Below, piece after piece: positions 1-64,000 of a stretch of 64,000 nucleotides of DNA (the first letter of the stretch is position 1; every line of letters begins with the position of its first letter). The position numbers were made by a program, and so were the translations under genes. The DNA is taken from the NCBI GenBank assembly GCA_041661405.1, contig JBAZUL010000005.1:3164-67163 (forward strand), in the 5' to 3' direction. The stretch comes from Patescibacteria group bacterium. GTDB lineage: Bacteria > Patescibacteriota > Patescibacteriia > Patescibacteriales > JBAZCA01. The notes beneath the pieces were generated by a model. The model searched no databases and was not told the origin of the DNA. It saw only the letters and a list, made by a program, of their open reading frames with translations.

Positions 1-275
1 ATCGCTTCCAGGGAATAAAATTTTGTTTTGTAGTTTTTACCATCCGATGCAGTTATTAAGAAATCCTTAATAACTGATTCTTCGTCTATTTCACCCTTTT
101 CAAACAAATTTTTCAAATGCATATTGACATTTGGCACAGTCGTATCAAAAAGCTCCGCCATCCGTTTCTGCGGAAGCCAGATATTTTCCTCCGAATAAAG
201 GACTTCAATATTCACCGATCCGTCCGGCGCTTGATAAAAAGCGATTTGATTGTCGGGAATCTTATTTTTTTTCAT
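1..275 (-). CDS. RhuM-family (Fic/DOC-associated) protein, N-terminal part only; the ORF runs off the left window edge
   Basis: Own minus-strand translation from ATG at 275 gives MKKNKIPDNQIAFYQAPDGSVNIEVLYSEENIWLPQKRMAELFDTTVPNVNMHLKNLFEKGEIDEESV, which matches the RhuM N-terminal pattern from memory. It is absent from the ORF track because there is no stop inside the window. Confidence 0.6.
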   Translation of the reverse strand, partial: MKKNKIPDNQIAFYQAPDGSVNIEVLYSEENIWLPQKRMAELFDTTVPNVNMHLKNLFEKGEIDEESVIKDFLITASDGKNYKTKFYSLEA

Positions 276-289
276 GGCATTTTACGCCT

Positions 290-424
290 TTAAACAACTT
301 TTATCGAAAAATCCGCATTTTTAGGCATTATTATCATTTTGTTGACGTCAACAAAATGGTCAGCTATTTTTTGACCGATTGACTCAAAGTTTTTTGTCAG
401 CGCTTTTATTGTTTCTTTTTCCAT
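290..424 (-). pseudogene. 44-codon ORF resembling a collapsed DinD (DNA-damage-inducible protein D) gene
   Basis: Translation is MEKETIKALTKNFESIGQKIADHFVDVNKMIIMPKNADFSIKVV. The DHFVDVNKM motif is typical of the C-terminal half of DinD, but here it is joined to an N-terminal-like stretch and the ORF is far too short for the family. Confidence 0.3.
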
Positions 425-455
425 AATTCACATTTAATTTTATTTATTCAGCCGG

Positions 456-755
456 TTATGCTCTTCCGTTGCCCCGTTTTCCTTTCCTCCCGCCCTTTTC
501 TTTAATATAGTCCATGACCCGGCGCATGCCCTCGTTCATCATGACGAAAAAAGCCGCGGCTTCCCGGACTTTGCCGCGGAACGCCCGGATCGTATCTTTG
601 GCTTCATTGACGGTTTCGCGGAGGTCTTTGCTCATTTTAAAAACATTCCGGAAGCTCATGGCCAGGTAATACATAAGCCAGCAAAGAAAAAAGGCCACTG
701 CTCCGATAGAGGCGGCCAATACCAGATTTAAAATGTCGCGGCTGGTAGAAAACAT
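456..755 (-). CDS. small membrane-anchored protein (one N-terminal TM helix, charged coiled tail; DUF948/YtxH-like)
   Basis: 99-aa ORF with a hydrophobic N-terminus (LVLAASIGAVAFFLCWLMYYLA) and a basic C-terminal tail. Confidence 0.5.
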   Translation of the reverse strand: MFSTSRDILNLVLAASIGAVAFFLCWLMYYLAMSFRNVFKMSKDLRETVNEAKDTIRAFRGKVREAAAFFVMMNEGMRRVMDYIKEKGGRKGKRGNGRA

Positions 756-826
756 GTTATTGGTTGATTAGTTAATTAGTTAATTTATTTAAGCGAAATT
801 TCCCGATTAACCAATCAATCAGTGAG

Positions 827-1144
827 CTAATCCAGCTTTTCCTCTATCTCTATTTTAATGCCCCCGACTTTTTTGGCGATGAAATTATAGATAGCGGCGA
901 GAACATAGCCGATCATCCAGCCAAAAGCGCCGCAAACAATAAAAGTCAAAACGCCAAAAAGGATTCCGGCGGCAACATGGAAAAAGACGACCGCGACGAT
1001 TGATCCGGCAAAACTTGACTGGGCTATTATATTACCGCCGACAAAAATAGCGAGCACAATGCTGACAAAAAATCCGATGGTTCCGTAAACCGCGCCGATA
1101 ATTTTAGCCAGGCTCGTTTTATTGATTTTTTTTATTTCGGTCAT
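827..1144 (-). CDS. small integral membrane protein, unknown function
   Basis: 105-aa ORF with three Gly/Ala/Val-rich hydrophobic segments, co-oriented and tightly packed with pheT. Confidence 0.55.
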   Translation of the reverse strand: MTEIKKINKTSLAKIIGAVYGTIGFFVSIVLAIFVGGNIIAQSSFAGSIVAVVFFHVAAGILFGVLTFIVCGAFGWMIGYVLAAIYNFIAKKVGGIKIEIEEKLD

Positions 1145-1153
1145 AATTTTCTT

Positions 1154-3628
1154 TTAAAAGTCCCTCACCTTCGCGCCGAACTTATCAGCCAGATGCTTAA
1201 CCAAAGCGTTTTGCACCTCTTCAACTTCTTCGGATTTCATGGTTCGGCCGGCCTGGTAAATTATATGGAAAGCGAGGCTCTTCTTTCCGGCCGCGAGATT
1301 CTTTCCTTCATAAACGTCAAAAACTTCGGCGCTCTTAACCAGTTCGGAAAATTTTTCTATCTCTTCTTTCATGTCATTATACAATATTTTAGCGTCAAGG
1401 ACAAACGAGAGGTCGCGGATGACTGGCGGATATTTTTCAAACTCGGAATAACCGGTTGGCTGGGGGAAAAACTGCGCGAGCGCGCTAAGGTCAATTTCAG
1501 CCAATCCCGCCTCTTTTTTCACTCCGGCGCGCTTCGCGATCCGGGAGTCAAAACCTCCCGCCGTTCCTATCACAACGCCGTTGGTTTCAATTCCAGCCGC
1601 CCGAACGCCGTCCATCCAACCCGGCTTTTCGTCCAGGAGTCCGAATTTCGCTTTTAACCCGAGGCTTTCCAGAAGAAAACCGATAATTGATTTCAGCTTT
1701 AAAAAAACCTCGTCCGCTTCTCCGCCGGCAACGGCAATGGCGAGCCGCTCGGCCTGCGCCAGAAGTTTATCTTTTCCCGAAGCGTCCTTATTCAGTTCTC
1801 CGGGACGGTTAGAATAAACCGTGCCTATCTCAAAAAGGCTGATCCGCTCCCGGCGAGCCTGGTTCTTTTTTATGTTTTCCACAAGGTTGGGGACAAGGGT
1901 CGGCGCTAAAAGGTTCATAGTTTCGGCAATCGGGTTTAATAGCCTTATCGCCGATCCGGCATCAATCTGGAGCTTATTAAGCTGTTCCTCGCTGACAAAA
2001 GAATAATTATAACTCTCGGTCAGGCGGGCGCCAAAAGCCAGGATCTGCCTGATTTTCTTTTTTAGTTCCCGCGCTTTCTCGCGCGGCGCCTGGTTCAGGC
2101 TGATTTCCGGCATGGCCGGCGTTATTTTATTGTAGCCGTAAATCCGCGCCACTTCTTCAACAATATCTTCCCTTATCGCGATATCTTTGCCCGCCCGCCA
2201 GGTCGGGATTGTAATAATTAGCCCGCTGCTTTTCTTCGCGACCGCGAAACCGAGGCTTTTTAATATCCGCGAAACTTCAGCTTCCGGAATTGCTTCCCCG
2301 ATCCGCTCTTCAATCCAGCTTAATTTTATTTCCAGCGGCCCGGTATTTTGCGAAAAATTTCTCTCATCAACCGCTTCGCTAATTACCCTTGCTGAAGGGC
2401 AGATTTCCTTAATCAACTGAACAACGCGGTAAAGGGCGATCGCGGCCAGGCTGGGGTCAAGGGATTTTTCAAAACGCATTGATGATTCGCTCCGGACACC
2501 GAAAAAACGCGAAGTTTTTCTTATGGTAGCAAAATCAAAATTAGCTGATTCAAGGACAATGGAATCAGTCTCTTCCGAAATTTCCGAAAAAGCGCCGCCC
2601 ATTACTCCGGCGATTGCGATTGGTTTTTCTTTATCGGCGATGACAAGCGTTTCATCGTTTAATTCGCGCTCTTTGCCGTCCAGCGTAGTTATGGTCTCGC
2701 CTTTTTTCGCTTTTCTTACGTTTATATAACATTCAAAAATCTCTTTTTTATTTAGATCCGGCTCGAGCTTGGCGAGATCAAAAGCGTGCATGGGCTGGCC
2801 GATGTCAAGCATGACATAATTAGTGGCGTCAACGATATTATTTATCGGCCGGACTCCGGCGGCTACAAGTCTTTGGCTTAACCAGTCTGGCGAAGTTCCA
2901 ATTTTTATTCCGCCCATGGCGAGCGCCATGTACCTCGGCGCTAATTTTTTATCTTCAACCGCCACTTTAATAACCGCGAGCTTGTCGTCAGTTTTTATTT
3001 TCAGTTTGCCGGATTTCTGCCCCGATAGCGCGCTGTTAATTTCTTCGGCTTTTTTCGTCAGCCTGGCGTTTAAAAAAGCGGCGATTTCCCGAGCCACTCC
3101 GACGTGCGACCAAAGATCCGGCCGGTTGGTTATGGATTTATTATCCACTTCAAAAAGGACATCGCTTAAGCCGAGGACTTCGGAAAGCGGCTTTCCGGTT
3201 TTGGCGTTTTTATCTAAAATCAGGATGCCTGAGTGGTCGTCGCCGAGTCCGAGTTCATCAGGCGCGCATAACATGCCGTTTGATTTTACTCCCCGGACTT
3301 CCACCTCTTTGATTTCAAGGCCGTTAGGCAGAATCGCGCCAATCAAAGCCAAAGGAACCATCTGGCCGGCTTCTATGTTCGGCGCGCCGCAGACGATTTC
3401 CAACTTTTCTTTTCCGGTATCAACCAAAGCCAGCCGCAAACGGTCGGCGTCAGGATGCTTTTTTACCTCTATAATCTTCGCGGCAATGACATTCTTAAAC
3501 TTATCCGCCTGGCTTAATACGCCCTCAATTTCCACGGTGTGCAAAGTTAAAAGCCGCGCCAGTTCTTCGGGCGTTATATTTTTCGGAATTTCCACGTAAT
3601 CCTTTAGCCAGTTGAGTGATAAATACAT
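1154..3628 (-). CDS. pheT: phenylalanine--tRNA ligase beta subunit
   Basis: 824 aa. N-terminus MYLSLNWLKDYVEIP, tRNA-binding, B3/4 and B5 regions and C-terminal FDVYEGK motif are all typical of PheT. It lies adjacent to pheS. Confidence 0.95.
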   Translation of the reverse strand: MYLSLNWLKDYVEIPKNITPEELARLLTLHTVEIEGVLSQADKFKNVIAAKIIEVKKHPDADRLRLALVDTGKEKLEIVCGAPNIEAGQMVPLALIGAILPNGLEIKEVEVRGVKSNGMLCAPDELGLGDDHSGILILDKNAKTGKPLSEVLGLSDVLFEVDNKSITNRPDLWSHVGVAREIAAFLNARLTKKAEEINSALSGQKSGKLKIKTDDKLAVIKVAVEDKKLAPRYMALAMGGIKIGTSPDWLSQRLVAAGVRPINNIVDATNYVMLDIGQPMHAFDLAKLEPDLNKKEIFECYINVRKAKKGETITTLDGKERELNDETLVIADKEKPIAIAGVMGGAFSEISEETDSIVLESANFDFATIRKTSRFFGVRSESSMRFEKSLDPSLAAIALYRVVQLIKEICPSARVISEAVDERNFSQNTGPLEIKLSWIEERIGEAIPEAEVSRILKSLGFAVAKKSSGLIITIPTWRAGKDIAIREDIVEEVARIYGYNKITPAMPEISLNQAPREKARELKKKIRQILAFGARLTESYNYSFVSEEQLNKLQIDAGSAIRLLNPIAETMNLLAPTLVPNLVENIKKNQARRERISLFEIGTVYSNRPGELNKDASGKDKLLAQAERLAIAVAGGEADEVFLKLKSIIGFLLESLGLKAKFGLLDEKPGWMDGVRAAGIETNGVVIGTAGGFDSRIAKRAGVKKEAGLAEIDLSALAQFFPQPTGYSEFEKYPPVIRDLSFVLDAKILYNDMKEEIEKFSELVKSAEVFDVYEGKNLAAGKKSLAFHIIYQAGRTMKSEEVEEVQNALVKHLADKFGAKVRDF

Positions 3629-3676
3629 ATTCTTGATTCGTTAAATTCGTTTCTTATTCGCGTCAATTCGTGATTC
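3629..3676 (-). repeat. phased CGAAT-word array in the pheS-pheT intergenic leader
   Basis: Plus-strand ATTCG occurs at 3636, 3645, 3656 and 3666, giving 9, 11 and 10 bp spacing. The array fills the whole 48-bp gap before the pheT start. Confidence 0.7.
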
Positions 3677-4723
3677 TTAGAATTGCTCCAAAAACCTTAA
3701 ATCTCCGCTGTTAAACAGCCTTATGTCTTCAATGCCGTATTTTAACTGGACAATTCGGTTTAAGCCAAAGCCAAAAGCAAAACCGGTGTATTTTTCCGAA
3801 TCAATTTTTCCGGCTTTTAGCACGTTCGGATGAACCAGCCCGGCGCCGAAAATTTCCAGCCAGCCGGTTTGTTTACAGAGCCTGCAACCCTGGCCATGAC
3901 ATAAAAAGCAGGTTACTTCCCCGTTAAAACCGGGCTCCACGAACGGGTAAAACTTCGGCCGCAGGCGCACTTCCGTTTCCGGGCCGTATAAATGCCTGGC
4001 CATAGCCACCAGCACGCCTTTTAAATGCCGGATATTTATATTCTTATCAATCATCAGGCCTTCCAGCTGGTAAAAAGTGTGCTCGTGCCGGACATCGGTC
4101 GCTTCCGAACGGAAACATCTGCCGGGAACGACGCACCGGAGCGGAGCGCCGTATTTCAGCATTGACCGAACCTGCATGGGCGAGGTATGGGTGCGCATGA
4201 CAAGATCGGGCTGGCCGTCTTCTTCGCCTTTGACATTAAGGCCTTTCGGGTCAATGTAAAAAGTGTCCTGCATATCCCGAGCCGGATGCCACTTCGGGAT
4301 GTTTAACGCCTCAAAGCAAAAATAATCGCTTTCCAGTTCCGGCCCTTCCAAAACCATGAAATTAAGGCTCTGAAAAAAGTCTTCTAAATCTTCGCGCACG
4401 ATCGTTATCGGATGGAGATGGCCGCGGGCGATTTTTTTTCCCGGCAGGGTCGCGTCAGTAAACCCTCGCTTTTTCGCGGCGTTTTCAAAAACTTCTTTAG
4501 CTTCTTCAAATTTTTCCCTTATCGCGATTTTCAATTCATTAGCGAGCTGACCCGCCTCTTTCTTTTCCTCGTCTGTGAGCTTAGCGACATCTTTTAAAAC
4601 TCCGGCCAGCTCGCCTTTCCGCCCGAGAATTTTTATTTCCAGCTCGCGCAAAGCTTCCGCGTCTTTTACTTCTGACAGCTTGCTTAATATTTCAGTTTTT
4701 AATTTTTCAATTTTATCTTTCAT
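3677..4723 (-). CDS. pheS: phenylalanine--tRNA ligase alpha subunit
   Basis: 348 aa with class II aaRS motifs (FRSEATDVRHEHTFYQLEG, GFAFGFGLNRI) and a C-terminal DLRFLEQF. Confidence 0.95.
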   Translation of the reverse strand: MKDKIEKLKTEILSKLSEVKDAEALRELEIKILGRKGELAGVLKDVAKLTDEEKKEAGQLANELKIAIREKFEEAKEVFENAAKKRGFTDATLPGKKIARGHLHPITIVREDLEDFFQSLNFMVLEGPELESDYFCFEALNIPKWHPARDMQDTFYIDPKGLNVKGEEDGQPDLVMRTHTSPMQVRSMLKYGAPLRCVVPGRCFRSEATDVRHEHTFYQLEGLMIDKNINIRHLKGVLVAMARHLYGPETEVRLRPKFYPFVEPGFNGEVTCFLCHGQGCRLCKQTGWLEIFGAGLVHPNVLKAGKIDSEKYTGFAFGFGLNRIVQLKYGIEDIRLFNSGDLRFLEQF

Positions 4724-5166
4724 AACATTTTTTCAGTCCTTTTATAACTCACCAGAAAAAATTCCAGAATACTTAAACCTAAAACTAAAAACCCCAGGTT
4801 CGCCCAATTAAACAAATCTTCGGACAGAAGGATTAGCGCGACAATAACCAGGGCGGCGAATAAAAACGACTGGCGGAAAGCTTCAATGACCGAACGCGCC
4901 GCGAGCTGGCGTTTAAAAGCGATAAAGCGGATTACAAAACCGAAGATGGCGGCCGCGCCGGTTATGGCAATAAAAAGCGAGGAATAAAAAAGGGTAAAGC
5001 CGACCCAATTAGTAATCTCCGGATTGACAGTCCAGGCGACGTAAGAAAAAACCGCGAAGCAGGCGGCCGTCGCCAGAGTCATGATAAATAGATACAATTT
5101 CAGACCCATGGGTATCGTGGATGGCGATTTACGAATTATAAAAATTTCCGCGCATCCATAAATCAA
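4720..5166 (-). CDS. integral membrane protein, unknown function (4 predicted TM helices)
   Basis: 148-aa hydrophobic ORF whose stop overlaps the pheS start by 4 nt (ATGA). An internal start at MGLKLY is possible. Confidence 0.55.
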   Translation of the reverse strand: MIYGCAEIFIIRKSPSTIPMGLKLYLFIMTLATAACFAVFSYVAWTVNPEITNWVGFTLFYSSLFIAITGAAAIFGFVIRFIAFKRQLAARSVIEAFRQSFLFAALVIVALILLSEDLFNWANLGFLVLGLSILEFFLVSYKRTEKML

Positions 5167-5243
5167 TCTTTAATAATATGCTATCACTTTACCGCCAATT
5201 TTTCAATCACCCGGGAGTCGGTGTGGCCTGTCCGGTAAAACGG

Positions 5244-8200
5244 CTACCGGCTCACCTTCCTAAACTCGCATATCCCTTTAAAGTCGCACCAGTCGCAGGC
5301 AAAACCCGGCTTAGGGGTAAAGTCGCAGGAGCGGATGCCTTCAATTAAAGAAAAAGTAATTTCTTCAAATTTTAAAACGTCCTTTTCCTTGGCTGAAAAA
5401 GAAACCGCCGTCCCGTTATCAAGATAATAATAAGCAAGTTCGGAAACTTTATGGTTAAAAAGGCTTTCCACGGCGATCTTATACAAAATCAATTGCTTCT
5501 TTTCGTCAAAAGAAAGTTTCTCTTTGGCTGATCCGGTTTTATAATCAAGGATGCGGACGGTTCCGTCAGCGAGGCGGTCAACCCGGTCAATAATTCCGCG
5601 GAACATGTAATCGCCTAACCGGACGGCGAAACTTTTTTCAAGATACAAAGGATCGGGCCAGCCGTTTTCTTCAAGGCTTTGATAAAACATTTTAAGCGAT
5701 TCCCGGCCTTTCTTTTTATAGCCCTCTCTCTGCTCTTTATTATCATAGCCGTCGTTTTCCCAGCGGTTTTCAAAAATTTCCATGAGTCTTTTCTGATCCG
5801 GTTTTTTTACCGCCTTTTCTCCGGCGCCGAAAAGCCCTTGCTGGGCAGTATCGCCTTTCATCAGAGTGAAAAGGAAATCCCTTAGAATGCCGTGCATGAC
5901 CCGGCCGTAAGTAAATACCGGTTTGCCGGGCGTCGGAATTTTTAAGATATAGCTAAATTTATATTGCAATGGGCAGGTCGCGTAAGTTTCGGTCTGGGAA
6001 AAAGAAAATTTCTGGGGGAGAAAATATTTTTCAACGCAACCCGGAGCTTTTTCCGGCGCGCCGGCGAGATCTCTTAAAAATTCGCTTGCGGCGCTCTTTG
6101 CCGCCGGAGATGCCGGTCGCGCGGAAATATCATCCATTCCGGCTTCGGCTAAAAAGCGGGAAATTTTTTTCTTTTTCGCTCCGCCATAATCTTCGGCGCT
6201 CGTAAAAAATAATTTTTCTTTGGCCCGGGTCATGGCGACGTAAAAAAGCCGGCGCTCTTCTTCTAAATGCGCGTCTCCGCTCTCGGGCAATTTTTCCCGG
6301 ACTAAAGCGTCGGGAATGGAAATTTTTTCACCCCTCCCGATAGTCGGAAATTTTTTATCAACGACGTTAGCGATGAAAACGTATTTGAATTCTTTGCCTT
6401 TGGCGGCGTGCACAGTCATCACCTTAACCGTATCGGCGTCGTCCGCGAGCGTATTTAAGGAGCCGGTTTCGCCCGATTCCATTTCCAAAGCCAAAAGTTC
6501 CATAAATTCCCTTAACCGCAAATCCGGGTCGTTATCTTCGTAAAACTTTATCCTTTTAAAAAACTGGCCGATCTGGTTAAAAATTTCCTTGTCGCGGTCA
6601 AAATCATAGTCCTTAATAAGTCCTGATTCGTTAATGAAATTTAAAAAAATCCGCGAAGGCTTTTCCCGGCGCGATAATTCCGAGTGCCTGCCGATCATGG
6701 CGACTAATTTTCCGGCGCGCGCGGCCGATTCCGAACTTATCTTCGGAACAGCGGCGATATTTAAGATTCCCTCGTACATGGACCAGCCTTTAGCGCGGAC
6801 GAAATAATTAATTGCGATAATATCAGCGTGGCTCGCGCGGAAAGCCGGTATATTTAAAACCCGATAGAGAGCCGATGATTCATGGTAATTATCCAGCAGT
6901 TTAAAATACGCGATAATATCTAAAATCGCCGGCTTATAGTAAAGCCCTCTCTGCGAAACAAAATCCACTGGAATATCGCGCCGCTTCAGCTCGGCGATAA
7001 ATTTTCCGGCCGTATCGTTGGCGCGGGTGAGGATCGCGAAATCAAACCAGGCCGCCTCTTTGTTGGAATTTTTCAGAGCTACAATTTTTTCAACTGTTCC
7101 GCGGGTTTCATCCGCTTCATCCGCGAAACGCAAATGATCCACTTCGCCTTTTTCCTTTTTATTCGCTTTTAAATCCTTGCTAATCTTTAATTTTACTTCC
7201 AGCCGGTTCGGGTCGTTATGCTTGATAAATTCATAAGCCTTATCCAGTATCGCCTGTCCGGAGCGGTAATTGACGCTTAATACCACTGCCCGGGCTTTGG
7301 GAAAATCGTCTTTAAACTGCATGATATTGCTCATGGACGCGCCCCTGAAGCGGTAAACGCTTTGGTCGTCATCCCCGACCACGACCAAATTTTTCTTTTC
7401 TCCGGCGAGGATTTTTATCATCTCATACTGCGCCCAGTTAGTGTCCTGAAATTCGTCCACCATGATATACTTAAACTTTTTCCGGTAAAAATCAAGGATG
7501 TTGGGACGCTCTTTAAACAATTTAAGCGTATAATAAATCAGGTCGCCAAAATCAAGATAGCCGTTATCCAAAAGCAGTTTATTGTAAACATGATAGGCGT
7601 TCGCGAGCTCAATGATTCTCGCCGCTTCCATGCCGTCAATTTTATTTTCATCTTCATCTTCGGTTTTGGTCTTAGGTTTAGATTCGGGTTTTGATGCGGA
7701 TTTAGAATTTTTCGTTTTGGAATTTGAAATTTTATTGGAAATTGGAAATTGGAAATTGGAAATTTTTTTTGTCTTACTTCCCGACAGCATCGCGTCGCCG
7801 TCCTGCTCCAGTCCGCTCGCGTATTCTAAGTATTCGGCCGGAGTTATATCTTCGTCTTTTAAACGGGAAAAATGTTTTAAGAGTTCATGGATAAATTTGG
7901 TAGGATTGCCGAGCGGCCGGTAATAATCAAGATTAAATTCATTTAAATTCTTTTTAACCATTACCCAAGCCTCGGTTTCGGTAATCACCTTAAAATCGCC
8001 GGGCAGGCCGATGTCTAAAGCGTGCTCGCGCAAAATCCGGGCGCAAAAATCATGAAAAGTTGAAATCCAGCGGTCAACATAACCGTAAGGCAATAACTTA
8101 TCGGCCCGTTCGTCCATTTCCTCGGCCGCTTTGCGCGTAAAAGTGATGAGTAAAATATCTTCCTGCTTAGCTAATTTCTTTTCAATTAAAAAAGCCAGCC

Positions 8201-8318
8201 GGTTAATAAGAACGGTAGTCTTTCCGGTTCCGGCGCCGGCCACGATTAAAAGCGGCCCGTCCGTATGCGTCGCCGCTTTCAGCTGTTCGGGGTTTAATTT
8301 TTTTAACGAAGCATCCAT
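5244..8318 (-). CDS. UvrD/PcrA-type SF1 helicase fused to a C-terminal PD-(D/E)XK (Cas4/AddB-like, Cys-cluster) nuclease domain
   Basis: 1024 aa. Walker A is AGAGTGKT and the DEFQDT and VGDDDQSVYRFRGA helicase motifs are present. The C-terminus carries TCPLQYKF, a DRVDRL...ILDYKTG nuclease core and a terminal CDWCDFKGIC cysteine cluster. Confidence 0.9.
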   Translation of the reverse strand: MDASLKKLNPEQLKAATHTDGPLLIVAGAGTGKTTVLINRLAFLIEKKLAKQEDILLITFTRKAAEEMDERADKLLPYGYVDRWISTFHDFCARILREHALDIGLPGDFKVITETEAWVMVKKNLNEFNLDYYRPLGNPTKFIHELLKHFSRLKDEDITPAEYLEYASGLEQDGDAMLSGSKTKKISNFQFPISNKISNSKTKNSKSASKPESKPKTKTEDEDENKIDGMEAARIIELANAYHVYNKLLLDNGYLDFGDLIYYTLKLFKERPNILDFYRKKFKYIMVDEFQDTNWAQYEMIKILAGEKKNLVVVGDDDQSVYRFRGASMSNIMQFKDDFPKARAVVLSVNYRSGQAILDKAYEFIKHNDPNRLEVKLKISKDLKANKKEKGEVDHLRFADEADETRGTVEKIVALKNSNKEAAWFDFAILTRANDTAGKFIAELKRRDIPVDFVSQRGLYYKPAILDIIAYFKLLDNYHESSALYRVLNIPAFRASHADIIAINYFVRAKGWSMYEGILNIAAVPKISSESAARAGKLVAMIGRHSELSRREKPSRIFLNFINESGLIKDYDFDRDKEIFNQIGQFFKRIKFYEDNDPDLRLREFMELLALEMESGETGSLNTLADDADTVKVMTVHAAKGKEFKYVFIANVVDKKFPTIGRGEKISIPDALVREKLPESGDAHLEEERRLFYVAMTRAKEKLFFTSAEDYGGAKKKKISRFLAEAGMDDISARPASPAAKSAASEFLRDLAGAPEKAPGCVEKYFLPQKFSFSQTETYATCPLQYKFSYILKIPTPGKPVFTYGRVMHGILRDFLFTLMKGDTAQQGLFGAGEKAVKKPDQKRLMEIFENRWENDGYDNKEQREGYKKKGRESLKMFYQSLEENGWPDPLYLEKSFAVRLGDYMFRGIIDRVDRLADGTVRILDYKTGSAKEKLSFDEKKQLILYKIAVESLFNHKVSELAYYYLDNGTAVSFSAKEKDVLKFEEITFSLIEGIRSCDFTPKPGFACDWCDFKGICEFRKVSR
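7718..7764. repeat. heptamer tandem repeat (GGAAATT) x4 perfect plus degenerate copies, inside the helicase ORF
   Basis: Perfect units lie at 7737-7743, 7744-7750, 7751-7757 and 7758-7764. On the coding strand they encode ISNFQFPISN within a Lys/Ser/Asn low-complexity insert. Confidence 0.9.
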
Positions 8319-8537
8319 ATTTTTCTTATGCCATTATCCCGACATTTTCTTTCCCTTTCCGCTCGCCGAATTTGCCAACTTTACTCAATCGGGTCTATAA
8401 TATAGCCAAACCTTAATATCCGTATTTTATTTAATTTTAGGAGTATAGTCAAATAAACTCGCATATTAAGAAGTCAGACGAGATATAGTAAAAGCGAAGG
8501 CGGGCTGAATCACTAAAGTTATAAACCTGAAAAATAA

Positions 8538-9044
8538 TTTCAATTTATAATTACTCAACTTAACCCAACAATCCAACAAATTTATCAAATACTTGAGGGA
8601 ATCAATTTTCCAGAATGTGACGGCTGTTCAAAATGTTGTTATTTACCTTGGATTCTGAAAGAAGAATATAATTATCATCTTAATAATTTTAGCAAGACTA
8701 CTAAGAAAATAGCTTCTGTTGCTTTTATTAATCTTTCCAGATGTAAATATGCCAAAGGAAATAAATGCCATCTTTATGAAGACAGACCCTTGGATTGCAG
8801 ATTGTTTCCGCTTGACATAATAGAAGAAGATAAAAAATATTGGTGGTGTATATTTACTTTTTGCTCCAAACACAATGAAATTAAGAAAAAATTTATTCCA
8901 CTGATTCCTAAACTTGAAAAAGTTTTTACTTCGGGAATATTTAAACAATACAAAAACCAAATTGCTATTACAAAAAAAATCTATCCTCCATATCGGTTAA
9001 AGCAATATAAAAAAATCAGAGAATTCAAAAACCACCTCAGTTGA
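8538..9044 (+). CDS. YkgJ-family CxxCxxCC cysteine-cluster protein; start codon unresolved (possible pseudogene or non-canonical start)
   Basis: My own extension of track ORF 8790..9044 shows the frame open from 8538. It encodes PECDGCSKCCYLPW...CKYAKGNKCHLYEDRPLDCRLFP, matching the YkgJ/PF03692-type pattern. There is no in-frame ATG/GTG/TTG upstream of the Cys motif, only ATT, ATA, ATC and CTG. Confidence 0.55.
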   Translation, partial: FQFIITQLNPTIQQIYQILEGINFPECDGCSKCCYLPWILKEEYNYHLNNFSKTTKKIASVAFINLSRCKYAKGNKCHLYEDRPLDCRLFPLDIIEEDKKYWWCIFTFCSKHNEIKKKFIPLIPKLEKVFTSGIFKQYKNQIAITKKIYPPYRLKQYKKIREFKNHLS

Positions 9045-9055
9045 GATGGTTTGTG

Positions 9056-9128
9056 AAGTGGAGCCAAGGGCCCTCTATCCGAATGTTAAGTGCGGATTCC
9101 TCGCCATGAGGTGGCCCCTTGAACTCCA
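9056..9128. other. 73-nt three-way-junction hairpin of unknown function
   Basis: GTGGAG(C)CAAGGGCC at 9056-9071 pairs with GGCCCCTTG(AA)CTCCAC at 9112-9128. This encloses two small hairpins, ATCCG..CGGAT and CCTC..GAGG. Confidence 0.35.
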
Positions 9129-9224
9129 CGAAAATATTATACCAATTTTTATGCAAACAAAAAAGCCCGATTCCCGTTAGGGTTTCGGACTTTGGGAGTT
9201 CAATAGAATCCGCACTTAACATTT
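9082..9224. repeat. 143-bp element bounded by perfect 18-bp inverted repeats (MITE-like or alternative RNA pairing)
   Basis: AATGTTAAGTGCGGATTC at 9082-9099 is the exact reverse complement of 9207-9224. The left arm sits inside the loop of the 9056-9128 hairpin. Confidence 0.6.
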
Positions 9225-9299
9225 TTAGTATAGCAAATCTATACCTTGTGTCAATACCTTAAAATAACCCTAATTATTAAATAAATTTTTTAAATAAAC

Positions 9300-10613
9300 T
9301 TAAAACCTCAATAACTTCCCAAACTTCTTCTCTTCATCCTTATACGGCCCGATAATCGCGAGGTTAAGGTTTTGGGTTTTAAAAATCTCCCGCGCCAAAT
9401 CGCGGATCTCTCCGGCTCGCACCCCGTCCACTTTGCGGAAAAATTCTTTCGGGGTGAGTATTTCTTTTTTATAATCCGGCGCGCCTCCCGAGGCTTCGGC
9501 TTTTTCCAAGGCCAAAACCGCCTGCCGGCCGTACCAGGAAGCGATGGAGTCGGATGATTCAAGATGGATAGCCATCCGGCCCTTTACGAGATCCTTAACT
9601 CTTCTTAACTCCGCCGTTTTTACCGGCTCCCGGGCGATTCTTTTTAATTCCCGGAGGATTATTTCAATTGATTCTTCAATTTTTTCCACGCGCAATCCGG
9701 CCTGAGCCGCGAAATATCCGCTATCGCTGTAAAACTCGCTCTGGGCCCGGACGTAATATGCGAGGCCGCGGCGCTCCCGCAATTCAGTAAAAAGCCGGGA
9801 GCCCATGGAGCCGCCTAAAATCACGCCGAGCATCTTCTCAGCCATCTCGGTTTCAGCGCCGTAAGGAAAAGACCGTACGCCGAGCATGAGATGAGCCTGG
9901 TCGGTTTTTTTATAACTCACTTTTACCCGGGGATTTTTTTGCGCTTCAATAACCGCGGCTTTTTTAATCCTCCGCGCTTTACCTAATCCGGAAAAATATT
10001 TTAGAAGAAGATTATGGATTTTTTTCTCGTTAATATTCCCGGCCGCGGCAATTATCATGTTCCCGGCGCCGTACTGCGATGAAACATAGCTTAAAAAATT
10101 TTCGCGCCGCAAACCCGTAATAGTTTTTTTCGTTCCGATAATTTCCCAGCCGGCCGGAGAGTCGCCGTAAAGGCATTCTTCAAAAACATCATCAATATGC
10201 ATGATCGGATTATCTTCGTACATGTTTAGCTCTTCAATTATAACGCCTTTTTCCCGTTCAATTTCCCGGGCGTCAAACTTTGAATTCTTCATCATGTCGC
10301 TTATGATCTCAACGCCTTTTTCCAGGTTTTTTACGCCGACTTTGACCCAGAAACCGGTAAATTCTTTAGTGGTAAAAGCGTTGTTTTCCGAACCGATGGA
10401 ATCAAAAGCATTGGCAATCGCCTGGGCGGTCGGCCGCTTCCGGGTGCCTTTGAAAAACATGTGTTCTAAAAAATGGGATACCCCGTTATTTTCCCGGTTT
10501 TCAAATTTTGAGCCGGTCGCAACCATGATTAAAACCGTCGCCGTCTCGGTTCCTTTTACGGGCGCGGTTATAATCTGCAGGCCGTTTTTCAGGGTGCTTA
10601 ATTTATAATTCAT
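9300..10613 (-). CDS. M16 (pitrilysin/insulinase) family zinc peptidase
   Basis: 437 aa with the inverted zinc motif HFLEHMFFKGT (HxxEH) near the N-terminus and a two-domain M16 layout. Confidence 0.9.
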   Translation of the reverse strand: MNYKLSTLKNGLQIITAPVKGTETATVLIMVATGSKFENRENNGVSHFLEHMFFKGTRKRPTAQAIANAFDSIGSENNAFTTKEFTGFWVKVGVKNLEKGVEIISDMMKNSKFDAREIEREKGVIIEELNMYEDNPIMHIDDVFEECLYGDSPAGWEIIGTKKTITGLRRENFLSYVSSQYGAGNMIIAAAGNINEKKIHNLLLKYFSGLGKARRIKKAAVIEAQKNPRVKVSYKKTDQAHLMLGVRSFPYGAETEMAEKMLGVILGGSMGSRLFTELRERRGLAYYVRAQSEFYSDSGYFAAQAGLRVEKIEESIEIILRELKRIAREPVKTAELRRVKDLVKGRMAIHLESSDSIASWYGRQAVLALEKAEASGGAPDYKKEILTPKEFFRKVDGVRAGEIRDLAREIFKTQNLNLAIIGPYKDEEKKFGKLLRF

Positions 10614-10855
10614 ATTTTAGCTAACTTTAAATAATAAATTCCATAACCCGCGTATTCCGCCAAAATAACACACCTTGGCTATTAAATTCAGATAATAATA
10701 AATCTACCAGATTTTCCCGGAAATTTCAAGGTAACATCGCTTGAGAAACCGGTTATTAAAACCCAATAAATCCGCCTTGGGGACGGATCAAGCTTTCACG
10801 TTTAAAAGCAATACTCCGGTTTCCGCGATAATAACAATAGACAAACCCGGATATT

Positions 10856-13800
10856 TTATTTTGAAGCGCCGGAGTACGCGATTGCCCGGACAATGTCCCA
10901 GTCGGAAGAACCGTCCGGCGCGCGCTTAAAAACATTTTTAAAGGTAAGCAAAGCGGCGGCCTCTTTCAATATTGAACGGCTGGCCGGACGAAGCCCATAA
11001 GCCATGATCATTATGGCGTTCTGATCAATATTATTTGTTGAAGCATTCCTTGAAAAAATCTTCATAAAATTGTCTTTGGCTTTTTTTTCGGCTTGCGCGC
11101 TTTTTTTATCCGGCCAGCGGCCGCCGGCGATTTTAATTATATCCTGCCAATCATAAATTGTTCGGGGCAAATTTCCGCCATTAGCGGAAATAAATGAGCC
11201 TATTACTCCGGCCCGCTCGCCGGAGCCCAGCCTTCTGGTCGTCGGCGTTCCGTAATAAATGAAATAGGCTAAAGCGTATTTTTCCGACTGGCTCACTGTT
11301 TCTTTACTTTTTCCCTTTTCCATCAGATTCGCGTATAATCCTTTGCCTTTATCATCCAGTGGAACCAGTTGATCAAAGCTGGTGACTGAAATAGCCTCGG
11401 ACAAACTGATTTCTCCGGCCAGACTGGAGTTAAGCCCATAAAGGCTCGAGTAGCCGGGATAATTAAAAATTTTATCTCCTAAAACCTCTTTGGAAAAATT
11501 ATTAGCATTAATGATATTTTCTAAATTGACGGCCGTATTCGCGTCCGTAAATCTTCCGGCCGATCCGCCGCTTGCAGAATCGCCTCCGGTCCATCCTCCG
11601 CCGCCTCCGCCGGAATTTGTTTGATAAACGCAGGATTCGGTTAAAACCGGATCCCCCCCGCTGCAACCTTCAGGCAATCCGGAAAGCGCTGTTCTTTGCC
11701 TGGTGTTGTCCGGTTGGCAGGCTGACCAGTCGGAATAAGCGAAACTTTCACAAACAACTACATTCCCTGCCAAGCAAGAACCGTCAGTCTGGCAGGTTCT
11801 GTTCGCGGGACAGCCGCACCGTGAGCAGTCGTTCTTTAAAATGCCCTGGTCGCAAAATTGGGGTTTAACGGCGGAGCATTGATTATAAGGGGTGGAGTCG
11901 GAGCAGACTTGGCTTGGTAGTATTAAATCAACAAATTGCTTCTTTATTTCCGCGACTTGATTAATGCCCATATTTGGATTTAATGACCACCCGTAAAATC
12001 CGACATTGTCCGTTATGTCTGAATTTTTGATAAAAAAATCATATTGTTTCTGAAGGCTATTTTCAGCGTTCATATCCGGAATTGGATCCTTGTCCGGATC
12101 TCTTCTGTTAAAAGCCCGTAGCGTGATGATTACCGGAAAATTACTTTTTTTATTCGCCTTAAAAAATTTAATCAGGTCTTCTTGCGATTTTTCAATTTTT
12201 CCACGGACGTAATGATGGATATCTAAAATATCAAATGCTTTTTCGGTATAATAATTGTCATAACCCTCTTGAGTATTTATGTTCGTGTTTAAAAAAATTG
12301 GATGGACAGGATCAATATTTTTTATGAAGCGGTATGTGTATTCCTGGGATGATTTATTGACTTTTTTTATCTTTGGCTCGTCAAATGTCATCCAGGCTAA
12401 AACTGCATCATTATTTTTCCATTTATTTATAAAGTCGGAGATGGATATGTCTTGACCGCTGTCCGACTTTATGATTTTGGTAGGCCGCCAGCTACCCTCG
12501 CCTGTTTTACAAATGCCATCGCTCGTACAGTCCGACCTGTCGTCGCAAGAGCATTTATTGAAAATAACGACTGAAACCATTACTTTCATGGAATGCTTTT
12601 TAGCTAAGTCCAAATATTTACTTATTTCTTCATCTTTCCATTTAGCAATATTACTGTCTTGGATGGTGTTAATGCCGGCTTCTTGAAAAAATTTTAACTC
12701 TTCATCAGACGTGTCCCTTTTTACCTGCCACATCACCTTGATCGGAGCAGAAAGAGAAAATGAACAGTTGCCGTTGTTCTGGCAAGAAAAATTTTCGGGA
12801 CAGCCGCACCGTGAGCAGTCGTTCTTTAAAATGCCTTGGCTGCAGAATTGGGGTTTGGCGGCGGAACATTGATTATAAGGGGTGGAGTCGGAGCAGACTT
12901 GTCCCCGGTTTTTACAAATTTCAAACACGGGCGAAGCATCAAGCTTAAAGGAACCGGATGTTATCTTATTACCCTGATAATCATACCGTTCGCAACCGGC
13001 GTCAATACCCCCTATTGCCGCGGATTCCGGTTTTGCCGACCACAATACGGTTGTCTTCTTGTCCTTAAACTCAAAGCTAAACTTGAATATATCCGGACTG
13101 GAAAGATTTTTTTTATAAATTACCCTGTCATCAAAAAAATTCATTAAAGCGGCGAAAGCTTTGAGGTTCCTTTCGATAGGCTGTCCATTGTCTTCGATTA
13201 ATGCGCCGTCATTACTGCCTTCGCCGACTCCGTTATTGGAAAACCATATAATAGGACTGACATCCATCATAAGCAATTGCGAAACTTTTTTCACCATTTC
13301 ACGGCCGCTCTCCTGCCCTTCCCTGGATCCGATCTCGTTGGAAAAAACCGGCTTAGTGTCTTTGCTTTTATCCTTTATGTAGTTGATTATTCTGGCGATG
13401 TTAGACGAATCCTGGTAATGATGGAAATTGATCAAATCCCCGATACCGAAGATTTCCGCCTCAACCAGCGCTTTGCCATTCGTAAAAGCTATGCCTTGAC
13501 CCTCGGTATTCCGGGATAAATTATCAAGGACATATCCCTGCAGGCCGCCATCCGCGACTTTAATTTCCGGATCAATATCATGCACGGCTTTTACCGCGGT
13601 CTTAAATAAACGAATATACTGGTCCGGCGTACCGCACCAGAAAAAAGGAGAATTCATCTCATTCTCTATCACGACAGTTTCAAAATTAACGCCCTTATCT
13701 TTGAAATGTTTTATGGTTGATTTAACGAAGGTGTAATAATTCTTGCTGTAAGCATGTTCCGCGTTGTATTCCGGACTCAGATCTTTAGGCAGCGCGGAGG

Positions 13801-14302
13801 CTTTGTAATTCGCTTCGGTTTCTTTTTTGCATACGATTTTCGGGGTAATCGGCTTTCCCCTGTCGTTTCGCACTCCCCCCGCAACGGGATATAGCGCCCA
13901 ACTGCCTTCTCCTGTTTTCGCGTTTGCCAAACCGGTCCGGATTGAAGGAATAACTTTTTTCCCGGCTCCGTTAAGATTCACTATCTGTTTTTCCTGCGCG
14001 TTGCTCCATTTAAAATTGTTCACATTTCCATCCCCGTCGTATTCCGGAGCTTTGGGCTGGAAAACAGCCCAGGAAATAGCTGTTCTTACGTAGGAGGCTT
14101 TAATATTAAACCGCGGATCATCATATTCTTTAAAGTAGAAAAATCCAAAGTTAATATTCCGCTCTTTCGGCTCTTCAGCTCTGGATTTCATAACAAAATT
14201 AATATCCGCGCCAGGGCTTTTAACTAAAAAATATCCGGCGGCCAGAAACAGAACAGTCGCGGCTAAAGAAGGGATTATCCTTTTCGTTGTTCTCGTCTCC
14301 AT
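10856..14302 (-). CDS. large secreted multidomain protein: two clan GH-A-like (TIM-barrel glycosidase-like) modules, duplicated Cys-rich modules, a TSP1-like module, a Gly-rich linker and a C-terminal repeat domain
   Basis: 1148 aa with an N-terminal TM/signal (IIPSLAATVLFLAAGYFLV). VVIENEMN and TFDEP motifs resemble clan-A catalytic strands. The module QVCSDSTPYNQCSA.KPQFC.QGILKNDCSRCGCP occurs twice, followed by YSDWSACQP..RQR..C and a GGGGGG linker. Confidence 0.8.
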   Translation of the reverse strand: METRTTKRIIPSLAATVLFLAAGYFLVKSPGADINFVMKSRAEEPKERNINFGFFYFKEYDDPRFNIKASYVRTAISWAVFQPKAPEYDGDGNVNNFKWSNAQEKQIVNLNGAGKKVIPSIRTGLANAKTGEGSWALYPVAGGVRNDRGKPITPKIVCKKETEANYKASALPKDLSPEYNAEHAYSKNYYTFVKSTIKHFKDKGVNFETVVIENEMNSPFFWCGTPDQYIRLFKTAVKAVHDIDPEIKVADGGLQGYVLDNLSRNTEGQGIAFTNGKALVEAEIFGIGDLINFHHYQDSSNIARIINYIKDKSKDTKPVFSNEIGSREGQESGREMVKKVSQLLMMDVSPIIWFSNNGVGEGSNDGALIEDNGQPIERNLKAFAALMNFFDDRVIYKKNLSSPDIFKFSFEFKDKKTTVLWSAKPESAAIGGIDAGCERYDYQGNKITSGSFKLDASPVFEICKNRGQVCSDSTPYNQCSAAKPQFCSQGILKNDCSRCGCPENFSCQNNGNCSFSLSAPIKVMWQVKRDTSDEELKFFQEAGINTIQDSNIAKWKDEEISKYLDLAKKHSMKVMVSVVIFNKCSCDDRSDCTSDGICKTGEGSWRPTKIIKSDSGQDISISDFINKWKNNDAVLAWMTFDEPKIKKVNKSSQEYTYRFIKNIDPVHPIFLNTNINTQEGYDNYYTEKAFDILDIHHYVRGKIEKSQEDLIKFFKANKKSNFPVIITLRAFNRRDPDKDPIPDMNAENSLQKQYDFFIKNSDITDNVGFYGWSLNPNMGINQVAEIKKQFVDLILPSQVCSDSTPYNQCSAVKPQFCDQGILKNDCSRCGCPANRTCQTDGSCLAGNVVVCESFAYSDWSACQPDNTRQRTALSGLPEGCSGGDPVLTESCVYQTNSGGGGGGWTGGDSASGGSAGRFTDANTAVNLENIINANNFSKEVLGDKIFNYPGYSSLYGLNSSLAGEISLSEAISVTSFDQLVPLDDKGKGLYANLMEKGKSKETVSQSEKYALAYFIYYGTPTTRRLGSGERAGVIGSFISANGGNLPRTIYDWQDIIKIAGGRWPDKKSAQAEKKAKDNFMKIFSRNASTNNIDQNAIMIMAYGLRPASRSILKEAAALLTFKNVFKRAPDGSSDWDIVRAIAYSGASK
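11806..11911. repeat. intragenic 106-bp repeat, copy 1 (encodes Cys-rich module 2)
   Basis: Aligns base-for-base with 12796-12901 with 7 mismatches by hand count. Confidence 0.85.
12796..12901. repeat. intragenic 106-bp repeat, copy 2 (encodes Cys-rich module 1)
   Basis: Near-identical to 11806-11911 and 990 bp away, in the same gene and the same frame. Confidence 0.85.
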
Positions 14303-14499
14303 ATTTTTCCCGGGTTGCGCTTTCGCATTTTCCCTTTCGCGATGATCACAAACCCGAATAAATAATCAACTTGGAACTTTCCTCCTTAATATTCATGAAC
14401 TCAATCTTAAAAACCCTTCATTAAGGATTCATTAAAGCAAATCTAGCCTGAATTTTAAAAAAAATCAAGTTCGCTAGTCTGCTAGTTTCTTCATCATTC

Positions 14500-14889
14500 T
14501 CACTTCCAAAAATTTTCCCTTATCTCACTTATATCCTTTTTCACCCGCCCGGTAAGCTCTTCTTCGTTTTTAAATTTTATCGCTTCCCTCATTTTCTCCC
14601 CGATTTCCACGCTGATTTCTTTCCCGTACAAGTCTCCGGAAAAATCTAAAATATGCGCTTCCAGCGTTTCCCCGCCCGGCAGGATAAACAAAGCCGCCCG
14701 ATAGTCCGCCCCGCCGAATCTAACGCGGCCGAAATAAACCCCGCTTTCAATTTTTTCTTTTAAAAAAATATTAGCCGTCGGAAACCCAAACTCCGCCCCC
14801 TTGCCCTTGCCTTTAATGACTATGCCTTTAACTGTTTTCATACATAACAAGAGGGCGAATTCACCCTCTAATAAACAATATTTATCCAT
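14500..14889 (-). CDS. stand-alone riboflavin kinase (RibF C-terminal-domain type)
   Basis: The motifs GKGKGAEFGFPTANI, GVYFG, LEAHILDFSGDLYG and IKFKNEEEL match the riboflavin kinase domain. An alternative start at 14841 (MKTVKG) is plausible. Confidence 0.8.
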   Translation of the reverse strand: MDKYCLLEGEFALLLCMKTVKGIVIKGKGKGAEFGFPTANIFLKEKIESGVYFGRVRFGGADYRAALFILPGGETLEAHILDFSGDLYGKEISVEIGEKMREAIKFKNEEELTGRVKKDISEIRENFWK

Positions 14890-14896
14890 ATTCTTC

Positions 14897-15050
14897 TATG
14901 CGGAACGATTTATTTCATTTTCGAAGCGAGGCTTGTGTCGCGCTGACAAAGCGACTCCTAATTCGTGAAGAAACCATATAGTATTACAAAATTATCAGAA
15001 AGTCTGCTTAGACTTCCGGAGCGAGAAAATGAAATAAATCGTTCCGCATA
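14897..15050. repeat. 154-bp element with perfect 26-bp terminal inverted repeats flanked by CTTC direct repeats (MITE-like)
   Basis: TATGCGGAACGATTTATTTCATTTTC at 14897-14922 is the exact reverse complement of 15025-15050. CTTC lies at 14893-14896 and 15051-15054. Internal hairpins are GTCGC..GCGAC and AAGTCTgcttAGACTT. Confidence 0.75.
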
Positions 15051-15055
15051 CTTCC

Positions 15056-15652
15056 TCATTTCTCGTACTCCAAAATCGCCCCGAGCACTTTTGAGTCCTC
15101 TCCGAGCGGTTCCATGTAGATGACCTGCGAGCGGACGACATTCATACTGCCGGTCGGGCCGTGCGTTTCTTTTCCGCGTTTTACGAGCTTCAGGCTGGCG
15201 GTCTCGTCAACTTCTTTTTTATCGTCCCGGGTCTGCTCGTAATTATAGTAAACATTTTCAATCACAATCGGGTCGGCTTTAGTGTCTTTAACCTGGCCGT
15301 AAAAAATTTCTCCGTCCACCATCTTAACCGCGTACCAGCCGCTGGCCGCGGCAAAATTATTTTCCGGCATGCCGGCTGTCGGCGCTCCGCGGAAAAATAT
15401 CCACCAAGCCCCAAAACCGGCTAAAGCGAAAACCGCGAGGACGAATAAAATCCTCCAAACCGAACCGCCCGAGTTTTTTTCAACCGGCCGGGATATTTTC
15501 TGAAGATCCTTTTTATTTTCTTCTCTTTCCTGCCCGTAAATATTTTCTATCGGATCTTCTTTGGGTTTTTTGAAAAATTTCTTTTTCCGCTCCATCTCTT
15601 TCCGCTCCATCTCCTCTTTTAAATTTACGGTTTGGGAAAAATTGTCAGCCAT
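15056..15652 (-). CDS. membrane-anchored hypothetical protein
   Basis: 198 aa with a charged N-terminus containing a MERKE repeat, one TM helix (VWRILFVLAVFALAGFGAWWIFF) and an extracytoplasmic domain. Confidence 0.6.
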   Translation of the reverse strand: MADNFSQTVNLKEEMERKEMERKKKFFKKPKEDPIENIYGQEREENKKDLQKISRPVEKNSGGSVWRILFVLAVFALAGFGAWWIFFRGAPTAGMPENNFAAASGWYAVKMVDGEIFYGQVKDTKADPIVIENVYYNYEQTRDDKKEVDETASLKLVKRGKETHGPTGSMNVVRSQVIYMEPLGEDSKVLGAILEYEK

Positions 15653-15753
15653 ATCATTAGTTCAAAGTTCTCCGCCCATGGCGGATCCGCCTTTGGCGGA
15701 AAAGTTAAAAATATTTTTTCCGGCTTTCCATGTTTAACCGGAATTATAAATTA

Positions 15754-16794
15754 TTACTGGTTGCCATTTTCGGCCACCGGAGCTTGAACAGGGTCGGACT
15801 CAGAAGCCGGCGCCGGATTACCCGGTAATTCCATAATCTTAACATCTTCCGGCTCGCTCTGTCCGGTCTGGGCGTTTTCCCCGGTTTCGGAATTATTATT
15901 GCCAGAGCCGGCGTTATCACCGGACGGCAACGGAGTTTCCGCGCCTTCACCAGCATTAACATCTTGAGTCTCCGCGCCATCCGCCGCCGCTGAATTTTCC
16001 CCGTTGGCGCTCCCTTCCCCTGAATCACAGGCATCGCCAATACCGTCGGCGTCAGTATCTTCCTGCCCCGAATTGGCAGAGTTCGGACAATTATCGTTCG
16101 CGCCAAAAATATTATCAGAATCCGGGTCATTCTCGGCGATATAACTATTGTAAATTTCAGTCAGGCTATCTGAGTCCGAACCGTTGCTCCCGTCGGTTGA
16201 ATTCGTTCCGCTGGGAACGGCGGCGGTTAATGCCGCAATATCCGCCGTAGCCGGCAGTTCAATTTTTTTAACCGGGCTATAGCCGGGAAAAACCGCGCCG
16301 GCCAAATCAAGGGTCTTTCCAATCAGTCCCGAATATTCGGTTACTTCCTCCCTTTTCTTCAGTCCTTCAGCCAAAGCTTTTTCTTTTTCCGCCGATAAGT
16401 TTTTTATTCTGGCGCCGCGGATGTCTTTAAATTCGTCCGCCAGCCAGACCCCCAAATCTCCTTCCAGGTCGCGGGAAACTTTTATGGTTTTTTCGCGGAT
16501 CCCGTATTGCCAGGCGTTATTGACGGCGGAGATGTCAAGATATGTAAAAGTAACAAAAAAATATTTTTCGTCGCTCTCAATTTTCTCAATTTTAAAATCC
16601 ATGTCATGGCTTTCCAAATCAACCGTCAGAAGAAGCGAATTATCCACCCCTTCAACGCGCGTTTGTTTTTGGCCGATGGCATCCGGCTCGGCCGCGAAAA
16701 CTCCGGCTCCGAATATAAAAATTACGGCAAAAATAATCATTGTCGCGTTATTATACTTAATGAAATCAATGATTTTAGAGGCGGATTTTGGCAT
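15754..16794 (-). CDS. secreted/anchored protein with thrombospondin type-3-like calcium-binding repeat
   Basis: 346 aa with an N-terminal TM helix. The C-terminal region DPDSDNIFGANDNCPNSANSGQEDTDADGIGDACD fits the TSP3 DxDxDGxxDxxD pattern. Confidence 0.7.
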   Translation of the reverse strand: MPKSASKIIDFIKYNNATMIIFAVIFIFGAGVFAAEPDAIGQKQTRVEGVDNSLLLTVDLESHDMDFKIEKIESDEKYFFVTFTYLDISAVNNAWQYGIREKTIKVSRDLEGDLGVWLADEFKDIRGARIKNLSAEKEKALAEGLKKREEVTEYSGLIGKTLDLAGAVFPGYSPVKKIELPATADIAALTAAVPSGTNSTDGSNGSDSDSLTEIYNSYIAENDPDSDNIFGANDNCPNSANSGQEDTDADGIGDACDSGEGSANGENSAAADGAETQDVNAGEGAETPLPSGDNAGSGNNNSETGENAQTGQSEPEDVKIMELPGNPAPASESDPVQAPVAENGNQ

Positions 16795-16895
16795 ATTTAA
16801 TGTTTTGCTTTTATCCCTTTCATTATACTATTTTTTACTTTTCCCGGCAACTCTCTCTCGTTTAGTTGCGCGCTCAGCATCAGACTTCTCCGCCC

Positions 16896-18335
16896 TCATT
16901 CGCGGCTTTCTTCTTTGGTAAATTTTACTTTCACCAGCCTGCCGACGAGATTTTTTCCGCGGGCCGCTCTACTGTTTTCGTTCCCCTGATCAGCCGCGCC
17001 GCCCATGATCCGCGATTTATGGAAACAAACGTCAAAGTAATGTTCCGATTTGCCGATAAGTTTATCGCCCGACTTTTTCCCACTCACGACTACTATAAGA
17101 CCGCGGCCGATAAATCTCTTTTCATACTCGCGAGACAATCTATCACCGAGCGCTTTAAGCTTTTTTACCCGTTCGCGTTTTATTTCATCGCTAACGGCTC
17201 CCGGCATTTTCGCGGCCGGAGTTTTTTCGTGCGCTGAAAATGGAAAAACATGCAAACGGCTGAACTTCATTTCTTTTATAAAATTATAAGTGTCCATGAA
17301 ATCAGCTCCTGTTTCACCGGGGAATCCGATGATCACGTCCGTAGTAAGCGCCACATCCGGCGCGGCCTTTCTTATTTTTTCCACCCGCTCGCGGAAAAAT
17401 TCACGATCATACGGCCGGTTCATGAGCTTTAAAATCTTGTCCGAACCCGACTGCAAAGGAATATGCAGATGCTTGCACATTTTCTTGTCCTCGGCCATCA
17501 AGCCGATCAGTTCCCCGCTCACTTCGGTAATTTCAATAGAGCTCAGCCTGATCCGTCCTAAATTTTTTATTTTAAAAATTTTTTTAAGCAAACCTCCCAG
17601 ATTTATTTTTCCCTCGGATCCGCTGATTCCGCATTTTTTCCCCGCCTTGATATCAGACAGGTTTTTAAAATCTTTTCCGTAAAGCCCGAGATGGATTCCG
17701 CACAAAACAATCTCCCGGTAGCCGCTCCCGGTCGCCTCGCCGATTTCCTTAAGTATTTCATCCATGCCCCGACTTTTTAGTTTTCCCCGGGCGTAGGGAA
17801 TTACGCAGTACGAGCAATACTGTTCGCACCCGTCCTGGACTTTAATAAAATATCTTGATTTGTCATTAAGCGCGAGACTCCCGCCGGAACCATGGCTTAA
17901 AAACAGCTCCGGATTCTCGCCGGAACTTTGAACTTTCTTGTCCTCCGTAGCTTTCTTGTCCGCCATAGCTTCAGCGAAGGAGGATAACTTTAAATTTTGA
18001 ACTTTGAACTTTGCGATAACAGCATCCATTTCCCGGTCATCCTTAACGATTATCAAGCCGTCCTTTCTGTGTTCATGCGCCTCATAAACCTTTGGCCAAC
18101 AGCCCATTACCGCGATTTTGGCCTTTGGGTTTTCCTTCCGCGCCCGATTAATCGTCCGCCTTCCCTTTTGGATAGCTGTTTTGGTTACGGCGCAAGTATT
18201 GATAATTGCCAGGTCAGCGTTTTTTTTAACCAGGCTAAAACCGGCCGCCCCCAGTTTGCCGGCCAAGGATCGCGAGTCATACTGGTTAACTTTACAGCCG
18301 AGTGTGTAGATTTTATAGCTATTACCCTGAGCCAT
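16896..18335 (-). CDS. mtaB: radical-SAM methylthiotransferase, MtaB-like (MiaB family) with C-terminal TRAM-like region
   Basis: The N-terminus YKIYTLGCKVNQYDS, the radical SAM motif CEQYCSYCVIPYARG and the MTTase layout are present. The start is set at the ATG at 18335 because the track start at 18452 would overlap tRNA-Thr. Confidence 0.85.
   Translation of the reverse strand: MAQGNSYKIYTLGCKVNQYDSRSLAGKLGAAGFSLVKKNADLAIINTCAVTKTAIQKGRRTINRARKENPKAKIAVMGCWPKVYEAHEHRKDGLIIVKDDREMDAVIAKFKVQNLKLSSFAEAMADKKATEDKKVQSSGENPELFLSHGSGGSLALNDKSRYFIKVQDGCEQYCSYCVIPYARGKLKSRGMDEILKEIGEATGSGYREIVLCGIHLGLYGKDFKNLSDIKAGKKCGISGSEGKINLGGLLKKIFKIKNLGRIRLSSIEITEVSGELIGLMAEDKKMCKHLHIPLQSGSDKILKLMNRPYDREFFRERVEKIRKAAPDVALTTDVIIGFPGETGADFMDTYNFIKEMKFSRLHVFPFSAHEKTPAAKMPGAVSDEIKRERVKKLKALGDRLSREYEKRFIGRGLIVVVSGKKSGDKLIGKSEHYFDVCFHKSRIMGGAADQGNENSRAARGKNLVGRLVKVKFTKEESRE
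17923..18012. repeat. repeat-element-derived segment inside the mtaB linker: 14-bp direct repeats flanking a GC hairpin
   Basis: GAACTTTGAACTTT occurs at 17923-17936 and again at 17999-18012. Between them is a CCTCC..GGAGG hairpin. The 15-mer CTTGTCCTCCGTAGC at 17937-17951 recurs at 31896-31910. Confidence 0.7.
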
Positions 18336-18390
18336 CTTATTTTTAAAATGCTCCTGCCAAAAAGCAAGAGCATCAACGTATTCTGGATAA

Positions 18391-18421
18391 ATTGACAATT
18401 GGAAATTGACAATTGGAAATT
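18391..18421. repeat. 14-mer tandem repeat (ATTGACAATTGGAA x2.2) between mtaB and tRNA-Thr
   Basis: Units lie at 18391-18404 and 18405-18418, followed by a partial third unit. Confidence 0.85.
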
Positions 18422-18422
18422 C

Positions 18423-18497
18423 TGGAGCCGTCTGTCGGACTCGAACCGACAACCTACCGCTTACAAGGCGGTTGCTCTACCATTGAGCTAAGACGGC
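18423..18497 (-). tRNA. tRNA-Thr (anticodon UGU), CCA encoded
   Basis: Manual cloverleaf: acceptor GCCGTCT/AGACGGC, D arm AGCTCAATGGTAGAGC, anticodon stem ACCGC/GCGGT with loop CTTGTAA, T arm GTCGGTTCGAGTCCGAC, then TCCA. Confidence 0.9.
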
Positions 18498-18636
18498 AAA
18501 AAAATGACGAATAACAATTGCCGAATTACGAACACATCTCAGCTTACTCATTTCATTCGACAATCATCATTCGCCATTCGGTAATTTCCATGTGGGTCGT
18601 ATCCCGCCATTCGGGCGGGATGACCTTCTGTCTTTG

Positions 18637-18709
18637 TGGGTCGTACTGGATTCGAACCAGTGACCTTCTCCTTAAAAGGGAGCTGCTCTACCAGCTGAGC
18701 TAACGACCC
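18637..18709 (-). tRNA. tRNA-Lys (anticodon UUU)
   Basis: Manual cloverleaf: acceptor GGGTCGT/ACGACCC, D arm GCTCAGCTGGTAGAGC, anticodon loop CTTTTAA, T arm ACTGGTTCGAATCCAGT, discriminator A. CCA is not encoded. Confidence 0.9.
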
Positions 18710-18922
18710 GCAAAACTAAAAATCTGCCCGGAGCAGATGTTATTATATTAACAAAATAATTAAAATTATGCAAATCCACGCTGATTTGTTTGTTTTCACG
18801 ACTTCCCTGGACGCGGACGACGCATAACCTGAGGAAAAACATGCAAAAAGAATGAAAAAACGGGGCTTGTTAAAGAAAGAAAAAACCTGTAACATGTAGC
18901 TATAATTTTAACTCTTTTTTCC

Positions 18923-20314
18923 ATGGCCATCCCAAGTGTAATTGAAAAAATGCCGCCGCAGAATGTTGAGGCCGAAGAATCGCTTCTCGGATGTCTTTTA
19001 ATTGATAAAGACGCGATTATCAGGGTTGCGGACATTGTCTTTGAAAAAGATTTCTATAAAGAAAGCCACGAGCTTATCTACAGGGCAATGAAAGAGTTGT
19101 ATACCCGGCGCGAACCGATTGATATCCTGAGCCTCACCAACCGCCTTGAAGAAAGAAACGAGCTTAGCCAGGTCGGCGGCCGGACTTACTTCGCCCACCT
19201 TTCCACCGCCGTCGCCACTTCCTCGCACATCGTCCACTACGCGCAGATTGTTCATCGGAAGTCCACGTTAAGGAGACTCATTGAAACCGCCGCCCAAATC
19301 GGCGAAATGGGCTACCGCGAGGATGAAGACCTGGAAAAAATCCTTGACGAAGCCGAGCAGAAAATATTCGCCGTTTCCCAAAAATACGTAAAAAATATTT
19401 TTATCCCGATTGACAGCCTTTTAACCGAAGCCTTTGACCGGATTGACGAACTCCATAAGCAGTCGGGAAAGCTCAGAGGCATTCCGACCGGCTATTATGA
19501 ACTGGACGACATGCTCGCCGGATTGCAAAAATCCGATTTAGTGATTTTAGCCGCCCGGCCGAGCGTCGGGAAAACTTCGCTCGCCCTTGATATCGCCCGC
19601 CAGTCGGCAATAAAATCCAAAGCTTCGGTCGGGCTTTTTTCCCTGGAAATGTCAAAAGAACAGCTCGTTGACCGGATGCTCTGCGCTCAGGCCGGCGTGA
19701 GTCTTTGGAAAATGCGGACCGGAAAACTCTCGGATCGCGAAGAAGACAATGATTTTGCCCGCATCGGCGAAGCTATGGGCCGGCTTTCCGAAGCGCCGAT
19801 CTATATAGACGACAGCGCCAACACGTCAGTCATGGAAATAAGAACAAAGGCCCGGCGCCTGCAGATGGAACGGGGCCTGGATATGATCATTATTGACTAC
19901 CTCCAACTCATGGAAGGCCGGGGAAAATATTCGGATAACCGTACGCAGGAAGTCTCGGAAATCACCAGGGGATTAAAAGGCATTGCCCGCGAACTCGGCA
20001 TCCCGGTTGTCGCCCTTTCCCAGCTTTCGCGCGTAGTTGAGCAGAGCAAACCGGCCATCCCGAAACTCTCGCACCTCCGCGAATCCGGCTCCATTGAACA
20101 GGACGCCGACATCGTCATGTTTATTTACCGCAAAGCTTCGGACCGGAATTACCGGCTAGAAGACCTCTCGGACGAAGACCGCTACAAGGCCGAAATCCAT
20201 ATCGCCAAACACCGGAACGGACCGACCGGACGGGTGGATTTGTATTTTGACGAACAGACCACCAGCTTTAAAAACCTGGATTCAAAGTCCAAAACCGACA
20301 TCCCGCAATTTTAA
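18923..20314 (+). CDS. dnaB: replicative DNA helicase
   Basis: 463 aa. PPQNVEAEESLLGCLL is the typical DnaB N-terminus. Walker A is ARPSVGKTS, and IIIDYLQLM and the SQLSR motif are present. Confidence 0.95.
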   Translation: MAIPSVIEKMPPQNVEAEESLLGCLLIDKDAIIRVADIVFEKDFYKESHELIYRAMKELYTRREPIDILSLTNRLEERNELSQVGGRTYFAHLSTAVATSSHIVHYAQIVHRKSTLRRLIETAAQIGEMGYREDEDLEKILDEAEQKIFAVSQKYVKNIFIPIDSLLTEAFDRIDELHKQSGKLRGIPTGYYELDDMLAGLQKSDLVILAARPSVGKTSLALDIARQSAIKSKASVGLFSLEMSKEQLVDRMLCAQAGVSLWKMRTGKLSDREEDNDFARIGEAMGRLSEAPIYIDDSANTSVMEIRTKARRLQMERGLDMIIIDYLQLMEGRGKYSDNRTQEVSEITRGLKGIARELGIPVVALSQLSRVVEQSKPAIPKLSHLRESGSIEQDADIVMFIYRKASDRNYRLEDLSDEDRYKAEIHIAKHRNGPTGRVDLYFDEQTTSFKNLDSKSKTDIPQF

Positions 20315-20490
20315 GCTAATTCAATAATTAAATAAGCGAGCAAATTTATAGCAATTTTTTACGAGGACTTAGCCAGCTCAGAAAAATAAAATTGATAAAA
20401 GAATACTTAGGTCATCACACGCGCTATAATGGGAAGCATTCACGCGCTTCCGCAGTAAAAATTGCGATAAATTTGCGAGCGACTCTCCAC

Positions 20491-20763
20491 ATGTTCAACA
20501 AACTAAAACAGCTAAAAGATTTAAGAAGCCAGGCCAAAACCATCCAAAACGTCCTTGCCGAAGAAACCATTGAAGCGGAAAAAAGCGGAATAAAAATCAT
20601 CATGAACGGCAACATGGAAGTCCAATCCATCGTTATCAACGACGGCATCGCCAAAGAAAGCCTTGAGGGAATACTGAAAAGCCTCATAAACGACGCCATA
20701 AAAAAGACCCAGAAAGTCATGGCCAAAAAAATGCAGGAAATGGGCGGACTCCCCGGATTTTAA
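20491..20763 (+). CDS. ybaB: YbaB/EbfC family nucleoid-associated protein
   Basis: 90 aa from the internal ATG (MFNKLKQLKDLRSQAKTIQ...). The length and pattern fit YbaB and it lies immediately upstream of recR, as usual. The track start at 20392 adds a non-conserved extension. Confidence 0.85.
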   Translation: MFNKLKQLKDLRSQAKTIQNVLAEETIEAEKSGIKIIMNGNMEVQSIVINDGIAKESLEGILKSLINDAIKKTQKVMAKKMQEMGGLPGF

Positions 20764-20847
20764 TTACACAACCGTAACTTGAAACGCGTAACGGGTTTGA
20801 CTTTTCGCATTTTTTTCTTCAATCAAACAACAATTCGCTAAATACAA

Positions 20848-20903
20848 ATGCGTTATGCGTTATGCGTTATGCGTTATGCGTTATGCGTTATGCGTTATGC
20901 GAC
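20848..20903. repeat. heptamer tandem repeat (ATGCGTT) x7 perfect plus 1 degenerate, directly upstream of recR
   Basis: Units begin at 20848, 20855, 20862, 20869, 20876, 20883 and 20890, with a degenerate ATGCGAC at 20897. The recR ATG is at 20905. Confidence 0.95.
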
Positions 20904-20904
20904 G

Positions 20905-21507
20905 ATGAAGTATCCCAAAAGCATTGAAAATCTCATAAGACATTTTTCCACTCTGCCGACTGTCGGTCCAAAAACCGCCGAGCGGTATGTTTTTTATTTG
21001 CTTAGCCGGCCGGCCGAAGAATTAAAAATTTTTGGCGAAGCGGTCGCTGGCCTAAAAAGCAATATCAGCGCCTGCCCCGGTTGTTTGACATTAGTTGAAA
21101 ACGGCGGTTGTCTGGTCTGCTCGGACGCGAAGCGCGACCCTGGCCAGCTTTGCATTGTAGCTGACCCAAGAGATCTCGCAGCCATTGAAAGCACAAAAAA
21201 CTTCAAGGGTTATTACCTGGTCCTGGGCGGGGAAATAAACGCCATTGAAGGCGTTCGGCCGGACAGCCTGAATATTAATGAACTCCTGAAAAAACTAAAA
21301 TCCGGCCGGGTCAAAGAAACGATTCTCGGCCTAAACCCGACGCTGGAAGGCGAAACTACGGCCATGTATTTGTCCCGGCTGATTAAAAATTCTTTTCCTT
21401 ATGTTAAAATCACCCGGCTGGCTCGCGGCCTCCCGATGGGCGCGGACATTGAATACGCCGACGAAATGACTTTGTCAAACTCGTTGAAATACAGAAGCGA
21501 AATTTAA
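20905..21507 (+). CDS. recR: recombination protein RecR
   Basis: MKYPKSIENLIRHFSTLPTVGPKTAERY (HhH), a C4 zinc finger CPGC...CLVC and a Toprim region. The start is placed after the heptamer repeat. Confidence 0.9.
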   Translation: MKYPKSIENLIRHFSTLPTVGPKTAERYVFYLLSRPAEELKIFGEAVAGLKSNISACPGCLTLVENGGCLVCSDAKRDPGQLCIVADPRDLAAIESTKNFKGYYLVLGGEINAIEGVRPDSLNINELLKKLKSGRVKETILGLNPTLEGETTAMYLSRLIKNSFPYVKITRLARGLPMGADIEYADEMTLSNSLKYRSEI

Positions 21508-21511
21508 GATT

Positions 21512-21551
21512 AAAAAAACCGCCCAATGTTTTTCGGGGCGGAATTTTTTTT
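21512..21551. terminator. bidirectional rho-independent terminator between convergent recR and rplU
   Basis: An A-run at 21512-21518, stem CCGCCC (21519-21524) / GGGCGG (21536-21541) and a T-run at 21544-21551. Confidence 0.75.
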
Positions 21552-21561
21552 GAAAATTTTT

Positions 21562-21876
21562 TTACGCGGCTATTTTCGTAATTTCCACTTTGGTGTAAGC
21601 CTGCCGGTGGCCCTTGGTCCGTAGATAGCGGATCTTATTTTTGTATTTTACCACGGTAATTTTTTTGCCCTTAGCGGTTTCAACGATTTTTCCGGTTACT
21701 TTTTCGCCGAGGCTCGGAGCGCCCAAATCCAACTTTTCACCGTCGTCCGAGGCGATCATCAAGGTATCAAATATCACGGAAGCGTCTTTTTCGCCGTCCA
21801 ATTTTTCAATCCTTAAAGACTGCCCTTCTTTGACTTTATATTGTTTTCCTCCGGTTTTTATTACTGCGATAGACAT
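21562..21876 (-). CDS. rplU: 50S ribosomal protein L21
   Basis: 104 aa. MSIAVIKTGGKQYKVKEGQSLRIEKL and KGHRQ.YTKV are typical of bL21. Confidence 0.95.
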   Translation of the reverse strand: MSIAVIKTGGKQYKVKEGQSLRIEKLDGEKDASVIFDTLMIASDDGEKLDLGAPSLGEKVTGKIVETAKGKKITVVKYKNKIRYLRTKGHRQAYTKVEITKIAA

Positions 21877-21962
21877 ATCGGATCAATTTTCAATTTTCAA
21901 TTTTCCCGCCTGCGCCAAGGCTTCGGCGGGCAGGCAATTTCCAATTCCGATAATTCGGAATT
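21877..21962 (-). promoter_or_regulatory. structured rplU leader: two hairpins plus a (GAAAATT)x3 array
   Basis: The minus strand reads AATTCCGAattaTCGGAATT hairpin, then CCCGCC..GGCGGG hairpin (21905-21930), then three heptamers (plus CAATTTT at 21884, 21891 and 21898) ending 7 nt before the ATG. Confidence 0.4.
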
Positions 21963-22111
21963 AAAAACTTAATGTAAACTGATTATTGTAAGTTTTAAAT
22001 TAAAAAATAAGCTTTTGGAAGCTTTTCTATATTATACAGATTTTCTCTTGCTTGTCAACCGCCGCCATGCCATTTGTCCGGACACGGCGGCTTAGTCGTT
22101 AGAGCCTGCCG

Positions 22112-22417
22112 CTAGTGGTGATGATGACAGCAACAGCAACCATCCTCTTTTTTATCCCAGAAAGCCTCAGCCTCTTTTTCCATCTTTTCCAGCCGTTCGT
22201 AGTAATCGGGAAACTCTTTCATGTGCGCCAAAGCGATTTTTCCGGTCATGATTTCATTATCATCGGTTACGTTAGTGACCGGATCAACGGTTCCATGTTC
22301 CAGTTCAACATCCATGCCGGCCCGGAACTGCTCAAGGTCGTACTTATTAAAATCAACGCCGATTTTTTCTCCTACCCGCTTCGCGTCTTCAACGCTAAAA
22401 TGTTTTTTCTCGCTCAT
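22112..22417 (-). CDS. DUF5661-like small protein with C-terminal CCCCHHHH tail
   Basis: 101 aa from the ATG at 22417 (MSEKKHFSVEDAKRVGEKIGVDF...MDVELEHGT...IALAHMKEFPDYYERLEKME), ending ...EDGCCCCHHHH. The longer track ORF overlaps the upstream gene. Confidence 0.7.
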   Translation of the reverse strand: MSEKKHFSVEDAKRVGEKIGVDFNKYDLEQFRAGMDVELEHGTVDPVTNVTDDNEIMTGKIALAHMKEFPDYYERLEKMEKEAEAFWDKKEDGCCCCHHHH

Positions 22418-22430
22418 AATCGTAAAATTA

Positions 22431-23525
22431 TTAATTACTACTAATGCAATCTTCCCCCGAAAGGGCGGTCGGGATAAAATCCGCCTTATCCGACTCAAGG
22501 TTAGTACAGGACCGGTACGCGCTCCCGTCGTCTTTTGTAAGCTCATAATAATAAGCTTTGCTTCCGGCAGGGAGATTAAGCGCGTTATTGCCCGGAGTCG
22601 GGTCGTCAAATTCCTTTTTCTCCTCATCCCAGCAGGTTTCCATTTTAAAACGCGCGTCACTACAGGGTCCGAGTTTATTGACCGGATCAACCATGAGCGG
22701 TTTTAACCCTAATTCGCCGGCGAAATTTTCCTGCCAGCTCGGCCAGACCGAAATCGTTCGTCCCTTTAAATATGTGCCGGATTCCAGTTTCGGGTAATAT
22801 CCGCGCCCGTAATAGTTATTCAAGGCGATTTTTATTTCCGCGAGATCGGAAAGCCGGATCGTGTCCCGGACCAAGCGGGCTTTTTTACTCAGGCAGTATC
22901 CGCCGACCGGACAGTCTTTGTTAAAAAGGCATTTAATCACGCATTTATTTCCCTCGCAGACTTGTCCGTCCGGACAGGCTCCGGCTGAACAGCTTTTTAC
23001 TTCGCCGATATTTTCGCATTTATTCGCCGCGCCATTGTCATTCATGAGGTTTACATTGAATTTCCAGTGATCTAAAATCTGCCCGAGAATATCCATAGTC
23101 GCCTGATCCGCGTCCTGGTTATAGGAAATTATGTAAATATTGGAATAATAATTTTCATAGATTCCGTCCCCGTTATTGTCAATGACGTTGGCCGCGTTGA
23201 CGTATACCGTCCGACCGTCGCGCACCGCCTGATAGCCGTCTACGACAAGCGACTGGGGAGCGCCTTTTATGTCAACATTCTCCGAATACCACCTCAGGGG
23301 AGATAAATGTCCGGGGTTAGGCATGACCCGGATGGCGATGGCGTCGGACGAAGATCCCTCATCAGCCAAAACAGCGACCGACATTTTGTCCGCTCCGAAA
23401 AAATAAAAAACACAGCCGAAAATAACCGCGGCCGAAATCAGCGCCTTTAATTTTAAGCTCCGGCCGGCGAGAACACCGCTCTGCGAAAGCCGAAAAAAGA
23501 GACCAATATAAGATATCCGCTTCAT
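22431..23525 (-). CDS. secreted Cys-rich protein with a pilin-like globular segment
   Basis: N-terminal signal/TM, a Cys-rich block (CSAGACPDGQVCEGNKCVIKCLFNKDCPVGGYC), then RDTIRLSDLAEIKIALNNYYGRGYYP, which resembles the post-helix motif of type IV (pseudo)pilins. The start may be 23525 (MKRISY) or 23591. Confidence 0.7.
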   Translation of the reverse strand: MKRISYIGLFFRLSQSGVLAGRSLKLKALISAAVIFGCVFYFFGADKMSVAVLADEGSSSDAIAIRVMPNPGHLSPLRWYSENVDIKGAPQSLVVDGYQAVRDGRTVYVNAANVIDNNGDGIYENYYSNIYIISYNQDADQATMDILGQILDHWKFNVNLMNDNGAANKCENIGEVKSCSAGACPDGQVCEGNKCVIKCLFNKDCPVGGYCLSKKARLVRDTIRLSDLAEIKIALNNYYGRGYYPKLESGTYLKGRTISVWPSWQENFAGELGLKPLMVDPVNKLGPCSDARFKMETCWDEEKKEFDDPTPGNNALNLPAGSKAYYYELTKDDGSAYRSCTNLESDKADFIPTALSGEDCISSN

Positions 23526-23669
23526 GTTCCAATTATAACACAAAGCATAAATATTGAAAACTATATGCGGCTTATTTGTCGGGCTACGCAAAATCCCTGC
23601 CTGCCCCGGGCGGGGAACTGCCGACTTCGTTTTAGCTAAGAAGCTCGTTTAATAGAGCGTTCACATATG

Positions 23670-23740
23670 TCGGGCTGCGCGGAATCGAACCGCGGCTACA
23701 AGACCCCCAGCCTCGCGTACTGCCACTATACTACAGCCCG
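23670..23740 (-). tRNA. tRNA-Pro (anticodon GGG)
   Basis: Manual cloverleaf: acceptor CGGGCTG/CAGCCCG, D arm GTATAGTGGCAGTAC, anticodon stem CGAGG/TCTTG with loop CTGGGGG, T arm CGCGGTTCGATTCCGCG, discriminator A. Confidence 0.85.
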
Positions 23741-23800
23741 ATAGAAATTGGCGATTTTATTGTCTGCGCCAACAACTATTTGTTTTATTCGCATTAACTC

Positions 23801-24104
23801 GCGGAAATTGGCGTTTTACAAAAAGGCTTCGCCAATAATGCGCTGGTTAAATTTTGGCTTTAATCCAATGGATGCTATCCCGAAAACGGGACAGAGAACC
23901 TAAGAATTCATCTCGCAGTGGAATAAGCGAATTGCCGATTCACCGGGGGACAATTCTTGAAGGCGATTTTATCCTTTGAGCCTACCCTTTCCCGCACGCG
24001 GAAAAGAGAAACGGCCAGCCAAAATTATACAATTTGATCCAAAATTTATGCCAGCTTGGCGAAGCCTTCTTGGCGCGAAACCCCTTTAAAAGCGAATTTC
24101 CCGC
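23801..24104. ncRNA. candidate structured RNA of about 300 nt, class unknown, strand unresolved
   Basis: Nested long-range helices: 23801-23809/24095-24104, 23823-23835/24056-24068 (13 bp perfect), 23843-23846/24051-24054, 23850-23859/24017-24026 (10 bp perfect) and 23902-23908/23952-23958. There are several internal hairpins and no credible ORF. Confidence 0.35.
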
Positions 24105-24141
24105 CTGATTACATCTTAACACGATTTTTCCAAAAGTAAAG

Positions 24142-24813
24142 TTAAATACTGCCGTCCAAATACCCGATCACTTCCTCAAAATCCTTAGCCGAAAAATCGG
24201 CTTTTTCCATCACGCTTCTTCGGCTCGCATTTTCGGTAAACGCGATAAACTTATTTGCCGCGCCGGACGCTTTCATCTCATAATCCGTCCAGCCGTCGCC
24301 GATCGCGCAAATTTCACCATCCAGATTCAGGGCGCGAAGCTGTTTAATTTTCCCCCCGGTTTGGCTCAAAAAATTTGATTTGTCGTATCCGATTATTTTC
24401 CCGCCATTGTCAAAAATAAAAGTGTTGGCGCAAACATTTTCAGGGCTTAGGCCTAGCTCTTTGGCGATTGGATCTACGTAATCCTTAAATCCTCCGGAAA
24501 AAATATAAATATTTTTAGCATGGTTTTTCAAATACTCGCGGTTGCGCGCGAATGATTCGGTAATATGTCCGCTTAGCATGGAAATGAATTCTTCCAATTC
24601 TTTTTTTCCCGCTTTTAGTATAGCCATCCGTCGGAGAAGCGATTCGCCGAAATCCAGTTTCCCTTCCATGCCTAAATTAGTAATCGTTGAAAATTCTTCT
24701 ACGAGCCGTTCCCGCTCCGGATTATTTTTCAGGGTCAAAAAAAACAGCTCATCCAAACATTCAATCTGAACCAAAGTGCTGTCAAAATCTATTACTAGAT
24801 ATTTATTTTCCAT
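24142..24813 (-). CDS. serB: HAD-superfamily phosphoserine phosphatase-like hydrolase
   Basis: 223 aa with the motif I sequence VIDFDSTL (the DxDST typical of PSP), plus GDGWTD. It is the last gene of the serA-serC cluster. Confidence 0.7.
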   Translation of the reverse strand: MENKYLVIDFDSTLVQIECLDELFFLTLKNNPERERLVEEFSTITNLGMEGKLDFGESLLRRMAILKAGKKELEEFISMLSGHITESFARNREYLKNHAKNIYIFSGGFKDYVDPIAKELGLSPENVCANTFIFDNGGKIIGYDKSNFLSQTGGKIKQLRALNLDGEICAIGDGWTDYEMKASGAANKFIAFTENASRRSVMEKADFSAKDFEEVIGYLDGSI

Positions 24814-24834
24814 AGCCAGAGCGCCTGATTATAT

Positions 24835-25917
24835 TTATTTTCCCATTTCATCAATCGCGGCGGTCAAAGCCTTAAAATCCTCCAGCGTATGCGTCGGAAA
24901 ATTCGCCAGCCGGAAATGGGTTTCTTTCATGTCTTTATAGCCTTTCCCGCTTACAATCCCCCGCGCGTTAAGCTGTTTATGAAACTCTTCGCCGGTTACA
25001 CCTGCCGGAAGTTTAATACAGAGTACAGACAGCGCCCGGTATTTGTCATCCTTGGCATGGACTTCCATGTTTTTACTCTTTGCCCAGTCATACAGGTAAG
25101 CGGCCTTTTCCCGGGTTTCCTTTTCAATCTGCTCCATGCCCTTATTTTTAAATCTCTCGGCCTGTTTCGCGAGCAAATAAATCCCTAAAACATTCGGTGT
25201 TTCAAAGGTCTGGTCTTTCGCGCCGTATTGCTCAAGGTTGGCGATGGAATGGACCGGCCCGATGTCTTTTCCCTCTTCGGCCATTTTTAGGGCTTTGGCT
25301 TTGGCGCGCTCATTAACGATTAACACCCCTAACCCGGCCGGCAGCCCGAACCCCTTCTGCACGGAAAAAAACCAAGCGTCAGCAAGATTAAAATTTATTT
25401 TATGCGCTCCGGCCGCGGATACAATATCTATGGCGATTAACATATCCGGATATTTTTTCCTGAAAGCCTCCAGTTCGTCTTCGCGAAGACTAACTCCGGT
25501 CGGCGTTTCCGTATAAGTCAAAGCCGCCAGCTCGCAACCTTCCGGTATTTCTTCCTCAGCGTAATTAAACCCCATGCCCGATTCCACTTCTTTAATCACG
25601 GCGTCTTTGCCGATTTTTTTCAGGGTATTGGCAAAGCGCTTGGAAAACGAGCCAAAAATAAAATGCTGGCTTTTTTTCGCGACCAGGTTGCGGCCGATGA
25701 TTTCCATGCATTCGGTCGCCGAAGAAACAAAATAAATCGTAAAACCGTCCGGAATAGCAAGAAACTCTTTAACATTTTCTCGCGCGGCCTGAAACATGGC
25801 GAGAAAATCCTTGTGGCGGTGCGAAAGCGACAAAATATTTTTGTCTAAAGCCTCGCGAACATCATTTTTTACGTCCTCTGAAACGGCCGACGGCCCGACA
25901 TTAAAAGTTAGATACAT
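24835..25917 (-). CDS. serC: phosphoserine aminotransferase (class V aminotransferase)
   Basis: 360 aa. The N-terminal FNVGPSAV...SLSHRHKDF pattern and operon context between serA and serB support the call. Confidence 0.8.
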   Translation of the reverse strand: MYLTFNVGPSAVSEDVKNDVREALDKNILSLSHRHKDFLAMFQAARENVKEFLAIPDGFTIYFVSSATECMEIIGRNLVAKKSQHFIFGSFSKRFANTLKKIGKDAVIKEVESGMGFNYAEEEIPEGCELAALTYTETPTGVSLREDELEAFRKKYPDMLIAIDIVSAAGAHKINFNLADAWFFSVQKGFGLPAGLGVLIVNERAKAKALKMAEEGKDIGPVHSIANLEQYGAKDQTFETPNVLGIYLLAKQAERFKNKGMEQIEKETREKAAYLYDWAKSKNMEVHAKDDKYRALSVLCIKLPAGVTGEEFHKQLNARGIVSGKGYKDMKETHFRLANFPTHTLEDFKALTAAIDEMGK

Positions 25918-25933
25918 AAATAATTTTTAATTT

Positions 25934-26878
25934 TTAATTCATATTAACGCTCCCGGCCTTCCGTCCTTCAGCCATAAACCGGCAGACTTTCTCGCTCGTG
26001 GAAATAGCGACATCAACCTGCGCTTCTTCGGTTGAAGCGCCGATATGCGGGGTAAGAATTACGTTCGGCAATCCGGCGAGTTCGCATTCCATTTTTTCGT
26101 CATTGGTTTTTGGCTCGTTAGCGTAAACGTCAATTGCCGCTCCGGCGAGATGGCCGGATTTTAAGGCTTCTGCCAGAGCCATTAAATCAACAACGTTCCC
26201 GCGGGCGAGATTGATGATGTAGCTTCCCTTTTTCATCAACGCCAGTTTTTCGGCGTTAATAAGATTGGGTGCCGAGGCATGGAGCGATACGACGTCAGCG
26301 ACGGCCAGAAGCTCTTCCAGAGTCTTCATCTTTTTCGCGTTGCCCATCGGGAGTTTATCAAAAACGTCAAAGAATATAACTTTCATGCCGAGCGCTTCGG
26401 CTAAAACCGAAAGTTGGGAGCCGATGTTGCCGTAGCCCACTATGCCTAAAGTTTTTCCCCGGACTTCATAAGAACCTTTGGCTGATTTTTTCCAGTCTCC
26501 GGCGTGCATTTCCCGGTTGCGGTCGCCGATTTTTCGCAGTAAGGAAATAATCAGGCCAATACCTAGTTCGGCAACGCTTCGCGTTGAAGAAAAAGGCGCG
26601 TTAAAAACGCAGACTCCGGCTTTAGAGCAGGCCGCTAAATCAACCTTATTCAGTCCGATAACATACCCGCCAATGACTTTTAGACTATCGGCGGCGGACA
26701 AAATTTCTTCGTCAATTTCAGTCTTTGAGCGGATGCCGAGCGCGTCAACGCCCTTTATTTTTTCCTTTAACTCGTTCTTAGGCAAAGTGCCTTTGATTAA
26801 TTCCACTTCAAAATCGCGCTCTTCAAAATACTTTTTCGCGAGCTCGCTGATTCCTTCTAACAGTAGTACTTTTGGCAT
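25934..26878 (-). CDS. serA: D-3-phosphoglycerate dehydrogenase (short form, no ACT domain)
   Basis: 314 aa D-isomer 2-hydroxyacid dehydrogenase with NAD motif GIVGYGNIGSQ and catalytic region TPHIGASTEEAQ. Confidence 0.85.
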   Translation of the reverse strand: MPKVLLLEGISELAKKYFEERDFEVELIKGTLPKNELKEKIKGVDALGIRSKTEIDEEILSAADSLKVIGGYVIGLNKVDLAACSKAGVCVFNAPFSSTRSVAELGIGLIISLLRKIGDRNREMHAGDWKKSAKGSYEVRGKTLGIVGYGNIGSQLSVLAEALGMKVIFFDVFDKLPMGNAKKMKTLEELLAVADVVSLHASAPNLINAEKLALMKKGSYIINLARGNVVDLMALAEALKSGHLAGAAIDVYANEPKTNDEKMECELAGLPNVILTPHIGASTEEAQVDVAISTSEKVCRFMAEGRKAGSVNMN

Positions 26879-26993
26879 AGGTTTATGTTGATCTAATTAA
26901 TAACAAATTTGGAAACAGGAGAGGACGTTTCCATGCGAAGGCCAGGTGTAACAAAAGCCTTCTACAAAGAATCGTCCTCTCCGGGGCGCGGGG

Positions 26994-27203
26994 TCACTCA
27001 TCCCAGTTTTCATTATCTGGGAGATCGTTATCCCGCGCCTCCTCCTCCAGAGGAGGCGCTTTTTTCTCCTCAACGGTTCCCTCGGACGCCCGAGGAGATT
27101 TAGGCGCCCGAATTTCGGTCGGTGCATTCAAGCAGCGAATGCACCGACCGGTGTCCTGATTCAAGTGCCCGCCATCGCCTGACGGGCAAAAAATAAAAGA
27201 CAT
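26994..27203 (-). CDS. GC-rich small ORF A (69 aa), Cys/His N-terminal half and acidic tail
   Basis: The SD and start read GGGGAGGTGAGAGATG. First-position G periodicity suggests coding. It contains perfect 13-bp (27117-27129/27137-27149) and 10-bp (27035-27044/27050-27059) palindromes. GC is about 55 percent by hand count. Confidence 0.5.
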   Translation of the reverse strand: MSFIFCPSGDGGHLNQDTGRCIRCLNAPTEIRAPKSPRASEGTVEEKKAPPLEEEARDNDLPDNENWDE

Positions 27204-27335
27204 CTCTCACCTCCCCGGCGGCCCATCCTTGCGGCCGCCTTTTTGATTATTAATGCCACCGAACAAAAAACCAGAAACCAATTCTTATTGATTTCCACTT
27301 TCTTGTCCACTGCTATTTTTAAAAGGAACAAAATT
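27204..27335 (-). promoter_or_regulatory. leader of sORF A (paralogous to the leader of sORF B)
   Basis: Shares with 27633-27766 the AATTTTGTTCCTTT box, a 17-bp hairpin (27261-27277/27292-27308), TTAAYAA..AAAGGCG and a GC hairpin abutting the SD. Confidence 0.55.
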
Positions 27336-27419
27336 ATATAAATTCTGTTATTAGAATTGGAACCCGGAGACGTTCCTGAAAGATAGAACACATCTTCCAA
27401 AAGCTTCTCCGGGGCACCG

Positions 27420-27632
27420 CTATTCGTCAACGAGGCCGAGTACTTCGGCCACGGTCTCGCTGACCGTGGTTGGCCAGTAAACTATCAGAATAGCGGCCTC
27501 AACCGGCGTAAAAGCCGGCTGAATTTCTTCGTGACCCCGGTCATCCGGAACCACAATCCCCCCGATTTCCGGGGGTAAGGGGCGTGTTGTTCTCTGCCGG
27601 CACCCCTCGCCGGCGGACTCATTATTAAACAT
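27420..27632 (-). CDS. GC-rich small ORF B (70 aa)
   Basis: The SD and start read GGAAAGGAGAGGAGATG. It contains several perfect internal hairpins, for example CCACGGTCagcgaGACCGTGG. It may be coding or a structured RNA. Confidence 0.45.
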   Translation of the reverse strand: MFNNESAGEGCRQRTTRPLPPEIGGIVVPDDRGHEEIQPAFTPVEAAILIVYWPTTVSETVAEVLGLVDE

Positions 27633-27766
27633 CTCCTCTCCTTTCCGGCGCGCCCCTATCCGAGAGGGGGCAACGCCTTTGTTAATTCCAACGAACAGGA
27701 AACCGGAAACTAAACGCGTTTACTTTCCGCTTTCCTGTCCGCTGATCATTTTAAAGGAACAAAATT
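27633..27766 (-). promoter_or_regulatory. leader of sORF B (paralogous to the leader of sORF A)
   Basis: The hairpin at 27693-27709/27724-27740 aligns with that of leader A. It differs at four stem positions where G-C pairs in B replace A-U or G-U pairs in A, so pairing is kept. Confidence 0.55.
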
Positions 27767-27799
27767 ATTGAAAGGGATTAACGCAATCTAATCCATTTT

Positions 27800-28693
27800 T
27801 TATGTAAATAATCCCGTACTCAAATACTTCTCCCCTCTATCCGGAAAAATCGTTACTATGTTCCCTTTATCAATTTTTTCCGCAATTTTTAAGGTCGCGA
27901 GCATGGCGGCGCCGGACGACATGCCGACAAAAATCCCTTCTTCGGCAATAATTCTCCGCGCCATCCTAAAAGCCTCTTCCGTGTCAATCATAATAACATC
28001 GTCCAATTTTTCGCAGTCATAAATCTCCGGGACAATCGCCTCTTCCATGTTTTTTAATCCCTGGATGTAGTGCTCCTTAACCGGTTCAGCCGAAACGATT
28101 TTCACCGCCGGATTTTTCTTTTTTAAATAAGCGCCAATACCCATGAGCGTTCCCGACGTTCCGAGGGCGGCGGTAAAATAATCAATCTTCCCGCCCATGT
28201 CGCGCCAGATTTCCCGAGCCGTTGTTTCGTAATGGGCGATCTTATTATATTCGTTGCTAAACTGGTTCGGGTTAAAATATTTATCCGGATTTTCCGCCGC
28301 GAGCTCCCTTACTTTCATTATAGCTCCGTCCGTGCCTTTTGTCTTGTCAGTTAAAATTACTTCCGCGCCGAACGCTTTAATCATCTTAATCCGTTCCGGA
28401 GAAACCGCCGCGCTCATTACTATTTCAACCCTATAGCCGCGCGCCGCCCCAATCATGGCGAGCGCGATTCCGGTATTGCCGGAAGTCGCTTCAATAATAA
28501 TTTTTTCCTTATTAAGCTTCCCTTCTTTTTCTCCCTGTTCCAGCATTTTTAAGGCGATCCGGTCTTTTATGCTTCCGCCCGGATTAACACCCTCAATTTT
28601 AGCGTAAATATTCACGCCCTTTTTTTTATTCAGTTTATTGATTTTTACCATCGGCGTCCGGCCGATTGTATCAAGGATGTTGTTATAAATCAT
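27800..28693 (-). CDS. cysK: cysteine synthase (O-acetylserine/O-phosphoserine sulfhydrylase)
   Basis: 297 aa with PGGSIKDR (PLP lysine region), TSGNTGIALA and GTSGT motifs. Confidence 0.9.
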   Translation of the reverse strand: MIYNNILDTIGRTPMVKINKLNKKKGVNIYAKIEGVNPGGSIKDRIALKMLEQGEKEGKLNKEKIIIEATSGNTGIALAMIGAARGYRVEIVMSAAVSPERIKMIKAFGAEVILTDKTKGTDGAIMKVRELAAENPDKYFNPNQFSNEYNKIAHYETTAREIWRDMGGKIDYFTAALGTSGTLMGIGAYLKKKNPAVKIVSAEPVKEHYIQGLKNMEEAIVPEIYDCEKLDDVIMIDTEEAFRMARRIIAEEGIFVGMSSGAAMLATLKIAEKIDKGNIVTIFPDRGEKYLSTGLFT

Positions 28694-28875
28694 ACAAATA
28701 AAATCCGTCCCTTTTGAGGACGGTTTCTTTTTTACAGTCTGCTGTTCATGGGTTTTTTAACTTTCAGACTTAGACTTTTGACTTATGGGAAACCATCCTT
28801 AAAACCGGCTTGCTACCCGAGCCGCCGCATCCGCCTGAAAGAGACATTTTAAAGATGGTTATGTTCATAATTATA
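28694..28875 (-). promoter_or_regulatory. structured cysK leader of about 180 nt (candidate riboswitch or attenuator, class unknown)
   Basis: A 14-bp P1-like helix (28790-28803/28846-28859, one G-U) encloses a GC-rich core. An AAGTC word array follows, then hairpin CCGTCC..GGACGG (28705-28723) plus a U-run 11 nt before the ATG. Promoter-like TTGACA/TATAAT elements lie at about 28880-28915. Confidence 0.4.
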
Positions 28876-28961
28876 TGCTAAATAATTTTTACTCAACTGT
28901 CAATAGCGCCGAGCGCGAGAGAGAGGCGTCCCGTAGCCGCCCCGCATTTTGCGGGGCGGGA

Positions 28962-29600
28962 CTAGGCGCGCGGGGCTGCTTTGGTGATTGATCTGAACAA
29001 ACTATCAACCGTATAACCCTTTTCCATCTGCGCGTAATAATCAATGGTTATATCCGCGAGCTTTTCATAACGCCCGGTTCGGTATTTTAATAATTCCGGA
29101 TAGCATCTTTTTAAGGCTAAAACCGGGTCTTCGCCGGGATTAGCATTATACGACTTACCCCAAAGTATCGGTTTTGGATTGTCAAAATATTGTTTAATTT
29201 TTTTCTCAATCACCGTTTCCGGCGTATCAAAATAAATTATTTTGGTCAGCTTTTTCATCCTGGCTATCAATTTTTCAGCCAAATAAGCAACGCTTCCGGT
29301 CGTGTCAATTACAATATTTTCTCCTGCCCCGTTTTCAACGGCGTCCAGCGCTTTTTGCAGATTCTCCGCTTCCAATTCAAGATAACGACGGCTGTTCTCG
29401 GCGCATCTTCCATCATAAGGCTGTCCGAGCCAGCGGCTCATGTCTTTAATCCCCGAATAGCCGAGTTTTTTCAGTTCCGATTCCAGTCCGGCCTCAATCA
29501 TGTCATCAATACCGAACCTTTTAAATCCTTTTTCTTTTTCCAATTTTCCCGACCAGAACGATTTTCCGACTCCGGACATGCCGATTAAAGAGATAAACAT
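28962..29600 (-). CDS. shikimate-kinase-like P-loop kinase of unknown substrate (paralog of the aroK domain at 40964)
   Basis: From MFISLIGMSGVGKSFWSGKLEKEKGF (Walker A) through GIDDMIE and IDTTGSV, the layout is SKI-family. It is the last gene after thrC. The track start at 29651 adds 17 hydrophobic residues. Confidence 0.65.
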   Translation of the reverse strand: MFISLIGMSGVGKSFWSGKLEKEKGFKRFGIDDMIEAGLESELKKLGYSGIKDMSRWLGQPYDGRCAENSRRYLELEAENLQKALDAVENGAGENIVIDTTGSVAYLAEKLIARMKKLTKIIYFDTPETVIEKKIKQYFDNPKPILWGKSYNANPGEDPVLALKRCYPELLKYRTGRYEKLADITIDYYAQMEKGYTVDSLFRSITKAAPRA

Positions 29601-29675
29601 ATTTCTAAGCAAACAGTAAATAATAAACAGCGAACAGTATCTTTTAACCACTGCTTACTATTTACTGTTTATTGG

Positions 29676-30959
29676 TTACTGGTTGCTTAATAATATCTTT
29701 TTTACTTCCTCATAATCATTCTTAACGCAAATCTTTCTTTTCTCCAGCTTCGCTAAATTAGCAATCTCTTTAGAGTCGTCAACTTCAATGCCGGTGTGCT
29801 TTTTTATTACGTCAGCGAACTTTATTGGCGAGGCCGTGGAAAAAATAACTTTGGTATAATCATTAGAACCTTCTTTTTCCGCTCCGGCAAAAGCCACGGC
29901 CGTATGCGGATCAAGCAAGTATCCGTATTTTTCGTAAACTTTTTTTATTATAGCCGCTGTTTCCGCGTCTTCCACCCTTTCGGCTTTAATTACTTTGCGG
30001 AATTCTTCCGGGTCATTATTGAATACTTTTTGGATGCGGATAAAATTGCTCGGGTTGCCGATGTCCATGGCGTTGGAAAGGGTCGCGACCGTCGCCCGCG
30101 GTTTAAACTCTCCTGTCTCGTAATATTTTTTCGCCGCGTCATTAGCGTTGGTAACGGCTAAAAACCGGCTGAAAGGAAATCCCATTTCCCTAGCGAAAAC
30201 TCCGGCGCAAAGGTTGCCGTAATTGCCGCAAGGCACGACGAATTCCAGCTTCTGATCAGCCAGTTGGGAATAGACATAAGCGTAATAAACCATTTGCGGG
30301 AGGAGCCGGCCGACGCTTATGGAATTAGCCGCCGTAAGGTTTAATTCTGCTAAGTCCGGATCATTAAACGCCCGCTTAGCGAACGCCTGGCAGTCGTCAA
30401 AAACGCCTTCAATTTCTATTGTCGTTACATTCGGTTCTACGCGGGTTAACTGCTCTTCCTGCAGTTTGGAAACCATGCCTTTGGGATAAAGGATGATGAC
30501 TTTCACGTTCGGTACGCCGCCGAAGCCGTGCGCTACAGCGCCGCCCGTATCGCCCGAAGTCGCGACTAAAATCGTCGCGGTCCGGTTTTCTTTTAGAAGG
30601 ATCCGGCCCATGAACCGCGCGAGAACCCGCGCCGCCACGTCCTTAAACGCGAGCGTCGGACCATGGAACAGCTCAAGCACCTGGTAATCGCCGATCTTTT
30701 TCAAAGGCAGGGGAAAATTTAAAGCCTCAGCCATTATTTCCCGGAGTTCGGCTTCGCTAAAATCATCGCTAACCCATTTTAAAAGCGTTTTTGCCGCGGC
30801 TTCGGCCAAAGGCTTTCCTTTTAAATTTTCCAGCTCTTTTGCCGTTAATTTTGGAAAAAATTCGGGAAAATAAAGCCCCCCGTCCGGGGCGAGGCTTTTT
30901 AGCATGGCTTCCCGGAAGGTTGCTTTTGGCGATTTTCCGTTCAGGCTGTAAAAATTCAT
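29676..30959 (-). CDS. thrC: threonine synthase
   Basis: 427 aa. The N-terminus FREAMLKSLAPDGGLYFP, the PLP-lysine region FHGPTLAFKDVA and SGDTGGA fit the long ThrC class. Confidence 0.9.
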   Translation of the reverse strand: MNFYSLNGKSPKATFREAMLKSLAPDGGLYFPEFFPKLTAKELENLKGKPLAEAAAKTLLKWVSDDFSEAELREIMAEALNFPLPLKKIGDYQVLELFHGPTLAFKDVAARVLARFMGRILLKENRTATILVATSGDTGGAVAHGFGGVPNVKVIILYPKGMVSKLQEEQLTRVEPNVTTIEIEGVFDDCQAFAKRAFNDPDLAELNLTAANSISVGRLLPQMVYYAYVYSQLADQKLEFVVPCGNYGNLCAGVFAREMGFPFSRFLAVTNANDAAKKYYETGEFKPRATVATLSNAMDIGNPSNFIRIQKVFNNDPEEFRKVIKAERVEDAETAAIIKKVYEKYGYLLDPHTAVAFAGAEKEGSNDYTKVIFSTASPIKFADVIKKHTGIEVDDSKEIANLAKLEKRKICVKNDYEEVKKILLSNQ

Positions 30960-30974
30960 AAAATCCTAAAAAAT

Positions 30975-31020
30975 GCAAAAATACTAAATTTCGTATTTCG
31001 CATCTTTCGTATTTCGTAGA
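30975..31020 (-). repeat. ACGAAAT-word array in the thrC leader
   Basis: Plus-strand (A/C)TTTCG occurs at 30988, 30995, 31004 and 31011. Confidence 0.6.
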
Positions 31021-31021
31021 G

Positions 31022-31435
31022 TTATTTCTTCTCGTCTTTATTTAATTTATAATTAAAACTCTCAACGAGCGCGATCCAGCTGGCTTCTATAATATTTAAC
31101 GACACTCCGGCCGTTTCCCAACTGTCTTTTCCGTCGGTTGATTCAATCGCTACCCGGACTTTGGCCGCGGTGCCGTCGTTTGAAGGAAGCACCCGGACTT
31201 TGTAATCCGTCAGTTTCATCTTTTTTAAGCCCGGATAAACCCTTTCCAGAGACATTCTTAAAGCGTTATTTAAAGCGTCAACCGGCCCGACCCCGGCCGC
31301 CGTATTCCTTTCTTTATCAGCGCCAACTTTTATCCCGACCTCAGCCTCGGCCGTTGGTTCGCCCCAGTCCCGCTCTTTATGGACGCTCACCCGGTAATCC
31401 ATGAGCTCAAAGAATTTTTTTTCTTTGTTAGGCAT
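31022..31435 (-). CDS. stand-alone LeuA_dimer-type (IPMS/citramalate synthase C-terminal allosteric) domain protein
   Basis: The 137-aa sequence ...AEAEVGIKVG...AAGVGPVDALNNALR...LTDYKVRVLPSNDGTAAKVRVAIESTDGKDSWETAGVSLNIIEASWIALVESFNYKL closely matches the regulatory domain of CimA/LeuA. No catalytic barrel is present. Confidence 0.75.
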   Translation of the reverse strand: MPNKEKKFFELMDYRVSVHKERDWGEPTAEAEVGIKVGADKERNTAAGVGPVDALNNALRMSLERVYPGLKKMKLTDYKVRVLPSNDGTAAKVRVAIESTDGKDSWETAGVSLNIIEASWIALVESFNYKLNKDEKK

Positions 31436-31566
31436 ATTATTTAGAGTTATTATCCCCTTGTAATATTAATCTAGCACATACTCCTAAAAATTCAATCCTC
31501 AACCCTTAACTAATCCGTCTTCCAAATTTTCCCTGTCATGCCTATGGATAAGGTAAAAGTTGAGGA

Positions 31567-31610
31567 GAAGAGGAAGAGATCGGCTTTTTCGCGTCCGTCT
31601 CTTCCTCTTC
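31567..31610 (-). terminator. 13-bp perfect hairpin after sORF63 (terminator-like)
   Basis: GAAGAGGAAGAGA at 31567-31579 pairs with TCTCTTCCTCTTC at 31598-31610. Only a weak U-tract follows on the minus strand. Confidence 0.45.
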
Positions 31611-31629
31611 CCGGGAGGGGCGAGGGCGA

Positions 31630-31821
31630 CTAAAATCCGCCGCCCTCAACCCCGGCTTCCAAACAGATCGCGCGCGCGCCACCCAGTTGGGCGGCGACGT
31701 GCTTGTGGCCGCCACAAAGGCAAGCCACAACCTGCTTGGAAGGGGGTTTTCCCTCCCTTTCCAAGTGCTCCCGGAGGAGGCGAATTGCCTCCTCCAAGGA
31801 TGGTTTTTCTTTGGGGGTCAT
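31630..31821 (-). CDS. GC-rich small ORF (63 aa)
   Basis: The SD and start read GGGAAAGGAGGTGATAACATG. First-position G periodicity is visible. Internal perfect palindromes include a 9-bp one at 31773-31781/31787-31795. Confidence 0.5.
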   Translation of the reverse strand: MTPKEKPSLEEAIRLLREHLEREGKPPSKQVVACLCGGHKHVAAQLGGARAICLEAGVEGGGF

Positions 31822-31972
31822 GTTATCACCTCCTTTCCCCCGAATTTGAAAAAAACAATAAATCTCCTATACAACCCCAGCCTCTTCTAAACTTAATCTT
31901 GTCCTCCGTAGCCTTGGCAAAGGAGGAAAAGGCCAAAGTAATATCCGCGATTTTTTTGAAAGAACATTAAAC

Positions 31973-31999
31973 AAAAATACCGCCCCGGTTGCGGGCGGC
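31973..31999 (-). terminator. attenuator terminator of the Thr/Ile/Met-rich leader
   Basis: The minus strand reads GCCGCCCgcaaccgGGGCGGTATTTTTG. Its 5' arm (31989-31999) is perfectly complementary (11 bp) to 32055-32065 inside the leader ORF. Confidence 0.6.
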
Positions 32000-32027
32000 T
32001 TTCAACTTTTCTTCTAACTTTCAGCTT

Positions 32028-32138
32028 TTAACTTTGAACTTTTAACTTTGTTCTGCCGCCCGCAATTAAAACCCCGGTCATAATAATTCCGGTCATCATC
32101 ATAATGGTCTTAATTGTGGTGGCAATAAATTTCATCAT
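32028..32138 (-). CDS. 36-codon leader peptide rich in Thr, Ile and Met (alternative reading: small hydrophobic peptide)
   Basis: Own translation gives MMKFIATTIKTIMMMTGIIMTGVLIAGGRTKLKVQS. It is below the ORF-track size cutoff. It is preceded by TTGACA-17-TTAAAT, with the ATG 6 nt after the -10 (leaderless geometry). Confidence 0.5.
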   Translation of the reverse strand: MMKFIATTIKTIMMMTGIIMTGVLIAGGRTKLKVQS

Positions 32139-32144
32139 GCTTAT

Positions 32145-32173
32145 ATTTAATCAAACATAGCCAAGGCTGTCAA
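32145..32173 (-). promoter_or_regulatory. sigma70-like promoter for the Thr/Ile/Met leader
   Basis: On the minus strand, TTGACA (32173-32168), a 17-nt spacer and TTAAAT (32150-32145). Confidence 0.5.
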
Positions 32174-32219
32174 CAATGGCGGGCGTGGCTGACTTTCTTT
32201 CTTTGAGCTAAAATTAACT

Positions 32220-32450
32220 TTACTGTTTCAAGCTCCCCCGTTTTCCATAAGCTCTTATTGCCTCGTCTTTTTCTTCTTCAGTGGTTATTCCTTCATTTTT
32301 GCTTTCTTCATTAACCCGCTTTATCCCGCGAGCTTCCATGCACCCAGGATGCATGCAAGCCTCGGTACAGGTGAGCGCCTCTTCTTTTTTCCCAACTTCT
32401 CCAGTCATCGGTTGTTCTTCGCCGACAATCTCTTTTGGTTTCTCATTCAT
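32220..32450 (-). CDS. small ORF D (76 aa), Glu/Lys-rich with a CTEACMHPGC motif
   Basis: ORF with a TATAAT-containing upstream region. The Cys motif is encoded by an 11-bp near-palindrome, GCTTGCATGCA..TGCATGGAAGC. Confidence 0.4.
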   Translation of the reverse strand: MNEKPKEIVGEEQPMTGEVGKKEEALTCTEACMHPGCMEARGIKRVNEESKNEGITTEEEKDEAIRAYGKRGSLKQ

Positions 32451-32613
32451 ATAATTAGTTTATTATTAAATCCCTATCTTATTTTTGATTATAGCTAACA
32501 GCCGGACTTTTGAAAAGAGGCGCAAGAAAATCTCCCGCGCGGAATGGGAGAATGAATGGGATAAATGAACGCGTGCTTCAACTATCCATCCGCGCGGATT
32601 TGCCTTGCCAAGG

Positions 32614-32859
32614 CTATTTGGCTTTTTCCTCCTTGATAATTCCGAGTTCAAGATGACGAGCCCGATACATCTCACTTACCGGGTTCACCTCCTGCTCCCG
32701 GGCAGTCTTCGCCCGGTCGCAGTCCCTTTCCGAGTGCGCCCTCTCAAAGCGGCGCACCAGTTTTTCTTTTTCGGCCTGACTCAGCATATTGCCGAACTGG
32801 CCGATCTCCAGCCCGCACCTACTACAGCAGACTGGAACAAAAAAACTTATTGAAACCAT
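32614..32859 (-). CDS. GC-rich small ORF C (81 aa), with an N-terminal CCSRCG motif
   Basis: The SD and start read GGGGAGGAAGAGATG, preceded by a GC hairpin and a TTAACAA..AAACGGGCGG box homologous to the leaders of sORFs A and B. Confidence 0.5.
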   Translation of the reverse strand: MVSISFFVPVCCSRCGLEIGQFGNMLSQAEKEKLVRRFERAHSERDCDRAKTAREQEVNPVSEMYRARHLELGIIKEEKAK

Positions 32860-33094
32860 CTCTTCCTCCCCGGCAACCCTCTCACGGGCCGCCCGTTTGT
32901 TGTTAACAAATACTTTGCCCTCGCCAACTTTCTGATTTCTATCGCAACGATTCGCGCTTTAATTAGATCCTTCTCCCGAGGACTCGGGATCAGGATGACA
33001 AATAAAGGGAAACATAAATAGAAAGCATAAAGCTGGCAAGGACTATGCTGAATTTGAAAGAGCGGACTGATATATTAATTATACTTGATTAAAT

Positions 33095-33180
33095 CAGTAT
33101 TCCGCGACATTCGTGCCATTCGTTTCTATTCGCGCAAATTCGCTTGCCTCGGCTTGCCAAAGGCAAGACGGGTTAATTCG
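33095..33180. repeat. phased CGAAT-word array around a GC hairpin
   Basis: Plus-strand ATTCG occurs at 33109, 33118, 33128, 33138 and 33176 (spacing 9, 10 and 10 bp, then 38). The hairpin CTTGCCaaaGGCAAG lies between. Confidence 0.7.
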
Positions 33181-33189
33181 TGTATTTAC

Positions 33190-33220
33190 AAAAACCGTCT
33201 CCCCTTTTCCCTGAGACGGC
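33190..33220 (-). terminator. rho-independent terminator of the pheA-tyrA operon
   Basis: The minus strand reads CCGTCTCagggaaaagggGAGACGG followed by TTTTT. It begins 46 nt after the tyrA stop. Confidence 0.75.
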
Positions 33221-33265
33221 CTGCGTTGTAATTGGAATATATTATAAATAAAATATAACAATCTG

Positions 33266-34294
33266 TCAAGCCTGCCGCCGGTAAGACTCATTCATAATCG
33301 CCCGATAAACTTCCCTGATCAGTTGCTCGTCCAGCTTGAATTTTTTTATTTTGTCCTTAATTATTTCCTCTTCCCTTTTTTTATCAATAACCGGCAGGCC
33401 TTTTTTTCGCTTAATCCGGCCAATGGCTTTTACTTCGGCAAAGCGGTTGCCTAAAAGTCCGAATATCCGGTTGTCAATCTTATTAATCATCCCCCGCCGA
33501 AACCCGAGCTCGTCTTTCGCTCCGGCTTTCCTAATCCGGCTATCCATTAATTCGCAGGCAATCATGAACTTAGCGCGCACGGCAGAAGCGTAGGGATTAT
33601 AATTATGCATGTCGTAGAACAACTGCCAGTTGTCCGAAGTCGTATGCGGGAGGATAGAAAGAAGATCAGTATAGCCGGGAGTAAAAATTTTCTGTTCCCG
33701 CGCTCCGGCGCCGAGTAACGCCCGGCCGACAAAATGGACTAAGCCTAAAGTATAGGCGTTTTGGCGGTCATGATCTTCGGGAGTGGTAATAATAACTTCT
33801 AGTCCCAGGCCAGTTAAAAATTTTCTCGCCATGCTGAGCCGTCGGCTATCAATCCTTATTGGGCATAAGACAATCTGCAGTCCTTTCAATTTCCAGGCTT
33901 GTTTTAAAAAATTGAATTTTGTCGTTACCGGACCGAACTGCGGATGAGTTCCCATGATTAATACATTTTCAGGCAAATATTTCTTAAGCCAGCCGCAAGG
34001 ATAAACTTTAACTGAACAGGTATCAACGATCAAAGCGCCCGGCTTTACGTCTGGCGCGATTTTTTTTATCACCTTTTCGGTCTGCGATATGGGGACAGCG
34101 AGAATTATTAAATCGCAGGCGGCCGCTTCTTTTAAGCTTACTATTCCAGCGCTGATTTTTTTCGCTTTAGCAATATCATCTTTGGAAAACCCGCTGTCAT
34201 AAACCTTAACCTGAGCCTTTCCGGAAAAAACGCTCGCGGCCAACTTTCCAAAACGGCCGAATCCGATAATAGCGACTGTTTTCTTACCGGTCAT
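33266..34294 (-). CDS. tyrA: prephenate dehydrogenase with C-terminal chorismate mutase (AroQ) domain
   Basis: The N-terminus VAIIGFGRFGK is a Rossmann motif within a PDH core. The C-terminal 90 aa (RRGMINKIDNRIFGLLGNRFAEVKAIGRIKRKKGLPVIDKKREEEI) fit the AroQ CM helix pattern. Confidence 0.85.
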   Translation of the reverse strand: MTGKKTVAIIGFGRFGKLAASVFSGKAQVKVYDSGFSKDDIAKAKKISAGIVSLKEAAACDLIILAVPISQTEKVIKKIAPDVKPGALIVDTCSVKVYPCGWLKKYLPENVLIMGTHPQFGPVTTKFNFLKQAWKLKGLQIVLCPIRIDSRRLSMARKFLTGLGLEVIITTPEDHDRQNAYTLGLVHFVGRALLGAGAREQKIFTPGYTDLLSILPHTTSDNWQLFYDMHNYNPYASAVRAKFMIACELMDSRIRKAGAKDELGFRRGMINKIDNRIFGLLGNRFAEVKAIGRIKRKKGLPVIDKKREEEIIKDKIKKFKLDEQLIREVYRAIMNESYRRQA

Positions 34295-34865
34295 AATTAT
34301 TAACCGCCGCGATAAAGGTGGTAAAATTGAATTTCAAATCCTGAATCCCCTCTTCGGAGAGTTCCAATCCGTAAAGTTCAGCGCAGATTTTCGGCGCGAT
34401 AACGGCCGTGGTTTCGGAAATCACTCCGTCGGCTAAATCTTTGGCCGCCGTTGCCGTATCCGGATATTCGTTTAACTCGGCTTCAGGCCATTTTCTTTTT
34501 AAATACATCCGGCATTGTCTTAGCGCCTGCTGGTGCGAAGTGATGGCGTCAATTTTTTTCAGATCCGCGCCTTTTTTTACGAGGAGATTCATCTTTATAT
34601 CAATCTCAAACATTTTTTCAATCTGAAAAACATGGCGAGCCATGGCGTGCACGGCTTCAATGACGATTCCGCCGTTGGAATTTTCTATGGGAAAAATGCC
34701 AATGTTAATTTTCCCCTTATCAAGCGACCGCAAAACGTTTTCCACCGAAGTAAGGTATTCCAGCTCGTAATTTTCCACCTTTTCCAAAGCGCAGTAATGT
34801 TTGGCGGCTTCTTCGGTAAAACTTCCCCGGTTCCCCGAAACGCCGATAATGATTTTTTCCGGCAT
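34284..34865 (-). CDS. pheA: prephenate dehydratase, catalytic PDT domain only (no ACT domain)
   Basis: 193 aa. IIIGVSGNRGSFTEEAA and the TSHQQALRQC region are typical of PDT. The length leaves no room for the regulatory ACT domain. Confidence 0.85.
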   Translation of the reverse strand: MPEKIIIGVSGNRGSFTEEAAKHYCALEKVENYELEYLTSVENVLRSLDKGKINIGIFPIENSNGGIVIEAVHAMARHVFQIEKMFEIDIKMNLLVKKGADLKKIDAITSHQQALRQCRMYLKRKWPEAELNEYPDTATAAKDLADGVISETTAVIAPKICAELYGLELSEEGIQDLKFNFTTFIAAVNNYDR

Positions 34866-34894
34866 ATTATTAAAGTTATTATTAATCTGTCTTT

Positions 34895-34923
34895 AGCTTA
34901 CCTATATTAAGCAAATTTTTCAA
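34895..34923 (-). promoter_or_regulatory. possible pheA-tyrA promoter
   Basis: On the minus strand, TTGAAA (34923-34918), a 17-nt spacer and TAAGCT (34900-34895). The -10 is weak. Confidence 0.3.
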
Positions 34924-34947
34924 CCCTCGGCCGAATTCCGCAATCCC

Positions 34948-34976
34948 TTGACACGTCTTTTGAAAATGTGTATTAT
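34948..34976 (+). promoter_or_regulatory. sigma70-like promoter of the aromatic supraoperon
   Basis: TTGACA (34948-34953), an exact 17-nt spacer and TATTAT (34971-34976). Confidence 0.6.
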
Positions 34977-35005
34977 TTAAAAAGTTGCAAAAATACATTT
35001 TTATT

Positions 35006-35086
35006 ATGAAAATCGTCCAATTGTGGTTTAGCTACTTTTACTTTTACTTTACCCTTACTACAAGGCCGGTTTTTTGCATTAGCTAA
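35006..35086 (+). CDS. aromatic-rich leader peptide (26 aa)
   Basis: Own translation gives MKIVQLWFSYFYFYFTLTTRPVFCIS. Eight of nine consecutive codons (W7-F15) are Trp, Phe or Tyr. It is below the ORF-track cutoff. Confidence 0.7.
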   Translation: MKIVQLWFSYFYFYFTLTTRPVFCIS

Positions 35087-35109
35087 CAGCATACATTAAA
35101 AAGATTAAA

Positions 35110-35136
35110 CCCGGCCCAATAGATGGCCGGTTTTTT
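35110..35136 (+). terminator. attenuator terminator downstream of the aromatic leader peptide
   Basis: CCGGCC (35111-35116) pairs with GGCCGG (35125-35130) and is followed by T6 (35131-35136). An identical GGCCGG at 35064-35069 inside the leader ORF can pair with 35111-35116 as an antiterminator. Confidence 0.65.
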
Positions 35137-35163
35137 GTTAATTCGGGACTTCTGTCCTATAAT
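35135..35163 (+). promoter_or_regulatory. possible second (internal) promoter just after the attenuator
   Basis: TTGTTA (35135-35140), a 17-nt spacer and TATAAT (35158-35163), 21 nt before the aroA' ATG. Confidence 0.35.
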
Positions 35164-35184
35164 ACTTCTAAATAGCAAAACCCT

Positions 35185-35979
35185 ATGCCAAGCAAAAAAG
35201 CACTACTGTCAAAAATCATTAACCCGCTATCCGGACGGACGGTTATTGTTCCCATGGATCACGGCGTTACCGACGGACCGATTCCGGGTCTCTTAAAAAT
35301 GGATGAGACCATTAAAAGGGTAAAGGAAGGCGGCGCTGACGCGATTATTATTCATAAAGGCATTTTTAAATTATATAAAGAAGTAATCGGCGATCTCCCG
35401 GCTCTGATCCATATTTCAGCCTCAACCGGCATGGGCGTTTCTTTAAAAAAAGTTTTAGTCGCGACCGCCAAAGAAGTTAAAAATTTAGGCGCGGCCGGAG
35501 TTTCGGTGCATCTAAATATCGGCAACCAATACGAGCCGGAAATGCTTCGCGATCTGGGGATAGTGGCGCGCGAATGCGAAGAAGAGGGTTTACCCCTGCT
35601 CGCCATGATGTACCCGAGAAACATTATTGACGGAAAAATCATCAATTATAACGACGCGGAAAAGGTCGGCCACGCCGCCCGCTTAGCCGCCGAACTGGGT
35701 GCTGATATAGTCAAAGTCCCTTACACCGGCGACGCTAAAAGTTTCGGCGAAGTGGTTCGCGGCTGTCCCATACCGGTTGTAATCGCCGGCGGAGCCAAAG
35801 GATCGGAAGAGGCAATGCTTTCTTCAATCCGGGATTGCGTCCTTGCCGGAGCGGCCGGAGTTTCAGTCGGCCGAAATGTTTTCCAATCCGAAGACGTTTC
35901 CGGCATGGTTAAAAAAGTCCGGGAAGCGGTATATGACGCCGCGGCTGTATCAGCCAACGCTAAAACATCGCGTAATTAA
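35185..35979 (+). CDS. 2-amino-3,7-dideoxy-D-threo-hept-6-ulosonate (ADH) synthase, archaeal-type AroA' (class I aldolase/DhnA family)
   Basis: 264 aa. VIVPMDHGVTDGP, IIHKG, LLAMMYPR, AARLAAELGADIVKVPYTGD, PVVIAGG and GAAGVSVGRNVFQ closely follow my recollection of M. jannaschii MJ0400. It is adjacent to aroB'. Confidence 0.8.
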   Translation: MPSKKALLSKIINPLSGRTVIVPMDHGVTDGPIPGLLKMDETIKRVKEGGADAIIIHKGIFKLYKEVIGDLPALIHISASTGMGVSLKKVLVATAKEVKNLGAAGVSVHLNIGNQYEPEMLRDLGIVARECEEEGLPLLAMMYPRNIIDGKIINYNDAEKVGHAARLAAELGADIVKVPYTGDAKSFGEVVRGCPIPVVIAGGAKGSEEAMLSSIRDCVLAGAAGVSVGRNVFQSEDVSGMVKKVREAVYDAAAVSANAKTSRN

Positions 35980-35992
35980 AATTTAAATTTTT

Positions 35993-37003
35993 ATGTCTAA
36001 AACATTCTGGTATCAGCCCCCGGTCTGGGATAAAAAACTGGTTACCGCGGCCATTGAATCGGGCTTTTCAGCAATCTACGTCCGGCCGGAAGACATAGCC
36101 CGGACTAAAGAGCTGTCTTTAGCCAAAGTCATTTCAACCGTCGCGCCAGCTGATTTTATTATCGGCGAGAATGTTGACGAAGTGATTATTAAAAACAAGG
36201 AATCAGAAAACAGGGCTGTCGCGCATCAGGGGAAAATCCCGGTTATCATCCGCAATGTTGACTGGACCATTATCCCTTTGGAAAATCTCATCTCAAAAAC
36301 TTCCAACCTGATCCAGCATGTCCGGAGTTGTGATGAAGCAAAACTGGCTTTTGAAACTCTGGAAACCGGCTGTGACGGCATACTGCTTGAAACCAGCGAC
36401 TTGAATGAAATAAAAAAAACCGCCGGCCTGATAAAAGACGCCCAAAACGAAAAGTTAAAACTTATCCAGGCTGAAATTACTTCCATAGAACAGCTCGGAT
36501 TGGGCGACCGGGTCGTTGTTGATACTTCTTCTATATTATTTCCCGGCCAGGGCATGCTTATCGGCGACTCTTCCAAAAGTATGTTTTTAGTATATAATGA
36601 AAACGTGGAGACTCCCTACTGCGATCCGCGGCCTTTCCGGGTAAACGCCGGCGGCGCCCACGCCTATATCCGCCTGCCCGGCGACAAAACCAAATATCTT
36701 GGGGAATTAAAAAGCGGCCTGAAAGCCCTTACCGTTGACCGGGAAGGCAATACCGAAGAAGTTATCATCGGCCGGGTAAAGATTGAAAAACGCCCCATGC
36801 TCATTGTCCGGGCCAAAGCCGGAGAACGGGACATGAGCCTTGTCATGCAGAACGCCGAAACCATCCGCCTAACCGGAATTGACGGACAGCCGATTTCAGT
36901 TACTAAATTAAAACCGGGCGACCGGGTGCTCGCCTTCCTGCAGGAAGAAGGCGTCGGAAGGCATTTCGGACAAAAAATTAAAGAGACAATCACTGAGAGG
37001 TAA
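35993..37003 (+). CDS. 3-dehydroquinate synthase II, archaeal-type AroB'
   Basis: 336 aa. The N-terminal W...KK.VTAAIESG pattern and the RPFRVNAGGAHAY motif are characteristic of the DHQS-II (MJ1249-like) family. Confidence 0.85.
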   Translation: MSKTFWYQPPVWDKKLVTAAIESGFSAIYVRPEDIARTKELSLAKVISTVAPADFIIGENVDEVIIKNKESENRAVAHQGKIPVIIRNVDWTIIPLENLISKTSNLIQHVRSCDEAKLAFETLETGCDGILLETSDLNEIKKTAGLIKDAQNEKLKLIQAEITSIEQLGLGDRVVVDTSSILFPGQGMLIGDSSKSMFLVYNENVETPYCDPRPFRVNAGGAHAYIRLPGDKTKYLGELKSGLKALTVDREGNTEEVIIGRVKIEKRPMLIVRAKAGERDMSLVMQNAETIRLTGIDGQPISVTKLKPGDRVLAFLQEEGVGRHFGQKIKETITER

Positions 37004-37026
37004 TACAATTTTTTTCAATAATACAT

Positions 37027-37055
37027 CGCCGCCGTTTGCTTGCTAAACGGCGGCG
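37027..37055 (+). other. perfect 11-bp GC hairpin between aroB' and ask
   Basis: CGCCGCCGTTT (37027-37037) pairs with AAACGGCGGCG (37045-37055). No U-tract follows, so a terminator role is doubtful. Confidence 0.4.
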
Positions 37056-37099
37056 AAAATGATAACTTGGAAAAATAACAGCTTCTAATTCCGTCATAT

Positions 37100-38488
37100 A
37101 TGGCAAAAAACGGAAAAATCATCGTTAATAAATTCGGCGGCGGGATCATGATTGAAAAGCATATCCCCTTTACCGATGAAAGATTAAGAGAGCAGATTAA
37201 AGCTGGCTTCCGGCCTGTTGTTGTCGTTTCGGCTTTAAAAGGCGTCACCGACCGGATCATCCATTTCCTCGCCGGACTGAAACAGGAAGTCTGCCGCAAT
37301 CAGCAAATCGGCGGCAATACCGACAAATATTCCCGCCGGCTGGTAAGCCCTTTTGTCGCCGAATTAAAGGAAGAGCATCTTAGACTTCTGGAACAAGTCG
37401 GAGTCTTAAGGGAAGAGCGGAAAAAAGCCATGGCCGACATGGATAAAATTTTCTTCCGGCTGGAAAATGATTTAAACGCCCTCCTTCATTTCGGATTCTT
37501 AAATGTTTTTGATGATAAGATCTCGGCCTATGGCGAAAAGCTGGCCGGGGTTTTTTTTACCGCCTATCTTAATTCCAAAGGCTTTACGGCCCGGACGATC
37601 ATGGCCGAAGACATTCCGATCATGACCGACGATTGTTTCCGCGACGCTAATATTGATTACAAAGTTTCGGAGAAAAACGCGAGAAAAAAAATCCTGAAAA
37701 CCGAAGGCATCCCGGTCATCCCTGGCTTTACCGGAAAAACCGCCAACGGGAATATAACAACGCTCGGCCGCGGCGGAACCGATACGACCGCCTGCTTTTT
37801 GGGAGCGGCCTTGAGGGCCGACAAGGTGATTCTTTGGAAAGACGTGGACGGCGTATTGTCCGCCGACCCGAAAATCGTTCCCTCCGCCAAAACCGTCCCT
37901 TTTATCAGCTACGCCGAAGCTGAAGAATCCGGTAAAGTCATCCATGATAAAGCTATCCAATATATAAAAATGTTTAAAACTCCGGCCGAAGTGGCGGCCA
38001 TTTCCGATCCAACGAAAAAAACTCTGGTCGGTCCGGCTAAAGATAAAAAGGAAGGCCCGAAAATCGTCAGCTTTAAAAAAGGGCTCTCGCTTCTCATTAT
38101 CACCGACGAAAAAATGAACCAACGCGGCTACCTCGCCCATGTTGCCGGGCTCCTGGCCGCCCGTAGAATAAACCTGGACACGATCAGGAATACCCGCGAT
38201 AAACTACATATTGTCGCCGAAAGCTATAACGGACCGATTGAGGAGGCGATAAAAGATTTAAAAGAAGAAATCGCCAAACTAAAAATCATTCCGGTAAATA
38301 TGGTTATTTTGATCGGCAGTCTTGACTGGAAAATGGTCAACCGCTTTAACGACGTATTAATAAAACTCTGTCCGGACGCGGAACTCGGCGCTTTTCCCTA
38401 CCGGAATTGCGTCCGGCTGGAAGCCATAGTCCGAGCCGAAGACACGGAAAAAATGGTTCGGGCTTTGCATGAGGAATTTATAAAATAA
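37100..38488 (+). CDS. ask: aspartate kinase
   Basis: 462 aa. VNKFGGGIM is a KFGG motif, GRGGTDTTA is present, and there are C-terminal ACT-like repeats. Confidence 0.9.
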   Translation: MAKNGKIIVNKFGGGIMIEKHIPFTDERLREQIKAGFRPVVVVSALKGVTDRIIHFLAGLKQEVCRNQQIGGNTDKYSRRLVSPFVAELKEEHLRLLEQVGVLREERKKAMADMDKIFFRLENDLNALLHFGFLNVFDDKISAYGEKLAGVFFTAYLNSKGFTARTIMAEDIPIMTDDCFRDANIDYKVSEKNARKKILKTEGIPVIPGFTGKTANGNITTLGRGGTDTTACFLGAALRADKVILWKDVDGVLSADPKIVPSAKTVPFISYAEAEESGKVIHDKAIQYIKMFKTPAEVAAISDPTKKTLVGPAKDKKEGPKIVSFKKGLSLLIITDEKMNQRGYLAHVAGLLAARRINLDTIRNTRDKLHIVAESYNGPIEEAIKDLKEEIAKLKIIPVNMVILIGSLDWKMVNRFNDVLIKLCPDAELGAFPYRNCVRLEAIVRAEDTEKMVRALHEEFIK

Positions 38489-38494
38489 AATTTT

Positions 38495-39583
38495 ATGAAA
38501 AAATTCAGAGTCGGCATTCTCGGCGCCACCGGCATGGTCGGCCAAAATTACATAAGACTGCTTAATGGCCACCCTTGGTTTAAAGTTACCTACGTCGCGG
38601 CATCAGCCAATTCGGCCGGAGTAACTTATTTTGATTCCATAATCGGCCGCTGGCAAATGGCGACCGCCGTCCCCAAAGATGTAAGATCTTTGGTTGTCCA
38701 GGATGTCGCTAATATTAAAGAAGCGAAAAAGCATTGCGACTTTGTTTTTTCGGCTTTTGAGATGCCGGACAAAAGCCTGGTTAAGGAAATGGAGGAAAAA
38801 TACGCGGCCGCGGGAATTCCTGTTGTGTCAAACGCCTCGGCCAACCGGTTTACCGATGACGTGCCGATGCTCATCCCGGAAATAAACCCCCATCACATAG
38901 ACATCATCCCGGTTCAGAAAAAAAACCGCGGCTGGAAAAAAGGCTTTATTGTTGTCAAACCCAACTGCAGTCTTCAAAGCTATATTACTCCGGTTTTTGC
39001 CCTCATACAGGCGGGATATCCGGTTGAAAAAATATTTATCACCACCCTGCAGGCAGTATCCGGCGCCGGCTATCCGGGCGTTCCGTCGCTTGACATGATT
39101 GGTAATGTCGTGCCTTTCATTCCGGGCGAAGAAGAAAAGACTGAAGAAGAGCCGCTAAAAATCCTTGGGGAAATAAAAGACGGAATATTCCAAAAAGCCG
39201 CCTCGCCGGCGATTTCCGCCCATTGCAACCGGGTGCCGGTGATTGACGGACATTTAGCCTGCGTCAGCCTGAAATTCGCGGAAAAAAAACCGGCTCGGGA
39301 AAAAATCCTTAAAGTCTGGAAAGAATTCAGAGCCCTGCCGCAGACCTTGAAACTGCCCATGGCGCCGGAACAGCCGATCCTCTACCGCAACGAGCATAAC
39401 CGCCCCCAGCCGAGAAAAGACCGCGACCGGGAAAAAGGCATGGCCGTTACTGTTGGGCGGCTCCGGGAATGTAAAATCTTTGATTACAAATTCGCCGCCT
39501 TAAGCCATAATACGGTTCGCGGCGCCGCCGGCGGAGGAATATTAAACGCGGAACTCTTGGTAAAGAAAGGATACATAAAATGA
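38495..39583 (+). CDS. asd: aspartate-semialdehyde dehydrogenase
   Basis: 362 aa. VGILGATGMVGQ and the active-site region KPNCSLQ are present, with a C-terminal HNTVRGAAG. Confidence 0.9.
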   Translation: MKKFRVGILGATGMVGQNYIRLLNGHPWFKVTYVAASANSAGVTYFDSIIGRWQMATAVPKDVRSLVVQDVANIKEAKKHCDFVFSAFEMPDKSLVKEMEEKYAAAGIPVVSNASANRFTDDVPMLIPEINPHHIDIIPVQKKNRGWKKGFIVVKPNCSLQSYITPVFALIQAGYPVEKIFITTLQAVSGAGYPGVPSLDMIGNVVPFIPGEEEKTEEEPLKILGEIKDGIFQKAASPAISAHCNRVPVIDGHLACVSLKFAEKKPAREKILKVWKEFRALPQTLKLPMAPEQPILYRNEHNRPQPRKDRDREKGMAVTVGRLRECKIFDYKFAALSHNTVRGAAGGGILNAELLVKKGYIK

Positions 39584-39652
39584 ATTTTTGATTTTTGATT
39601 GCCGATTTTTGGATATAAATTTTTCCAAAATCAAAAATTGAAAATCAAAAAT
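39584..39652. repeat. AT-rich imperfect palindrome built from TTTTTGA heptamers (asd-aroA spacer)
   Basis: TTTTTGATTTTTGATT...AATCAAAAATTGAAAATCAAAAA arms lie around the loop TATAAATTT. Confidence 0.7.
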
Positions 39653-39668
39653 CTTTCTCTGAAAAATT

Positions 39669-40967
39669 ATGTGTTCTTACCAAGTCCATATTTTAAAACG
39701 TCCAATAAAAAAAATAATAACTCTGCCCGGTTCCAAGAGTTTTACCAACCGCGCTCTCATCATGGCCGCATTGGCGGACGGGCGTTCCGCGCTAACTGGC
39801 GCCTCTCTATCGGATGACAGCCGGGCAATGATTTCTGCTTTGAAAAAGATTGGAATTAGAATTACCAATTCCGGAAAAAATATTACGGTTTACGGAGAAG
39901 GCGGCCGATTCCGGTTATTCAACGGAAAAATAAATGTTGGCGCGGCCGGAACCGCCGCCCGTTTTCTTCTCTCATTATGCGCCCTGGTTCCCGGAGAAAT
40001 TATTCTTGACGGCTCGGAGCGGATGAGGCAAAGGCCGATTAACGAACTGGTGAGCGCCCTGCGTAAAATCGGAGCAAAGATCCAGTACCAAAAAAAGGCC
40101 GGTTGTCTGCCGGTTAAAATCAGGGGCGAAAACTTAACCGGCAGAAAAGTAAAAATGCCGGGAAAAATATCAAGCCAATTTTTAACTTCCCTTCTTTTAA
40201 TCTCCCCGTTTTTAAAAAACGGGATTGAAATAAGCGTAATCGGCAGACAAATTTCCCGATCATACATTGATATGACTTTAGCCGGTTTAATGGAGCATGG
40301 AATTAAAGTAAAAAACCATAATTATAAAAAATACGAGATTAAGCCGGGCGCCCGCTATAAACCGGGAAAATACGAAATTGAAAGCGACGCTTCAGGCGCG
40401 AGTTATTTTTTCGCTTTAGCCGCTTTAACCGGCTCCGCGATCCGGGTAAAAAATATCTCTCCTGATTCATCCCAGGGCGACGTAAAATTCTGCGACTTGC
40501 TCCGAAGAATGGGATGCGAAGTTAAAAAAAACGCGCGCCAAAAATGGATTGAAGTCCGGGGGAAAAAACAATTGCGCGCTATAACCGCGGACATGGAAAA
40601 TATGCCGGACACGGCGCAGACTCTCGCCGTTGTCGCCGCCTTTGCCAAAGGTAAAACCAAAATCACCAGACTCTCCACGTTAAGGCACAAAGAAACCGAC
40701 CGGCTAATAGCTTTGAAAACCGAACTTTCTAAAATGGGCATAAAATCGCAAACCACGAAGGATTCCATAGTTATAGCAGGCGGCCAGCCGCGCGGAGCGA
40801 AAATTAAAACCTACGATGATCACCGCATGGCCATGGCTTTCGCCGTTGCCGGAGCGCGGATTCCGGATGTAATCATTGAAAACCCGGGCGTTGTTTCAAA
40901 GTCGTTTCCGGAGTTTTGGAAAATGCTGAAGAAGGCGGGCGTTAAAATAACCAATAAAAACAAATGA
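39669..40967 (+). CDS. aroA: 3-phosphoshikimate 1-carboxyvinyltransferase (EPSP synthase)
   Basis: 432 aa. LPGSKSFTNRALIMAAL, the LGNAGTA-like VGAAGTAARF, and the RHKETDR and DHRMAMAF motifs are present. Confidence 0.95.
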   Translation: MCSYQVHILKRPIKKIITLPGSKSFTNRALIMAALADGRSALTGASLSDDSRAMISALKKIGIRITNSGKNITVYGEGGRFRLFNGKINVGAAGTAARFLLSLCALVPGEIILDGSERMRQRPINELVSALRKIGAKIQYQKKAGCLPVKIRGENLTGRKVKMPGKISSQFLTSLLLISPFLKNGIEISVIGRQISRSYIDMTLAGLMEHGIKVKNHNYKKYEIKPGARYKPGKYEIESDASGASYFFALAALTGSAIRVKNISPDSSQGDVKFCDLLRRMGCEVKKNARQKWIEVRGKKQLRAITADMENMPDTAQTLAVVAAFAKGKTKITRLSTLRHKETDRLIALKTELSKMGIKSQTTKDSIVIAGGQPRGAKIKTYDDHRMAMAFAVAGARIPDVIIENPGVVSKSFPEFWKMLKKAGVKITNKNK

Positions 40968-42301
40968 ACATAGTTCTGATCGGCTTCATGGGTTCGGGAA
41001 AAACCAGCGTCGCGAAAATCCTGGCTAAAAGACTCGGGCGTGAAGCTATTGAAATGGACGATCTGATTTTAAAAAAGAGCCGGAGAAAAAGCATAAACGA
41101 AATCTTTGAAAAAGACGGCGAAAAAATGTTTAGGTCGCTGGAAGCGCGCGCGGCCAAAGAATTGTCTTTCGCGGATAATAAAATTATTTCCACGGGCGGC
41201 GGAATTGTCATGAATAAAAAAAACATGGCGAGCCTGAAAAAAAACGGCAAAATAATTTATTTAAAAGACAGCTTTGAAAGAATTAAACAAAGGCTTAAAA
41301 AAGACCAGACCCGTCCGCTCATGGTCAGCCGGGAAAAAGCCAAAACTCTTTTTCAAAAAAGACAGCCCCTGTATTCGCGATACGCCGATGAAATCATTGA
41401 CTGCGTCCGCGATTCTGATCTTAATCATATCAGCCGGGAAATCATTAAGCAATTAAAAACTGATATTAAAATAACTTGCTTAAGCATCGGCGACCCGATA
41501 AGACAATCGCTTTCGCCGGCCATGCATAACGCCGGCTACCGGGCTTTAAAAATCGATCATCTTTATATTTACCTCTCGGCCAGGGTTCGTCCCAAGGAAC
41601 TGAAAAACACCGTAAAAGCCTTTCGATCGCTTGGGATCCGCGGCGTATCAGTAACTATTCCGCACAAAATTGAGGTAATGAAATATTTGGATAAAATTGA
41701 CAAAATTGCCAAAGCTATCGGGGCGGTAAATACGATCGTGAATGACAACGGACGGTTAACCGGATATAATACCGACTGGCTCGGAGCGATAATTCCCCTG
41801 GAAAAAGCCGCCGGGAAAAAAGGTCTTAAAAATAAAAAGACGGCTATTATCGGCGCCGGGGGAGCGGCTCGGGCTATCGCCTACGGCGTTGCGAAAAAAG
41901 GCGCCAAGCTAAAAATCTTCGCCCGCGATTTGGTCAAGGCAAAAAAACTCGCCCGCGAATTTAAGGCTGAATCCGGCGATTTTTCGCGCCTCCATGAAGT
42001 AAGAAATTATGATATAATTATAAACGCCACTCCAATCGGCATGGCTCCGCGCGAAAAAGAATCGCCCGTGCCGGAAGAACTATTGCATAAAGGACAAATC
42101 GTTTTTGACGCGGTGCATACGCCTTATAAAACCAAACTTTTAACACAGGCCGAAAAAAAAGGCGCGAAAATTATTCCCGGGGTTGAAATGGTATTATGCC
42201 AGGGCGCGGCCCAGTTTGAATTATATACCGGAAAAAAAGCGCCGGTTAGCGCTATGAAAAAAGCTTTAACCGACTCGCGATTTTTACGCCACTTTTTCTA
42301 A
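40964..42301 (+). CDS. bifunctional shikimate kinase / shikimate 5-dehydrogenase (AroK-AroE fusion)
   Basis: The N-terminal 170 aa carry IVLIGFMGSGKTS and STGGG (AroK). The C-terminal 270 aa carry GDPIRQSLSPAMHNAGY, VTIPHK, GAVNT, GYNTDWLG and GAGGAARA (AroE). Confidence 0.9.
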   Translation: MNIVLIGFMGSGKTSVAKILAKRLGREAIEMDDLILKKSRRKSINEIFEKDGEKMFRSLEARAAKELSFADNKIISTGGGIVMNKKNMASLKKNGKIIYLKDSFERIKQRLKKDQTRPLMVSREKAKTLFQKRQPLYSRYADEIIDCVRDSDLNHISREIIKQLKTDIKITCLSIGDPIRQSLSPAMHNAGYRALKIDHLYIYLSARVRPKELKNTVKAFRSLGIRGVSVTIPHKIEVMKYLDKIDKIAKAIGAVNTIVNDNGRLTGYNTDWLGAIIPLEKAAGKKGLKNKKTAIIGAGGAARAIAYGVAKKGAKLKIFARDLVKAKKLAREFKAESGDFSRLHEVRNYDIIINATPIGMAPREKESPVPEELLHKGQIVFDAVHTPYKTKLLTQAEKKGAKIIPGVEMVLCQGAAQFELYTGKKAPVSAMKKALTDSRFLRHFF

Positions 42302-42335
42302 AAAAGTAGCAAAGTGCAAACTAATAAATACTCCT

Positions 42336-43010
42336 ATGAATCTCCGTATATGCGCGGTTGTCACCGGAAAAAACTTAAAAGAATTTCTTGCAAACCTGAA
42401 AAAAGCCCAAAAGCAAACCGATTGGGTTGAGTTAAGGGCGGATTATATAAAAAATTTCAATGTTCATGATATTGCGAAAATAAAAGCGGCGGTCAGCAAA
42501 CACGCGATATTCACCTGCCGAAAACCGGGCGAGGGAGGAAATTTCAGGAGCTCGGAAAAAGAACGGCTCGCCATCCTAAACGCCGCGCTAAAATCCGGTT
42601 TTGATTTCGTGGACATTGAACTGTCAGCCATCTCAAAAGTTAAAATTCCGGCCGCGCCAATCAGTTCCAAAATAATCTGTTCATTCCATGATTTTAATAA
42701 AACTTCGAGCCTTAGCCAGCTTAAAAAAATCGCCGAAAAAATGGAAAAAACTAAAGCTCAAGTCATTAAAATTGTCACCATGGTAAAAACCGAATCTGAC
42801 AACCAAAAACTTTTTGAACTTCTGGCCGGGAAAAAAAGCGGCATGGAAATGATTGTTTTGGGCATGGGCGAAAAAGGAAAAATCACCCGCCTTTTATCCC
42901 CGCTCAGGGGCGGCTACCTCACTTTTGCTTCAGCGAGTGTTGCCACGGCGCCTGGACAGATAAGCGTCAAAGAATTAAAATCAATATATAAAAAAATGGG
43001 ATTAAAATAA
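42336..43010 (+). CDS. aroD: type I 3-dehydroquinate dehydratase
   Basis: 224 aa. ICAVVTG...VELRADY, ...SFHDF and MVKT (Schiff-base Lys region) fit the type I DHQase pattern. Confidence 0.85.
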   Translation: MNLRICAVVTGKNLKEFLANLKKAQKQTDWVELRADYIKNFNVHDIAKIKAAVSKHAIFTCRKPGEGGNFRSSEKERLAILNAALKSGFDFVDIELSAISKVKIPAAPISSKIICSFHDFNKTSSLSQLKKIAEKMEKTKAQVIKIVTMVKTESDNQKLFELLAGKKSGMEMIVLGMGEKGKITRLLSPLRGGYLTFASASVATAPGQISVKELKSIYKKMGLK

Positions 43011-43015
43011 TCTAT

Positions 43016-44089
43016 ATGAACACATTCGGAAAACTATTCACAATCACCACTTTCGGCGAATCGCACGGATTGGGCGTAGGAGTCGTTGTTGACGGCTGTC
43101 CGGCCGGTTTAAAAATCACCGAAGCTGACATCCAAAAAGAACTTAACCGGAGAAAACCGGGACAATCAAGCATTACCACCTCCCGAAAAGAAGATGATAA
43201 AATCCGGATCATGTCCGGGGTGACCGATGGAAAAACCACCGGCGCTCCGATAATGATGCTCGCGGAAAACCGCGACGCCCGATCCGAAGATTATGGCCAG
43301 CTGAAAGAAGTTTACCGGCCGGGTCACGCGGATTTTACTTATGAGGCTAAATACGGCCACCGTGAATGGCGCGGCGGCGGACGGGCTTCGGCGCGGACCA
43401 CGCTCGCGCAAGTCGCGGCTGGCGCGATCGCTAAAAAATATTTAAAAGAAAAACTTAACGTGGAAATTCTCGGCTTTGTTGACCAGGTCGGTGAAATCAA
43501 AGCCGCTATTGATTACAACAAACTGAGTTTAAAAAAAGTTGAAGCTAACCCGGTTCGCTGTCCGGATGAAAAAATTGCCAAGGAAATGATTAAATTCATT
43601 ACCGCCTTAAAATCCGGGGGCGATTCAACCGGCGGAGCTGTTTTTGCGATTATTAAAAATGTTCCTTTAGGCCTCGGCAGTCCGGTTTTTGATAAACTGC
43701 CGGCTGACTTAGCTAAGGCGATGATGGGCATTAACGCGGCCAAAGGCTTTGAAATCGGTTCGGGATTCAGGGCGGCGGAAATGCGCGGGAGCGAACATAA
43801 TGACCGGTTTTATACTACTAAAGGCAAAGTAAGAACTAAAACTAACTTTGCCGGCGGCGTTTTAGGCGGAATTTCAACGGGCGAAGACATTTATTTCCGC
43901 GTCGCTTTTAAGCCGACTTCAACGATTGCCAAAGCGCAAGACACAATAGACCGCCGCGGCAAGCAGGTTGTCCTGAAAGCCGCCGGGCGGCACGACCCCT
44001 GTATCGTCCCCCGCGCCGTCCCCATAGTAGAAGCCATGGCGGCGCTCGTGATTATGGATCATTATTTACAATGGAAGGCGTATAAATGA
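43016..44089 (+). CDS. aroC: chorismate synthase
   Basis: 357 aa with the signatures TFGESHG, RPGHADFTY, GGGRASARTT and GRHDPC. Confidence 0.95.
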   Translation: MNTFGKLFTITTFGESHGLGVGVVVDGCPAGLKITEADIQKELNRRKPGQSSITTSRKEDDKIRIMSGVTDGKTTGAPIMMLAENRDARSEDYGQLKEVYRPGHADFTYEAKYGHREWRGGGRASARTTLAQVAAGAIAKKYLKEKLNVEILGFVDQVGEIKAAIDYNKLSLKKVEANPVRCPDEKIAKEMIKFITALKSGGDSTGGAVFAIIKNVPLGLGSPVFDKLPADLAKAMMGINAAKGFEIGSGFRAAEMRGSEHNDRFYTTKGKVRTKTNFAGGVLGGISTGEDIYFRVAFKPTSTIAKAQDTIDRRGKQVVLKAAGRHDPCIVPRAVPIVEAMAALVIMDHYLQWKAYK

Positions 44090-44099
44090 ATCTAGCCGC

Positions 44100-44128
44100 T
44101 TGACACCAATTACCCTTTTTGCTATAAA
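44100..44128 (+). promoter_or_regulatory. sigma70-like promoter for the trp T-box leader
   Basis: TTGACA (44100-44105), a 17-nt spacer and TATAAA (44123-44128), starting 11 nt after the aroC stop. Confidence 0.6.
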
Positions 44129-44134
44129 TAAAAT

Positions 44135-44420
44135 AGAACATTTACAGAAATAATATCCACAGCCAGATCCCGGTCTTTCCGGGAATGGGTCTGGCTTTTC
44201 TCCCGCTAATCCGGGAGAAGGATGGCTTTTGCATGAGTGAAAGCCCGGCTTCCTCCGTAACCAAAGGATAACTGAATTCCACGCGGACTCGTTCTGAGCC
44301 TGCCGAAGGAGTCAGTGAAAGCGTCCCGCCCGAGGCGGGAAAAAAAGGTGGCACCGCGGGATAACCTCTCGTCCTTTTATCCAAGTATTTTATTTGGGTA
44401 AAAAGATGAGAGGTTTTTTT
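44135..44420 (+). promoter_or_regulatory. T-box riboswitch leader (presumed tRNA-Trp-responsive) with terminator
   Basis: The T-box sequence AAAGGTGGCACCGCGGGA (core at 44347-44358), AGTGAAAG elements, a stem III-like CCCGCCcgaGGCGGG, and a terminator AACCTCTC (44363-44370) / GAGAGGTT (44408-44415) plus T7, directly before trpE. Confidence 0.75.
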
Positions 44421-44439
44421 ATTGCCTAACTGCAATATT

Positions 44440-45873
44440 ATGGCTTTGCCGAAAATAACCCTAAAAAACAAAAAACCGACTTATATCAAATTCGCCGAGG
44501 ATTTAGATTTCTTCGGGCTGTTCAAAAAAATTGAACAGGAGTTTGATAATTGTTTTATCCTTGAATCTCTCGGCGACGGAGGCGACCGGGCGCGTTATCA
44601 TGTCATCGGTTTTGGACCGGAAATAATTTTATCGGCTCGCGGCCATGAATTAAAAATAACCGATTGCCATGAAAATAAGGCCAACGCCAAAAAAACAAAC
44701 ACTAAAATTAAATCAAAAACTTATCCATCTAATAACCCTTATTACGCCCTGCGGGAAATTGTTCCGCGCGACATAATCTCGCGCCAATATTCCGGCGGCC
44801 TCATCGGCTATATCGCTTACGAGGGCATGAATTATTTTGAACCGGCCATTGATTTAAAACTTCATCCTGATTTTCAACAGTTTAAATTCGGGGTTTATAC
44901 CGACGGACTCGTTTACGATAAAATGACCGGCGAAGCGTCTTATTTTTATTATGACAACGACCGCTCGGCGTTAATCAGGGAAATCGCTTTCACGAAAAAA
45001 TCCAGCACCAAAACTTCCCCCGGCGCCCGCCAAAACGGAGTTAAAGTAAAATTCATCCGGGACACAAAAACCGAAAAAGCGCACGCGGCCATGGTAAAAA
45101 GGATAAAAAAAGATATCGTGGACGGAAAAATTTTCCAGTGCGTCGCCGGGTTTAAAAGCGAATTTAAGATAAGCGGCTCGGACATTTTAATTTACGAAAG
45201 GCTCCGGGAGGTCAATCCGTCGCCGCACATGTTTTACATAAAATTCGGCCGGGAAAAAGTAATCGGCGCTTCGCCCGAGCTTTTATTCCGCTTGCGCGAA
45301 GGGGAAATGGAGACTTTTCCACTGGCCGGGACAGCGGCCCGGGGAGGCAATCTCTCCGAGGACAAAAAACTGGCCCGCCAGTTATTATCCGATCCGAAAG
45401 AAATCGCCGAGCATTCCATGCTCATAGACTTGCACAGGAACGACATCGGCCGGGTGGCTAAATTCGGGACAGTTAAAGTGAAAAACGCGATGGCCATAAA
45501 AAAATTCAGCCATGTCCAGCATATCTCTTCCGAAGTGTCCGGCGTAATCAAAGAGAGCGAGGACATGTTCTCCGCCCTGGCCGCCAATTTCCCGGCCGGC
45601 ACTCTTACTGGCGCGCCGAAAATTGAGGCCATGAAAATAATCGCCCGCGAAGAAAAGGAACCGCGCGGCCCCTACGGCGGAGCCGTCGGCCATTTCGGCT
45701 TTTCGGGCGAATGCACCTTTGCCATCCCCATCCGCACGCTTTTCATCTCCGGCAATCGCGGTTTTACCCAGACTGGCGGCGGGATTGTTTATGACTCAAA
45801 ACCGGAAAATGAGTACCGGGAAATAATAAACAAGCTTGCGGCTATGAAAAAAGTTTTAAAGGAATTTAAATAA
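44440..45873 (+). CDS. trpE: anthranilate synthase component I
   Basis: The ATG at 44440 (MALPK) is preferred over the TTG at 44422. FILESL, SPELLFR, LAGTAARG and GGAVGHFGF.G..TFAIPIRT match chorismate-binding family motifs. Confidence 0.9.
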   Translation: MALPKITLKNKKPTYIKFAEDLDFFGLFKKIEQEFDNCFILESLGDGGDRARYHVIGFGPEIILSARGHELKITDCHENKANAKKTNTKIKSKTYPSNNPYYALREIVPRDIISRQYSGGLIGYIAYEGMNYFEPAIDLKLHPDFQQFKFGVYTDGLVYDKMTGEASYFYYDNDRSALIREIAFTKKSSTKTSPGARQNGVKVKFIRDTKTEKAHAAMVKRIKKDIVDGKIFQCVAGFKSEFKISGSDILIYERLREVNPSPHMFYIKFGREKVIGASPELLFRLREGEMETFPLAGTAARGGNLSEDKKLARQLLSDPKEIAEHSMLIDLHRNDIGRVAKFGTVKVKNAMAIKKFSHVQHISSEVSGVIKESEDMFSALAANFPAGTLTGAPKIEAMKIIAREEKEPRGPYGGAVGHFGFSGECTFAIPIRTLFISGNRGFTQTGGGIVYDSKPENEYREIINKLAAMKKVLKEFK

Positions 45874-45899
45874 GCCATGAACGCGGAGCGACAATCACC

Positions 45900-46502
45900 A
45901 TGAAAATTCTAATAATTGACAACTACGACTCTTTCACCTATAACCTCCATCAGCACATCGGGGAAATTTTGGCTTCAACCGGCCGGCCTTTTGAGTTAAT
46001 CGTAAAACGCAATGACGAAATATCGGCCAAAGAAATAAAAAAAGCCGGTTTTGATAAAATTGTTATTTCTCCGGGACCGGGCGATCCGGCTGATCCGGCC
46101 TATTTCGGCGTATGCGCGGATATAATTACGGATATCGGAAAGAAGACGCCGGTCTTAGGGGTTTGCCTCGGCATGCAGGGCATCGCCCATTATTTTGGCG
46201 GAAAAGTCGTTAAAGCCGGATTGCCTATGCACGGAAAAACCAGTAAAATTAAGCATAATGGAAAAGGGTTATTTAAAAACCTCCCCGAGAACCTGGAAGT
46301 CATGCGCTACCACTCACTTATTGCCGAAGAATCAACACTGCCCGATTGCCTTGAAATTACCGCACGGACGGCTGACACAGGAGAAATCATGGGGCTCGCG
46401 CATAAAAAATATCCAATAGCCGGCATCCAATTCCATCCCGAATCGTTCGCAACCGAGGGAGGAAAAATATTATTAAAGAATTTTCTTTTCAAGAGCCAAT
46501 AA
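45900..46502 (+). CDS. trpG: anthranilate synthase component II (glutamine amidotransferase)
   Basis: 200 aa. MKILIIDNYDSFTYNL, GVCLGMQ (catalytic Cys) and QFHPES. Confidence 0.9.
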   Translation: MKILIIDNYDSFTYNLHQHIGEILASTGRPFELIVKRNDEISAKEIKKAGFDKIVISPGPGDPADPAYFGVCADIITDIGKKTPVLGVCLGMQGIAHYFGGKVVKAGLPMHGKTSKIKHNGKGLFKNLPENLEVMRYHSLIAEESTLPDCLEITARTADTGEIMGLAHKKYPIAGIQFHPESFATEGGKILLKNFLFKSQ

Positions 46503-46503
46503 T

Positions 46504-47544
46504 ATGATTAACCAGCTAATTGAAAAACTGAAAAGTAAAAACGGCCTTGATAAAGAAGAAGCTTATGCTCTGCAAAACGAGATTATCGGCGGTAAAACCG
46601 GCAAGGAAAAAATAATCAAAATTTTTCAACTTTTGGATGAAAAAGGCCTTTCCGAGGAAGAACTGTCGGGAATCCTCGCGGCTACCCGAGACAATATGAT
46701 CCGGGTAAACATAAATTTTGACTGCCTGGATAACTGTGGCACCGGCGGCGACGGTTTTAATACTTTTAACATTTCCACAGTTTCAGCCGTCGTTCTGGCC
46801 GCCGCCGGCATTCCGGTCGCGAAGCACGGCAACCGGGCGGCGACGAGCAAATGCGGCTCGGCTGATGTCCTTGAAAAACTCGGAATAAAAATTAACCTTA
46901 ACGCAGGGCAGGCGAAAATCTGCCTGGAAAAATCCGGCATAGTATTTATGTTCGCCCCGAATTTTCACCCGGCTTTAAAGTTTGTCAAAGAAGCGCGGTC
47001 AGAATATGGCAAAAAAACCTACTTTAATATCCTCGGGCCGATGCTAAATCCGGCCGGCGCCTCGCATCAGCTTATCGGAGTGGCTGACGCCGGAAAAATA
47101 AATTTGATTGGCAAAGCGCTTATCGCCGCCGGATCAAAAAGAGCGATAATCGTCCGCGGCGAAGAAGGATTGGATGAGATTAGCGTTGAAAATGATACGC
47201 TGATCAGCGATTTTAAAGCTGGTCCTGAATTAAATAGCGCGTCCGCTTTTGAGTTCAACCAATATAAAATTAACCCCTCCGATTTCGGCCTGAACGCCCA
47301 TAAACTGGAAGAAATTAAAGGAGGAGACGCTGATGAAAGCGCGAAAATATTTTTAGATATTTTAAAAAATAAAGCTACGGAAGACCAAACTGACGCCGTG
47401 CTGTTAAACGCTTCCGCCGGTATGCTCGCGTTCGGCCGGGTAAAAGATTTAAAGGAAGGAATCGGGCTGGCCAGGGAAATAATCACTTCGGGCAAAGCCT
47501 TGAGAAAACTGGAAAAATTCATAAAAACATCAAACAGCTTATGA
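46504..47544 (+). CDS. trpD: anthranilate phosphoribosyltransferase
   Basis: 346 aa. CGTGGDGFNTFNIST, KHGNRA.TSK.GSADVLE and NILGPMLNP. Confidence 0.9.
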   Translation: MINQLIEKLKSKNGLDKEEAYALQNEIIGGKTGKEKIIKIFQLLDEKGLSEEELSGILAATRDNMIRVNINFDCLDNCGTGGDGFNTFNISTVSAVVLAAAGIPVAKHGNRAATSKCGSADVLEKLGIKINLNAGQAKICLEKSGIVFMFAPNFHPALKFVKEARSEYGKKTYFNILGPMLNPAGASHQLIGVADAGKINLIGKALIAAGSKRAIIVRGEEGLDEISVENDTLISDFKAGPELNSASAFEFNQYKINPSDFGLNAHKLEEIKGGDADESAKIFLDILKNKATEDQTDAVLLNASAGMLAFGRVKDLKEGIGLAREIITSGKALRKLEKFIKTSNSL

Positions 47545-48341
47545 ATACAACCTACCGAAAAACCAAAACGATTTTAGATAAAATCTGCGATAACAAAGTT
47601 TTGGAAGTGGAAAAAAGGATGAACGCGGACACCCTTGAGGTTCTTAAAGAAAAAATTAAAACTAATGGTTTTGAAAAACGGGATTTTTACGCGGCGCTTG
47701 CCAATCCCGGCCTTTCGCTGATTGCTGAAATTAAATTTTCCTCCCCTTCGGCCGAAGGCCGGATTTTTAGCTCCGTTAAACCGGAAGAAATAGTAAAAAC
47801 TTACGAAAAACACGGAGCCAGGGCAATATCCGTTTTAACCGATGAAAAATTTTTTCTTGGCAAGCTTGAATTTATTTCCCGGGTCAGGGCGGCCTGCAAC
47901 CTGCCGATTCTAAGGAAAGATTTTATCATTCATCCTTACCAGCTTTACGAGGCCAAAGCTTGCGGCGCCGACGCGGTTCTTTTGATAGCCTCAATCCTGG
48001 AAAAAGCGCGATTAAAGGAACTATATAGTCTGGCCGGCGAATTAGGATTGGATGTATTAATGGAAATCCATGACGCGCATGAACTTAAAACAGCTCTGGA
48101 ACGCGCCCCAAAAATAATCGGCATCAATAACCGGGATTTAAAAACCATGAAAATAGATTTAAATACATTTTCCCGATTATCAAAGCTTATTCCGGCGAAC
48201 ATAATCAAAGTCGCTGAATCCGGAATTAAAACCCGCGAAAACGCTGAACAAATGAGAAAATCCGGAGCCGATGCCATCCTTGTCGGCGCAACGCTCATGC
48301 AAGCGAAAGACATCGGAAAAATGATTGACACGCTAATATGA
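47541..48341 (+). CDS. trpC: indole-3-glycerol phosphate synthase
   Basis: 266 aa. IAEIKFSSPS, ISVLTDEKFF.G, LRKDFI and INNRDL.T motifs. It overlaps trpD by 4 nt. Confidence 0.9.
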   Translation: MNTTYRKTKTILDKICDNKVLEVEKRMNADTLEVLKEKIKTNGFEKRDFYAALANPGLSLIAEIKFSSPSAEGRIFSSVKPEEIVKTYEKHGARAISVLTDEKFFLGKLEFISRVRAACNLPILRKDFIIHPYQLYEAKACGADAVLLIASILEKARLKELYSLAGELGLDVLMEIHDAHELKTALERAPKIIGINNRDLKTMKIDLNTFSRLSKLIPANIIKVAESGIKTRENAEQMRKSGADAILVGATLMQAKDIGKMIDTLI

Positions 48342-49075
48342 AAATCAAGTTCTGCGGAATAACCAATATAGAAGACGCGAAAAACGCCATTAATCTGGGT
48401 GCTGATTATCTTGGGTTTATTATTGATTTTCCTCAAAGCCCGAGAAGCATAACCCTAGAACAGTTTATGGCATTATCCGCAAAAGTACAAAATTGCGACT
48501 CTGGAATACTGTCTGAGGCTAACCAGATTCCAAATTCCCAGCCTCGCCGGCAGGCAGGCAAATTCCAAATTCCAAAAATCGTTGCCGTCACTGTCGACAT
48601 GGCTGAAAACAAACTAAATAAATTTCTTGACTCTAACCTGATAGACATTCTCCAGTTTCATGGCAATGAAACCCCGGAATTATGCGGACGTTTTAAAAAC
48701 AGGGCGGAAGTTTGGCGATTATTTAAAATCAGTCCTGACGATAATTTAGAAAAAACTATATCGGATCTTAAAAGATTTAAAGGAAAAATTGACCGGTTTT
48801 TAATTGACTCCGCGAGCGCTGACGATAAAGCCAAAGGCGCGGCTAAAAAATTTGATAATTTTTCCCTGTTCAAAAATTTTGAACAGGCGGGTTATCCTCT
48901 TGTACTCGCTGGCGGAATCAACCCGGATAATGTAAAATTATATATAGAAAAATTAAACCCGGAAATAATTGATGTTGCGAGCGGAATTGAAGATCGCCCG
49001 GGGAAAAAAAGTTTAAAAAAAATGAAAGAATTAATTAAAATAGTAAATAAATACAACCGTAAAAAAGCTAATTAA
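48338..49075 (+). CDS. trpF: phosphoribosylanthranilate isomerase carrying an in-frame insertion of about 29 aa
   Basis: MKIKFCGIT, GADYLGFI...SPR, LQFHGNE, LAGGINPDNV and DVASGIE are present. The insert QNCDSGILSEANQIPNSQPRRQAGKFQIP (48488-48574) has no counterpart in canonical PRAI as I recall it. Confidence 0.85.
   Translation: MKIKFCGITNIEDAKNAINLGADYLGFIIDFPQSPRSITLEQFMALSAKVQNCDSGILSEANQIPNSQPRRQAGKFQIPKIVAVTVDMAENKLNKFLDSNLIDILQFHGNETPELCGRFKNRAEVWRLFKISPDDNLEKTISDLKRFKGKIDRFLIDSASADDKAKGAAKKFDNFSLFKNFEQAGYPLVLAGGINPDNVKLYIEKLNPEIIDVASGIEDRPGKKSLKKMKELIKIVNKYNRKKAN
48488..48574. repeat. word-array plus GC-hairpin repeat element inserted in-frame in trpF
   Basis: ATTCCAAATTCC (48527-48538) and AATTCCAAATTCC (48561-48573) flank GCCTCGCCggcaGGCAGGC. 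The motif GGCAGGCAA(A/T)TTCCAA(A)TTCC also occurs at 21929-21948 in the rplU leader. Confidence 0.7.
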
Positions 49076-49101
49076 AAATCCGCGTTATTCGCGTCATTAT
49101 T

Positions 49102-50349
49102 ATGAACATCTTTATTAAAACCAAATACGATGCCGACCGGACCGGGCATTTCGGCCGGCTGGGCGGACGCTACGTTCCGGAAATGCTCATTCCCGCTTTG
49201 GAAGAACTGGAAAAAGCTTATGAGGATGCTAAGCGCGATCCGAGGTTTTTAGCCGATCTCATGGATCTTTATGAGAATTACGATGGCCGACCCACTCCGC
49301 TCTATTTCGCCGCGAACCTTACCAAGCGTTTGGGCGGGGCAAAAATTTTCATAAAAAACGAAGGACAGAATCTGACCGGCGCCCATAAAATAAATCACTC
49401 TCTCGGCCAGGCCCTGCTCGCGAAACGGATGGGTAAAAAACGCCTTATTGCCGAGACCGGAGCCGGACAGCACGGCCTCGCCACCGCGACCGTCGCCGCC
49501 AAATTCGGCTTAAAATGCGCGGTTTACATGGGCAAAGTGGACTATCACCGCCAGCGGCCGAATGTTTTTTGGATGGAGCAGTTAGGCGCTGAAGTTATTC
49601 CGGTTCTGCACGGCACGCAAAGATTAAAAGACGCGGTAACCGCGACGCTCCAGGACTGGATAGAAAATGTGGATGACACTTACTATTTGCTCGGCTCGGC
49701 TTTGGGTCCTCACCCCTACCCTTCCATGGTCCGGGATTTCCAGACCATTGTAGGACTGGAAGTAAAGAAACAGCTGAAAGAAAACTATAACATAAAAAAA
49801 CCGGATTACATTGTCGCCTGCGTCGGCGGCGGATCCAACGCCATCGGCATATTTAATCCTTATCTGGACGACAAAGATGTTAAACTCATCGGCGTAGAAG
49901 CCGGCGGCCGGGGCATAAAAAATGTCGGCGATCACGCAACGCGCTTGCAAAAAAACCAAAAGCTCGGCGTGGTTGAAGGCTATAAGTCATTTTTTATCCA
50001 GGACGAAGACGGCCAGATCCAGAATACCCATAGCATTTCCGCCGGACTGGATTACTCCGGAATCGGCCCGGAACACGGCCTCCTTTATTTAAAAGGCCGG
50101 GTTGAATACAAATACGCCACTGACAAAGAAGTTATCGCCACTTTTAAACTGCTCGCCCGGACCGAAGGCATAATTCCCGCCCTGGAATCGGCTCACGCCG
50201 CCGCTTACGCGATAAAACTCGCCCCCAAGCTCAGTAAAAATAAAACCGTTGTCATAAACCTTTCCGGCCGCGGCGACAAGGATATTTTTATCGTGGCCGA
50301 AGCCTTGGGCGACAAAAAATGGAAAGAATATTTAAAAAGTAAAATATGA
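49102..50349 (+). CDS. trpB: tryptophan synthase beta chain
   Basis: 415 aa. GRLGGRYVPE, NLTGAHKINH (PLP Lys), ETGAGQHG and GGGSNAIG. Confidence 0.95.
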   Translation: MNIFIKTKYDADRTGHFGRLGGRYVPEMLIPALEELEKAYEDAKRDPRFLADLMDLYENYDGRPTPLYFAANLTKRLGGAKIFIKNEGQNLTGAHKINHSLGQALLAKRMGKKRLIAETGAGQHGLATATVAAKFGLKCAVYMGKVDYHRQRPNVFWMEQLGAEVIPVLHGTQRLKDAVTATLQDWIENVDDTYYLLGSALGPHPYPSMVRDFQTIVGLEVKKQLKENYNIKKPDYIVACVGGGSNAIGIFNPYLDDKDVKLIGVEAGGRGIKNVGDHATRLQKNQKLGVVEGYKSFFIQDEDGQIQNTHSISAGLDYSGIGPEHGLLYLKGRVEYKYATDKEVIATFKLLARTEGIIPALESAHAAAYAIKLAPKLSKNKTVVINLSGRGDKDIFIVAEALGDKKWKEYLKSKI

Positions 50350-51146
50350 ACAAAATCAATTCACAACTCAATAAAATTAAACGTGAAAATCGTCTTGGCC
50401 TAATGACCCACATCGTCATCGGCTATCCGAGTCTTAAAGAAAGCCTTGGACTTGCCAAGCTCATGGCTCGTTTGGGTGTTGATTTTATTGAACTTCAGCT
50501 TCCCTTTTCCGACCCCATGGCTGACGGCCCGACAATCATGGCCGCCAATAAGGCCGCGCTGGATAATGGCACGAAAGTAAAAGACTGTTTTAAAGTCATG
50601 AAAGAGTTGTCGCGCCAAGTTGATATTCCCCTGATTTTTATGGGTTATTTTAATACTGTCCATAGCTACGGCGCGGAAAAATTCTGCTGCGACGCGCGAC
50701 AGGCCGGAGCGAGCGGCCTTATTTTTCCCGACATTCCATTAGAAGAAGAAAAAGAAGAGCACTTTATTAAGAGCGCAAAAATGAACAATCTAATTCCCAT
50801 CCGCCTCCTTTCTCCGGCTTCCACTCCTCTGCGAATGAAAAAAAACGCCGAAGTAGCCGACGGCTTCCTTTACTTTGTCGGCCGCAAAGGCACGACTGGC
50901 GCTAAAGCCAGACTGGACAGCGAACTTAATTTTCATCTCAAAAAATTAAAAAAATACTTCAATATTCCGATCGCGGTCGGATTCGGCATTTCCAAACCCG
51001 AACACATCCGCGCTTTAAAAGGCCGCGCGGAAATTGCCGTAATCGGTTCGGCCTGCTTAAACGCCTACGATTCGTCGCCCAAAGGACAGGGGCTAAAGGC
51101 AATGGAAAAATTTTTAAAACCCCTTATCCGAGAAGCTGGAAAATAA
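50346..51146 (+). CDS. trpA: tryptophan synthase alpha chain
   Basis: 266 aa. IELQLPFSDPMADGPTI and the GFGIS motif. It overlaps trpB by 4 nt. Confidence 0.95.
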   Translation: MNKINSQLNKIKRENRLGLMTHIVIGYPSLKESLGLAKLMARLGVDFIELQLPFSDPMADGPTIMAANKAALDNGTKVKDCFKVMKELSRQVDIPLIFMGYFNTVHSYGAEKFCCDARQAGASGLIFPDIPLEEEKEEHFIKSAKMNNLIPIRLLSPASTPLRMKKNAEVADGFLYFVGRKGTTGAKARLDSELNFHLKKLKKYFNIPIAVGFGISKPEHIRALKGRAEIAVIGSACLNAYDSSPKGQGLKAMEKFLKPLIREAGK

Positions 51147-51189
51147 TAAGAAGCCGGGCGCTCCTAGTCTTATTTTCGCAAAATTAATC

Positions 51190-51234
51190 ATGGGACAAGC
51201 GGATTTTACGAATAACGCATCCATCTTGTCCCAT
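51190..51234. terminator. 10-bp perfect hairpin between trpA and the convergent sORF pair
   Basis: ATGGGACAAG (51190-51199) pairs with CTTGTCCCAT (51225-51234) over a 25-nt loop. The flanks are weakly T-rich, so its function is uncertain. Confidence 0.4.
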
Positions 51235-51246
51235 ATACGATGAGGC

Positions 51247-51390
51247 TCATGTCTGGACAGTCTGTCCGGTTTTTGCCTCGTTAACGTTTTGAGTCCGGTC
51301 TCCGCTTTGGCAGAAAAGGCATTCGCCTTTTACCGCTTTCGGAAGTCCGGGATTCCCCACGAAATATGTGTAAGCTTTATCTTTTTTCAT
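51247..51390 (-). CDS. small ORF E2 (47 aa) with a CLFC motif
   Basis: Own call gives MKKDKAYTYFVGNPGLPKAVKGECLFCQSGDRTQNVNEAKTGQTVQT. The SD and start read GGAGGAAGATAATG. Its start overlaps the end of E1 by 14 nt. Confidence 0.45.
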   Translation of the reverse strand: MKKDKAYTYFVGNPGLPKAVKGECLFCQSGDRTQNVNEAKTGQTVQT

Positions 51391-51580
51391 TATCTTCCTC
51401 CGTAAGCTGTCGGGCGGCCACGGCATAAGCCTGATCCGCCCGTCTAGCGCTAGCATAATGCCAGTTGCCATTTTCATCTTTCACCCGGACATTCTGTCCG
51501 GGTTCTGGCGACCAATATACTTCAATCGGGTCGCCTTTCATGCTCACCGAATACCAATCCTTTTCATATCTGTCTCTCAT
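51377..51580 (-). CDS. small ORF E1 (67 aa from the second ATG)
   Basis: MRDRYEKDWYSVSMKGDPIEVYWSPEPGQNVRVKDENGNWHY... The second ATG is preferred because GGAGGGCGAGATG provides an SD. The ORF is GC-rich and contains several 6-7 bp perfect palindromes. Confidence 0.5.
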   Translation of the reverse strand: MRDRYEKDWYSVSMKGDPIEVYWSPEPGQNVRVKDENGNWHYASARRADQAYAVAARQLTEEDNEKR

Positions 51581-51707
51581 CTCGCCCTCCATATTTCTTC
51601 GGCGCCGCCTGGCTCCGGTAAATCGGAACTTTCGCGGACAACCGATTTAGTATATAACGAAAAAATAAAAAATATTTTACATACGCTCTCAACCATAACG
51701 CGGCAAC

Positions 51708-51744
51708 AAAAAACCGTCTCAATTATTCTGAGACGATTTTTTTT
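51708..51744. terminator. bidirectional rho-independent terminator after ridA
   Basis: CGTCTC (51715-51720) pairs with GAGACG (51731-51736), flanked by an A-run (51708-51713) and a T-run (51737-51744). Confidence 0.75.
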
Positions 51745-51776
51745 AATATATCCGCTGATTGTTTACCATCTGCAGG

Positions 51777-52172
51777 CTATCCGGACAAGCTCTGTTCCGC
51801 GATCTCGGCTACTGTTTCTATTTCAATCATAGCGCCTTTGGGAAGACCAGCGACCTGGATCGTAACCCGAGCCGGATAAGGCTCGGAAAAATATTCCCCG
51901 TAAATTTCGTTCGCTTTAGCAAAATCATTAAGGTCAATTAAGTACATAGTGGAACGAACCACGGCGCCAAAATCCAAACCAACTTCGGCCAAAATAGCTT
52001 TTATGTTTTCCAAAACCTGCCGGGCTTCGGCCTCAATTCCGCCGGAAACCATCTCGCCGTCCGGCCGCAAAGGAATCTGGCCGGAAATAAATAACAGGTT
52101 CCCGGTTCTTACAGCCTGGGAATAAGGGCCGATAGCTTTTGGAGCGTTTGATGTAGTAATTACTTGTTTCAT
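51777..52172 (-). CDS. ridA: RidA family reactive enamine/imine deaminase
   Basis: 131 aa. APKAIGPYSQAV, GQIP and ARV..QVA.LPKGA.IEIE match the YjgF/RidA pattern. Confidence 0.9.
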   Translation of the reverse strand: MKQVITTSNAPKAIGPYSQAVRTGNLLFISGQIPLRPDGEMVSGGIEAEARQVLENIKAILAEVGLDFGAVVRSTMYLIDLNDFAKANEIYGEYFSEPYPARVTIQVAGLPKGAMIEIETVAEIAEQSLSG

Positions 52173-52173
52173 A

Positions 52174-53223
52174 TTATTTCTGCCGCTCCGGCCTTAACGC
52201 TCTGACCGCCGCTCCGGCCTGCCACATCTCGGATTCGCGCATTTCTTTTAATTCATTATCCAGTTTTGCCCGGTAATCCGGATCGCTATTGGCTTTTAGA
52301 ACCACGTCGGTTTGTTCTCCGCTTTTTACCCGGGCGTACAAATCTTCAAAAACCGGCTCCACCGCCTTGCGGAATTCATGGCGCCAGTCCAGCGCGCCGC
52401 GCTGGGCGGTCGTTGAGCAGTTAGCGTACATCCAGTCCATGCCGTTTTCGGCGACTAACGGAATTAAGCTCTGGGTCGCTTCTTCAACTGTCTCGTTAAA
52501 AGCTTCACTCGGCGAATGACCCATCTTCCGCAAAAGGTTATATTGGGCTTCCATGATGCCGGCCAAAGCGCCCATTAAAACTCCGCGTTCGCCGGTTAAA
52601 TCGCTATAAACCTCCTTCTGGAAAGTGGTCGGAAACAGGAATCCGGAACCGACCGCGATTCCGAGAGCCTTTGCCCGGTCTTCAGCCTTGCCGGTCGCGT
52701 CCTGAAAAACCGCGTAGCTTGAGTTAAGCCCTTTGCCTGCGACGAAAAGGCGGCGGAGCGAAGTGCCCGATCCTTTAGGCGCGACTAAAATCACGTCCAC
52801 GTCGGACGGCGGGATTATTCCGGTCTTATCTTTATAAGTAATGCCGAAACCATGGGAAAAATATAAAGCTTTGCCTTTGGTTAAATGTTTTTTTACTGTC
52901 GGCCAAAGGGTAATCTGCCCGGCATCGGATAATAAATAGCAGATAATCGTTCCTTTTTCCAGCGCTTCTTCAATCTCAAATAAATCTTTGCCCGGCTTAA
53001 AACCGTCCGCTACAGCCTTGTCATAAGACGCCGAGGGTTTTCTTTGGCCGACAATTACGTTAATCCCGTTGTCCTTCAGGTTCAGAGACTGTCCGGGACC
53101 CTGCACCCCGTAGCCGATAACAGCCACCACCTCGTCTTTTAAAACTTCCCGCGCTTTTTCCAGAGGAAACTCTTCCCTGGTTACCACTTCCTCCATCACC
53201 CCTCCAAAATTTATTTGCGCCAT
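52174..53223 (-). CDS. ilvC: ketol-acid reductoisomerase (class I)
   Basis: 349 aa. VIGYGVQGPGQSLNLKDNG, the FSHGF motif and a C-terminal knotted-domain pattern. Confidence 0.95.
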   Translation of the reverse strand: MAQINFGGVMEEVVTREEFPLEKAREVLKDEVVAVIGYGVQGPGQSLNLKDNGINVIVGQRKPSASYDKAVADGFKPGKDLFEIEEALEKGTIICYLLSDAGQITLWPTVKKHLTKGKALYFSHGFGITYKDKTGIIPPSDVDVILVAPKGSGTSLRRLFVAGKGLNSSYAVFQDATGKAEDRAKALGIAVGSGFLFPTTFQKEVYSDLTGERGVLMGALAGIMEAQYNLLRKMGHSPSEAFNETVEEATQSLIPLVAENGMDWMYANCSTTAQRGALDWRHEFRKAVEPVFEDLYARVKSGEQTDVVLKANSDPDYRAKLDNELKEMRESEMWQAGAAVRALRPERQK

Positions 53224-53265
53224 AATTTTTAATCTTAATTGATTAAACTTTATAAAAAACTAATA

Positions 53266-54975
53266 TTATTTGCAAATCAACGTGTCCTTCAGAGCCTGTC
53301 CCGGCGGCACCATGGGAAAAACGTTCGCCTCGGGTTCAACCATAAATTCAAGAAATATTGAATCTTTGCTTAGAGCCGCTTTTTTAATCATCGGTTCAAC
53401 CTGATCCAGCCTGGCAATCCGGTAAGCTTCAATCCCGTAGCTCTCGGCGATTTTAACAAAATCCGGATTTTGAAGGGGCGTGCACATGTAGTTTTTCTTA
53501 AAAAACAGTTCTTGCCATTGCCTGACCATTCCTAAAAATCCGTTATTGACCATTATTATTTTAACCGGCAGTTTGTACTCCATTACCGCGCCGAGTTCCT
53601 GCATGTTCATCTGAAATCCGCCGTCGCCCATAATAGACCAAACCTGTTTTTCCGGCCTGGCGATTTGCGCCCCGACTGCCGCCGGAAGGCTATAGCCCAT
53701 GCACCCGAGTCCTCCGGAAGACAGAAACTGGCCGGGATAATTAAAATTAAAATAATGAGCCGTCCACATCTGGTTCTGGCCGACATCAGACACGACTATT
53801 GAATCTTTGGCCGCCTGCCGCGAAATCTCTTCAATCACTTCAAAAACGAACATGTGATTGGTTCTTTTCAGCCTGGCTTCGGTTTTTATCTTATCAAGGC
53901 AGGTTTTTTCTTCCATTTCGCAAATCTTGTCAATCCAGCCTTTTCTCCTTTCAGCGCCCGCTTTCCCGGCCGTCTTTGAATTTAACATCCTGATCGTATC
54001 TTTGCAATTACCCAGAAGCGCCGCGTCAGCCGGAACGTTTTTTCCGATTTCCCGCGGATCAATTTCCAGATGGATAATTTTCGCCCGCTTAGCGTAATGT
54101 TCAAGGTTGCCGGTTATCCGGTCGGAAAATCTCGTTCCGATAGCGATTATCAGGTCGGCGTTATGGACGGCTAAATTAGCGTAAGCCATGCCATGCATGC
54201 CCACCATGCCGAAATTTAACGGATGACTATCCGGCAAAACGGAAAGTCCGAGCAATGTCGTAACAAAAGGCAAATCGTTTGACTCAACGAATTCTTTAAA
54301 CTCCTCCGAAGCGCCGGATAAAATTATTCCGTGGCCGGCGATTACTACCGGCTTTTTTGACCCGTCAATAAGCGCCAGGGCTTTTTCCATTTCTTTATTA
54401 AAATCCTTCACGATCTTTTTATCCGCGCCGTCATCCGGAGCTGTTTTGTCGTCTTTAGGATAAACAAAATCTTTTACTTCAGCCTTAATTACGTCCACCG
54501 GCAAATCAATATGCACCGGCCGTGGCCGTCCGGATCGGGCGAGATAAAAGGCTTCCTTCACAATTCCCGGCAGGTCTTTCACGTCTTTGACAAAATAATT
54601 TTTTTTCGTGATCGGGCGGGTAACTTCGGTCATTTTTATTTCCTGAAAAGCGTCAGTGCCGTAAATTTTCGTTGAAACCTGCGCCGTAATCGCCACCATG
54701 CCGATTGAGTCCATGTAAGCGTTCGCTATGCCTGAGATAAGGTTGGTCGCGCCGGGTCCGGATGTGCTTAAACACACCCCTGGTTTTCCGGTAACGCGAA
54801 AATAAGCATCAGCCGCCATGGCCGCGCCCTGCTCGTTTCTCGGAAGGACATGCTTAATTTGCGGATAGCTGGATAACCGGTCATGGAGAGGGATAGTCAC
54901 TCCTCCCGGATAGCCGAAAATCACCTCCACCCCTTCCTCCAGTAATGACTTTATTAATATGTCAGCGCCGATCAT
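53266..54975 (-). CDS. ilvB: acetolactate synthase large subunit
   Basis: 569 aa ThDP enzyme. GADILIKSLLEEGV..IFGYPGG, GPGATN and GLGCMGYSLPAAVGA...GDGGFQMN. No ilvN-like small subunit lies adjacent. Confidence 0.9.
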   Translation of the reverse strand: MIGADILIKSLLEEGVEVIFGYPGGVTIPLHDRLSSYPQIKHVLPRNEQGAAMAADAYFRVTGKPGVCLSTSGPGATNLISGIANAYMDSIGMVAITAQVSTKIYGTDAFQEIKMTEVTRPITKKNYFVKDVKDLPGIVKEAFYLARSGRPRPVHIDLPVDVIKAEVKDFVYPKDDKTAPDDGADKKIVKDFNKEMEKALALIDGSKKPVVIAGHGIILSGASEEFKEFVESNDLPFVTTLLGLSVLPDSHPLNFGMVGMHGMAYANLAVHNADLIIAIGTRFSDRITGNLEHYAKRAKIIHLEIDPREIGKNVPADAALLGNCKDTIRMLNSKTAGKAGAERRKGWIDKICEMEEKTCLDKIKTEARLKRTNHMFVFEVIEEISRQAAKDSIVVSDVGQNQMWTAHYFNFNYPGQFLSSGGLGCMGYSLPAAVGAQIARPEKQVWSIMGDGGFQMNMQELGAVMEYKLPVKIIMVNNGFLGMVRQWQELFFKKNYMCTPLQNPDFVKIAESYGIEAYRIARLDQVEPMIKKAALSKDSIFLEFMVEPEANVFPMVPPGQALKDTLICK

Positions 54976-55032
54976 AAATTTCTCATAACTCGTAACGCGT
55001 AGCTCATAACAAATAAATTAACTTTCCGCGCT

Positions 55033-56652
55033 TTATCTATTATCAACCGCGTTTTTTCTATATGCCTCCAGCATCCTCGTCATCTTTCTCGCTGGGATCT
55101 TTACCGTTTTTAGTCTTTTCTTAATTTCGTTCTTTGATAATTTTACATTCAGCCTCCGTTTCGGGATATCAATCTCAATCATATCGCCGTCCCGGATTAC
55201 GCCGATTACGCCGCCGAGGTACGCTTCGGGTTCAATATGCCCGATGGCCGCTCCGCGGGTTCCGCCGGAAAATCTTCCGTCAGTTATCAGGGCGCATTTT
55301 AACCCGGCGCCGGTTATCGCCGCGGTCGGAGTAAGCATCTCGGGCATGCCCGGCGCGCCAGCCAGCCCCATGAAATTTATAACAATCACATCGTTGTTTT
55401 TTATTTTTTTATCGCGCACGGCTTTTAACACCGCTTCTTCGTTATCAAACACCTTGGCCGGTCCGGTTATTTTCATCATGTCCGGCTCCACGGCTGTTTG
55501 TTTAACCACTGACGAGCGCGCCAAATTGCCTTTTAAAACCGCGATCCCGCCTTCTTTATAAAAAGGATTACTAAGCGGCCTTATCACTTTATCGTTTTTC
55601 ACTTTAGCCGACTTGGCAATCTGCTTAATTTTTTTTCCATTAATAGTCTTGGCTTCCAGTAAATATTTTTCCAAACGATTTAACACCGCCGGAATGCCTC
55701 CGGCCTTATCTAGTTCTTCCATAACATAAGGCCCAGCCGGCCGGATATGGCAGATATTAGAGGTTGTCCGCGCCAAATCGTCAAATACATGGAGCGGTAA
55801 ATCTATTCCGCATTCTTTGGCAATGGCCGGTAAATGCAAGGCCGTATTGGTTGAACCGCCGATGGCCATATCCACCCGCACGGCGTTTAAAAAGGCGTTT
55901 TTCGTCATGATGTCTTTTGGCCGGACATTCTTTTTCACCAGTTCCACGATTCGCCTGCCAGTCGCGTAAGCCTGTTTTTTCTTTTTAGGATCCACGGCTA
56001 AGGTCGTAGCGCATCCGGTTACGCTCATTCCAAGCACTTCGGTCATGGCCGCCATGGAATTGGCGGTAAAAAGCCCGGCGCAGGATCCGGCTCCGGGGCA
56101 GGAATTACATTCTATTTCCATGGCGTCTTTTTTCGTCAATTTTCCGGCTTCGTATTGCCCGACCGCTTCAAAATCGGAAATTACATCCATTTTTTTTCCG
56201 TTCACAATGCCGGCTTTCATCGGACCGCCGGTTAAAATCGCCGTTGGCAGGTTCAGCCGCCCGGCCGCCATAAGCATGCCCGGCGTTATCTTATCGCAAT
56301 TCGTCACTCCAACCCAGCCGTCCAAAGAATGGGACAGGGCCATGATTTCAATATTATCGGCAATATGTTCCCGGCTCGGCAGGCTAAGGCGCATTTCAAC
56401 ATACATGGCAATGCCGTCGCAGACTCCCGGCACGCCCCATTCAAAAGGAACGCCTCCGGCAGAGCGAATACCCCGCTTCACTTCTTCAGCCAGTTCGCGC
56501 AAATGGATATGCCCGGGAATTATGTCATTAAAAGAGTTAGCCACGCCGATAAAAGGCTTTTTAAAATCTTCGCCTTTTAACCCGCTCGCCCGGAGCAAAG
56601 CCCGGTGCGGCATGGTAGCGATACCTGTTTTTAGTTTTTGCGATGGAAGCAT
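55033..56652 (-). CDS. ilvD: dihydroxy-acid dehydratase
   Basis: 539 aa. [25 protein letters not shown] and SPEA-like motifs. Confidence 0.95.
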
Positions 56653-56656
56653 AATT

Positions 56657-57556
56657 TTATACGTAAGTTAACCACTTTTTATATTTATCATTTTCCCCCG
56701 ACACAATCCGCATAAATTTTTCATTCAGTTTCGCGGTTATCGACCCCATTTTCCCGTCGGCAATCCGGCAATCATTTATTGATCCGATCGGCGTTACTTC
56801 GGCCGCCGTGCCGGTAAAAAAGCACTCATCGGCTGACAAAGCTTCGTCCATGGTAATTGTTTTTTCTTCGGTTTCATATCCAAGCTCCCTGGCCAGTTCA
56901 ATAATGGATTTTCTCGTAATCCCGGCGAGGATTGTCCCGAGTTTGGGCGTAATTAGTTTTCCATCTTTTACCAGGAAAAAATTTTCTCCCGGCCCTTCGG
57001 CGATATTTCCGTTAAAATCCAGAAGCAAAGCCTCGTCATAGCCTTCGCCGTTGACCTGTAAAAAAGACAGGATGGAATTGACGTAATGGCCGCAGATTTT
57101 CGCGTCAGCCACGGACGATTGCGGATGGATCCGGATATAATCGGCTACTTTCACTTTTATCGGATCAGCGCTTAAATATTTGCCCCAAGGCCAGGCGGCG
57201 ATAATCCCTTCCACCGGACAGCCTAACGGGCTGATGCGCAGTTCGCCATAACCGTAATAAATTAGCGGCCGGATGTAGCCTTGCTTTAATCCGTTGATTT
57301 TTACGGTTTCAATTATCGCGTTTTTAAACTCTTCTTTAGTCCACGGCATTTTCATTTTTATGGCGTTAGCCGAATAGTAAAGCCGGTCAATATGCTCGTC
57401 CAGGCGGAAAATAGCCCCGCCCCGCGAAGCCTCGTAAACGCGGATGCCTTCAAAAACTCCGGAGCCGTAATGGAGCGAGTGGGACAGGACGTGGACTTTA
57501 ACGTCCTCCCAGAGCTTCATCTCCCCGTTTTGCCAGATGTATTTAGTCGTTTGCAT
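56657..57556 (-). CDS. ilvE: branched-chain amino acid aminotransferase
   Basis: Start at [13 protein letters not shown]...[14 protein letters not shown] (57556). The track start at 57667 overlaps the upstream gene by 110 nt. Fold-type IV motifs EGPGENFF and GITR are present. Confidence 0.9.
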
Positions 57557-57557
57557 A

Positions 57558-59408
57558 TCATTTTCTCTTATTACACAAAATATTATATCCCCGCTCAAAC
57601 GCCTCAATTGACGCGACGATGATATCCGGCGAGGTGGCGGTGGCGATGACTTTATTTTCAAATTCATCTTTTAAATTCATGGTTACCTCAACCGACGCGT
57701 CAGTTCCCTTGCGGTCAATTTTCACGTCATAATCAATGAGCCAGTAATTCGGCAGTTTTTCGCTCTTTATCACTTCCCGCGCGGCTTTCATTATCGCGTC
57801 CACCGGACCGACGCCTAAAGTTTTCGCTTTGCAGATATGTTTTTCGTTAATCCTGACGCAAACTTCAGCCTCGGCCTTACCGGATTTGGAAGTCGTCACC
57901 TTAAAATCTTCCACTTTAATAATTTTCTTCGCGCCCGGGTCGGTCTTTAAGATGGCTTCTATGACATGCTGTAAATCCGATTTCCGCATCTTGTCTTCTT
58001 TCTTAAAAAAATTCTCCACTTCTTCCTGGATGGCTTCCAAATATTTTTTCGTCAAATCAACTCCGAATTTTTCTTTTACTGTTTTATTGGTCTGTTTCAG
58101 ATTCGGCATTCTAGCGAATAGCACTTCTGTTTTATCTTTTTCCGCCGAAGCCTGGATTTTATAAAGCTTCATTTTCAGATAACGGTCAACTTCCGAAAGC
58201 TTCGGCTCTATGGATGGCGGCGAAGGCAAGATTCGGAGCATAGTCAAAGGATCTTTTAAGCCATGCCCCGTAAGCGAGCATACCACGACATCATTCTCCT
58301 TTATCCGGCGCTCGTTAACCATCTTTTTTAAGGCCGCCAAAGGCAGGGCTGAAGACGGCTCAACAAAAATGGATTCTTCGCCCGCGAGCTCTTTTTCCGC
58401 TTCAAGAATCTCTTCATCGGAAATTTCCAAAGCCATTCCTTTGGTTTCATAAATCGCTTTTAATACTTTTACGCCGTCAAAGGGATTATTTACCGCTACG
58501 GCCGAAGCTATCGTATTAAGTTTAGTTAAGGGCGTGATGTCTTTTTTTCCTTTTTTAAACGCCTCCACCACGGCGTTAGATCCCCGGGGCTGGACAGCTA
58601 TCACCTTAGGCAGTTTATCAATTAATCCGAGATTGTAGTATTCTTTCATGCCTTTGTAAATCGCCGCCAGGTTGGTTCCGACTCCGACCGGACCGATTAA
58701 ATAGTCCGGAGCGTTCCAGTTTAACTGCTCTACTATTTCATATCCTTGGGATTTTTGCCCTTCGGCCCGAAAGGCGTAATCACCGGCCAGATAAAAACCA
58801 TATTTTCTCGCGATCTCTTCCGCCAATTTAGCGCAAATACTGTAAGGCGCCCGGACCTGAATCATTCTCGCGCCATACGCCAGAGTCTGAGTCAATTTCC
58901 CCAAAGGCGTTCCTTCGGGGATAACAATATAGGCCGGCAAACCCGCCTGAGCCGCGTAGGCGGAAACCGAAGCCGCCATATTCCCGGTTGAGGCGACAAC
59001 AATCGCTTTGGCTCCGATTTCAAGCGCCTTGGTTATTTCAACCATGGTGCCGCGATCTTTAAAAACTCCGGTCGGGTTGGTGGTCTCGTCTTTAAAATAA
59101 ATATTTTTAATTCCGAGCTTTTTGGCGATTCTTTTTGATTTTTTCAGCGGCGTTCCTCCCTCGTTCAGGCTCACCAGCTTGCTTAAATCAAGAATAGGGT
59201 AAAAATTCAGGTATTTGGTCGCGGAAATCGGCGCGCTTCTCAGGTTATATAAATTAAGCCGGGCTCCGATAAATTTCCAGTCATAAGAAACATCCAAAGG
59301 ACCGCCGCACTTAAGACAGGTCGTGGATGTTTCTTTTTCATCCCAAACCGCGCCGCATTTTACGCATTTCAGCTGGTAGAATTTATTGTTGTTAGCGCTG
59401 GCTTTCAT
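57558..59408 (-). CDS. ThrC-family PLP enzyme (N-terminal Zn-ribbon) fused to a C-terminal LeuA_dimer-type allosteric domain
   Basis: 616 aa. CVKCG...CLKCGG ribbon, FKDETTNPTGVFKDRG (PLP Lys) and ASTGNMAAS. After about residue 400 comes a linker, then AEAEVCVRI...TLGVGPVDAIMKAAREV...LIDYDVKI..KGTDASVEVTM...SPDIIVASIEAFERGYN, which aligns with 31022..31435 and with the LeuA/CimA C-terminus at 62751. Confidence 0.8.
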   Translation of the reverse strand: MKASANNNKFYQLKCVKCGAVWDEKETSTTCLKCGGPLDVSYDWKFIGARLNLYNLRSAPISATKYLNFYPILDLSKLVSLNEGGTPLKKSKRIAKKLGIKNIYFKDETTNPTGVFKDRGTMVEITKALEIGAKAIVVASTGNMAASVSAYAAQAGLPAYIVIPEGTPLGKLTQTLAYGARMIQVRAPYSICAKLAEEIARKYGFYLAGDYAFRAEGQKSQGYEIVEQLNWNAPDYLIGPVGVGTNLAAIYKGMKEYYNLGLIDKLPKVIAVQPRGSNAVVEAFKKGKKDITPLTKLNTIASAVAVNNPFDGVKVLKAIYETKGMALEISDEEILEAEKELAGEESIFVEPSSALPLAALKKMVNERRIKENDVVVCSLTGHGLKDPLTMLRILPSPPSIEPKLSEVDRYLKMKLYKIQASAEKDKTEVLFARMPNLKQTNKTVKEKFGVDLTKKYLEAIQEEVENFFKKEDKMRKSDLQHVIEAILKTDPGAKKIIKVEDFKVTTSKSGKAEAEVCVRINEKHICKAKTLGVGPVDAIMKAAREVIKSEKLPNYWLIDYDVKIDRKGTDASVEVTMNLKDEFENKVIATATSPDIIVASIEAFERGYNILCNKRK

Positions 59409-59442
59409 AAAAATGGCTGTTAGTTTTTAATTTATCCCTTCT

Positions 59443-59470
59443 ATAAAAAATACCACCTATGTTGGTGGCA
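59443..59470 (-). terminator. attenuator terminator of the Ile/Leu/Val leader
   Basis: The minus strand reads GCCACCaacataGGTGGT followed by ATTTTTTAT. Upstream GTGGCAGTTT can pair with AAACTGCCAC (10 bp) to sequester the 5' arm. Confidence 0.6.
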
Positions 59471-59504
59471 GTTTTTTCTTTTTTGTTCAATCGTGAAACT
59501 GCCA

Positions 59505-59570
59505 CTAGGTGGGTATAATCAAGCTTACTACTACTACAATATCCAGAATTTTTGGCAGTTTTTCGGTCAT
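59505..59570 (-). CDS. Ile/Leu/Val-rich leader peptide (21 aa)
   Basis: Own translation gives MTEKLPKILDIVVVVSLIIPT. Ten of twelve consecutive codons are Ile, Leu or Val. It is below the ORF-track cutoff. Confidence 0.7.
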   Translation of the reverse strand: MTEKLPKILDIVVVVSLIIPT

Positions 59571-59576
59571 GTGTAT

Positions 59577-59605
59577 ATTCTAAATCTTTCCCATAAAGGT
59601 GTCAA
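59577..59605 (-). promoter_or_regulatory. sigma70-like promoter for the ILV leader (leaderless geometry)
   Basis: On the minus strand, TTGACA (59605-59600), a 17-nt spacer and TAGAAT (59582-59577). The leader ATG is 6 nt downstream. Confidence 0.55.
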
Positions 59606-59640
59606 GGGATCCGTCCGCTGGAAATGGTCCGGACAGCGAT

Positions 59641-60798
59641 TCATATCCCGGCCAATATTTTTTCTCCCATCGCGCGGGTTCCGAGGAGTTTTTTCGGATT
59701 ATCCCCGGCCGAAAATAAATCCCCGGTTCGGTAGCCCTTGACAAGGGTTTGTTCCACCGCCTTTTCAATGGCTTTTGCCCCTTTTTTGGCGCCGATATGG
59801 CGAAGCATTAACGCTCCGGTCAAAATCCGACCTAAGGGATTGGCCTTGTCTTTGCCCGCGAGAGTCGGCGCTGTCCCGGCTCCGGATTCAAACATGGCCG
59901 CTTGCGTTTCCGGGTTAACGGCCGAAGAGCACATTAACCCCATGCTCCCGAGCGCCGCGGCCGCCCCGTCGGATAATATGTCGCCGTGCTCGTTGCCGCA
60001 GGCAATCACTCCGCTTAATTTCGCCGGAGTAAAAAGCATGGAGTTGGCCGAATCCACCAATTGATGAATCAGTTTGACATCGGGAAATTCATCAGCGCCG
60101 ATTTTAGTTACAATTTTCCTCCATAAATCATAACGGGCCATGACATTGGCCTTATCCACGGAGATGAGCGGCAATTTTAATTCCCGGGCGTAATTAAAAC
60201 AGGCGCGGATATATTTTTCCACCGTGGATTTCCTGTAATAAGCCATGTCAACGATAATCTCGTCATCCGAAGAAACATCCTGCTTTAATTTTAAGCCGAT
60301 TTTATTTTTTATCTCTTCCGGAATTTCATGCCTTAAATCAAGATTGCCAAAATAGCTGTCTTCAAGAAGAAACCTGACCCAAAATTGAGTTACGCCTTCT
60401 TCGGGAATATTTTCCGGCTTTACCATTGAAAGATAATCCAGGGATTTGTAATAAATCATCGGCCGGAAATTTAAGAGGAGTCCCATTTCTTTTCTTAAAG
60501 TTAAAAGCGCCCGGGCTTCAGGCATCATTTCCGGTTTTTCTTTGCCAATAGTTTTGTCAAATTTCGGGTCGCCGACTCCGCCGAAAAAAATCGTCCCGAT
60601 TTCCACGGCCTTTTTAAAAGACTCTTCAGGCATTGTATCGCCGAATTCCTCATAAGCGTTCCAGCCCATGGGAGTTTTTATAAATTCAATTTCCAGGTTG
60701 TCCAGTTTCGCCGCCGCGATAACAATCCGGCAGGCTTCGGCCATCATCTCCGGACCGGCGCCATCGCCGGGAACAAGAGCGATTATTTTTTTTGTCAT
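59641..60798 (-). CDS. leuB: 3-isopropylmalate dehydrogenase
   Basis: 385 aa. IALVPGDGAGPEM, the NxxGDILSD-like GNEHGDILSD, and the family layout. Confidence 0.95.
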   Translation of the reverse strand: MTKKIIALVPGDGAGPEMMAEACRIVIAAAKLDNLEIEFIKTPMGWNAYEEFGDTMPEESFKKAVEIGTIFFGGVGDPKFDKTIGKEKPEMMPEARALLTLRKEMGLLLNFRPMIYYKSLDYLSMVKPENIPEEGVTQFWVRFLLEDSYFGNLDLRHEIPEEIKNKIGLKLKQDVSSDDEIIVDMAYYRKSTVEKYIRACFNYARELKLPLISVDKANVMARYDLWRKIVTKIGADEFPDVKLIHQLVDSANSMLFTPAKLSGVIACGNEHGDILSDGAAAALGSMGLMCSSAVNPETQAAMFESGAGTAPTLAGKDKANPLGRILTGALMLRHIGAKKGAKAIEKAVEQTLVKGYRTGDLFSAGDNPKKLLGTRAMGEKILAGI

Positions 60799-62726
60799 AA
60801 TATTTCCGTTGCCAGCCGGAGCATCACTCCGGTACTGCCGTTGTTCTTAATTAGCTCTTTTTGATGTTCTGACAACTTAAAACCGTATTCTTTCCCGCCA
60901 TTGCTTTTAACTATTCCATTCTTCCAATCCGCTTCCAGACGATCCGGTCTGGCTTTAAACAGTTCGTCAATTTCTTCCGGTTTAAGCTCAACGCATAAAA
61001 GGCCGTTGTTAAACATGTTTTCGTAAAAAATCCGGGCGAAAGAAGGGGCGAGGACGCATTTTATGCCGGCTGATTCAAGCGCCCAGGGCGCGTGCTCCCG
61101 GCTTGACCCGCAACCGAAGTTTTCGCCGGCGACGATGATTCGTGATTCAAATATTTTTTTTCTTTCCTCGGCGGGTATTGACGCGTCTTCAAGGCAATGT
61201 TTCGCGAGTTCCGCCTTGTCGGTTTCAGTTAAATAACGCGCCGGGATGATCTGGTCGGTATCAACGTTCTTTTCCGGTAAATAAAAAACCGCTCCCGAAA
61301 AAATGGACTCTTTCCCGCTGATAGCGGCTTTGAGTAAAATCCCGTAATCCGGCAGCCTATATTTTTTTTCTTTCCAGCCGGTTAATGACATGGGCTTATT
61401 TTCAGCGTTCAGAGAATCTATAAACTCTTTCACTTTTTTCCCCAGCTCCAAATCCGGTTCAGTTATCTCGCCGCGCGCAGCCGCGAGCGCCGCGGTAAGG
61501 GGCGAAGCTAAATGAACCATTCCGCCTTTTCCCATCCGGCCGGGAAAATTCCGGTTGGTCGTAGAAACGCAAACCTCGCCGGGAGCGATAACGCCATTGC
61601 TCATTCCGAGGCAGGCGCCGCAGGTCGGAGCGGAAACAAGACAGCCGGCTTCCAGAAAAATTTCAACCAGCCCTTCGCGCGCGGCTTTGGCGTAAATATG
61701 CTGGCTGGCTGGCACGATAATACAGCGGACATTCTCATGAACGCCTTTCGCTAAAATTTTAAAAACTCCGGCCGCGATCCTTAAATCTTCTATCCGGCCG
61801 TTGGTGCAGGAGCCGATATAGACCTGATCTATCTTTTTACCCGAAAGTTTTTTTACGCTCACCACGTCTTCGGGCGAATAATTATCAGTAATCGCCGGTG
61901 TCAGTTTCTGCGCGTCAATCTCAATCACCCGATCATATTCAGCTCCCTTGTCGCTGTTCCATTTTTTTAGGTCATTTAAAGCCTCTTCTTTTGAACTATG
62001 ATTTTTTTCCAGCGCCGGCCAAAGATATTCAACGGTTTTTTCGTCAATGGGCATCATACCCGAACTGGCTCCGGCTTCAACCGCCATGTTTGATATTGTC
62101 ATCCGGCCTTCCATGCTCATATTTTTAATTGCCGCTCCGCCGAATTCCAAAACCGCGTTAGCCGCCCCTTTAACTCCGATTTCTTTTATGAGATATAAAA
62201 CTAAGTCTTTAGCAAAAACGTTGATTGATAGTTCTCCGTTAAAATTCACCCGAATGACTTTTTGCGGAGGGCAAACCCATAAGCCGGTTACGAGCGCGTT
62301 TTCCAGATCAGTCGTCCCGACCCCGGCGGTAAAAGCGCCGAAAGCGCCGTGGGTTGAAGTATGCGAGTCGCCCATGATGCCAATTTGGCCCGGCCGAATC
62401 CAGCCTTTTTCTGGAATAACAGCGTGGCAAATCCCGTTCCGACCGACTTCTAAAAATTCAATGCCCATCTCCCGCGCCCAGTCTCTTATAATTTTCGCTT
62501 GTATGGCCGAAGCCGTATCCTTTGCCGGATTAACATGGTCAACCATAAGCTTAATCCGGTTGGGATTAAAAACCGAATTAATGCCGCGGGCTTTCATGTC
62601 CAGAATCGCGTTCGGGGTGGTAATTTCATGCCCCCAAACCCAGTCCAAAGCTAAAACCAGCCTGCCGCCTGGCAGAATTTTTTTTGCATGAGCGTCAATA
62701 ATTTTTTGATAAGCGGTTTTTGACAT
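60795..62726 (-). CDS. leuCD: fused 3-isopropylmalate dehydratase large+small subunits (LeuC-LeuD single polypeptide)
   Basis: The aconitase-type domain carries Cys ligands ([16 protein letters not shown]), then a linker, then a swivel domain with [13 protein letters not shown]. The ATG at 62726 ([11 protein letters not shown]) is preferred over the TTG at 62747. Confidence 0.9.
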
Positions 62727-62750
62727 ATTTAATGCGCCAAACGCCAAAGC

Positions 62751-64000
62751 CTATAAACTAGCCAGGTACCAGCTAAGACAATTAGCAAAAGCCTGAGCCG
62801 AAGCCTGATTAGTGTCAATATGCACGGCCCGGCCGGAAAACGTGCGGTTCGCGTCATCATTAATTCTGATCCGGCCGTAAACATCGGCCAAAGCGTCCGA
62901 CCCGGAGCTAACCGCCACCGGCCGCCAGTCGTCAAGATCTATCTTAACATCTTTTAAGCGGGGATAAAAATCTTCGGCCGCCCGGACGACCGAGCGCATG
63001 ATAGCGTCAAAAGGTCCGACCCCGACCGAAGCGCTAATCCCTTCTTTGCCGCCGATTTCAACGATAACGGTCGCGGTCGGAAGCGTCCCTTCTCCGCCAA
63101 TAGCCTGACAGCGCTTAATTTTAATCGGAAACGGAATCACGTCAATAGTTTCGTGGACAATCGCCGCCAATTCCCGATCCGAGAGAGGTTTGCCGGCCAT
63201 GGCCTCGGAAATTTTTGTTGATTGTTCGTAGGTCTTTTGCAGTTCGTCTTTCCCCAGCGCGTAGCCCATCTCTTCTAATCTTTTCCTGAGCCCTTCGCGG
63301 CCGGACGACTGGTTGATTACGGTTTCCACGTTTTTATGCCCGTAAATTTCCGGGCGCCAGCTGTAATAAGCGCTGTCCATTCCCTGTTCGCGGGCCCGGG
63401 CTTCAATGGCCTGATGGGTGCCGGACGAACAGATAGAATTTTGCGAGCCAATTACGACCCAATGCCGCGGAACAGTCATACCGACGGCGTTGGCGGTGAA
63501 ATTAACGATTTTAACGCAAAGCTCCGGCTTAAAATCAATCTTAAAATTTTTAAAAACATCCTGCCTGGTATTCAGGTTCATAATCACAGCTTCAAATTTT
63601 GTCATGCCCGAACGTTCGCCCAAGCCGAAGAATGTCCCTTCAATTATGTCCGCGCCGTTTACGATTGCCGCGAGGGCGTTATGCGTAGAGTGATCAGAAT
63701 CATTATGGCAATGCACGGAGATAAGGGCATTTTTCCGGTTAGAAACATTTTTTTCTATGTCCGCAATTAAATCCCCGAATTCCGAACCAACGCGCAGTCC
63801 GGTCGTGTCCGGAATATTTACGACATCCGCTCCGGCATTAATCACGGCTTCTACCAGGCGGAATAAAAATTTCCGACTGGTCCGTCCCGCGTCTTCGGGC
63901 GAATATTCCACGCTCTTAAAACCGAGGCTCTTGGCGTAGCGAACCATGGCCGTCGCCTGATCAATGGTCCAGTTTTGTTTTCCTTCGGTCGTATCGCCAT
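62751..64000 (-). CDS. 2-isopropylmalate synthase / citramalate synthase family enzyme (5' end beyond the window)
   Basis: HCHNDSDHSTHNALAAIVNGADIIEGTFFGLGERSGMT (DRE-TIM metal site) and a C-terminal LeuA_dimer domain (VGVGPFDAIMRSV...). The frame stays open to position 64000. Confidence 0.85.
   Translation of the reverse strand, partial: GDTTEGKQNWTIDQATAMVRYAKSLGFKSVEYSPEDAGRTSRKFLFRLVEAVINAGADVVNIPDTTGLRVGSEFGDLIADIEKNVSNRKNALISVHCHNDSDHSTHNALAAIVNGADIIEGTFFGLGERSGMTKFEAVIMNLNTRQDVFKNFKIDFKPELCVKIVNFTANAVGMTVPRHWVVIGSQNSICSSGTHQAIEARAREQGMDSAYYSWRPEIYGHKNVETVINQSSGREGLRKRLEEMGYALGKDELQKTYEQSTKISEAMAGKPLSDRELAAIVHETIDVIPFPIKIKRCQAIGGEGTLPTATVIVEIGGKEGISASVGVGPFDAIMRSVVRAAEDFYPRLKDVKIDLDDWRPVAVSSGSDALADVYGRIRINDDANRTFSGRAVHIDTNQASAQAFANCLSWYLASL

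What the first reader, a model, noticed from the sequence alone, without database searches (positions are those of the whole stretch)
31973..32173. Third leader-peptide attenuator candidate: Thr/Ile/Met-rich, leaderless, with an 11-bp perfect antiterminator
A TTGACA-17-TTAAAT promoter places the transcription start at or next to the ATG of a 36-codon ORF, MMKFIATTIKTIMMMTGIIMTGVLIAGGRTKLKVQS. It has 6 Thr, 6 Ile and 6 Met and resembles the E. coli thrL peptide [21 protein letters not shown]. Codons 25-28 (TTGCGGGCGGC, 32055-32065) are exactly complementary to the 5' arm of a downstream terminator (31989-31999). That arm otherwise pairs with GGGGCGG followed by a U-run. Downstream lie sORF63, the LeuA-domain protein, thrC and a kinase. 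All three enriched residues belong to the aspartate family. The alternative reading is a small hydrophobic, toxin-like peptide.
Basis: partly seen in the sequence, partly recalled or inferred. Interest (0 to 1): 0.65.

Follow-up and report, generated by a model that had tools for sequence, protein, structure and literature searches.

The report
Thr/Ile/Met leader-peptide attenuator in Patescibacteria
This is very probably a classical ribosome-sensing transcription attenuator, a tiny Thr/Ile/Met-rich leader gene followed by alternative RNA hairpins and a terminator, in an amino-acid biosynthesis island of an uncultivated Patescibacteria (CPR) bacterium; the mechanism is well known, the host lineage is new for it.

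Summary

Codons 5-11 pair with codons 22-29. This gives a 1:2 helix that competes with the 2:3 antiterminator and the 3:4 terminator. All three helices are present in the four known variants. The terminated and antiterminated states are close in energy.

Thirteen of the 16 codons where a stalled ribosome would free region 2 are Thr, Ile or Met.

The genome is a Patescibacteria amino-acid biosynthesis island. It holds sister leaders: a Leu-rich one before leuA, WFSYFYFYF before the aro operon, another leaderless one before cysK, and a T-box before trpE.

Weak points:
- Only four close variants exist, so covariation is not significant.
- A small-ORF cassette and a possible internal promoter lie between the terminator and the LeuA-domain gene, thrC and the kinase.
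- The role of the Met codons is unclear.
- AAGUY heptad repeats in the 2-3 spacer are unexplained.

Verdict: a new member of a known kind, of moderate interest.

The parts
32145..32173 (-). Promoter: -35 TTGACA (32173-32168), 17-nt spacer, -10 TTAAAT (32150-32145). The predicted start is at or next to the A of the ATG at 32138, so the mRNA would be leaderless.
   Evidence: Read directly. Both hexamers are kept in all four variants while the spacer and upstream flank diverge. The cysK sister leader has the same 6-nt gap between -10 and ATG.
32028..32138 (-). Leader ORF, 36 codons plus stop: MMKFIATTIKTIMMMTGIIMTGVLIAGGRTKLKVQS. There is no Shine-Dalgarno sequence.
   Evidence: The ATG, the frame (including an in-frame 3-nt deletion in L084) and the stop position are conserved in the four variants. 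The only non-3n indels lie outside the ORF.
32076..32123 (-). Regulatory codon window, codons 6-21 (ATTIKTIMMMTGIIMT). Thirteen of the 16 are Thr, Ile or Met. A ribosome with its A site at codon 21 or earlier would leave the antiterminator arm free.
   Evidence: binomial P = 6e-9, chosen post hoc. The footprint geometry is inference from a ribosome footprint of about 30 nt.
32106..32124 (-). Region 1 (nt 15-33 of the transcript, U GCC ACC ACA AUU AAG ACC). It pairs with region 2.
   Evidence: This pairing appears in the minimum-energy fold of the nascent RNA in all four variants. Duplex energies are -17 to -20 kcal/mol. In L084, ACC->GUC turns an A.C mismatch into G-C plus U.G.
32078..32104 (-). 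Top hairpin of P1: UUAUGAUGAU / GACCGGA loop / AUUAUUAUGA. It is built from the Ile/Met/Thr codons.
   Evidence: The sequence is invariant in all four variants (helix 2).
32054..32073 (-). Region 2 (GGUUUUAAUUGCGGGCGGCA). It pairs either with region 1 or, through UUGCGGGCGGC (32065-32055), with region 3.
32005..32048 (-). Spacer of 55 nt between regions 2 and 3. It is filled with five to six AAGUY repeats of period about 7 and contains the stop codon (32030-32028).
   Evidence: there are only two such clusters in the 64 kb, and the other is in the cysK leader. Spacer length (51-56 nt) and the repeat character are kept in the variants while the sequence drifts. Function is unexplained.
31989..31999 (-). 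Region 3 (GCCGCCCGCAA). It is both the 3' arm of the antiterminator and the 5' arm of the terminator.
   Evidence: The pairing is 10-12 bp in every variant; the C->U change in L084 gives a G.U pair.
31969..31999 (-). Intrinsic terminator: stem GCCGCCC/GGGGCGG (31999-31979) with a variable loop, then AUUUUUGUUU.
   Evidence: The stem is invariant and the loop varies (AACC, AATT, AAAC, ACC) among variants. The same terminator is called in L001.
31630..31821 (-). First gene after the terminator: a 63-aa ORF with a strong Shine-Dalgarno sequence (GGAAAGGAGGTGA). It is part of a variable small-ORF cassette. No promoter is recognisable between the terminator and this ORF.
   Evidence: A homologue is present in L085. 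Different ORFs occupy this place in L084 and L001.
31567..31610 (-). 13-bp perfect hairpin at the 3' end of the cassette, with no adjacent U-run.
   Evidence: Read. Conserved in L084 and L085, with a related form in L001. It is not called as a terminator.
31468..31495 (-). Conserved promoter-like block TTGAAT-16-TGcTAGATT, 33 nt before the LeuA_dimer ATG. It may be a separate promoter for the thrC genes.
   Evidence: Read. Conserved in L085 and L001. It falls below the threshold of the scan.
28962..31435 (-). Candidate regulated genes: a stand-alone citramalate-synthase-type LeuA_dimer regulatory domain (31435-31022), thrC (30959-29676) and a homoserine-kinase-like P-loop kinase (29651-28962).
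28705..28903 (-). Sister element before cysK: promoter TTGACA-17-TAGCAT, then 6 nt, then the leaderless ORF MNITIFKMSLSGGCGGSGSKPVLRMVSHKSKV (28868-28770). AAGUY repeats lie at 28784-28760, and helices 1:2, 2:3 and 3:4 are present. The terminator is at 28723-28705 and the cysK ATG follows at 28693.

Best explanation
The element is a ribosome-mediated transcription attenuator.

Step 1. A sigma-70-type promoter starts the transcript at the AUG of a 36-codon leader ORF, so the mRNA is leaderless.

Step 2. As the RNA emerges it folds into a long hairpin, P1. In P1, region 1 (codons 5-11) pairs with region 2 (codons 22-29). This hides the sequence UUGCGGGCGGC.

Step 3, no stalling. If no ribosome stalls, region 2 is either covered by the moving ribosome or re-pairs with region 1 behind it. 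Region 3 then pairs with region 4 and transcription stops at the U-run near 31972.

Step 4, stalling. If charged Ile-, Thr- (and perhaps Met-) tRNA is scarce, the ribosome stalls in codons 6-21. It then holds region 1 and the top of P1 but leaves region 2 free. Region 2 pairs with region 3 (10-12 bp), the terminator cannot form, and RNA polymerase reads on.

Step 5, targets. Read-through first reaches the small-ORF cassette. It most likely continues into the stand-alone LeuA-domain gene, thrC and the homoserine-kinase-like gene.

What is shown by sequence: the promoter, the ORF, the three competing helices and their conservation, the codon bias and its position, and the sister leaders.

What is inferred: the start site, translation of the ORF, stalling, which amino acids are sensed, and how far read-through extends.

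My sub-estimates: attenuator of this type 0.7; Ile and Thr as signals 0.55; Met as a true signal 0.3; thrC-kinase among the regulated genes 0.5.
For: Observation and chance controls:
The fold has z = -3.8.

The three-helix design:
- The nascent RNA of all four variants folds into the same extended P1, pairing region 1 with region 2.
- Helices 1:2, 2:3 and 3:4 exist in every variant.
- The terminated and antiterminated states differ by only 2-6 kcal/mol.

Substitutions fit the helices:
- In L084, ACC->GUC repairs a mismatch in 1:2. C->U gives G.U in 2:3. Deletion of ACC is matched by loss of constraint on its partner GGU.
- 97% of cells are paired, against 29-55% when partners are slid.

RNA-level constraint:
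- Twenty-three consecutive codons are identical between window and L001.
- In the neighbouring genes only 55-67% of conserved residues keep their codon. The longest identical run in thrC is 11 codons.

Signs of translation:
- The ATG is kept amid diverged flanks.
- An indel inside the ORF is in frame.
- The stop position is kept.

Codon bias:
- Thirteen of 16 codons in the window where stalling is productive are Thr, Ile or Met. In the rest of the peptide the count is 4 of 19.

Genomic logic:
- The organism makes Ile from Thr. It has IlvA, here fused to a LeuA_dimer domain, plus ilvBCDE.
- The island carries matched sister leaders. One is Leu-rich, before leuA. One reads WFSYFYFYF, before the aro operon.
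- A third, before cysK, is leaderless. It has the same three helices and one compensatory U-A to C-G change.

Precedent:
- Leaderless leader peptides are documented in Actinobacteria (PMC8079986; bioRxiv 10.1101/834739).
Against: - Only four distinct variants exist, all from one narrow clade. Formal covariation is therefore not significant: 388 of 500 shuffles reach the observed score.
- The terminator is 158 nt from the next ORF and 540 nt from the LeuA-domain gene. In relatives this distance is 550-1150 nt, filled with one or two different small ORFs.
- A conserved promoter-like block sits directly before the LeuA-domain gene. The thrC genes may therefore not depend on this leader.
- The three sister leaders, by contrast, directly abut their operons.
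- Thr codons are the least conserved of the three: T7V, T8K and deletion of T11 occur among the variants. Four invariant Met codons have no precedent in thr leaders and may be there only to build the top hairpin.
- More distant Patescibacteria with the thrC-kinase pair have no such leader.
- There is no transcript or ribosome data.
Confidence: 0.68

Rival explanations
1. The attenuator is real but is uncoupled from threonine synthesis. It would control only the small-ORF cassette or cassettes immediately downstream, or be a relic. The LeuA-domain gene, thrC and the kinase would be transcribed from their own promoter at 31495-31468.
For: The conserved TTGAAT-16-TGcTAGATT block lies 33 nt before the LeuA_dimer ATG. 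The cassette content between leader and thrC genes varies. A 13-bp hairpin closes the cassette. The other leaders in the island abut their operons, whereas this one does not.
Against: The leader is under stronger constraint than the neighbouring genes, so it is not a relic. Thr/Ile codons make no sense for unrelated, interchangeable small ORFs. No terminator is called between 31979 and the thrC genes. All genes from 34865 to 24142 run in the same direction. No promoter is recognisable between the terminator and the cassette ORF, so read-through from the leader is its likely source.
Confidence: 0.25
2. It is an independent gene for a small hydrophobic membrane peptide, either toxin-like or a small membrane protein, with its own promoter and terminator. 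The complementarity to the terminator would then be incidental.
For: The segment TIMMMTGIIMTGVLIAGG is hydrophobic (my Kyte-Doolittle estimate is about 1.8). The tail is basic. The gene has its own promoter and its own terminator.
Against: Substitutions within the hydrophobic core are non-conservative (V23N in L084, T8K in L085). There is not one synonymous change. The 11-nt antiterminator and the 1:2 helix are far beyond chance and are conserved. The cysK leader has the same architecture and repeats but is not hydrophobic. No antisense promoter points into the ORF. No homologue was found in any protein family library or in the metagenome scan outside this clade. Ile-rich leader peptides are hydrophobic by composition anyway.
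Confidence: 0.1
3. It is a factor-dependent attenuator or an RNA-only switch. A trans-acting protein would bind the AAGUY heptad array in the 2-3 spacer, as TRAP binds its triplet repeats, and decide between antiterminator and terminator. The stand-alone LeuA_dimer amino-acid-binding domain is one candidate. The ORF would be secondary or incidental.
For: AAGUY heptad repeats occur only in the two leaders within the 64 kb and are rare elsewhere. The repeat character is kept in all variants. Conservation is at the nucleotide level without synonymous change. A unique stand-alone regulatory domain is encoded downstream.
Against: The repeats drift in sequence and spacing far more than the helices do. 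The cysK leader shows mostly synonymous change, as expected for a translated ORF. ATG, frame and stop are conserved. The codon bias matches the pathway, as it does in the Leu and aromatic leaders that lack the repeats. LeuA_dimer domains have no known RNA binding (my own knowledge).
Confidence: 0.07
4. It is a stand-alone small RNA of about 165 nt, running from promoter to terminator, that acts in trans.
For: It is a discrete promoter-to-terminator unit with a highly conserved structured core and an A/U-rich single-stranded stretch.
Against: This does not explain the competing 1:2, 2:3 and 3:4 helices or their near-equal energies. It does not explain the conserved AUG at the transcript start, or the amino-acid-matched sister elements sitting directly before biosynthetic genes. 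No Rfam family matches.
Confidence: 0.04

Closest known systems
E. coli thr operon leader (thrL, Rfam RF00506) and the other enterobacterial leader-peptide attenuators (trpL, hisL, leuL, ilvL, pheL)
   Same: A short ORF enriched in codons for the end products (Thr and Ile in thrL). Three mutually exclusive helices, 1:2, 2:3 and 3:4, with an intrinsic terminator. It lies upstream of threonine-pathway genes. Sensing of several amino acids at once is plausible.
   Different: There is no sequence or covariance-model homology (16.8 bits against a gathering score of 55). The mRNA is leaderless rather than Shine-Dalgarno-led. The ORF is longer (36 codons) and reads through region 2, stopping inside a 55-nt spacer between regions 2 and 3. 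It has four invariant Met codons and AAGUY heptad repeats. It is separated from thrC by a small-ORF cassette. The host is Patescibacteria.
Leaderless leader peptides of Actinobacteria (Streptomyces and Corynebacterium leuL, ilvL, trpL, thrL, metL: PMC8079986; mycobacterial polycysteine leaderless short ORFs: bioRxiv 10.1101/834739)
   Same: The transcript starts at the initiation codon of the leader ORF. Regulatory codons match the downstream pathway. Hairpins and, in several cases, a U-run follow.
   Different: The phylum is unrelated and there is no sequence similarity. The actinobacterial peptides are mostly shorter (12-29 aa) and several lack a clear terminator. Here a complete three-helix design with a canonical terminator is present.
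B. subtilis trp attenuation by TRAP (protein bound to spaced triplet repeats)
   Same: A repeat array lies next to an antiterminator/terminator pair in an amino-acid operon leader.
   Different: TRAP sites are (G/U)AG triplets that overlap the antiterminator 5' arm, and no leader ORF is involved. Here the repeats are AAGUY heptads in the loop of the antiterminator, and a translated ORF is likely. No binding protein is known. This is only a lead for the unexplained repeats.
Type I toxin and small hydrophobic peptide genes
   Same: A peptide of about 35 aa that is hydrophobic with a charged tail. It has its own promoter and terminator.
   Different: There is no antisense RNA signal and the hydrophobic core is not conserved. 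A conserved antiterminator and a 1:2 helix are present. The sister element encodes a non-hydrophobic peptide.

Membership tests
Ribosome-mediated (leader-peptide) transcription attenuator | A short ORF with a usable start at the 5' end of the operon leader | tested here: met
   The ORF has 36 codons. Its ATG lies 6 nt after the -10 hexamer, the geometry of a leaderless mRNA. ATG, frame and stop are conserved in four variants. Translation itself is not shown.
Ribosome-mediated (leader-peptide) transcription attenuator | A cluster of codons for the end-product amino acid or acids, placed so that stalling exposes the antiterminator | tested here: met
   Thirteen of 16 codons (6-21) are Thr, Ile or Met, against a background of 14.8%. 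Codon 21 is the last position whose footprint leaves nt 74-84 free (inference). Ile and Met codons are invariant; Thr codons are partly variable.
Ribosome-mediated (leader-peptide) transcription attenuator | An intrinsic terminator downstream of the ORF | tested here: met
   Stem at 31999-31979 plus a U-run. The stem is invariant and the loop variable in relatives.
Ribosome-mediated (leader-peptide) transcription attenuator | An antiterminator (2:3) mutually exclusive with the terminator | tested here: met
   An 11-bp perfect complement, reached by 0 of 20,000 shuffles. The pairing is 10-12 bp in all variants.
Ribosome-mediated (leader-peptide) transcription attenuator | A 1:2 helix overlapping the ORF that sequesters region 2 when no ribosome is stalled | tested here: met
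   Present in the minimum-energy fold of the nascent RNA of all four variants and supported by the L084 substitutions. Covariation is not statistically significant with four sequences.
Ribosome-mediated (leader-peptide) transcription attenuator | Same transcription unit as, and directly upstream of, the regulated biosynthetic genes | tested here: inconclusive
   Same strand, and no called terminator in between. However, a variable small-ORF cassette and a conserved promoter-like block lie before the LeuA-domain/thrC genes.
Ribosome-mediated (leader-peptide) transcription attenuator | Premature termination relieved by starvation for the cognate amino acid | not testable with these tools
   Needs transcript mapping or a reporter or in-vitro assay.
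Rfam Thr_leader (RF00506) | A covariance-model score at or above the gathering threshold (55 bits) | tested here: not met
   16.8 bits, E = 5.2. It is absent at the gathering threshold. The element is an analogue, not a member.
Type I toxin-antitoxin / small membrane toxin | A conserved hydrophobic transmembrane peptide with an overlapping or adjacent antisense RNA | tested here: not met
   The core carries V23N and T8K in relatives. No antisense promoter is directed into the ORF. No family hit was found.
T-box or metabolite riboswitch | A match to a known aptamer or T-box model | tested here: not met
   No Rfam match even at E <= 10 apart from noise. By contrast, the trpE leader in the same window matches T-box at E = 7e-9.

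The most novel reading that the evidence does not exclude
The AAGUY heptad array fills the long region 2-3 spacer of both the thr and cys leaders. It could be a binding platform for a trans-acting amino-acid sensor. The obvious candidate is the stand-alone citramalate-synthase-type regulatory domain encoded just downstream, which is unique to this clade. These leaders would then integrate two inputs, ribosome stalling and a TRAP-like protein, which would be a new hybrid attenuation mechanism.
Probability: 0.06. Interest if true: 0.85.

Novelty: new member of a known kind. Interest (0 to 1): 0.45.

Why it matters
Patescibacteria (CPR) are usually described as metabolically reduced. Their gene regulation is almost unstudied because they are uncultivated.

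This window shows one lineage with a large amino-acid biosynthesis island. The island appears to be governed by a set of classical devices that sense tRNA charging:
- four leader-peptide attenuators (Leu, aromatic, Thr/Ile/Met, and one before cysK);
- a T-box before trpE.

If confirmed, this would imply coupled transcription and translation in CPR, and probably leaderless initiation as well. It would extend ribosome-mediated attenuation to a new superphylum.

It would also offer compact, well-defined test objects. Examples are a possibly Met-responsive leader and a long repeat-filled 'delay' spacer, both useful for studying how attenuator geometry is tuned.

I found no paper in the searched library that combines the terms 'leader peptide', 'attenuation' and 'Patescibacteria'.

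Tried and rejected
A 48-aa extended version from L084 found nothing. An exact look-up found only the window's own peptide.
- A viral-contig scan found no relative.
- The metagenome scan gave only four loci, which collapse with the window, L001 and L085 into four distinct variants.
- The genome scan with ThrC gave one close relative (80%). The next best hits were Bacteroidota at 47%.
- ThrC relatives at 55-65% identity (Tagabacteria and others) keep the thrC-kinase pair but have short intergenic regions and no leader.
- Rfam gave nothing at gathering or at E <= 10. Thr_leader at 16.8 bits is noise.
- Covariation counting was not significant because there are only 3-4 sequences.
- A control using real 130-nt windows was contaminated by self-hits on the opposite strand, so I discarded it.
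- The 'stand-alone' LeuA_dimer proteins elsewhere turned out to be frameshift fragments of full-length CimA/LeuA. They give no wider context.
- The small cassette ORFs match no Pfam or NCBIfam family.
- The idea that the aro leader shares the AAGU repeats was rejected. The minus-strand AAAGU run there is only the complement of the (UAC UUU)n Tyr/Phe codons.
Full report
OBSERVATION

The feature is on the minus strand. TTGACA (32173-32168), a 17-nt spacer and TTAAAT (32150-32145) are followed after six bases by ATG (32138). That ATG opens a 36-codon ORF ending at 32028, MMKFIATTIKTIMMMTGIIMTGVLIAGGRTKLKVQS, with six Thr, six Ile and six Met.

UUGCGGGCGGC (32065-32055) is the exact complement of GCCGCCCGCAA (31999-31989). 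The latter is the 5' arm of a terminator hairpin (31999-31979) followed by AUUUUUGUUU.

In 20,000 dinucleotide-preserving shuffles of the upstream 131 nt, no complement of 11 nt or more arose, and P(>=9) was 8.5e-4. The RNA folds better than all 200 shuffles, with z = -3.8. Thr+Ile+Met make up 14.8% of the window's proteins but half of this peptide. This is the top value among 163 six-frame ATG-ORFs of 30-45 aa.

ORGANISM AND CONTEXT

ThrC is 80% identical to that of a Patescibacteria MAG (L001). The next genome hits are Bacteroidota at 47%. A metagenomic ThrC at 93% identity (L085) shows the same synteny.

The window is an amino-acid biosynthesis island.
- Minus strand, right side: leuA/cimA, leuCD, leuB, an IlvA-LeuA_dimer fusion, ilvE, ilvD, ilvB, ilvC.
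- Plus strand: trpEGDCFBA and an archaeal-type aro operon that includes aspartate kinase and asd.
- Minus strand, centre: pheA, tyrA-CM, small ORFs, this element, a 63-aa ORF, and a stand-alone LeuA_dimer domain closest to citramalate synthase.
- The same strand continues with thrC, a P-loop kinase with a weak match to Desulfovibrio-type homoserine kinase, cysK/M, serA, serC and serB.

RELATIVES OF THE ELEMENT

A back-translated scan of the metagenome collection found four loci. With the window, L001 and L085 these collapse to four distinct variants: window = L081, L001 = L082, L085 = L083, and the more divergent L084.
- Both promoter hexamers, the ATG, the reading frame and the stop position are kept in all four.
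- The only indel inside the ORF is a 3-nt deletion. Indels that are not multiples of three lie outside it.
- Nucleotides 16-84 of the ORF show no synonymous change at all.
- The changes that do occur are non-synonymous: T8K in L085, and T7V, deletion of T11, V23N and A26V in L084.
- Between window and L001, 23 consecutive codons are identical. In thrC, the LeuA-domain gene and cysK only 55-67% of conserved residues keep their codon, and the longest identical run in thrC is 11 codons. My rough estimate is p about 4e-4.

The core is therefore constrained as RNA, not merely as peptide. More distant Patescibacteria (ThrC 59-65% identical) keep thrC plus the kinase but have no leader.

Folding the nascent transcript before region 3 exists gives the same long hairpin, P1, in all four variants.
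- Region 1 (nt 15-33, U GCC ACC ACA AUU AAG ACC) pairs with region 2 (nt 66-85, GGUUUUAAUUGCGGGCGGCA).
- The top stem is built from the AUU/AUG/ACC codons.

The element thus has the full classical set of helices: 1:2, 2:3 (10-12 bp) and 3:4. All are present in every variant. The terminated and antiterminated folds are within 2-6 kcal/mol of each other.

The L084 substitutions fit these helices.
- ACC->GUC converts an A.C mismatch in 1:2 into G-C plus U.G.
- C->U in region 2 gives G.U in 2:3.
- Deletion of ACC is accompanied by change of its partner GGU.

97% of cells pair, against 29-55% with slid partners. With four sequences, however, covariation is not statistically significant. I state that plainly.

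CODON GEOMETRY (INFERENCE)

With a footprint of about 30 nt, a ribosome whose A site is at codon 21 or earlier leaves nt 74-84 free. A ribosome at codon 6 or later occupies region 1 or the interior of P1. Codons 6-21 read ATTIKTIMMMTGIIMT, and 13 of these 16 are Thr, Ile or Met. In the rest of the peptide the count is 4 of 19. The bias therefore sits exactly where stalling would switch the RNA to the antiterminated form.

SISTER ELEMENTS

(a) cysK leader. The promoter TTGACA-17-TAGCAT is again followed by six bases and an ATG. The 32-codon ORF encodes MNITIFKMSLSGGCGGSGSKPVLRMVSHKSKV. The same three-helix layout is present. The terminator (28723-28705) lies 12 nt before the cysK ATG. In L085 and L001 this leader shows five synonymous and two non-synonymous changes, including one compensatory U-A to C-G pair in its 1:2 helix.

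(b) aro leader. It encodes MKIVQLWFSYFYFYFTLTTRPVFCIS (35006-35086, plus strand) and is followed by a terminator at 35111-35130.

(c) leuA leader, just beyond the window end in L092. It encodes MFKMLIKLTVKLFNLLLLLPLRRVAVFS. GGGUGGC within the ORF is complementary to the 5' arm of a terminator.

(d) A divergent T-box before trpE, at 45 bits and E = 7e-9.

Leaders whose enriched residues match their operons show that this lineage uses ribosome-mediated attenuation. That makes the same reading for the Thr/Ile/Met leader credible. The organism converts Thr to Ile through IlvA, so joint Thr/Ile control would mirror E. coli thrL.

MECHANISM PROPOSED

Transcription starts at the AUG, and P1 forms as the RNA emerges.

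Without stalling, region 2 is either under the moving ribosome or re-paired with region 1. Region 3 then pairs with region 4, and transcription ends near 31972.

With stalling at Ile, Thr or possibly Met codons, region 2 is free and pairs with region 3, so polymerase reads through.

The stop codon lies 24 nt past region 2. A terminating ribosome would therefore sit in the spacer just downstream of region 2. The cysK leader shows the same geometry (18 nt).

The 2-3 spacer is 51-56 nt here and 64 nt in the cysK leader, somewhat shorter than the span of P1 (about 70 nt). It may work as an unstructured delay line that keeps polymerase and ribosome in register. This last point is speculation.

WEAK POINTS
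- The terminator is not adjacent to thrC. It is followed, 158 nt on, by a 63-aa ORF with a strong Shine-Dalgarno sequence, then a 13-bp hairpin (31610-31567), and then a conserved TTGAAT-16-TGcTAGATT block (31495-31468) 33 nt before the LeuA-domain ATG.
- In relatives the interval holds one or two different small ORFs between conserved flanks.
- I see no promoter between the terminator and the cassette ORF, and no called terminator before thrC. Read-through into thrC is therefore plausible but unproven, and the thrC genes may also have their own promoter.
- Thr codons are the least conserved of the three residue types. The four invariant AUG codons may be structural, because they form the top stem.
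- The AAGUY heptad repeats in the spacer are unexplained. They are shared only with the cysK leader within the 64 kb and are rare elsewhere.

RIVALS

A small hydrophobic toxin-like peptide is disfavoured by three things: V23N and T8K in the core, the absence of synonymous change, and the non-hydrophobic cysK sibling.

An RNA-only or protein-bound switch, or a trans-acting sRNA, cannot be excluded. These readings explain less: they do not account for the conserved AUG, frame and stop, the codon bias, or the sister leaders.

COMPARISON WITH KNOWN SYSTEMS

Functionally this is a leader-peptide attenuator like E. coli thrL. It is not a member of Rfam Thr_leader (16.8 bits against 55).

Leaderless leader ORFs are known in Actinobacteria (PMC8079986; bioRxiv 10.1101/834739).

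A full-text search for 'leader peptide', 'attenuation' and 'Patescibacteria' together returned no paper.

VERDICT

It is a new member of a known kind, with unexplained details (Met codons, repeat spacer, cassette insertion). Interest is moderate.

Noticed in passing
window 28705-28903 (minus strand): A second leaderless leader with the same architecture lies directly before cysK. It has the promoter TTGACA-17-TAGCAT, then 6 nt, then the ORF MNITIFKMSLSGGCGGSGSKPVLRMVSHKSKV. It also has AAGUY repeats, helices 1:2, 2:3 and 3:4, and a terminator 12 nt before the cysK ATG. It contains only one Cys codon, so what it senses is unclear. Relatives show mostly synonymous change and one compensatory base pair.
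   Followed up: partly
window 34948-35130 (plus strand): An aromatic leader peptide, MKIVQLWFSYFYFYFTLTTRPVFCIS (35006-35086), lies between the promoter TTGACA-17-TATTAT and a terminator (35111-35130). It sits before the archaeal-type aro operon that starts at 35185.
   Followed up: partly
L092 6274-6403 (same genome, just beyond the window's right end): A Leu-rich leader, MFKMLIKLTVKLFNLLLLLPLRRVAVFS (9 Leu of 28), lies before leuA/cimA. GGGUGGC inside the ORF is complementary to the 5' arm of the terminator at 6387-6403.
   Followed up: partly
window 44205-44379 (plus strand): A divergent T-box leader lies before trpE. It scores 45 bits (E = 7e-9), below Rfam's gathering score of 93, so it was missed at the default threshold. 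A promoter lies at about 44101 and a terminator just before 44422.
   Followed up: partly
window 32005-32048 and 28760-28784 (minus strand): AAGUY heptad repeats (4-6 copies) fill the spacer between regions 2 and 3 of two leaders and straddle their stop codons. These are the only two such clusters in 64 kb. Their function is unexplained; possibilities are a delay line, a pause signal or a protein-binding array.
   Followed up: partly
window 31022-31435 and 57558-59408 (minus strand): A stand-alone 137-aa LeuA_dimer domain, closest to the citramalate synthase regulatory domain, is encoded right before thrC. Threonine dehydratase (IlvA) carries the same domain as a C-terminal fusion. Apparent stand-alone homologues elsewhere were frameshift fragments of full-length enzymes. 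The true stand-alone form therefore seems confined to this clade.
   Followed up: partly
window 31560-31960 and 26890-27780; L001 2460-3290; L085 2610-3500; L084 1810-2278: Small-ORF cassettes are inserted in intergenic regions of the island. Each has a conserved 5' block with a strong Shine-Dalgarno sequence, a variable and often Cys-rich ORF of 57-100 aa with no family match, and a conserved 3' hairpin block. Copy number between the thr leader and the LeuA-domain gene differs among relatives (one or two).
   Followed up: partly
window 33190-33269 (minus strand): A perfect consensus promoter, TTGACA-17-TATAAT (33269-33241), is followed about 20 nt later by a hairpin, CCGTCTC/GAGACGG (33219-33195), and a T-run. 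This suggests a very short transcript or another attenuator just after tyrA.
   Followed up: no
window 35185-39583 (plus strand): The aro operon uses the archaeal route, with a DeoC-family ADH synthase and DHQS-II. It includes aspartate kinase and aspartate-semialdehyde dehydrogenase, which is unusual content for a Patescibacteria genome.
   Followed up: no
L001 2295-2460: A MITE-like insertion with inverted repeats (TTCCGGC...GCCGGAA, CGCGGGAATGAC) lies directly after the leader terminator in the L001 relative. L084 has a different insertion of about 100 nt at the same place.
   Followed up: no

Follow-up and report, generated by a model that had tools for sequence, protein, structure and literature searches.

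Leader region upstream of the aromatic operon

The 64-kb window considered here (the whole stretch of DNA analysed, to which all coordinates refer) contains, ahead of an operon for aromatic biosynthesis, a short ORF with a dense run of Trp, Phe, and Tyr codons, which raises the question of whether this ORF takes part in controlling the operon and, if so, by what means. Judging from the sequence of the locus and of its counterparts in relatives, the region 34948-35136 is very probably a ribosome-mediated (leader-peptide) transcription attenuator acting on the common aromatic operon.

The region opens with a sigma-70-type promoter on the forward strand (34948-34976), for which the near-consensus character given in the preliminary description is confirmed: TTGACA-17-TATTAT matches 11 of 12 consensus bases. 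The transcript probably starts near 34983, approximately 22 nt ahead of the leader ORF, which occupies 35006-35086 on the same strand and consists of 26 sense codons and TAA (MKIVQLWFSYFYFYFTLTTRPVFCIS; ATG at 35006, TAA at 35084-35086). Its codons 7-15 (35024-35050, TGG TTT AGC TAC TTT TAC TTT TAC TTT) encode WFSYFYFYF, and thus the earlier count of 8 Trp, Phe, or Tyr codons out of 9 in a 26-codon ORF holds as well. Among 87,609 stop-free 9-codon windows in the six frames of the 64-kb window, none but WFSYFYFYF has 8 aromatic codons, and the level of 7 is reached by just 5, of which 2 overlap the same run. The run therefore exceeds chance expectation.

A Shine-Dalgarno sequence was sought before the leader ORF and none was found. 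This counts against translation of the ORF, although the absence is normal for the genome, as even a loose one precedes only 4 of 34 genes of the 64-kb window. Considering the sequence, the ORF is presumably translated and transcription presumably terminates at the T6 tract described below. The order of promoter, leader ORF, and first structural gene (start at 35185) is kept in relatives.

According to NCBIfam, the genes downstream (35185-44089, forward strand) encode ADH synthase, DHQ synthase II, aspartate kinase, asd, aroA, an aroK-aroE fusion, aroD, and aroC, and in relatives the operon opens in the same way (ADH synthase, DHQS-II, ask, asd). Pathway entry is, by these assignments, the archaeal-type ADH-synthase/DHQ-synthase-II route together with ask/asd and not DAHP synthase. 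Chorismate, the product of the regulated genes, is the precursor of the amino acids encoded in the run. The leader had also been assumed to govern a whole shikimate/trp supraoperon, which proves too broad, as pheA and tyrA are transcribed divergently and the trp genes have a promoter and a T-box-like leader of their own.

Separate leader of the trp genes

The trp promoter, read from the sequence, is TTGACA-17-TATAAA (44100-44128, forward strand), and the element that includes it extends through 44421. Like known T-box leaders, this trpE leader has a Stem I (44161-44196) with UGG in an internal loop (44186-88) and a T-box core, GGUGGCACCGCG (44347-58), located within an antiterminator/terminator pair; the terminator is a long hairpin with T7 that ends near 44421 according to sequence and fold. 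Its match to the Rfam T-box family RF00230 scores 45.1 bits against a gathering score of 93 (E 6.8e-9 for the stretch searched), the difference being explained by a Stem I region much shorter than that of the model. The fold has a z-score of -5.8. Downstream, on the forward strand, lie trpE, trpG, trpD, trpC, trpF, trpB, and a seventh ORF (44440-51146; NCBIfam for trpE through trpB). The probable start of trpE is the ATG at 44440, and the ORF at 50346-51146 would, from its position, be trpA. This T-box-like leader is distinct from the attenuator ahead of the aromatic operon.

Predicted alternative hairpins in the leader RNA

The preliminary description proposed a three-segment attenuator in which two identical GGCCGG motifs (35064-35069 and 35125-35130) compete for CCGGCC (35111-35116), and all three motifs are located as it said. 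The first of them belongs to segment 2 (AGGCCGGUUUUUUG, 35063-35076), the 5' strand of the antiterminator, which lies inside the ORF at codons 20-24 and begins 15 nt past the first nucleotide of the final aromatic codon. Its duplex with 35110-35116 has an energy of -12.8 kcal/mol; when the intervening sequence was shuffled 300 times, one shuffle gave an equal or better value. Segment 3 (35100-35116), comprising CCGGCC and the A-rich stretch 35100-35106, is the strand common to antiterminator and terminator, and all six bases of its core pair either with segment 2 or, alternatively, with segment 4. The latter (35125-35136) consists of the second GGCCGG and T6 (35131-35136) and forms with segment 3 an intrinsic terminator of 6 G-C pairs with an 8-nt loop (-12.0 kcal/mol). 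The reading of the downstream pairing plus T6 as a terminator is thus upheld for the hairpin at 35111-35136, and a terminator hairpin followed by a T-run is likewise present in all 14 leaders analysed by script. The helix is short (6 bp), which is a point against the attenuator reading.

In addition to these three segments, which are borne out, the minimum free energy fold of the full leader pairs a segment 1 (35008-35030) with 35055-35075, so that the layout is the classical four-segment one rather than the three-segment one proposed. Segment 1 may act as a pause or sequestering hairpin that, as far as folding indicates, forms when no ribosome is present. Its pairing with segment 2 has an equivalent (GAAAAUCGGCC / GGCCGGUUUUU) that is retained in the relatives L001, L008, and L014 and partially in L005, and a related pairing is found in L010.

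All equilibrium folds of the full-length leader contain the terminator, including those with a masked ribosome footprint, and the choice between antiterminator and terminator must therefore be kinetic. In trpL the terminator is likewise favoured at equilibrium and the choice is kinetic. As equilibrium folds of the full leader do not separate the ON and OFF states, folds of truncated transcripts were used instead. The stability of the whole-leader fold is unexceptional (z-score -0.62), as expected for a short AU-rich switch, and the significance of the element thus rests on conservation instead of folding energy.

Conservation of the leader in relatives

The comparison set comprises 16 distinct leaders upstream of the orthologous operon in Patescibacteria (CPR) relatives, of which 14 were analysed by script and 2 that were found later (L021 and L022) by reading the sequence. 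The contigs from which the 16 leaders come include ones labelled Jacksonbacteria, Moranbacteria, and Roizmanbacteria. Conservation in relatives had been suggested as a check, and all 16 leaders keep a TTGAC-type promoter, a Phe/Tyr-rich ORF starting with ATG, a terminator, and a segment complementary to the terminator 5' arm, as well as a constant distance of that segment from the last aromatic codon. As for the promoter, the same 11/12 match, equally far from the leader ORF, occurs in L014 and L008, and a TTGAC(A/G) -35 box is readable upstream of the leader in L001, L002, L003, L005, L009, L010, L015, L016, and L019.

Homologues of the short leader ORF are found in every relative with upstream sequence and range from 17 to 33 codons. 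Their aromatic runs include WFSYFYFYF, WFFSFYFF, WFSLYYF, FKYLYFEFVFF, FFSFFVFYYFF, YFNYFGF, FYFYF, FYFTFNYFYFYFY, YYFFYFFF, and WFRFVYLF. Between close relatives the run changes by synonymous substitutions (TAC/TAT, TTT/TTC) and by one TGG to TTG replacement (L014). Trp is absent in 7 of 16 leaders, and since only about half of the relatives have a Trp codon, the core signal is, by this comparison, Phe/Tyr, while joint sensing of the three residues is not a conserved property. The nucleotide sequence outside the promoter is unconserved across the 16 leaders, as is the peptide sequence outside the aromatic run between leader groups.

The only non-CPR homologue examined, from a Spirochaetes MAG (53% identity), is without the leader. 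In L017 (labelled Pacebacteria) ADH synthase is encoded mid-operon, after an aroA-aroC fusion, and no leader is visible in the 106 nt readable upstream of this fusion, which makes the locus uninformative.

Two further features of the window were considered and are restricted in relatives. An antisense ORF at 34973-35092 (39 aa, with KVKVKV mirroring YFYFYF) is missing or interrupted in most of them and was rejected as a candidate. A second promoter-like site after the terminator, TTGTTA-17-TATAAT (35135-35163, forward strand), does exist as described earlier and matches 10 of 12 consensus bases, but it is not conserved: it is shared only with L005, a 96%-identical relative, has no match in L008, and is absent in L001, where the gap from T-run to ATG is 8 nt, while L014 has a weak 9/12 promoter match at another position. 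Being limited to L005 among the relatives, it was rejected as a part of the conserved device; it could provide lineage-specific basal expression.

Covariation and spacing

In all 14 leaders analysed by script a segment just past the aromatic run is complementary to the terminator 5' arm, and an equal duplex is obtained in 0-6 of 300 shuffles per locus. Stem sequences vary between lineages, with seven core sequences of the shared strand (CCGGCC, GCCGATT, CCGATCC, GACCTCT, GCCTC, ATCTCC, and CCCCGC), and each of the seven is matched by both its partners. The same three segments are recognized by reading in L021 and L022.

When RNAalifold is applied to an unbiased MAFFT alignment of the 16 leaders, the consensus structure is the antiterminator helix, with compensatory changes at 4 of 6 pairs. 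Pairing holds in 84% of the antiterminator cells, with a covariation score of 0.474 versus 0.256 for shuffled alignments; 0 of 500 shuffles reach 0.474, and the score collapses once the partner column is slid. The terminator helix is only 61% paired on the same alignment because variable loops shift segment 4 out of register, and the terminator was accordingly assessed by per-locus folding rather than from the alignment.

In all 14 leaders segment 2 follows the last aromatic codon at 9-17 nt, mostly at 14-16 nt, while the position of the stop codon relative to segment 2 varies from -24 to +5 across the same set. The former range is, as far as sequence can tell, the spacing expected from a ribosome footprint. 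In truncated-transcript folds with the ribosome mask placed at the last aromatic codon, segment 3 pairs with segment 2 in 14 of 14 leaders, although in L015 just 3 of 8 segment 3 bases do so. With the mask moved to the stop codon, this pairing is abolished in 8 of 14. In L016 and the window lineage the stop codon comes 20-24 nt after segment 2 begins (21 nt in the window lineage), and a ribosome there covers segment 2 partly, with 5 of 6 pairs still forming. With such partial masking, the OFF state of the window lineage must rest on other factors, which in terms of the model would have to be transit timing, loss of the U-run/A-run extension, or re-pairing of segments 1 and 2.

Proposed mechanism and alternative explanations

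The earlier proposal of attenuation similar to that of pheL or trpL is supported by 16 leaders with the same elements, by mutually exclusive hairpins, and by covariation and spacing. For the device as a whole we infer translation of the ORF, kinetic competition between the hairpins, and a response to tRNA charging. Scarcity of charged tRNA-Phe, tRNA-Tyr, or, in this lineage, tRNA-Trp would stall the ribosome within the run at 35024-35050. The stalled ribosome would cover or separate segment 1 and leave segment 2 (35063-35076) exposed, which would pair with segment 3 (35100-35116) once the latter is made and thereby pre-empt the 3:4 terminator, letting RNA polymerase read into the genes from ADH synthase through aroC. 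When aromatic tRNAs are charged, the ribosome would travel on across segment 2 and approach the stop codon, or segments 1 and 2 would re-pair after its release; with segment 2 unavailable, segment 3 would pair with segment 4 (35125-35130) and transcription would end at T6. Since lack of any one of the three amino acids is enough to stall the ribosome, the leader would act on the shared pathway as an OR gate, with the Trp branch gated again by the T-box-like leader.

The strongest of the alternatives, improbable as it is, assumes that the switch is set by a factor or ligand acting in trans (a TRAP-like protein, uncharged tRNA, or a small molecule) and that the ORF is incidental. RNA-based sensing does occur in the same genome, in the T-box-like element 9 kb downstream, and a Trp-repressor-family gene lies nearby in L022, though neither bears directly on the leader. 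At gathering thresholds, however, Rfam reports three tRNAs and no leader family in the whole 64-kb window, and a permissive scan of 34850-35250 gives only chance-level matches of at most 18 bits. Leader-peptide families are at about 15 bits in this 401-nt search: Phe_leader (RF01859) has 15.1 bits against a gathering threshold of 55 (E 7.2), Leu_leader 14.6 (gathering 50), and Thr_leader 13.1 (gathering 55), while Trp_leader has no match in 34850-35250 with E up to 10. The leader also contains neither a T-box core nor a (G/U)AG repeat array. What is conserved is the ATG, the open frame, the aromatic codons with their synonymous variation, and the spacing to segment 2, none of which would be imposed by a protein or ligand site, and this counts against an incidental ORF.

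An arrest peptide similar to TnaC, which would sense free aromatic amino acids inside the ribosome and not tRNA charging, appears still less probable. In TnaC the spacing is W12 ... P24. The peptides of the window group loosely recall this spacing, keeping Trp and, about 14 residues on, Arg-Pro (W7 ... R20 P21). The tail in question, RPVFC, is however encoded by segment 2 itself (AGG CCG GUU UUU UGC), so that RNA pairing explains its conservation, and it is missing in other groups, which have endings such as ...FFTG, ...QPTAGSEY, and ...FFSSL. The absence of Trp in 7 of the 16 leaders does not fit either, and the logic would be wrong, as a sensor of free amino acids turns a biosynthetic operon on when its product is abundant. 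As for a functional hydrophobic micropeptide, or a chance ORF beside a leaky terminator, with regulatory coupling absent in both cases, the peptide is indeed hydrophobic and aromatic-rich, and small membrane peptides exist, but such an origin is very hard to credit given a peptide of 17-33 residues unconserved between groups outside the run, a run that occurs once in 87,609 windows, and the reappearance of such a run ahead of this operon in 16 lineages at a fixed spacing to a co-varying antiterminator.

Comparison with known systems

Leader-peptide attenuation thus stays the preferred reading, and the closest mechanistic counterparts are pheL-pheA, pheM-pheST, and trpL of E. coli, which share with the Patescibacteria leader a promoter, an ORF with codons for the end product, mutually exclusive 2:3 and 3:4 hairpins, and a U-tract; in the window lineage the start-proximal segment 1 completes the likeness to the trpL/pheL type. 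In contrast, the run of pheL or trpL is devoted to one amino acid, whereas here it contains Phe and Tyr with or without Trp, and the E. coli leaders control a terminal branch or a synthetase rather than the common chorismate pathway. They are also not homologous to the Patescibacteria leader, as seen from the Phe_leader and Trp_leader searches above, and their host differs from the one considered here, in which Shine-Dalgarno sequences are rare.

Multivalent leaders are represented in enterobacteria by ilvL (Leu/Val/Ile) and thrL (Thr/Ile), in which shortage of any one of the amino acids relieves termination. The likeness consists in one leader that combines codons for more than one end product of a common pathway, while the amino acids and pathway are different and the sequences unrelated (13-15 bits for Leu_leader and Thr_leader).

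The nearest precedent for a mixed aromatic leader is aroR of C. glutamicum, a leader-peptide attenuator with Phe-Tyr-Phe codons upstream of the aroF (DAHP synthase) operon, reported to respond to Phe and not to Tyr (Neshat et al. 2014, as summarised in PMC11802643). In both cases Phe and Tyr codons are combined in a leader ahead of the enzyme that opens the common pathway. By its description, aroR has a three-codon motif versus 5-13 aromatic codons, often with a leading Trp, in Patescibacteria, and it precedes DAHP synthase in another phylum, whereas the operon here begins with ADH synthase, which belongs to the alternative DHQ route. The preliminary description had called a single leader mixing all three aromatic residues unusual: such a mixture is present in the window, but Trp is absent in 7 of 16 leaders, and mixed Phe/Tyr leaders have their precedent in aroR. 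Another predicted element, the uORFC-13-1 motif, precedes aroF in Acholeplasma and in environmental sequences and has a U run coding for at least one Phe (PMC8632094). It resembles the present leader as a predicted uORF with Phe codons adjoining an intrinsic terminator before the shikimate entry enzyme, and is set apart, by description, by DAHP synthase downstream and another host group (PMC8632094).

Literature searches on leader peptides or attenuation in Patescibacteria returned no match, and one on T-boxes and riboswitches in Patescibacteria/CPR no mention of T-boxes among the papers listed; riboswitches figure in a 2024 review solely as prospective tools. As the mechanism is textbook and the mixed-aromatic leader has its precedent in aroR, the gain lies in breadth and not in principle.

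Implications for Patescibacteria

It is slightly more likely than not that no family of leader-peptide attenuators had been described in Patescibacteria (CPR) before these Phe/Tyr(/Trp) leaders, which are spread over several candidate classes and would serve as an OR gate on the archaeal-type ADH/DHQS-II pathway, with a short-Stem-I tRNA-Trp T-box as a further layer on the trp branch. Rfam lacks this family, and 16 co-varying examples suffice to seed a model. As a natural control element that would respond to amino acids, the attenuator could be tried in genetic tools for Patescibacteria.

To our knowledge, almost nothing is known about gene regulation in these bacteria, which are usually pictured as reduced symbionts devoid of amino-acid biosynthesis. 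The locus represents an uncultured Patescibacteria lineage that retains a complete aromatic pathway, probably under two-level control, with its own supply of aspartate semialdehyde. A conserved attenuator would moreover be indirect evidence that translation trails RNA polymerase closely in these organisms and, if true, would mean tight transcription-translation coupling in ultra-small bacteria in which Shine-Dalgarno sequences are rare.

Leader elements in the window

According to a scan of window 34948-35163, upstream of the operon for 2-amino-3,7-dideoxy-D-threo-hept-6-ulosonate (ADH) synthase, the promoter, ORF, aromatic run, stems, and T6 listed in the preliminary description are all present. 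A sigma-70-type promoter on the + strand (TTGACA-17-TATTAT, 34948-34976, 11 of 12 consensus bases) precedes a 26-codon ORF, MKIVQLWFSYFYFYFTLTTRPVFCIS, which extends on the same strand from ATG 35006 to TAA 35084-35086 and reads W-F-S-Y-F-Y-F-Y-F at codons 7-15 (35024-35050). No other stretch of nine codons reaches 8 aromatic ones among the 87,609 stop-free windows of that length read in all six frames of the 64 kb, and composition does not account for the run. Absence of a Shine-Dalgarno motif before the ORF is normal here, since even a loose definition of the motif retrieves it for only 4 of 34 window genes, the other starts being preceded by A/T-rich sequence.

Further along the + strand, GGCCGG occurs at 35064-35069 and 35125-35130, each copy within a 13-nt direct repeat (GGCCGGTTTTTTG), with CCGGCC at 35111-35116. 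T6 directly after the second copy (35131-35136) is reported by the scan as a terminator-like site. Segments 1 to 4 denote 35008-35030, 35063-35076, 35100-35116, and 35125-35130 plus T6, respectively; pairing 1:2 is start-proximal, 2:3 is the antiterminator, and 3:4 the terminator.

A second promoter-like site (TTGTTA-17-TATAAT, 35135-35163, + strand), proposed earlier as a source of basal expression, indeed matches at 10/12 positions and may add basal expression in the window strain. Its conservation, however, is limited to the 96%-identical relative L005, which rules it out as part of a conserved device. Matches of at least 9/12 are frequent in the leader region (12 found versus 3.9 expected from shuffles). 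Among the other relatives, L008 has no match to the second promoter, the sole site in L014 is a 9/12 match at another position, and in L001 the T-run and start codon are only 8 nt apart.

Predicted leader peptides of relatives

Relatives were found by an ADH synthase search of genome and metagenome contigs, further ones being contigs that encode homologues at 53-75% identity. Their MAG labels are Patescibacteria, Jacksonbacteria, Moranbacteria, Pacebacteria, Roizmanbacteria, one Gammaproteobacteria, and one Spirochaetes outgroup. Every locus with ADH synthase first in the operon and readable upstream sequence has a short ORF that starts with ATG and contains a run of aromatic codons. The peptides are MKTVQLWFSYFYFYFNLTPRPVFCIS (L005), MKFGQIWFSYFYFYFTLKTRPVFCINQ (L001), MKFGQIWFSYFYFYFNLIKRPAFCRIN (L008), MKIGQILFSYFYFYFNLNPRPVFCIN (L014), MEKSRQNTSWFFSFYFFTG (L002), MENIRSTSWFFSFYFFTEF (L010), MKLISNTIWFSLYYFLQPTAGSEY (L003), MINKFKYLYFEFVFFSSL (L009), MNSIKTDKKIVLNIWENLFFSFFVFYYFFNFTI (L015), MKKICLNYFNYFGFKLQNRRFFCNRS (L016), MQKFYFTFNYFYFYFYASKRRGIC (L019), MKNLFQIYYFFYFFFNRCSSEIFCIKFN (L021), and MNRINNKIWFRFVYLFSRP (L022), together with two leaders in tandem at L018, MKNLAIKFYFYFTRQCGG (2079-2185) and MGIKSKSISFYFYFYPE (2359-2482). 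The Spirochaetes homologue has no leader, and its start has an ordinary Shine-Dalgarno motif.

Conservation in relatives had been suggested as a check, and the aromatic ORF and three segments do recur in 16 leaders. Phe and Tyr are present in all 16; the mixture of Trp, Phe, and Tyr described earlier holds for the window, but a single Trp heads the run in only 9 of the 16. In L014 the leading Trp is replaced by Leu (TGG to TTG), and within the close group the run varies by synonymous TAC/TAT and TTT/TTC changes. Conservation of an antisense ORF across the leader was looked for in relatives and not found.

Several loci have features of their own. Each tandem leader of L018 has an antiterminator and a terminator, with a palindromic repeat-like insert (2190-2340) between the two leaders and IS1595-family transposase fragments just 5' of them. 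GC-rich inserts of this kind (L003 3790-3990 and L018 2190-2340) lie between attenuator terminator and first gene, lengthening the leader by ~200 nt and leaving the attenuator undisturbed. L002 (CAZHCQ010000012.1) is probably mis-binned as "uncultured Gammaproteobacteria": its operon is of the CPR type, and its leader is almost the same as in L010 and L020. A Trp-repressor-family gene (PF01371) at L022 685-969 (- strand), ~1 kb upstream of leader and operon, hints at an extra protein regulator in that lineage.

Conserved pairing and codon-to-segment spacing

The scripted analysis covers 14 leaders; in L021 and L022, added later, the three segments were seen by reading the sequence. Per-locus folding gives a hairpin and T-run after all 14 leaders. 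Segment 3 is the 5' arm of the terminator hairpin and is complementary to segment 2, just past the aromatic run; when the intervening sequence is shuffled, 300 trials per locus give 0-6 duplexes as good as 2:3. Seven cores occur in the shared strand (CCGGCC, GCCGATT, CCGATCC, GACCTCT, GCCTC, ATCTCC, and CCCCGC), and both partners have changed to match each.

On a plain MAFFT alignment of 16 modules, fitted to no structure, the RNAalifold consensus is the antiterminator; 4 of its 6 pairs show compensatory double changes, and 84% of cells are paired. Its covariation score is 0.474 versus 0.256 in shuffles, none of 500 being as high, and shifting the partner by 1-3 columns lowers the values steeply. 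The terminator helix (61% paired) is poorly registered in this alignment because loop lengths vary. The RNA switch is conserved and co-varying among the leaders.

In 14/14 leaders, segment 2 starts 9-17 nt (mostly 14-16) past the initial base of the final aromatic codon, whereas the position of the stop codon varies between 24 nt downstream and 5 nt upstream of that start. The former spacing, the most telling regularity, is that predicted from a ribosome footprint: a ribosome stalled on the run would just clear segment 2. Transcripts ending ahead of segment 4 were folded with a ribosome mask spanning -15 to +12 nt relative to the A site. A ribosome on the last aromatic codon leaves segments 2 and 3 paired in 14/14 leaders (with only 3 of 8 segment 3 bases in L015), and one on the stop codon abolishes the antiterminator in 8/14. 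In the window lineage and in L016, segment 2 lies well ahead of the stop, and a ribosome on the stop masks only the 3' edge of the segment and the U-run extension, so the OFF state would need either transit coverage or 1:2 re-pairing. The ribosome could cover segment 2 while crossing codons 16-26, or segment 1 could re-pair with it; when the whole leader is folded, the minimum-energy structure includes 1:2 pairing, which L001, L008, and L014 share and L005 retains in part. Because full-length folds at equilibrium always favour the terminator, kinetics must settle the outcome, as they do in the classical trp attenuator.

Downstream operon and trp genes

Downstream genes were named by NCBIfam. 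ADH synthase (35185-35979, + strand) is followed by 3-dehydroquinate synthase II, aspartate kinase, aspartate-semialdehyde dehydrogenase, aroA, an aroK-aroE fusion, aroD, and aroC (end 44089). The common pathway is therefore entered by the archaeal-type route and not by DAHP synthase. Since this route uses aspartate semialdehyde as substrate, the location of ask and asd (37100-39583) directly behind the first two genes is explained, and they presumably supply it; the same four-gene order is found in L014-L016 and L018-L022. Genes for prephenate dehydratase and prephenate dehydrogenase-chorismate mutase are divergent (34865 to 33266) and thus beyond the attenuator's reach.

Gene fusions include shikimate kinase-shikimate dehydrogenase (window 40964-42301), a 788-aa aroA-aroC (L017 107-2473, contig labelled Pacebacteria), and a 678-aa ask-asd (L018 4300-5762, contig labelled Roizmanbacteria). 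A 137-aa ORF (window 31022-31435, - strand) matches residues 389-522 alone of the 526-residue citramalate synthase model, and represents a truncated gene or else a C-terminal regulatory domain standing on its own.

The leader had been placed ahead of the whole shikimate/trp supraoperon, which is correct for position but not for control. The trpE, G, D, C, F, and B genes, 350 nt beyond aroC, with a putative trpA ORF assigned from position (50346-51146), have their own near-consensus promoter in the gap 44089-44440 (TTGACA-17-TATAAA, 44100-44128, + strand) and a T-box-like leader. This leader is strongly structured (fold z-score -5.8); its Rfam T-box score of 45.1 bits falls short of the gathering score (93), with an E-value of 6.8e-9 for the stretch searched. 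It contains the T-box core GGUGGCACCGCG (44347-44358), an unusually short Stem I (44161-44196) with UGG (44186-88) in the 3' internal loop, and, within 44100-44421, a long terminator hairpin ahead of T7. UGGC of the core would presumably pair with a G73 discriminator base, which fits tRNA-Trp. The probable trpE start is ATG 44440 rather than TTG 44422. As the scan reports no terminator between aroC and the 44100 promoter, read-through of the first attenuator can continue into the trp leader, where such transcripts would meet a second, Trp-specific checkpoint.

Proposed mechanism and alternatives

The attenuator interpretation is supported, with corrections, by the conserved ORF, the co-varying 2:3 helix, and the fixed spacing, and we infer leader ORF translation, termination at T6, and a response to tRNA charging. 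Scarce charged tRNA-Phe or tRNA-Tyr (also tRNA-Trp in the window lineage) would stall the leader ribosome, segment 2 would capture segment 3, and the chorismate operon would be transcribed in the absence of the terminator. With plentiful charged tRNA, segment 2 would be occupied by the ribosome or segment 1, and the 3:4 hairpin with T6 would end the transcript, keeping the operon low. The proposed mode of action is like that of pheL and trpL. Like the multivalent ilv and thr leaders, a leader with mixed aromatic codons would act as an OR gate, which suits a shared pathway.

A switch set directly by a protein, tRNA, or ligand is unlikely, as only promoter, reading frame, aromatic codons, spacing, and pairing potential are conserved, and no RNA family matches the leader: it belongs to none of the Rfam leader families (Phe_leader gives 15 bits versus a gathering score of 55). 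A TnaC-like arrest peptide is also unlikely: the conserved RPVFC tail is segment 2 read as codons, it is missing from other leader groups, and the regulatory logic would run backwards. Neither a functional micropeptide nor a chance ORF can account for the repeated occurrence of the run at a fixed distance from a co-varying helix.

Leaders before the common aromatic pathway have their closest precedents in aroR of C. glutamicum and in the uORFC-13-1 motif that precedes aroF in Acholeplasma (PMC8632094). The former has a Phe-Tyr-Phe motif and is reported as responsive to Phe, not Tyr (PMC11802643, citing Neshat et al. 2014). The literature searched yielded no description of leader-peptide attenuation in Patescibacteria. 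The aromatic leaders make up a well-supported, new family of the classical mechanism; the group of hosts that carry it is unusual, and so is the version of the pathway that it precedes.
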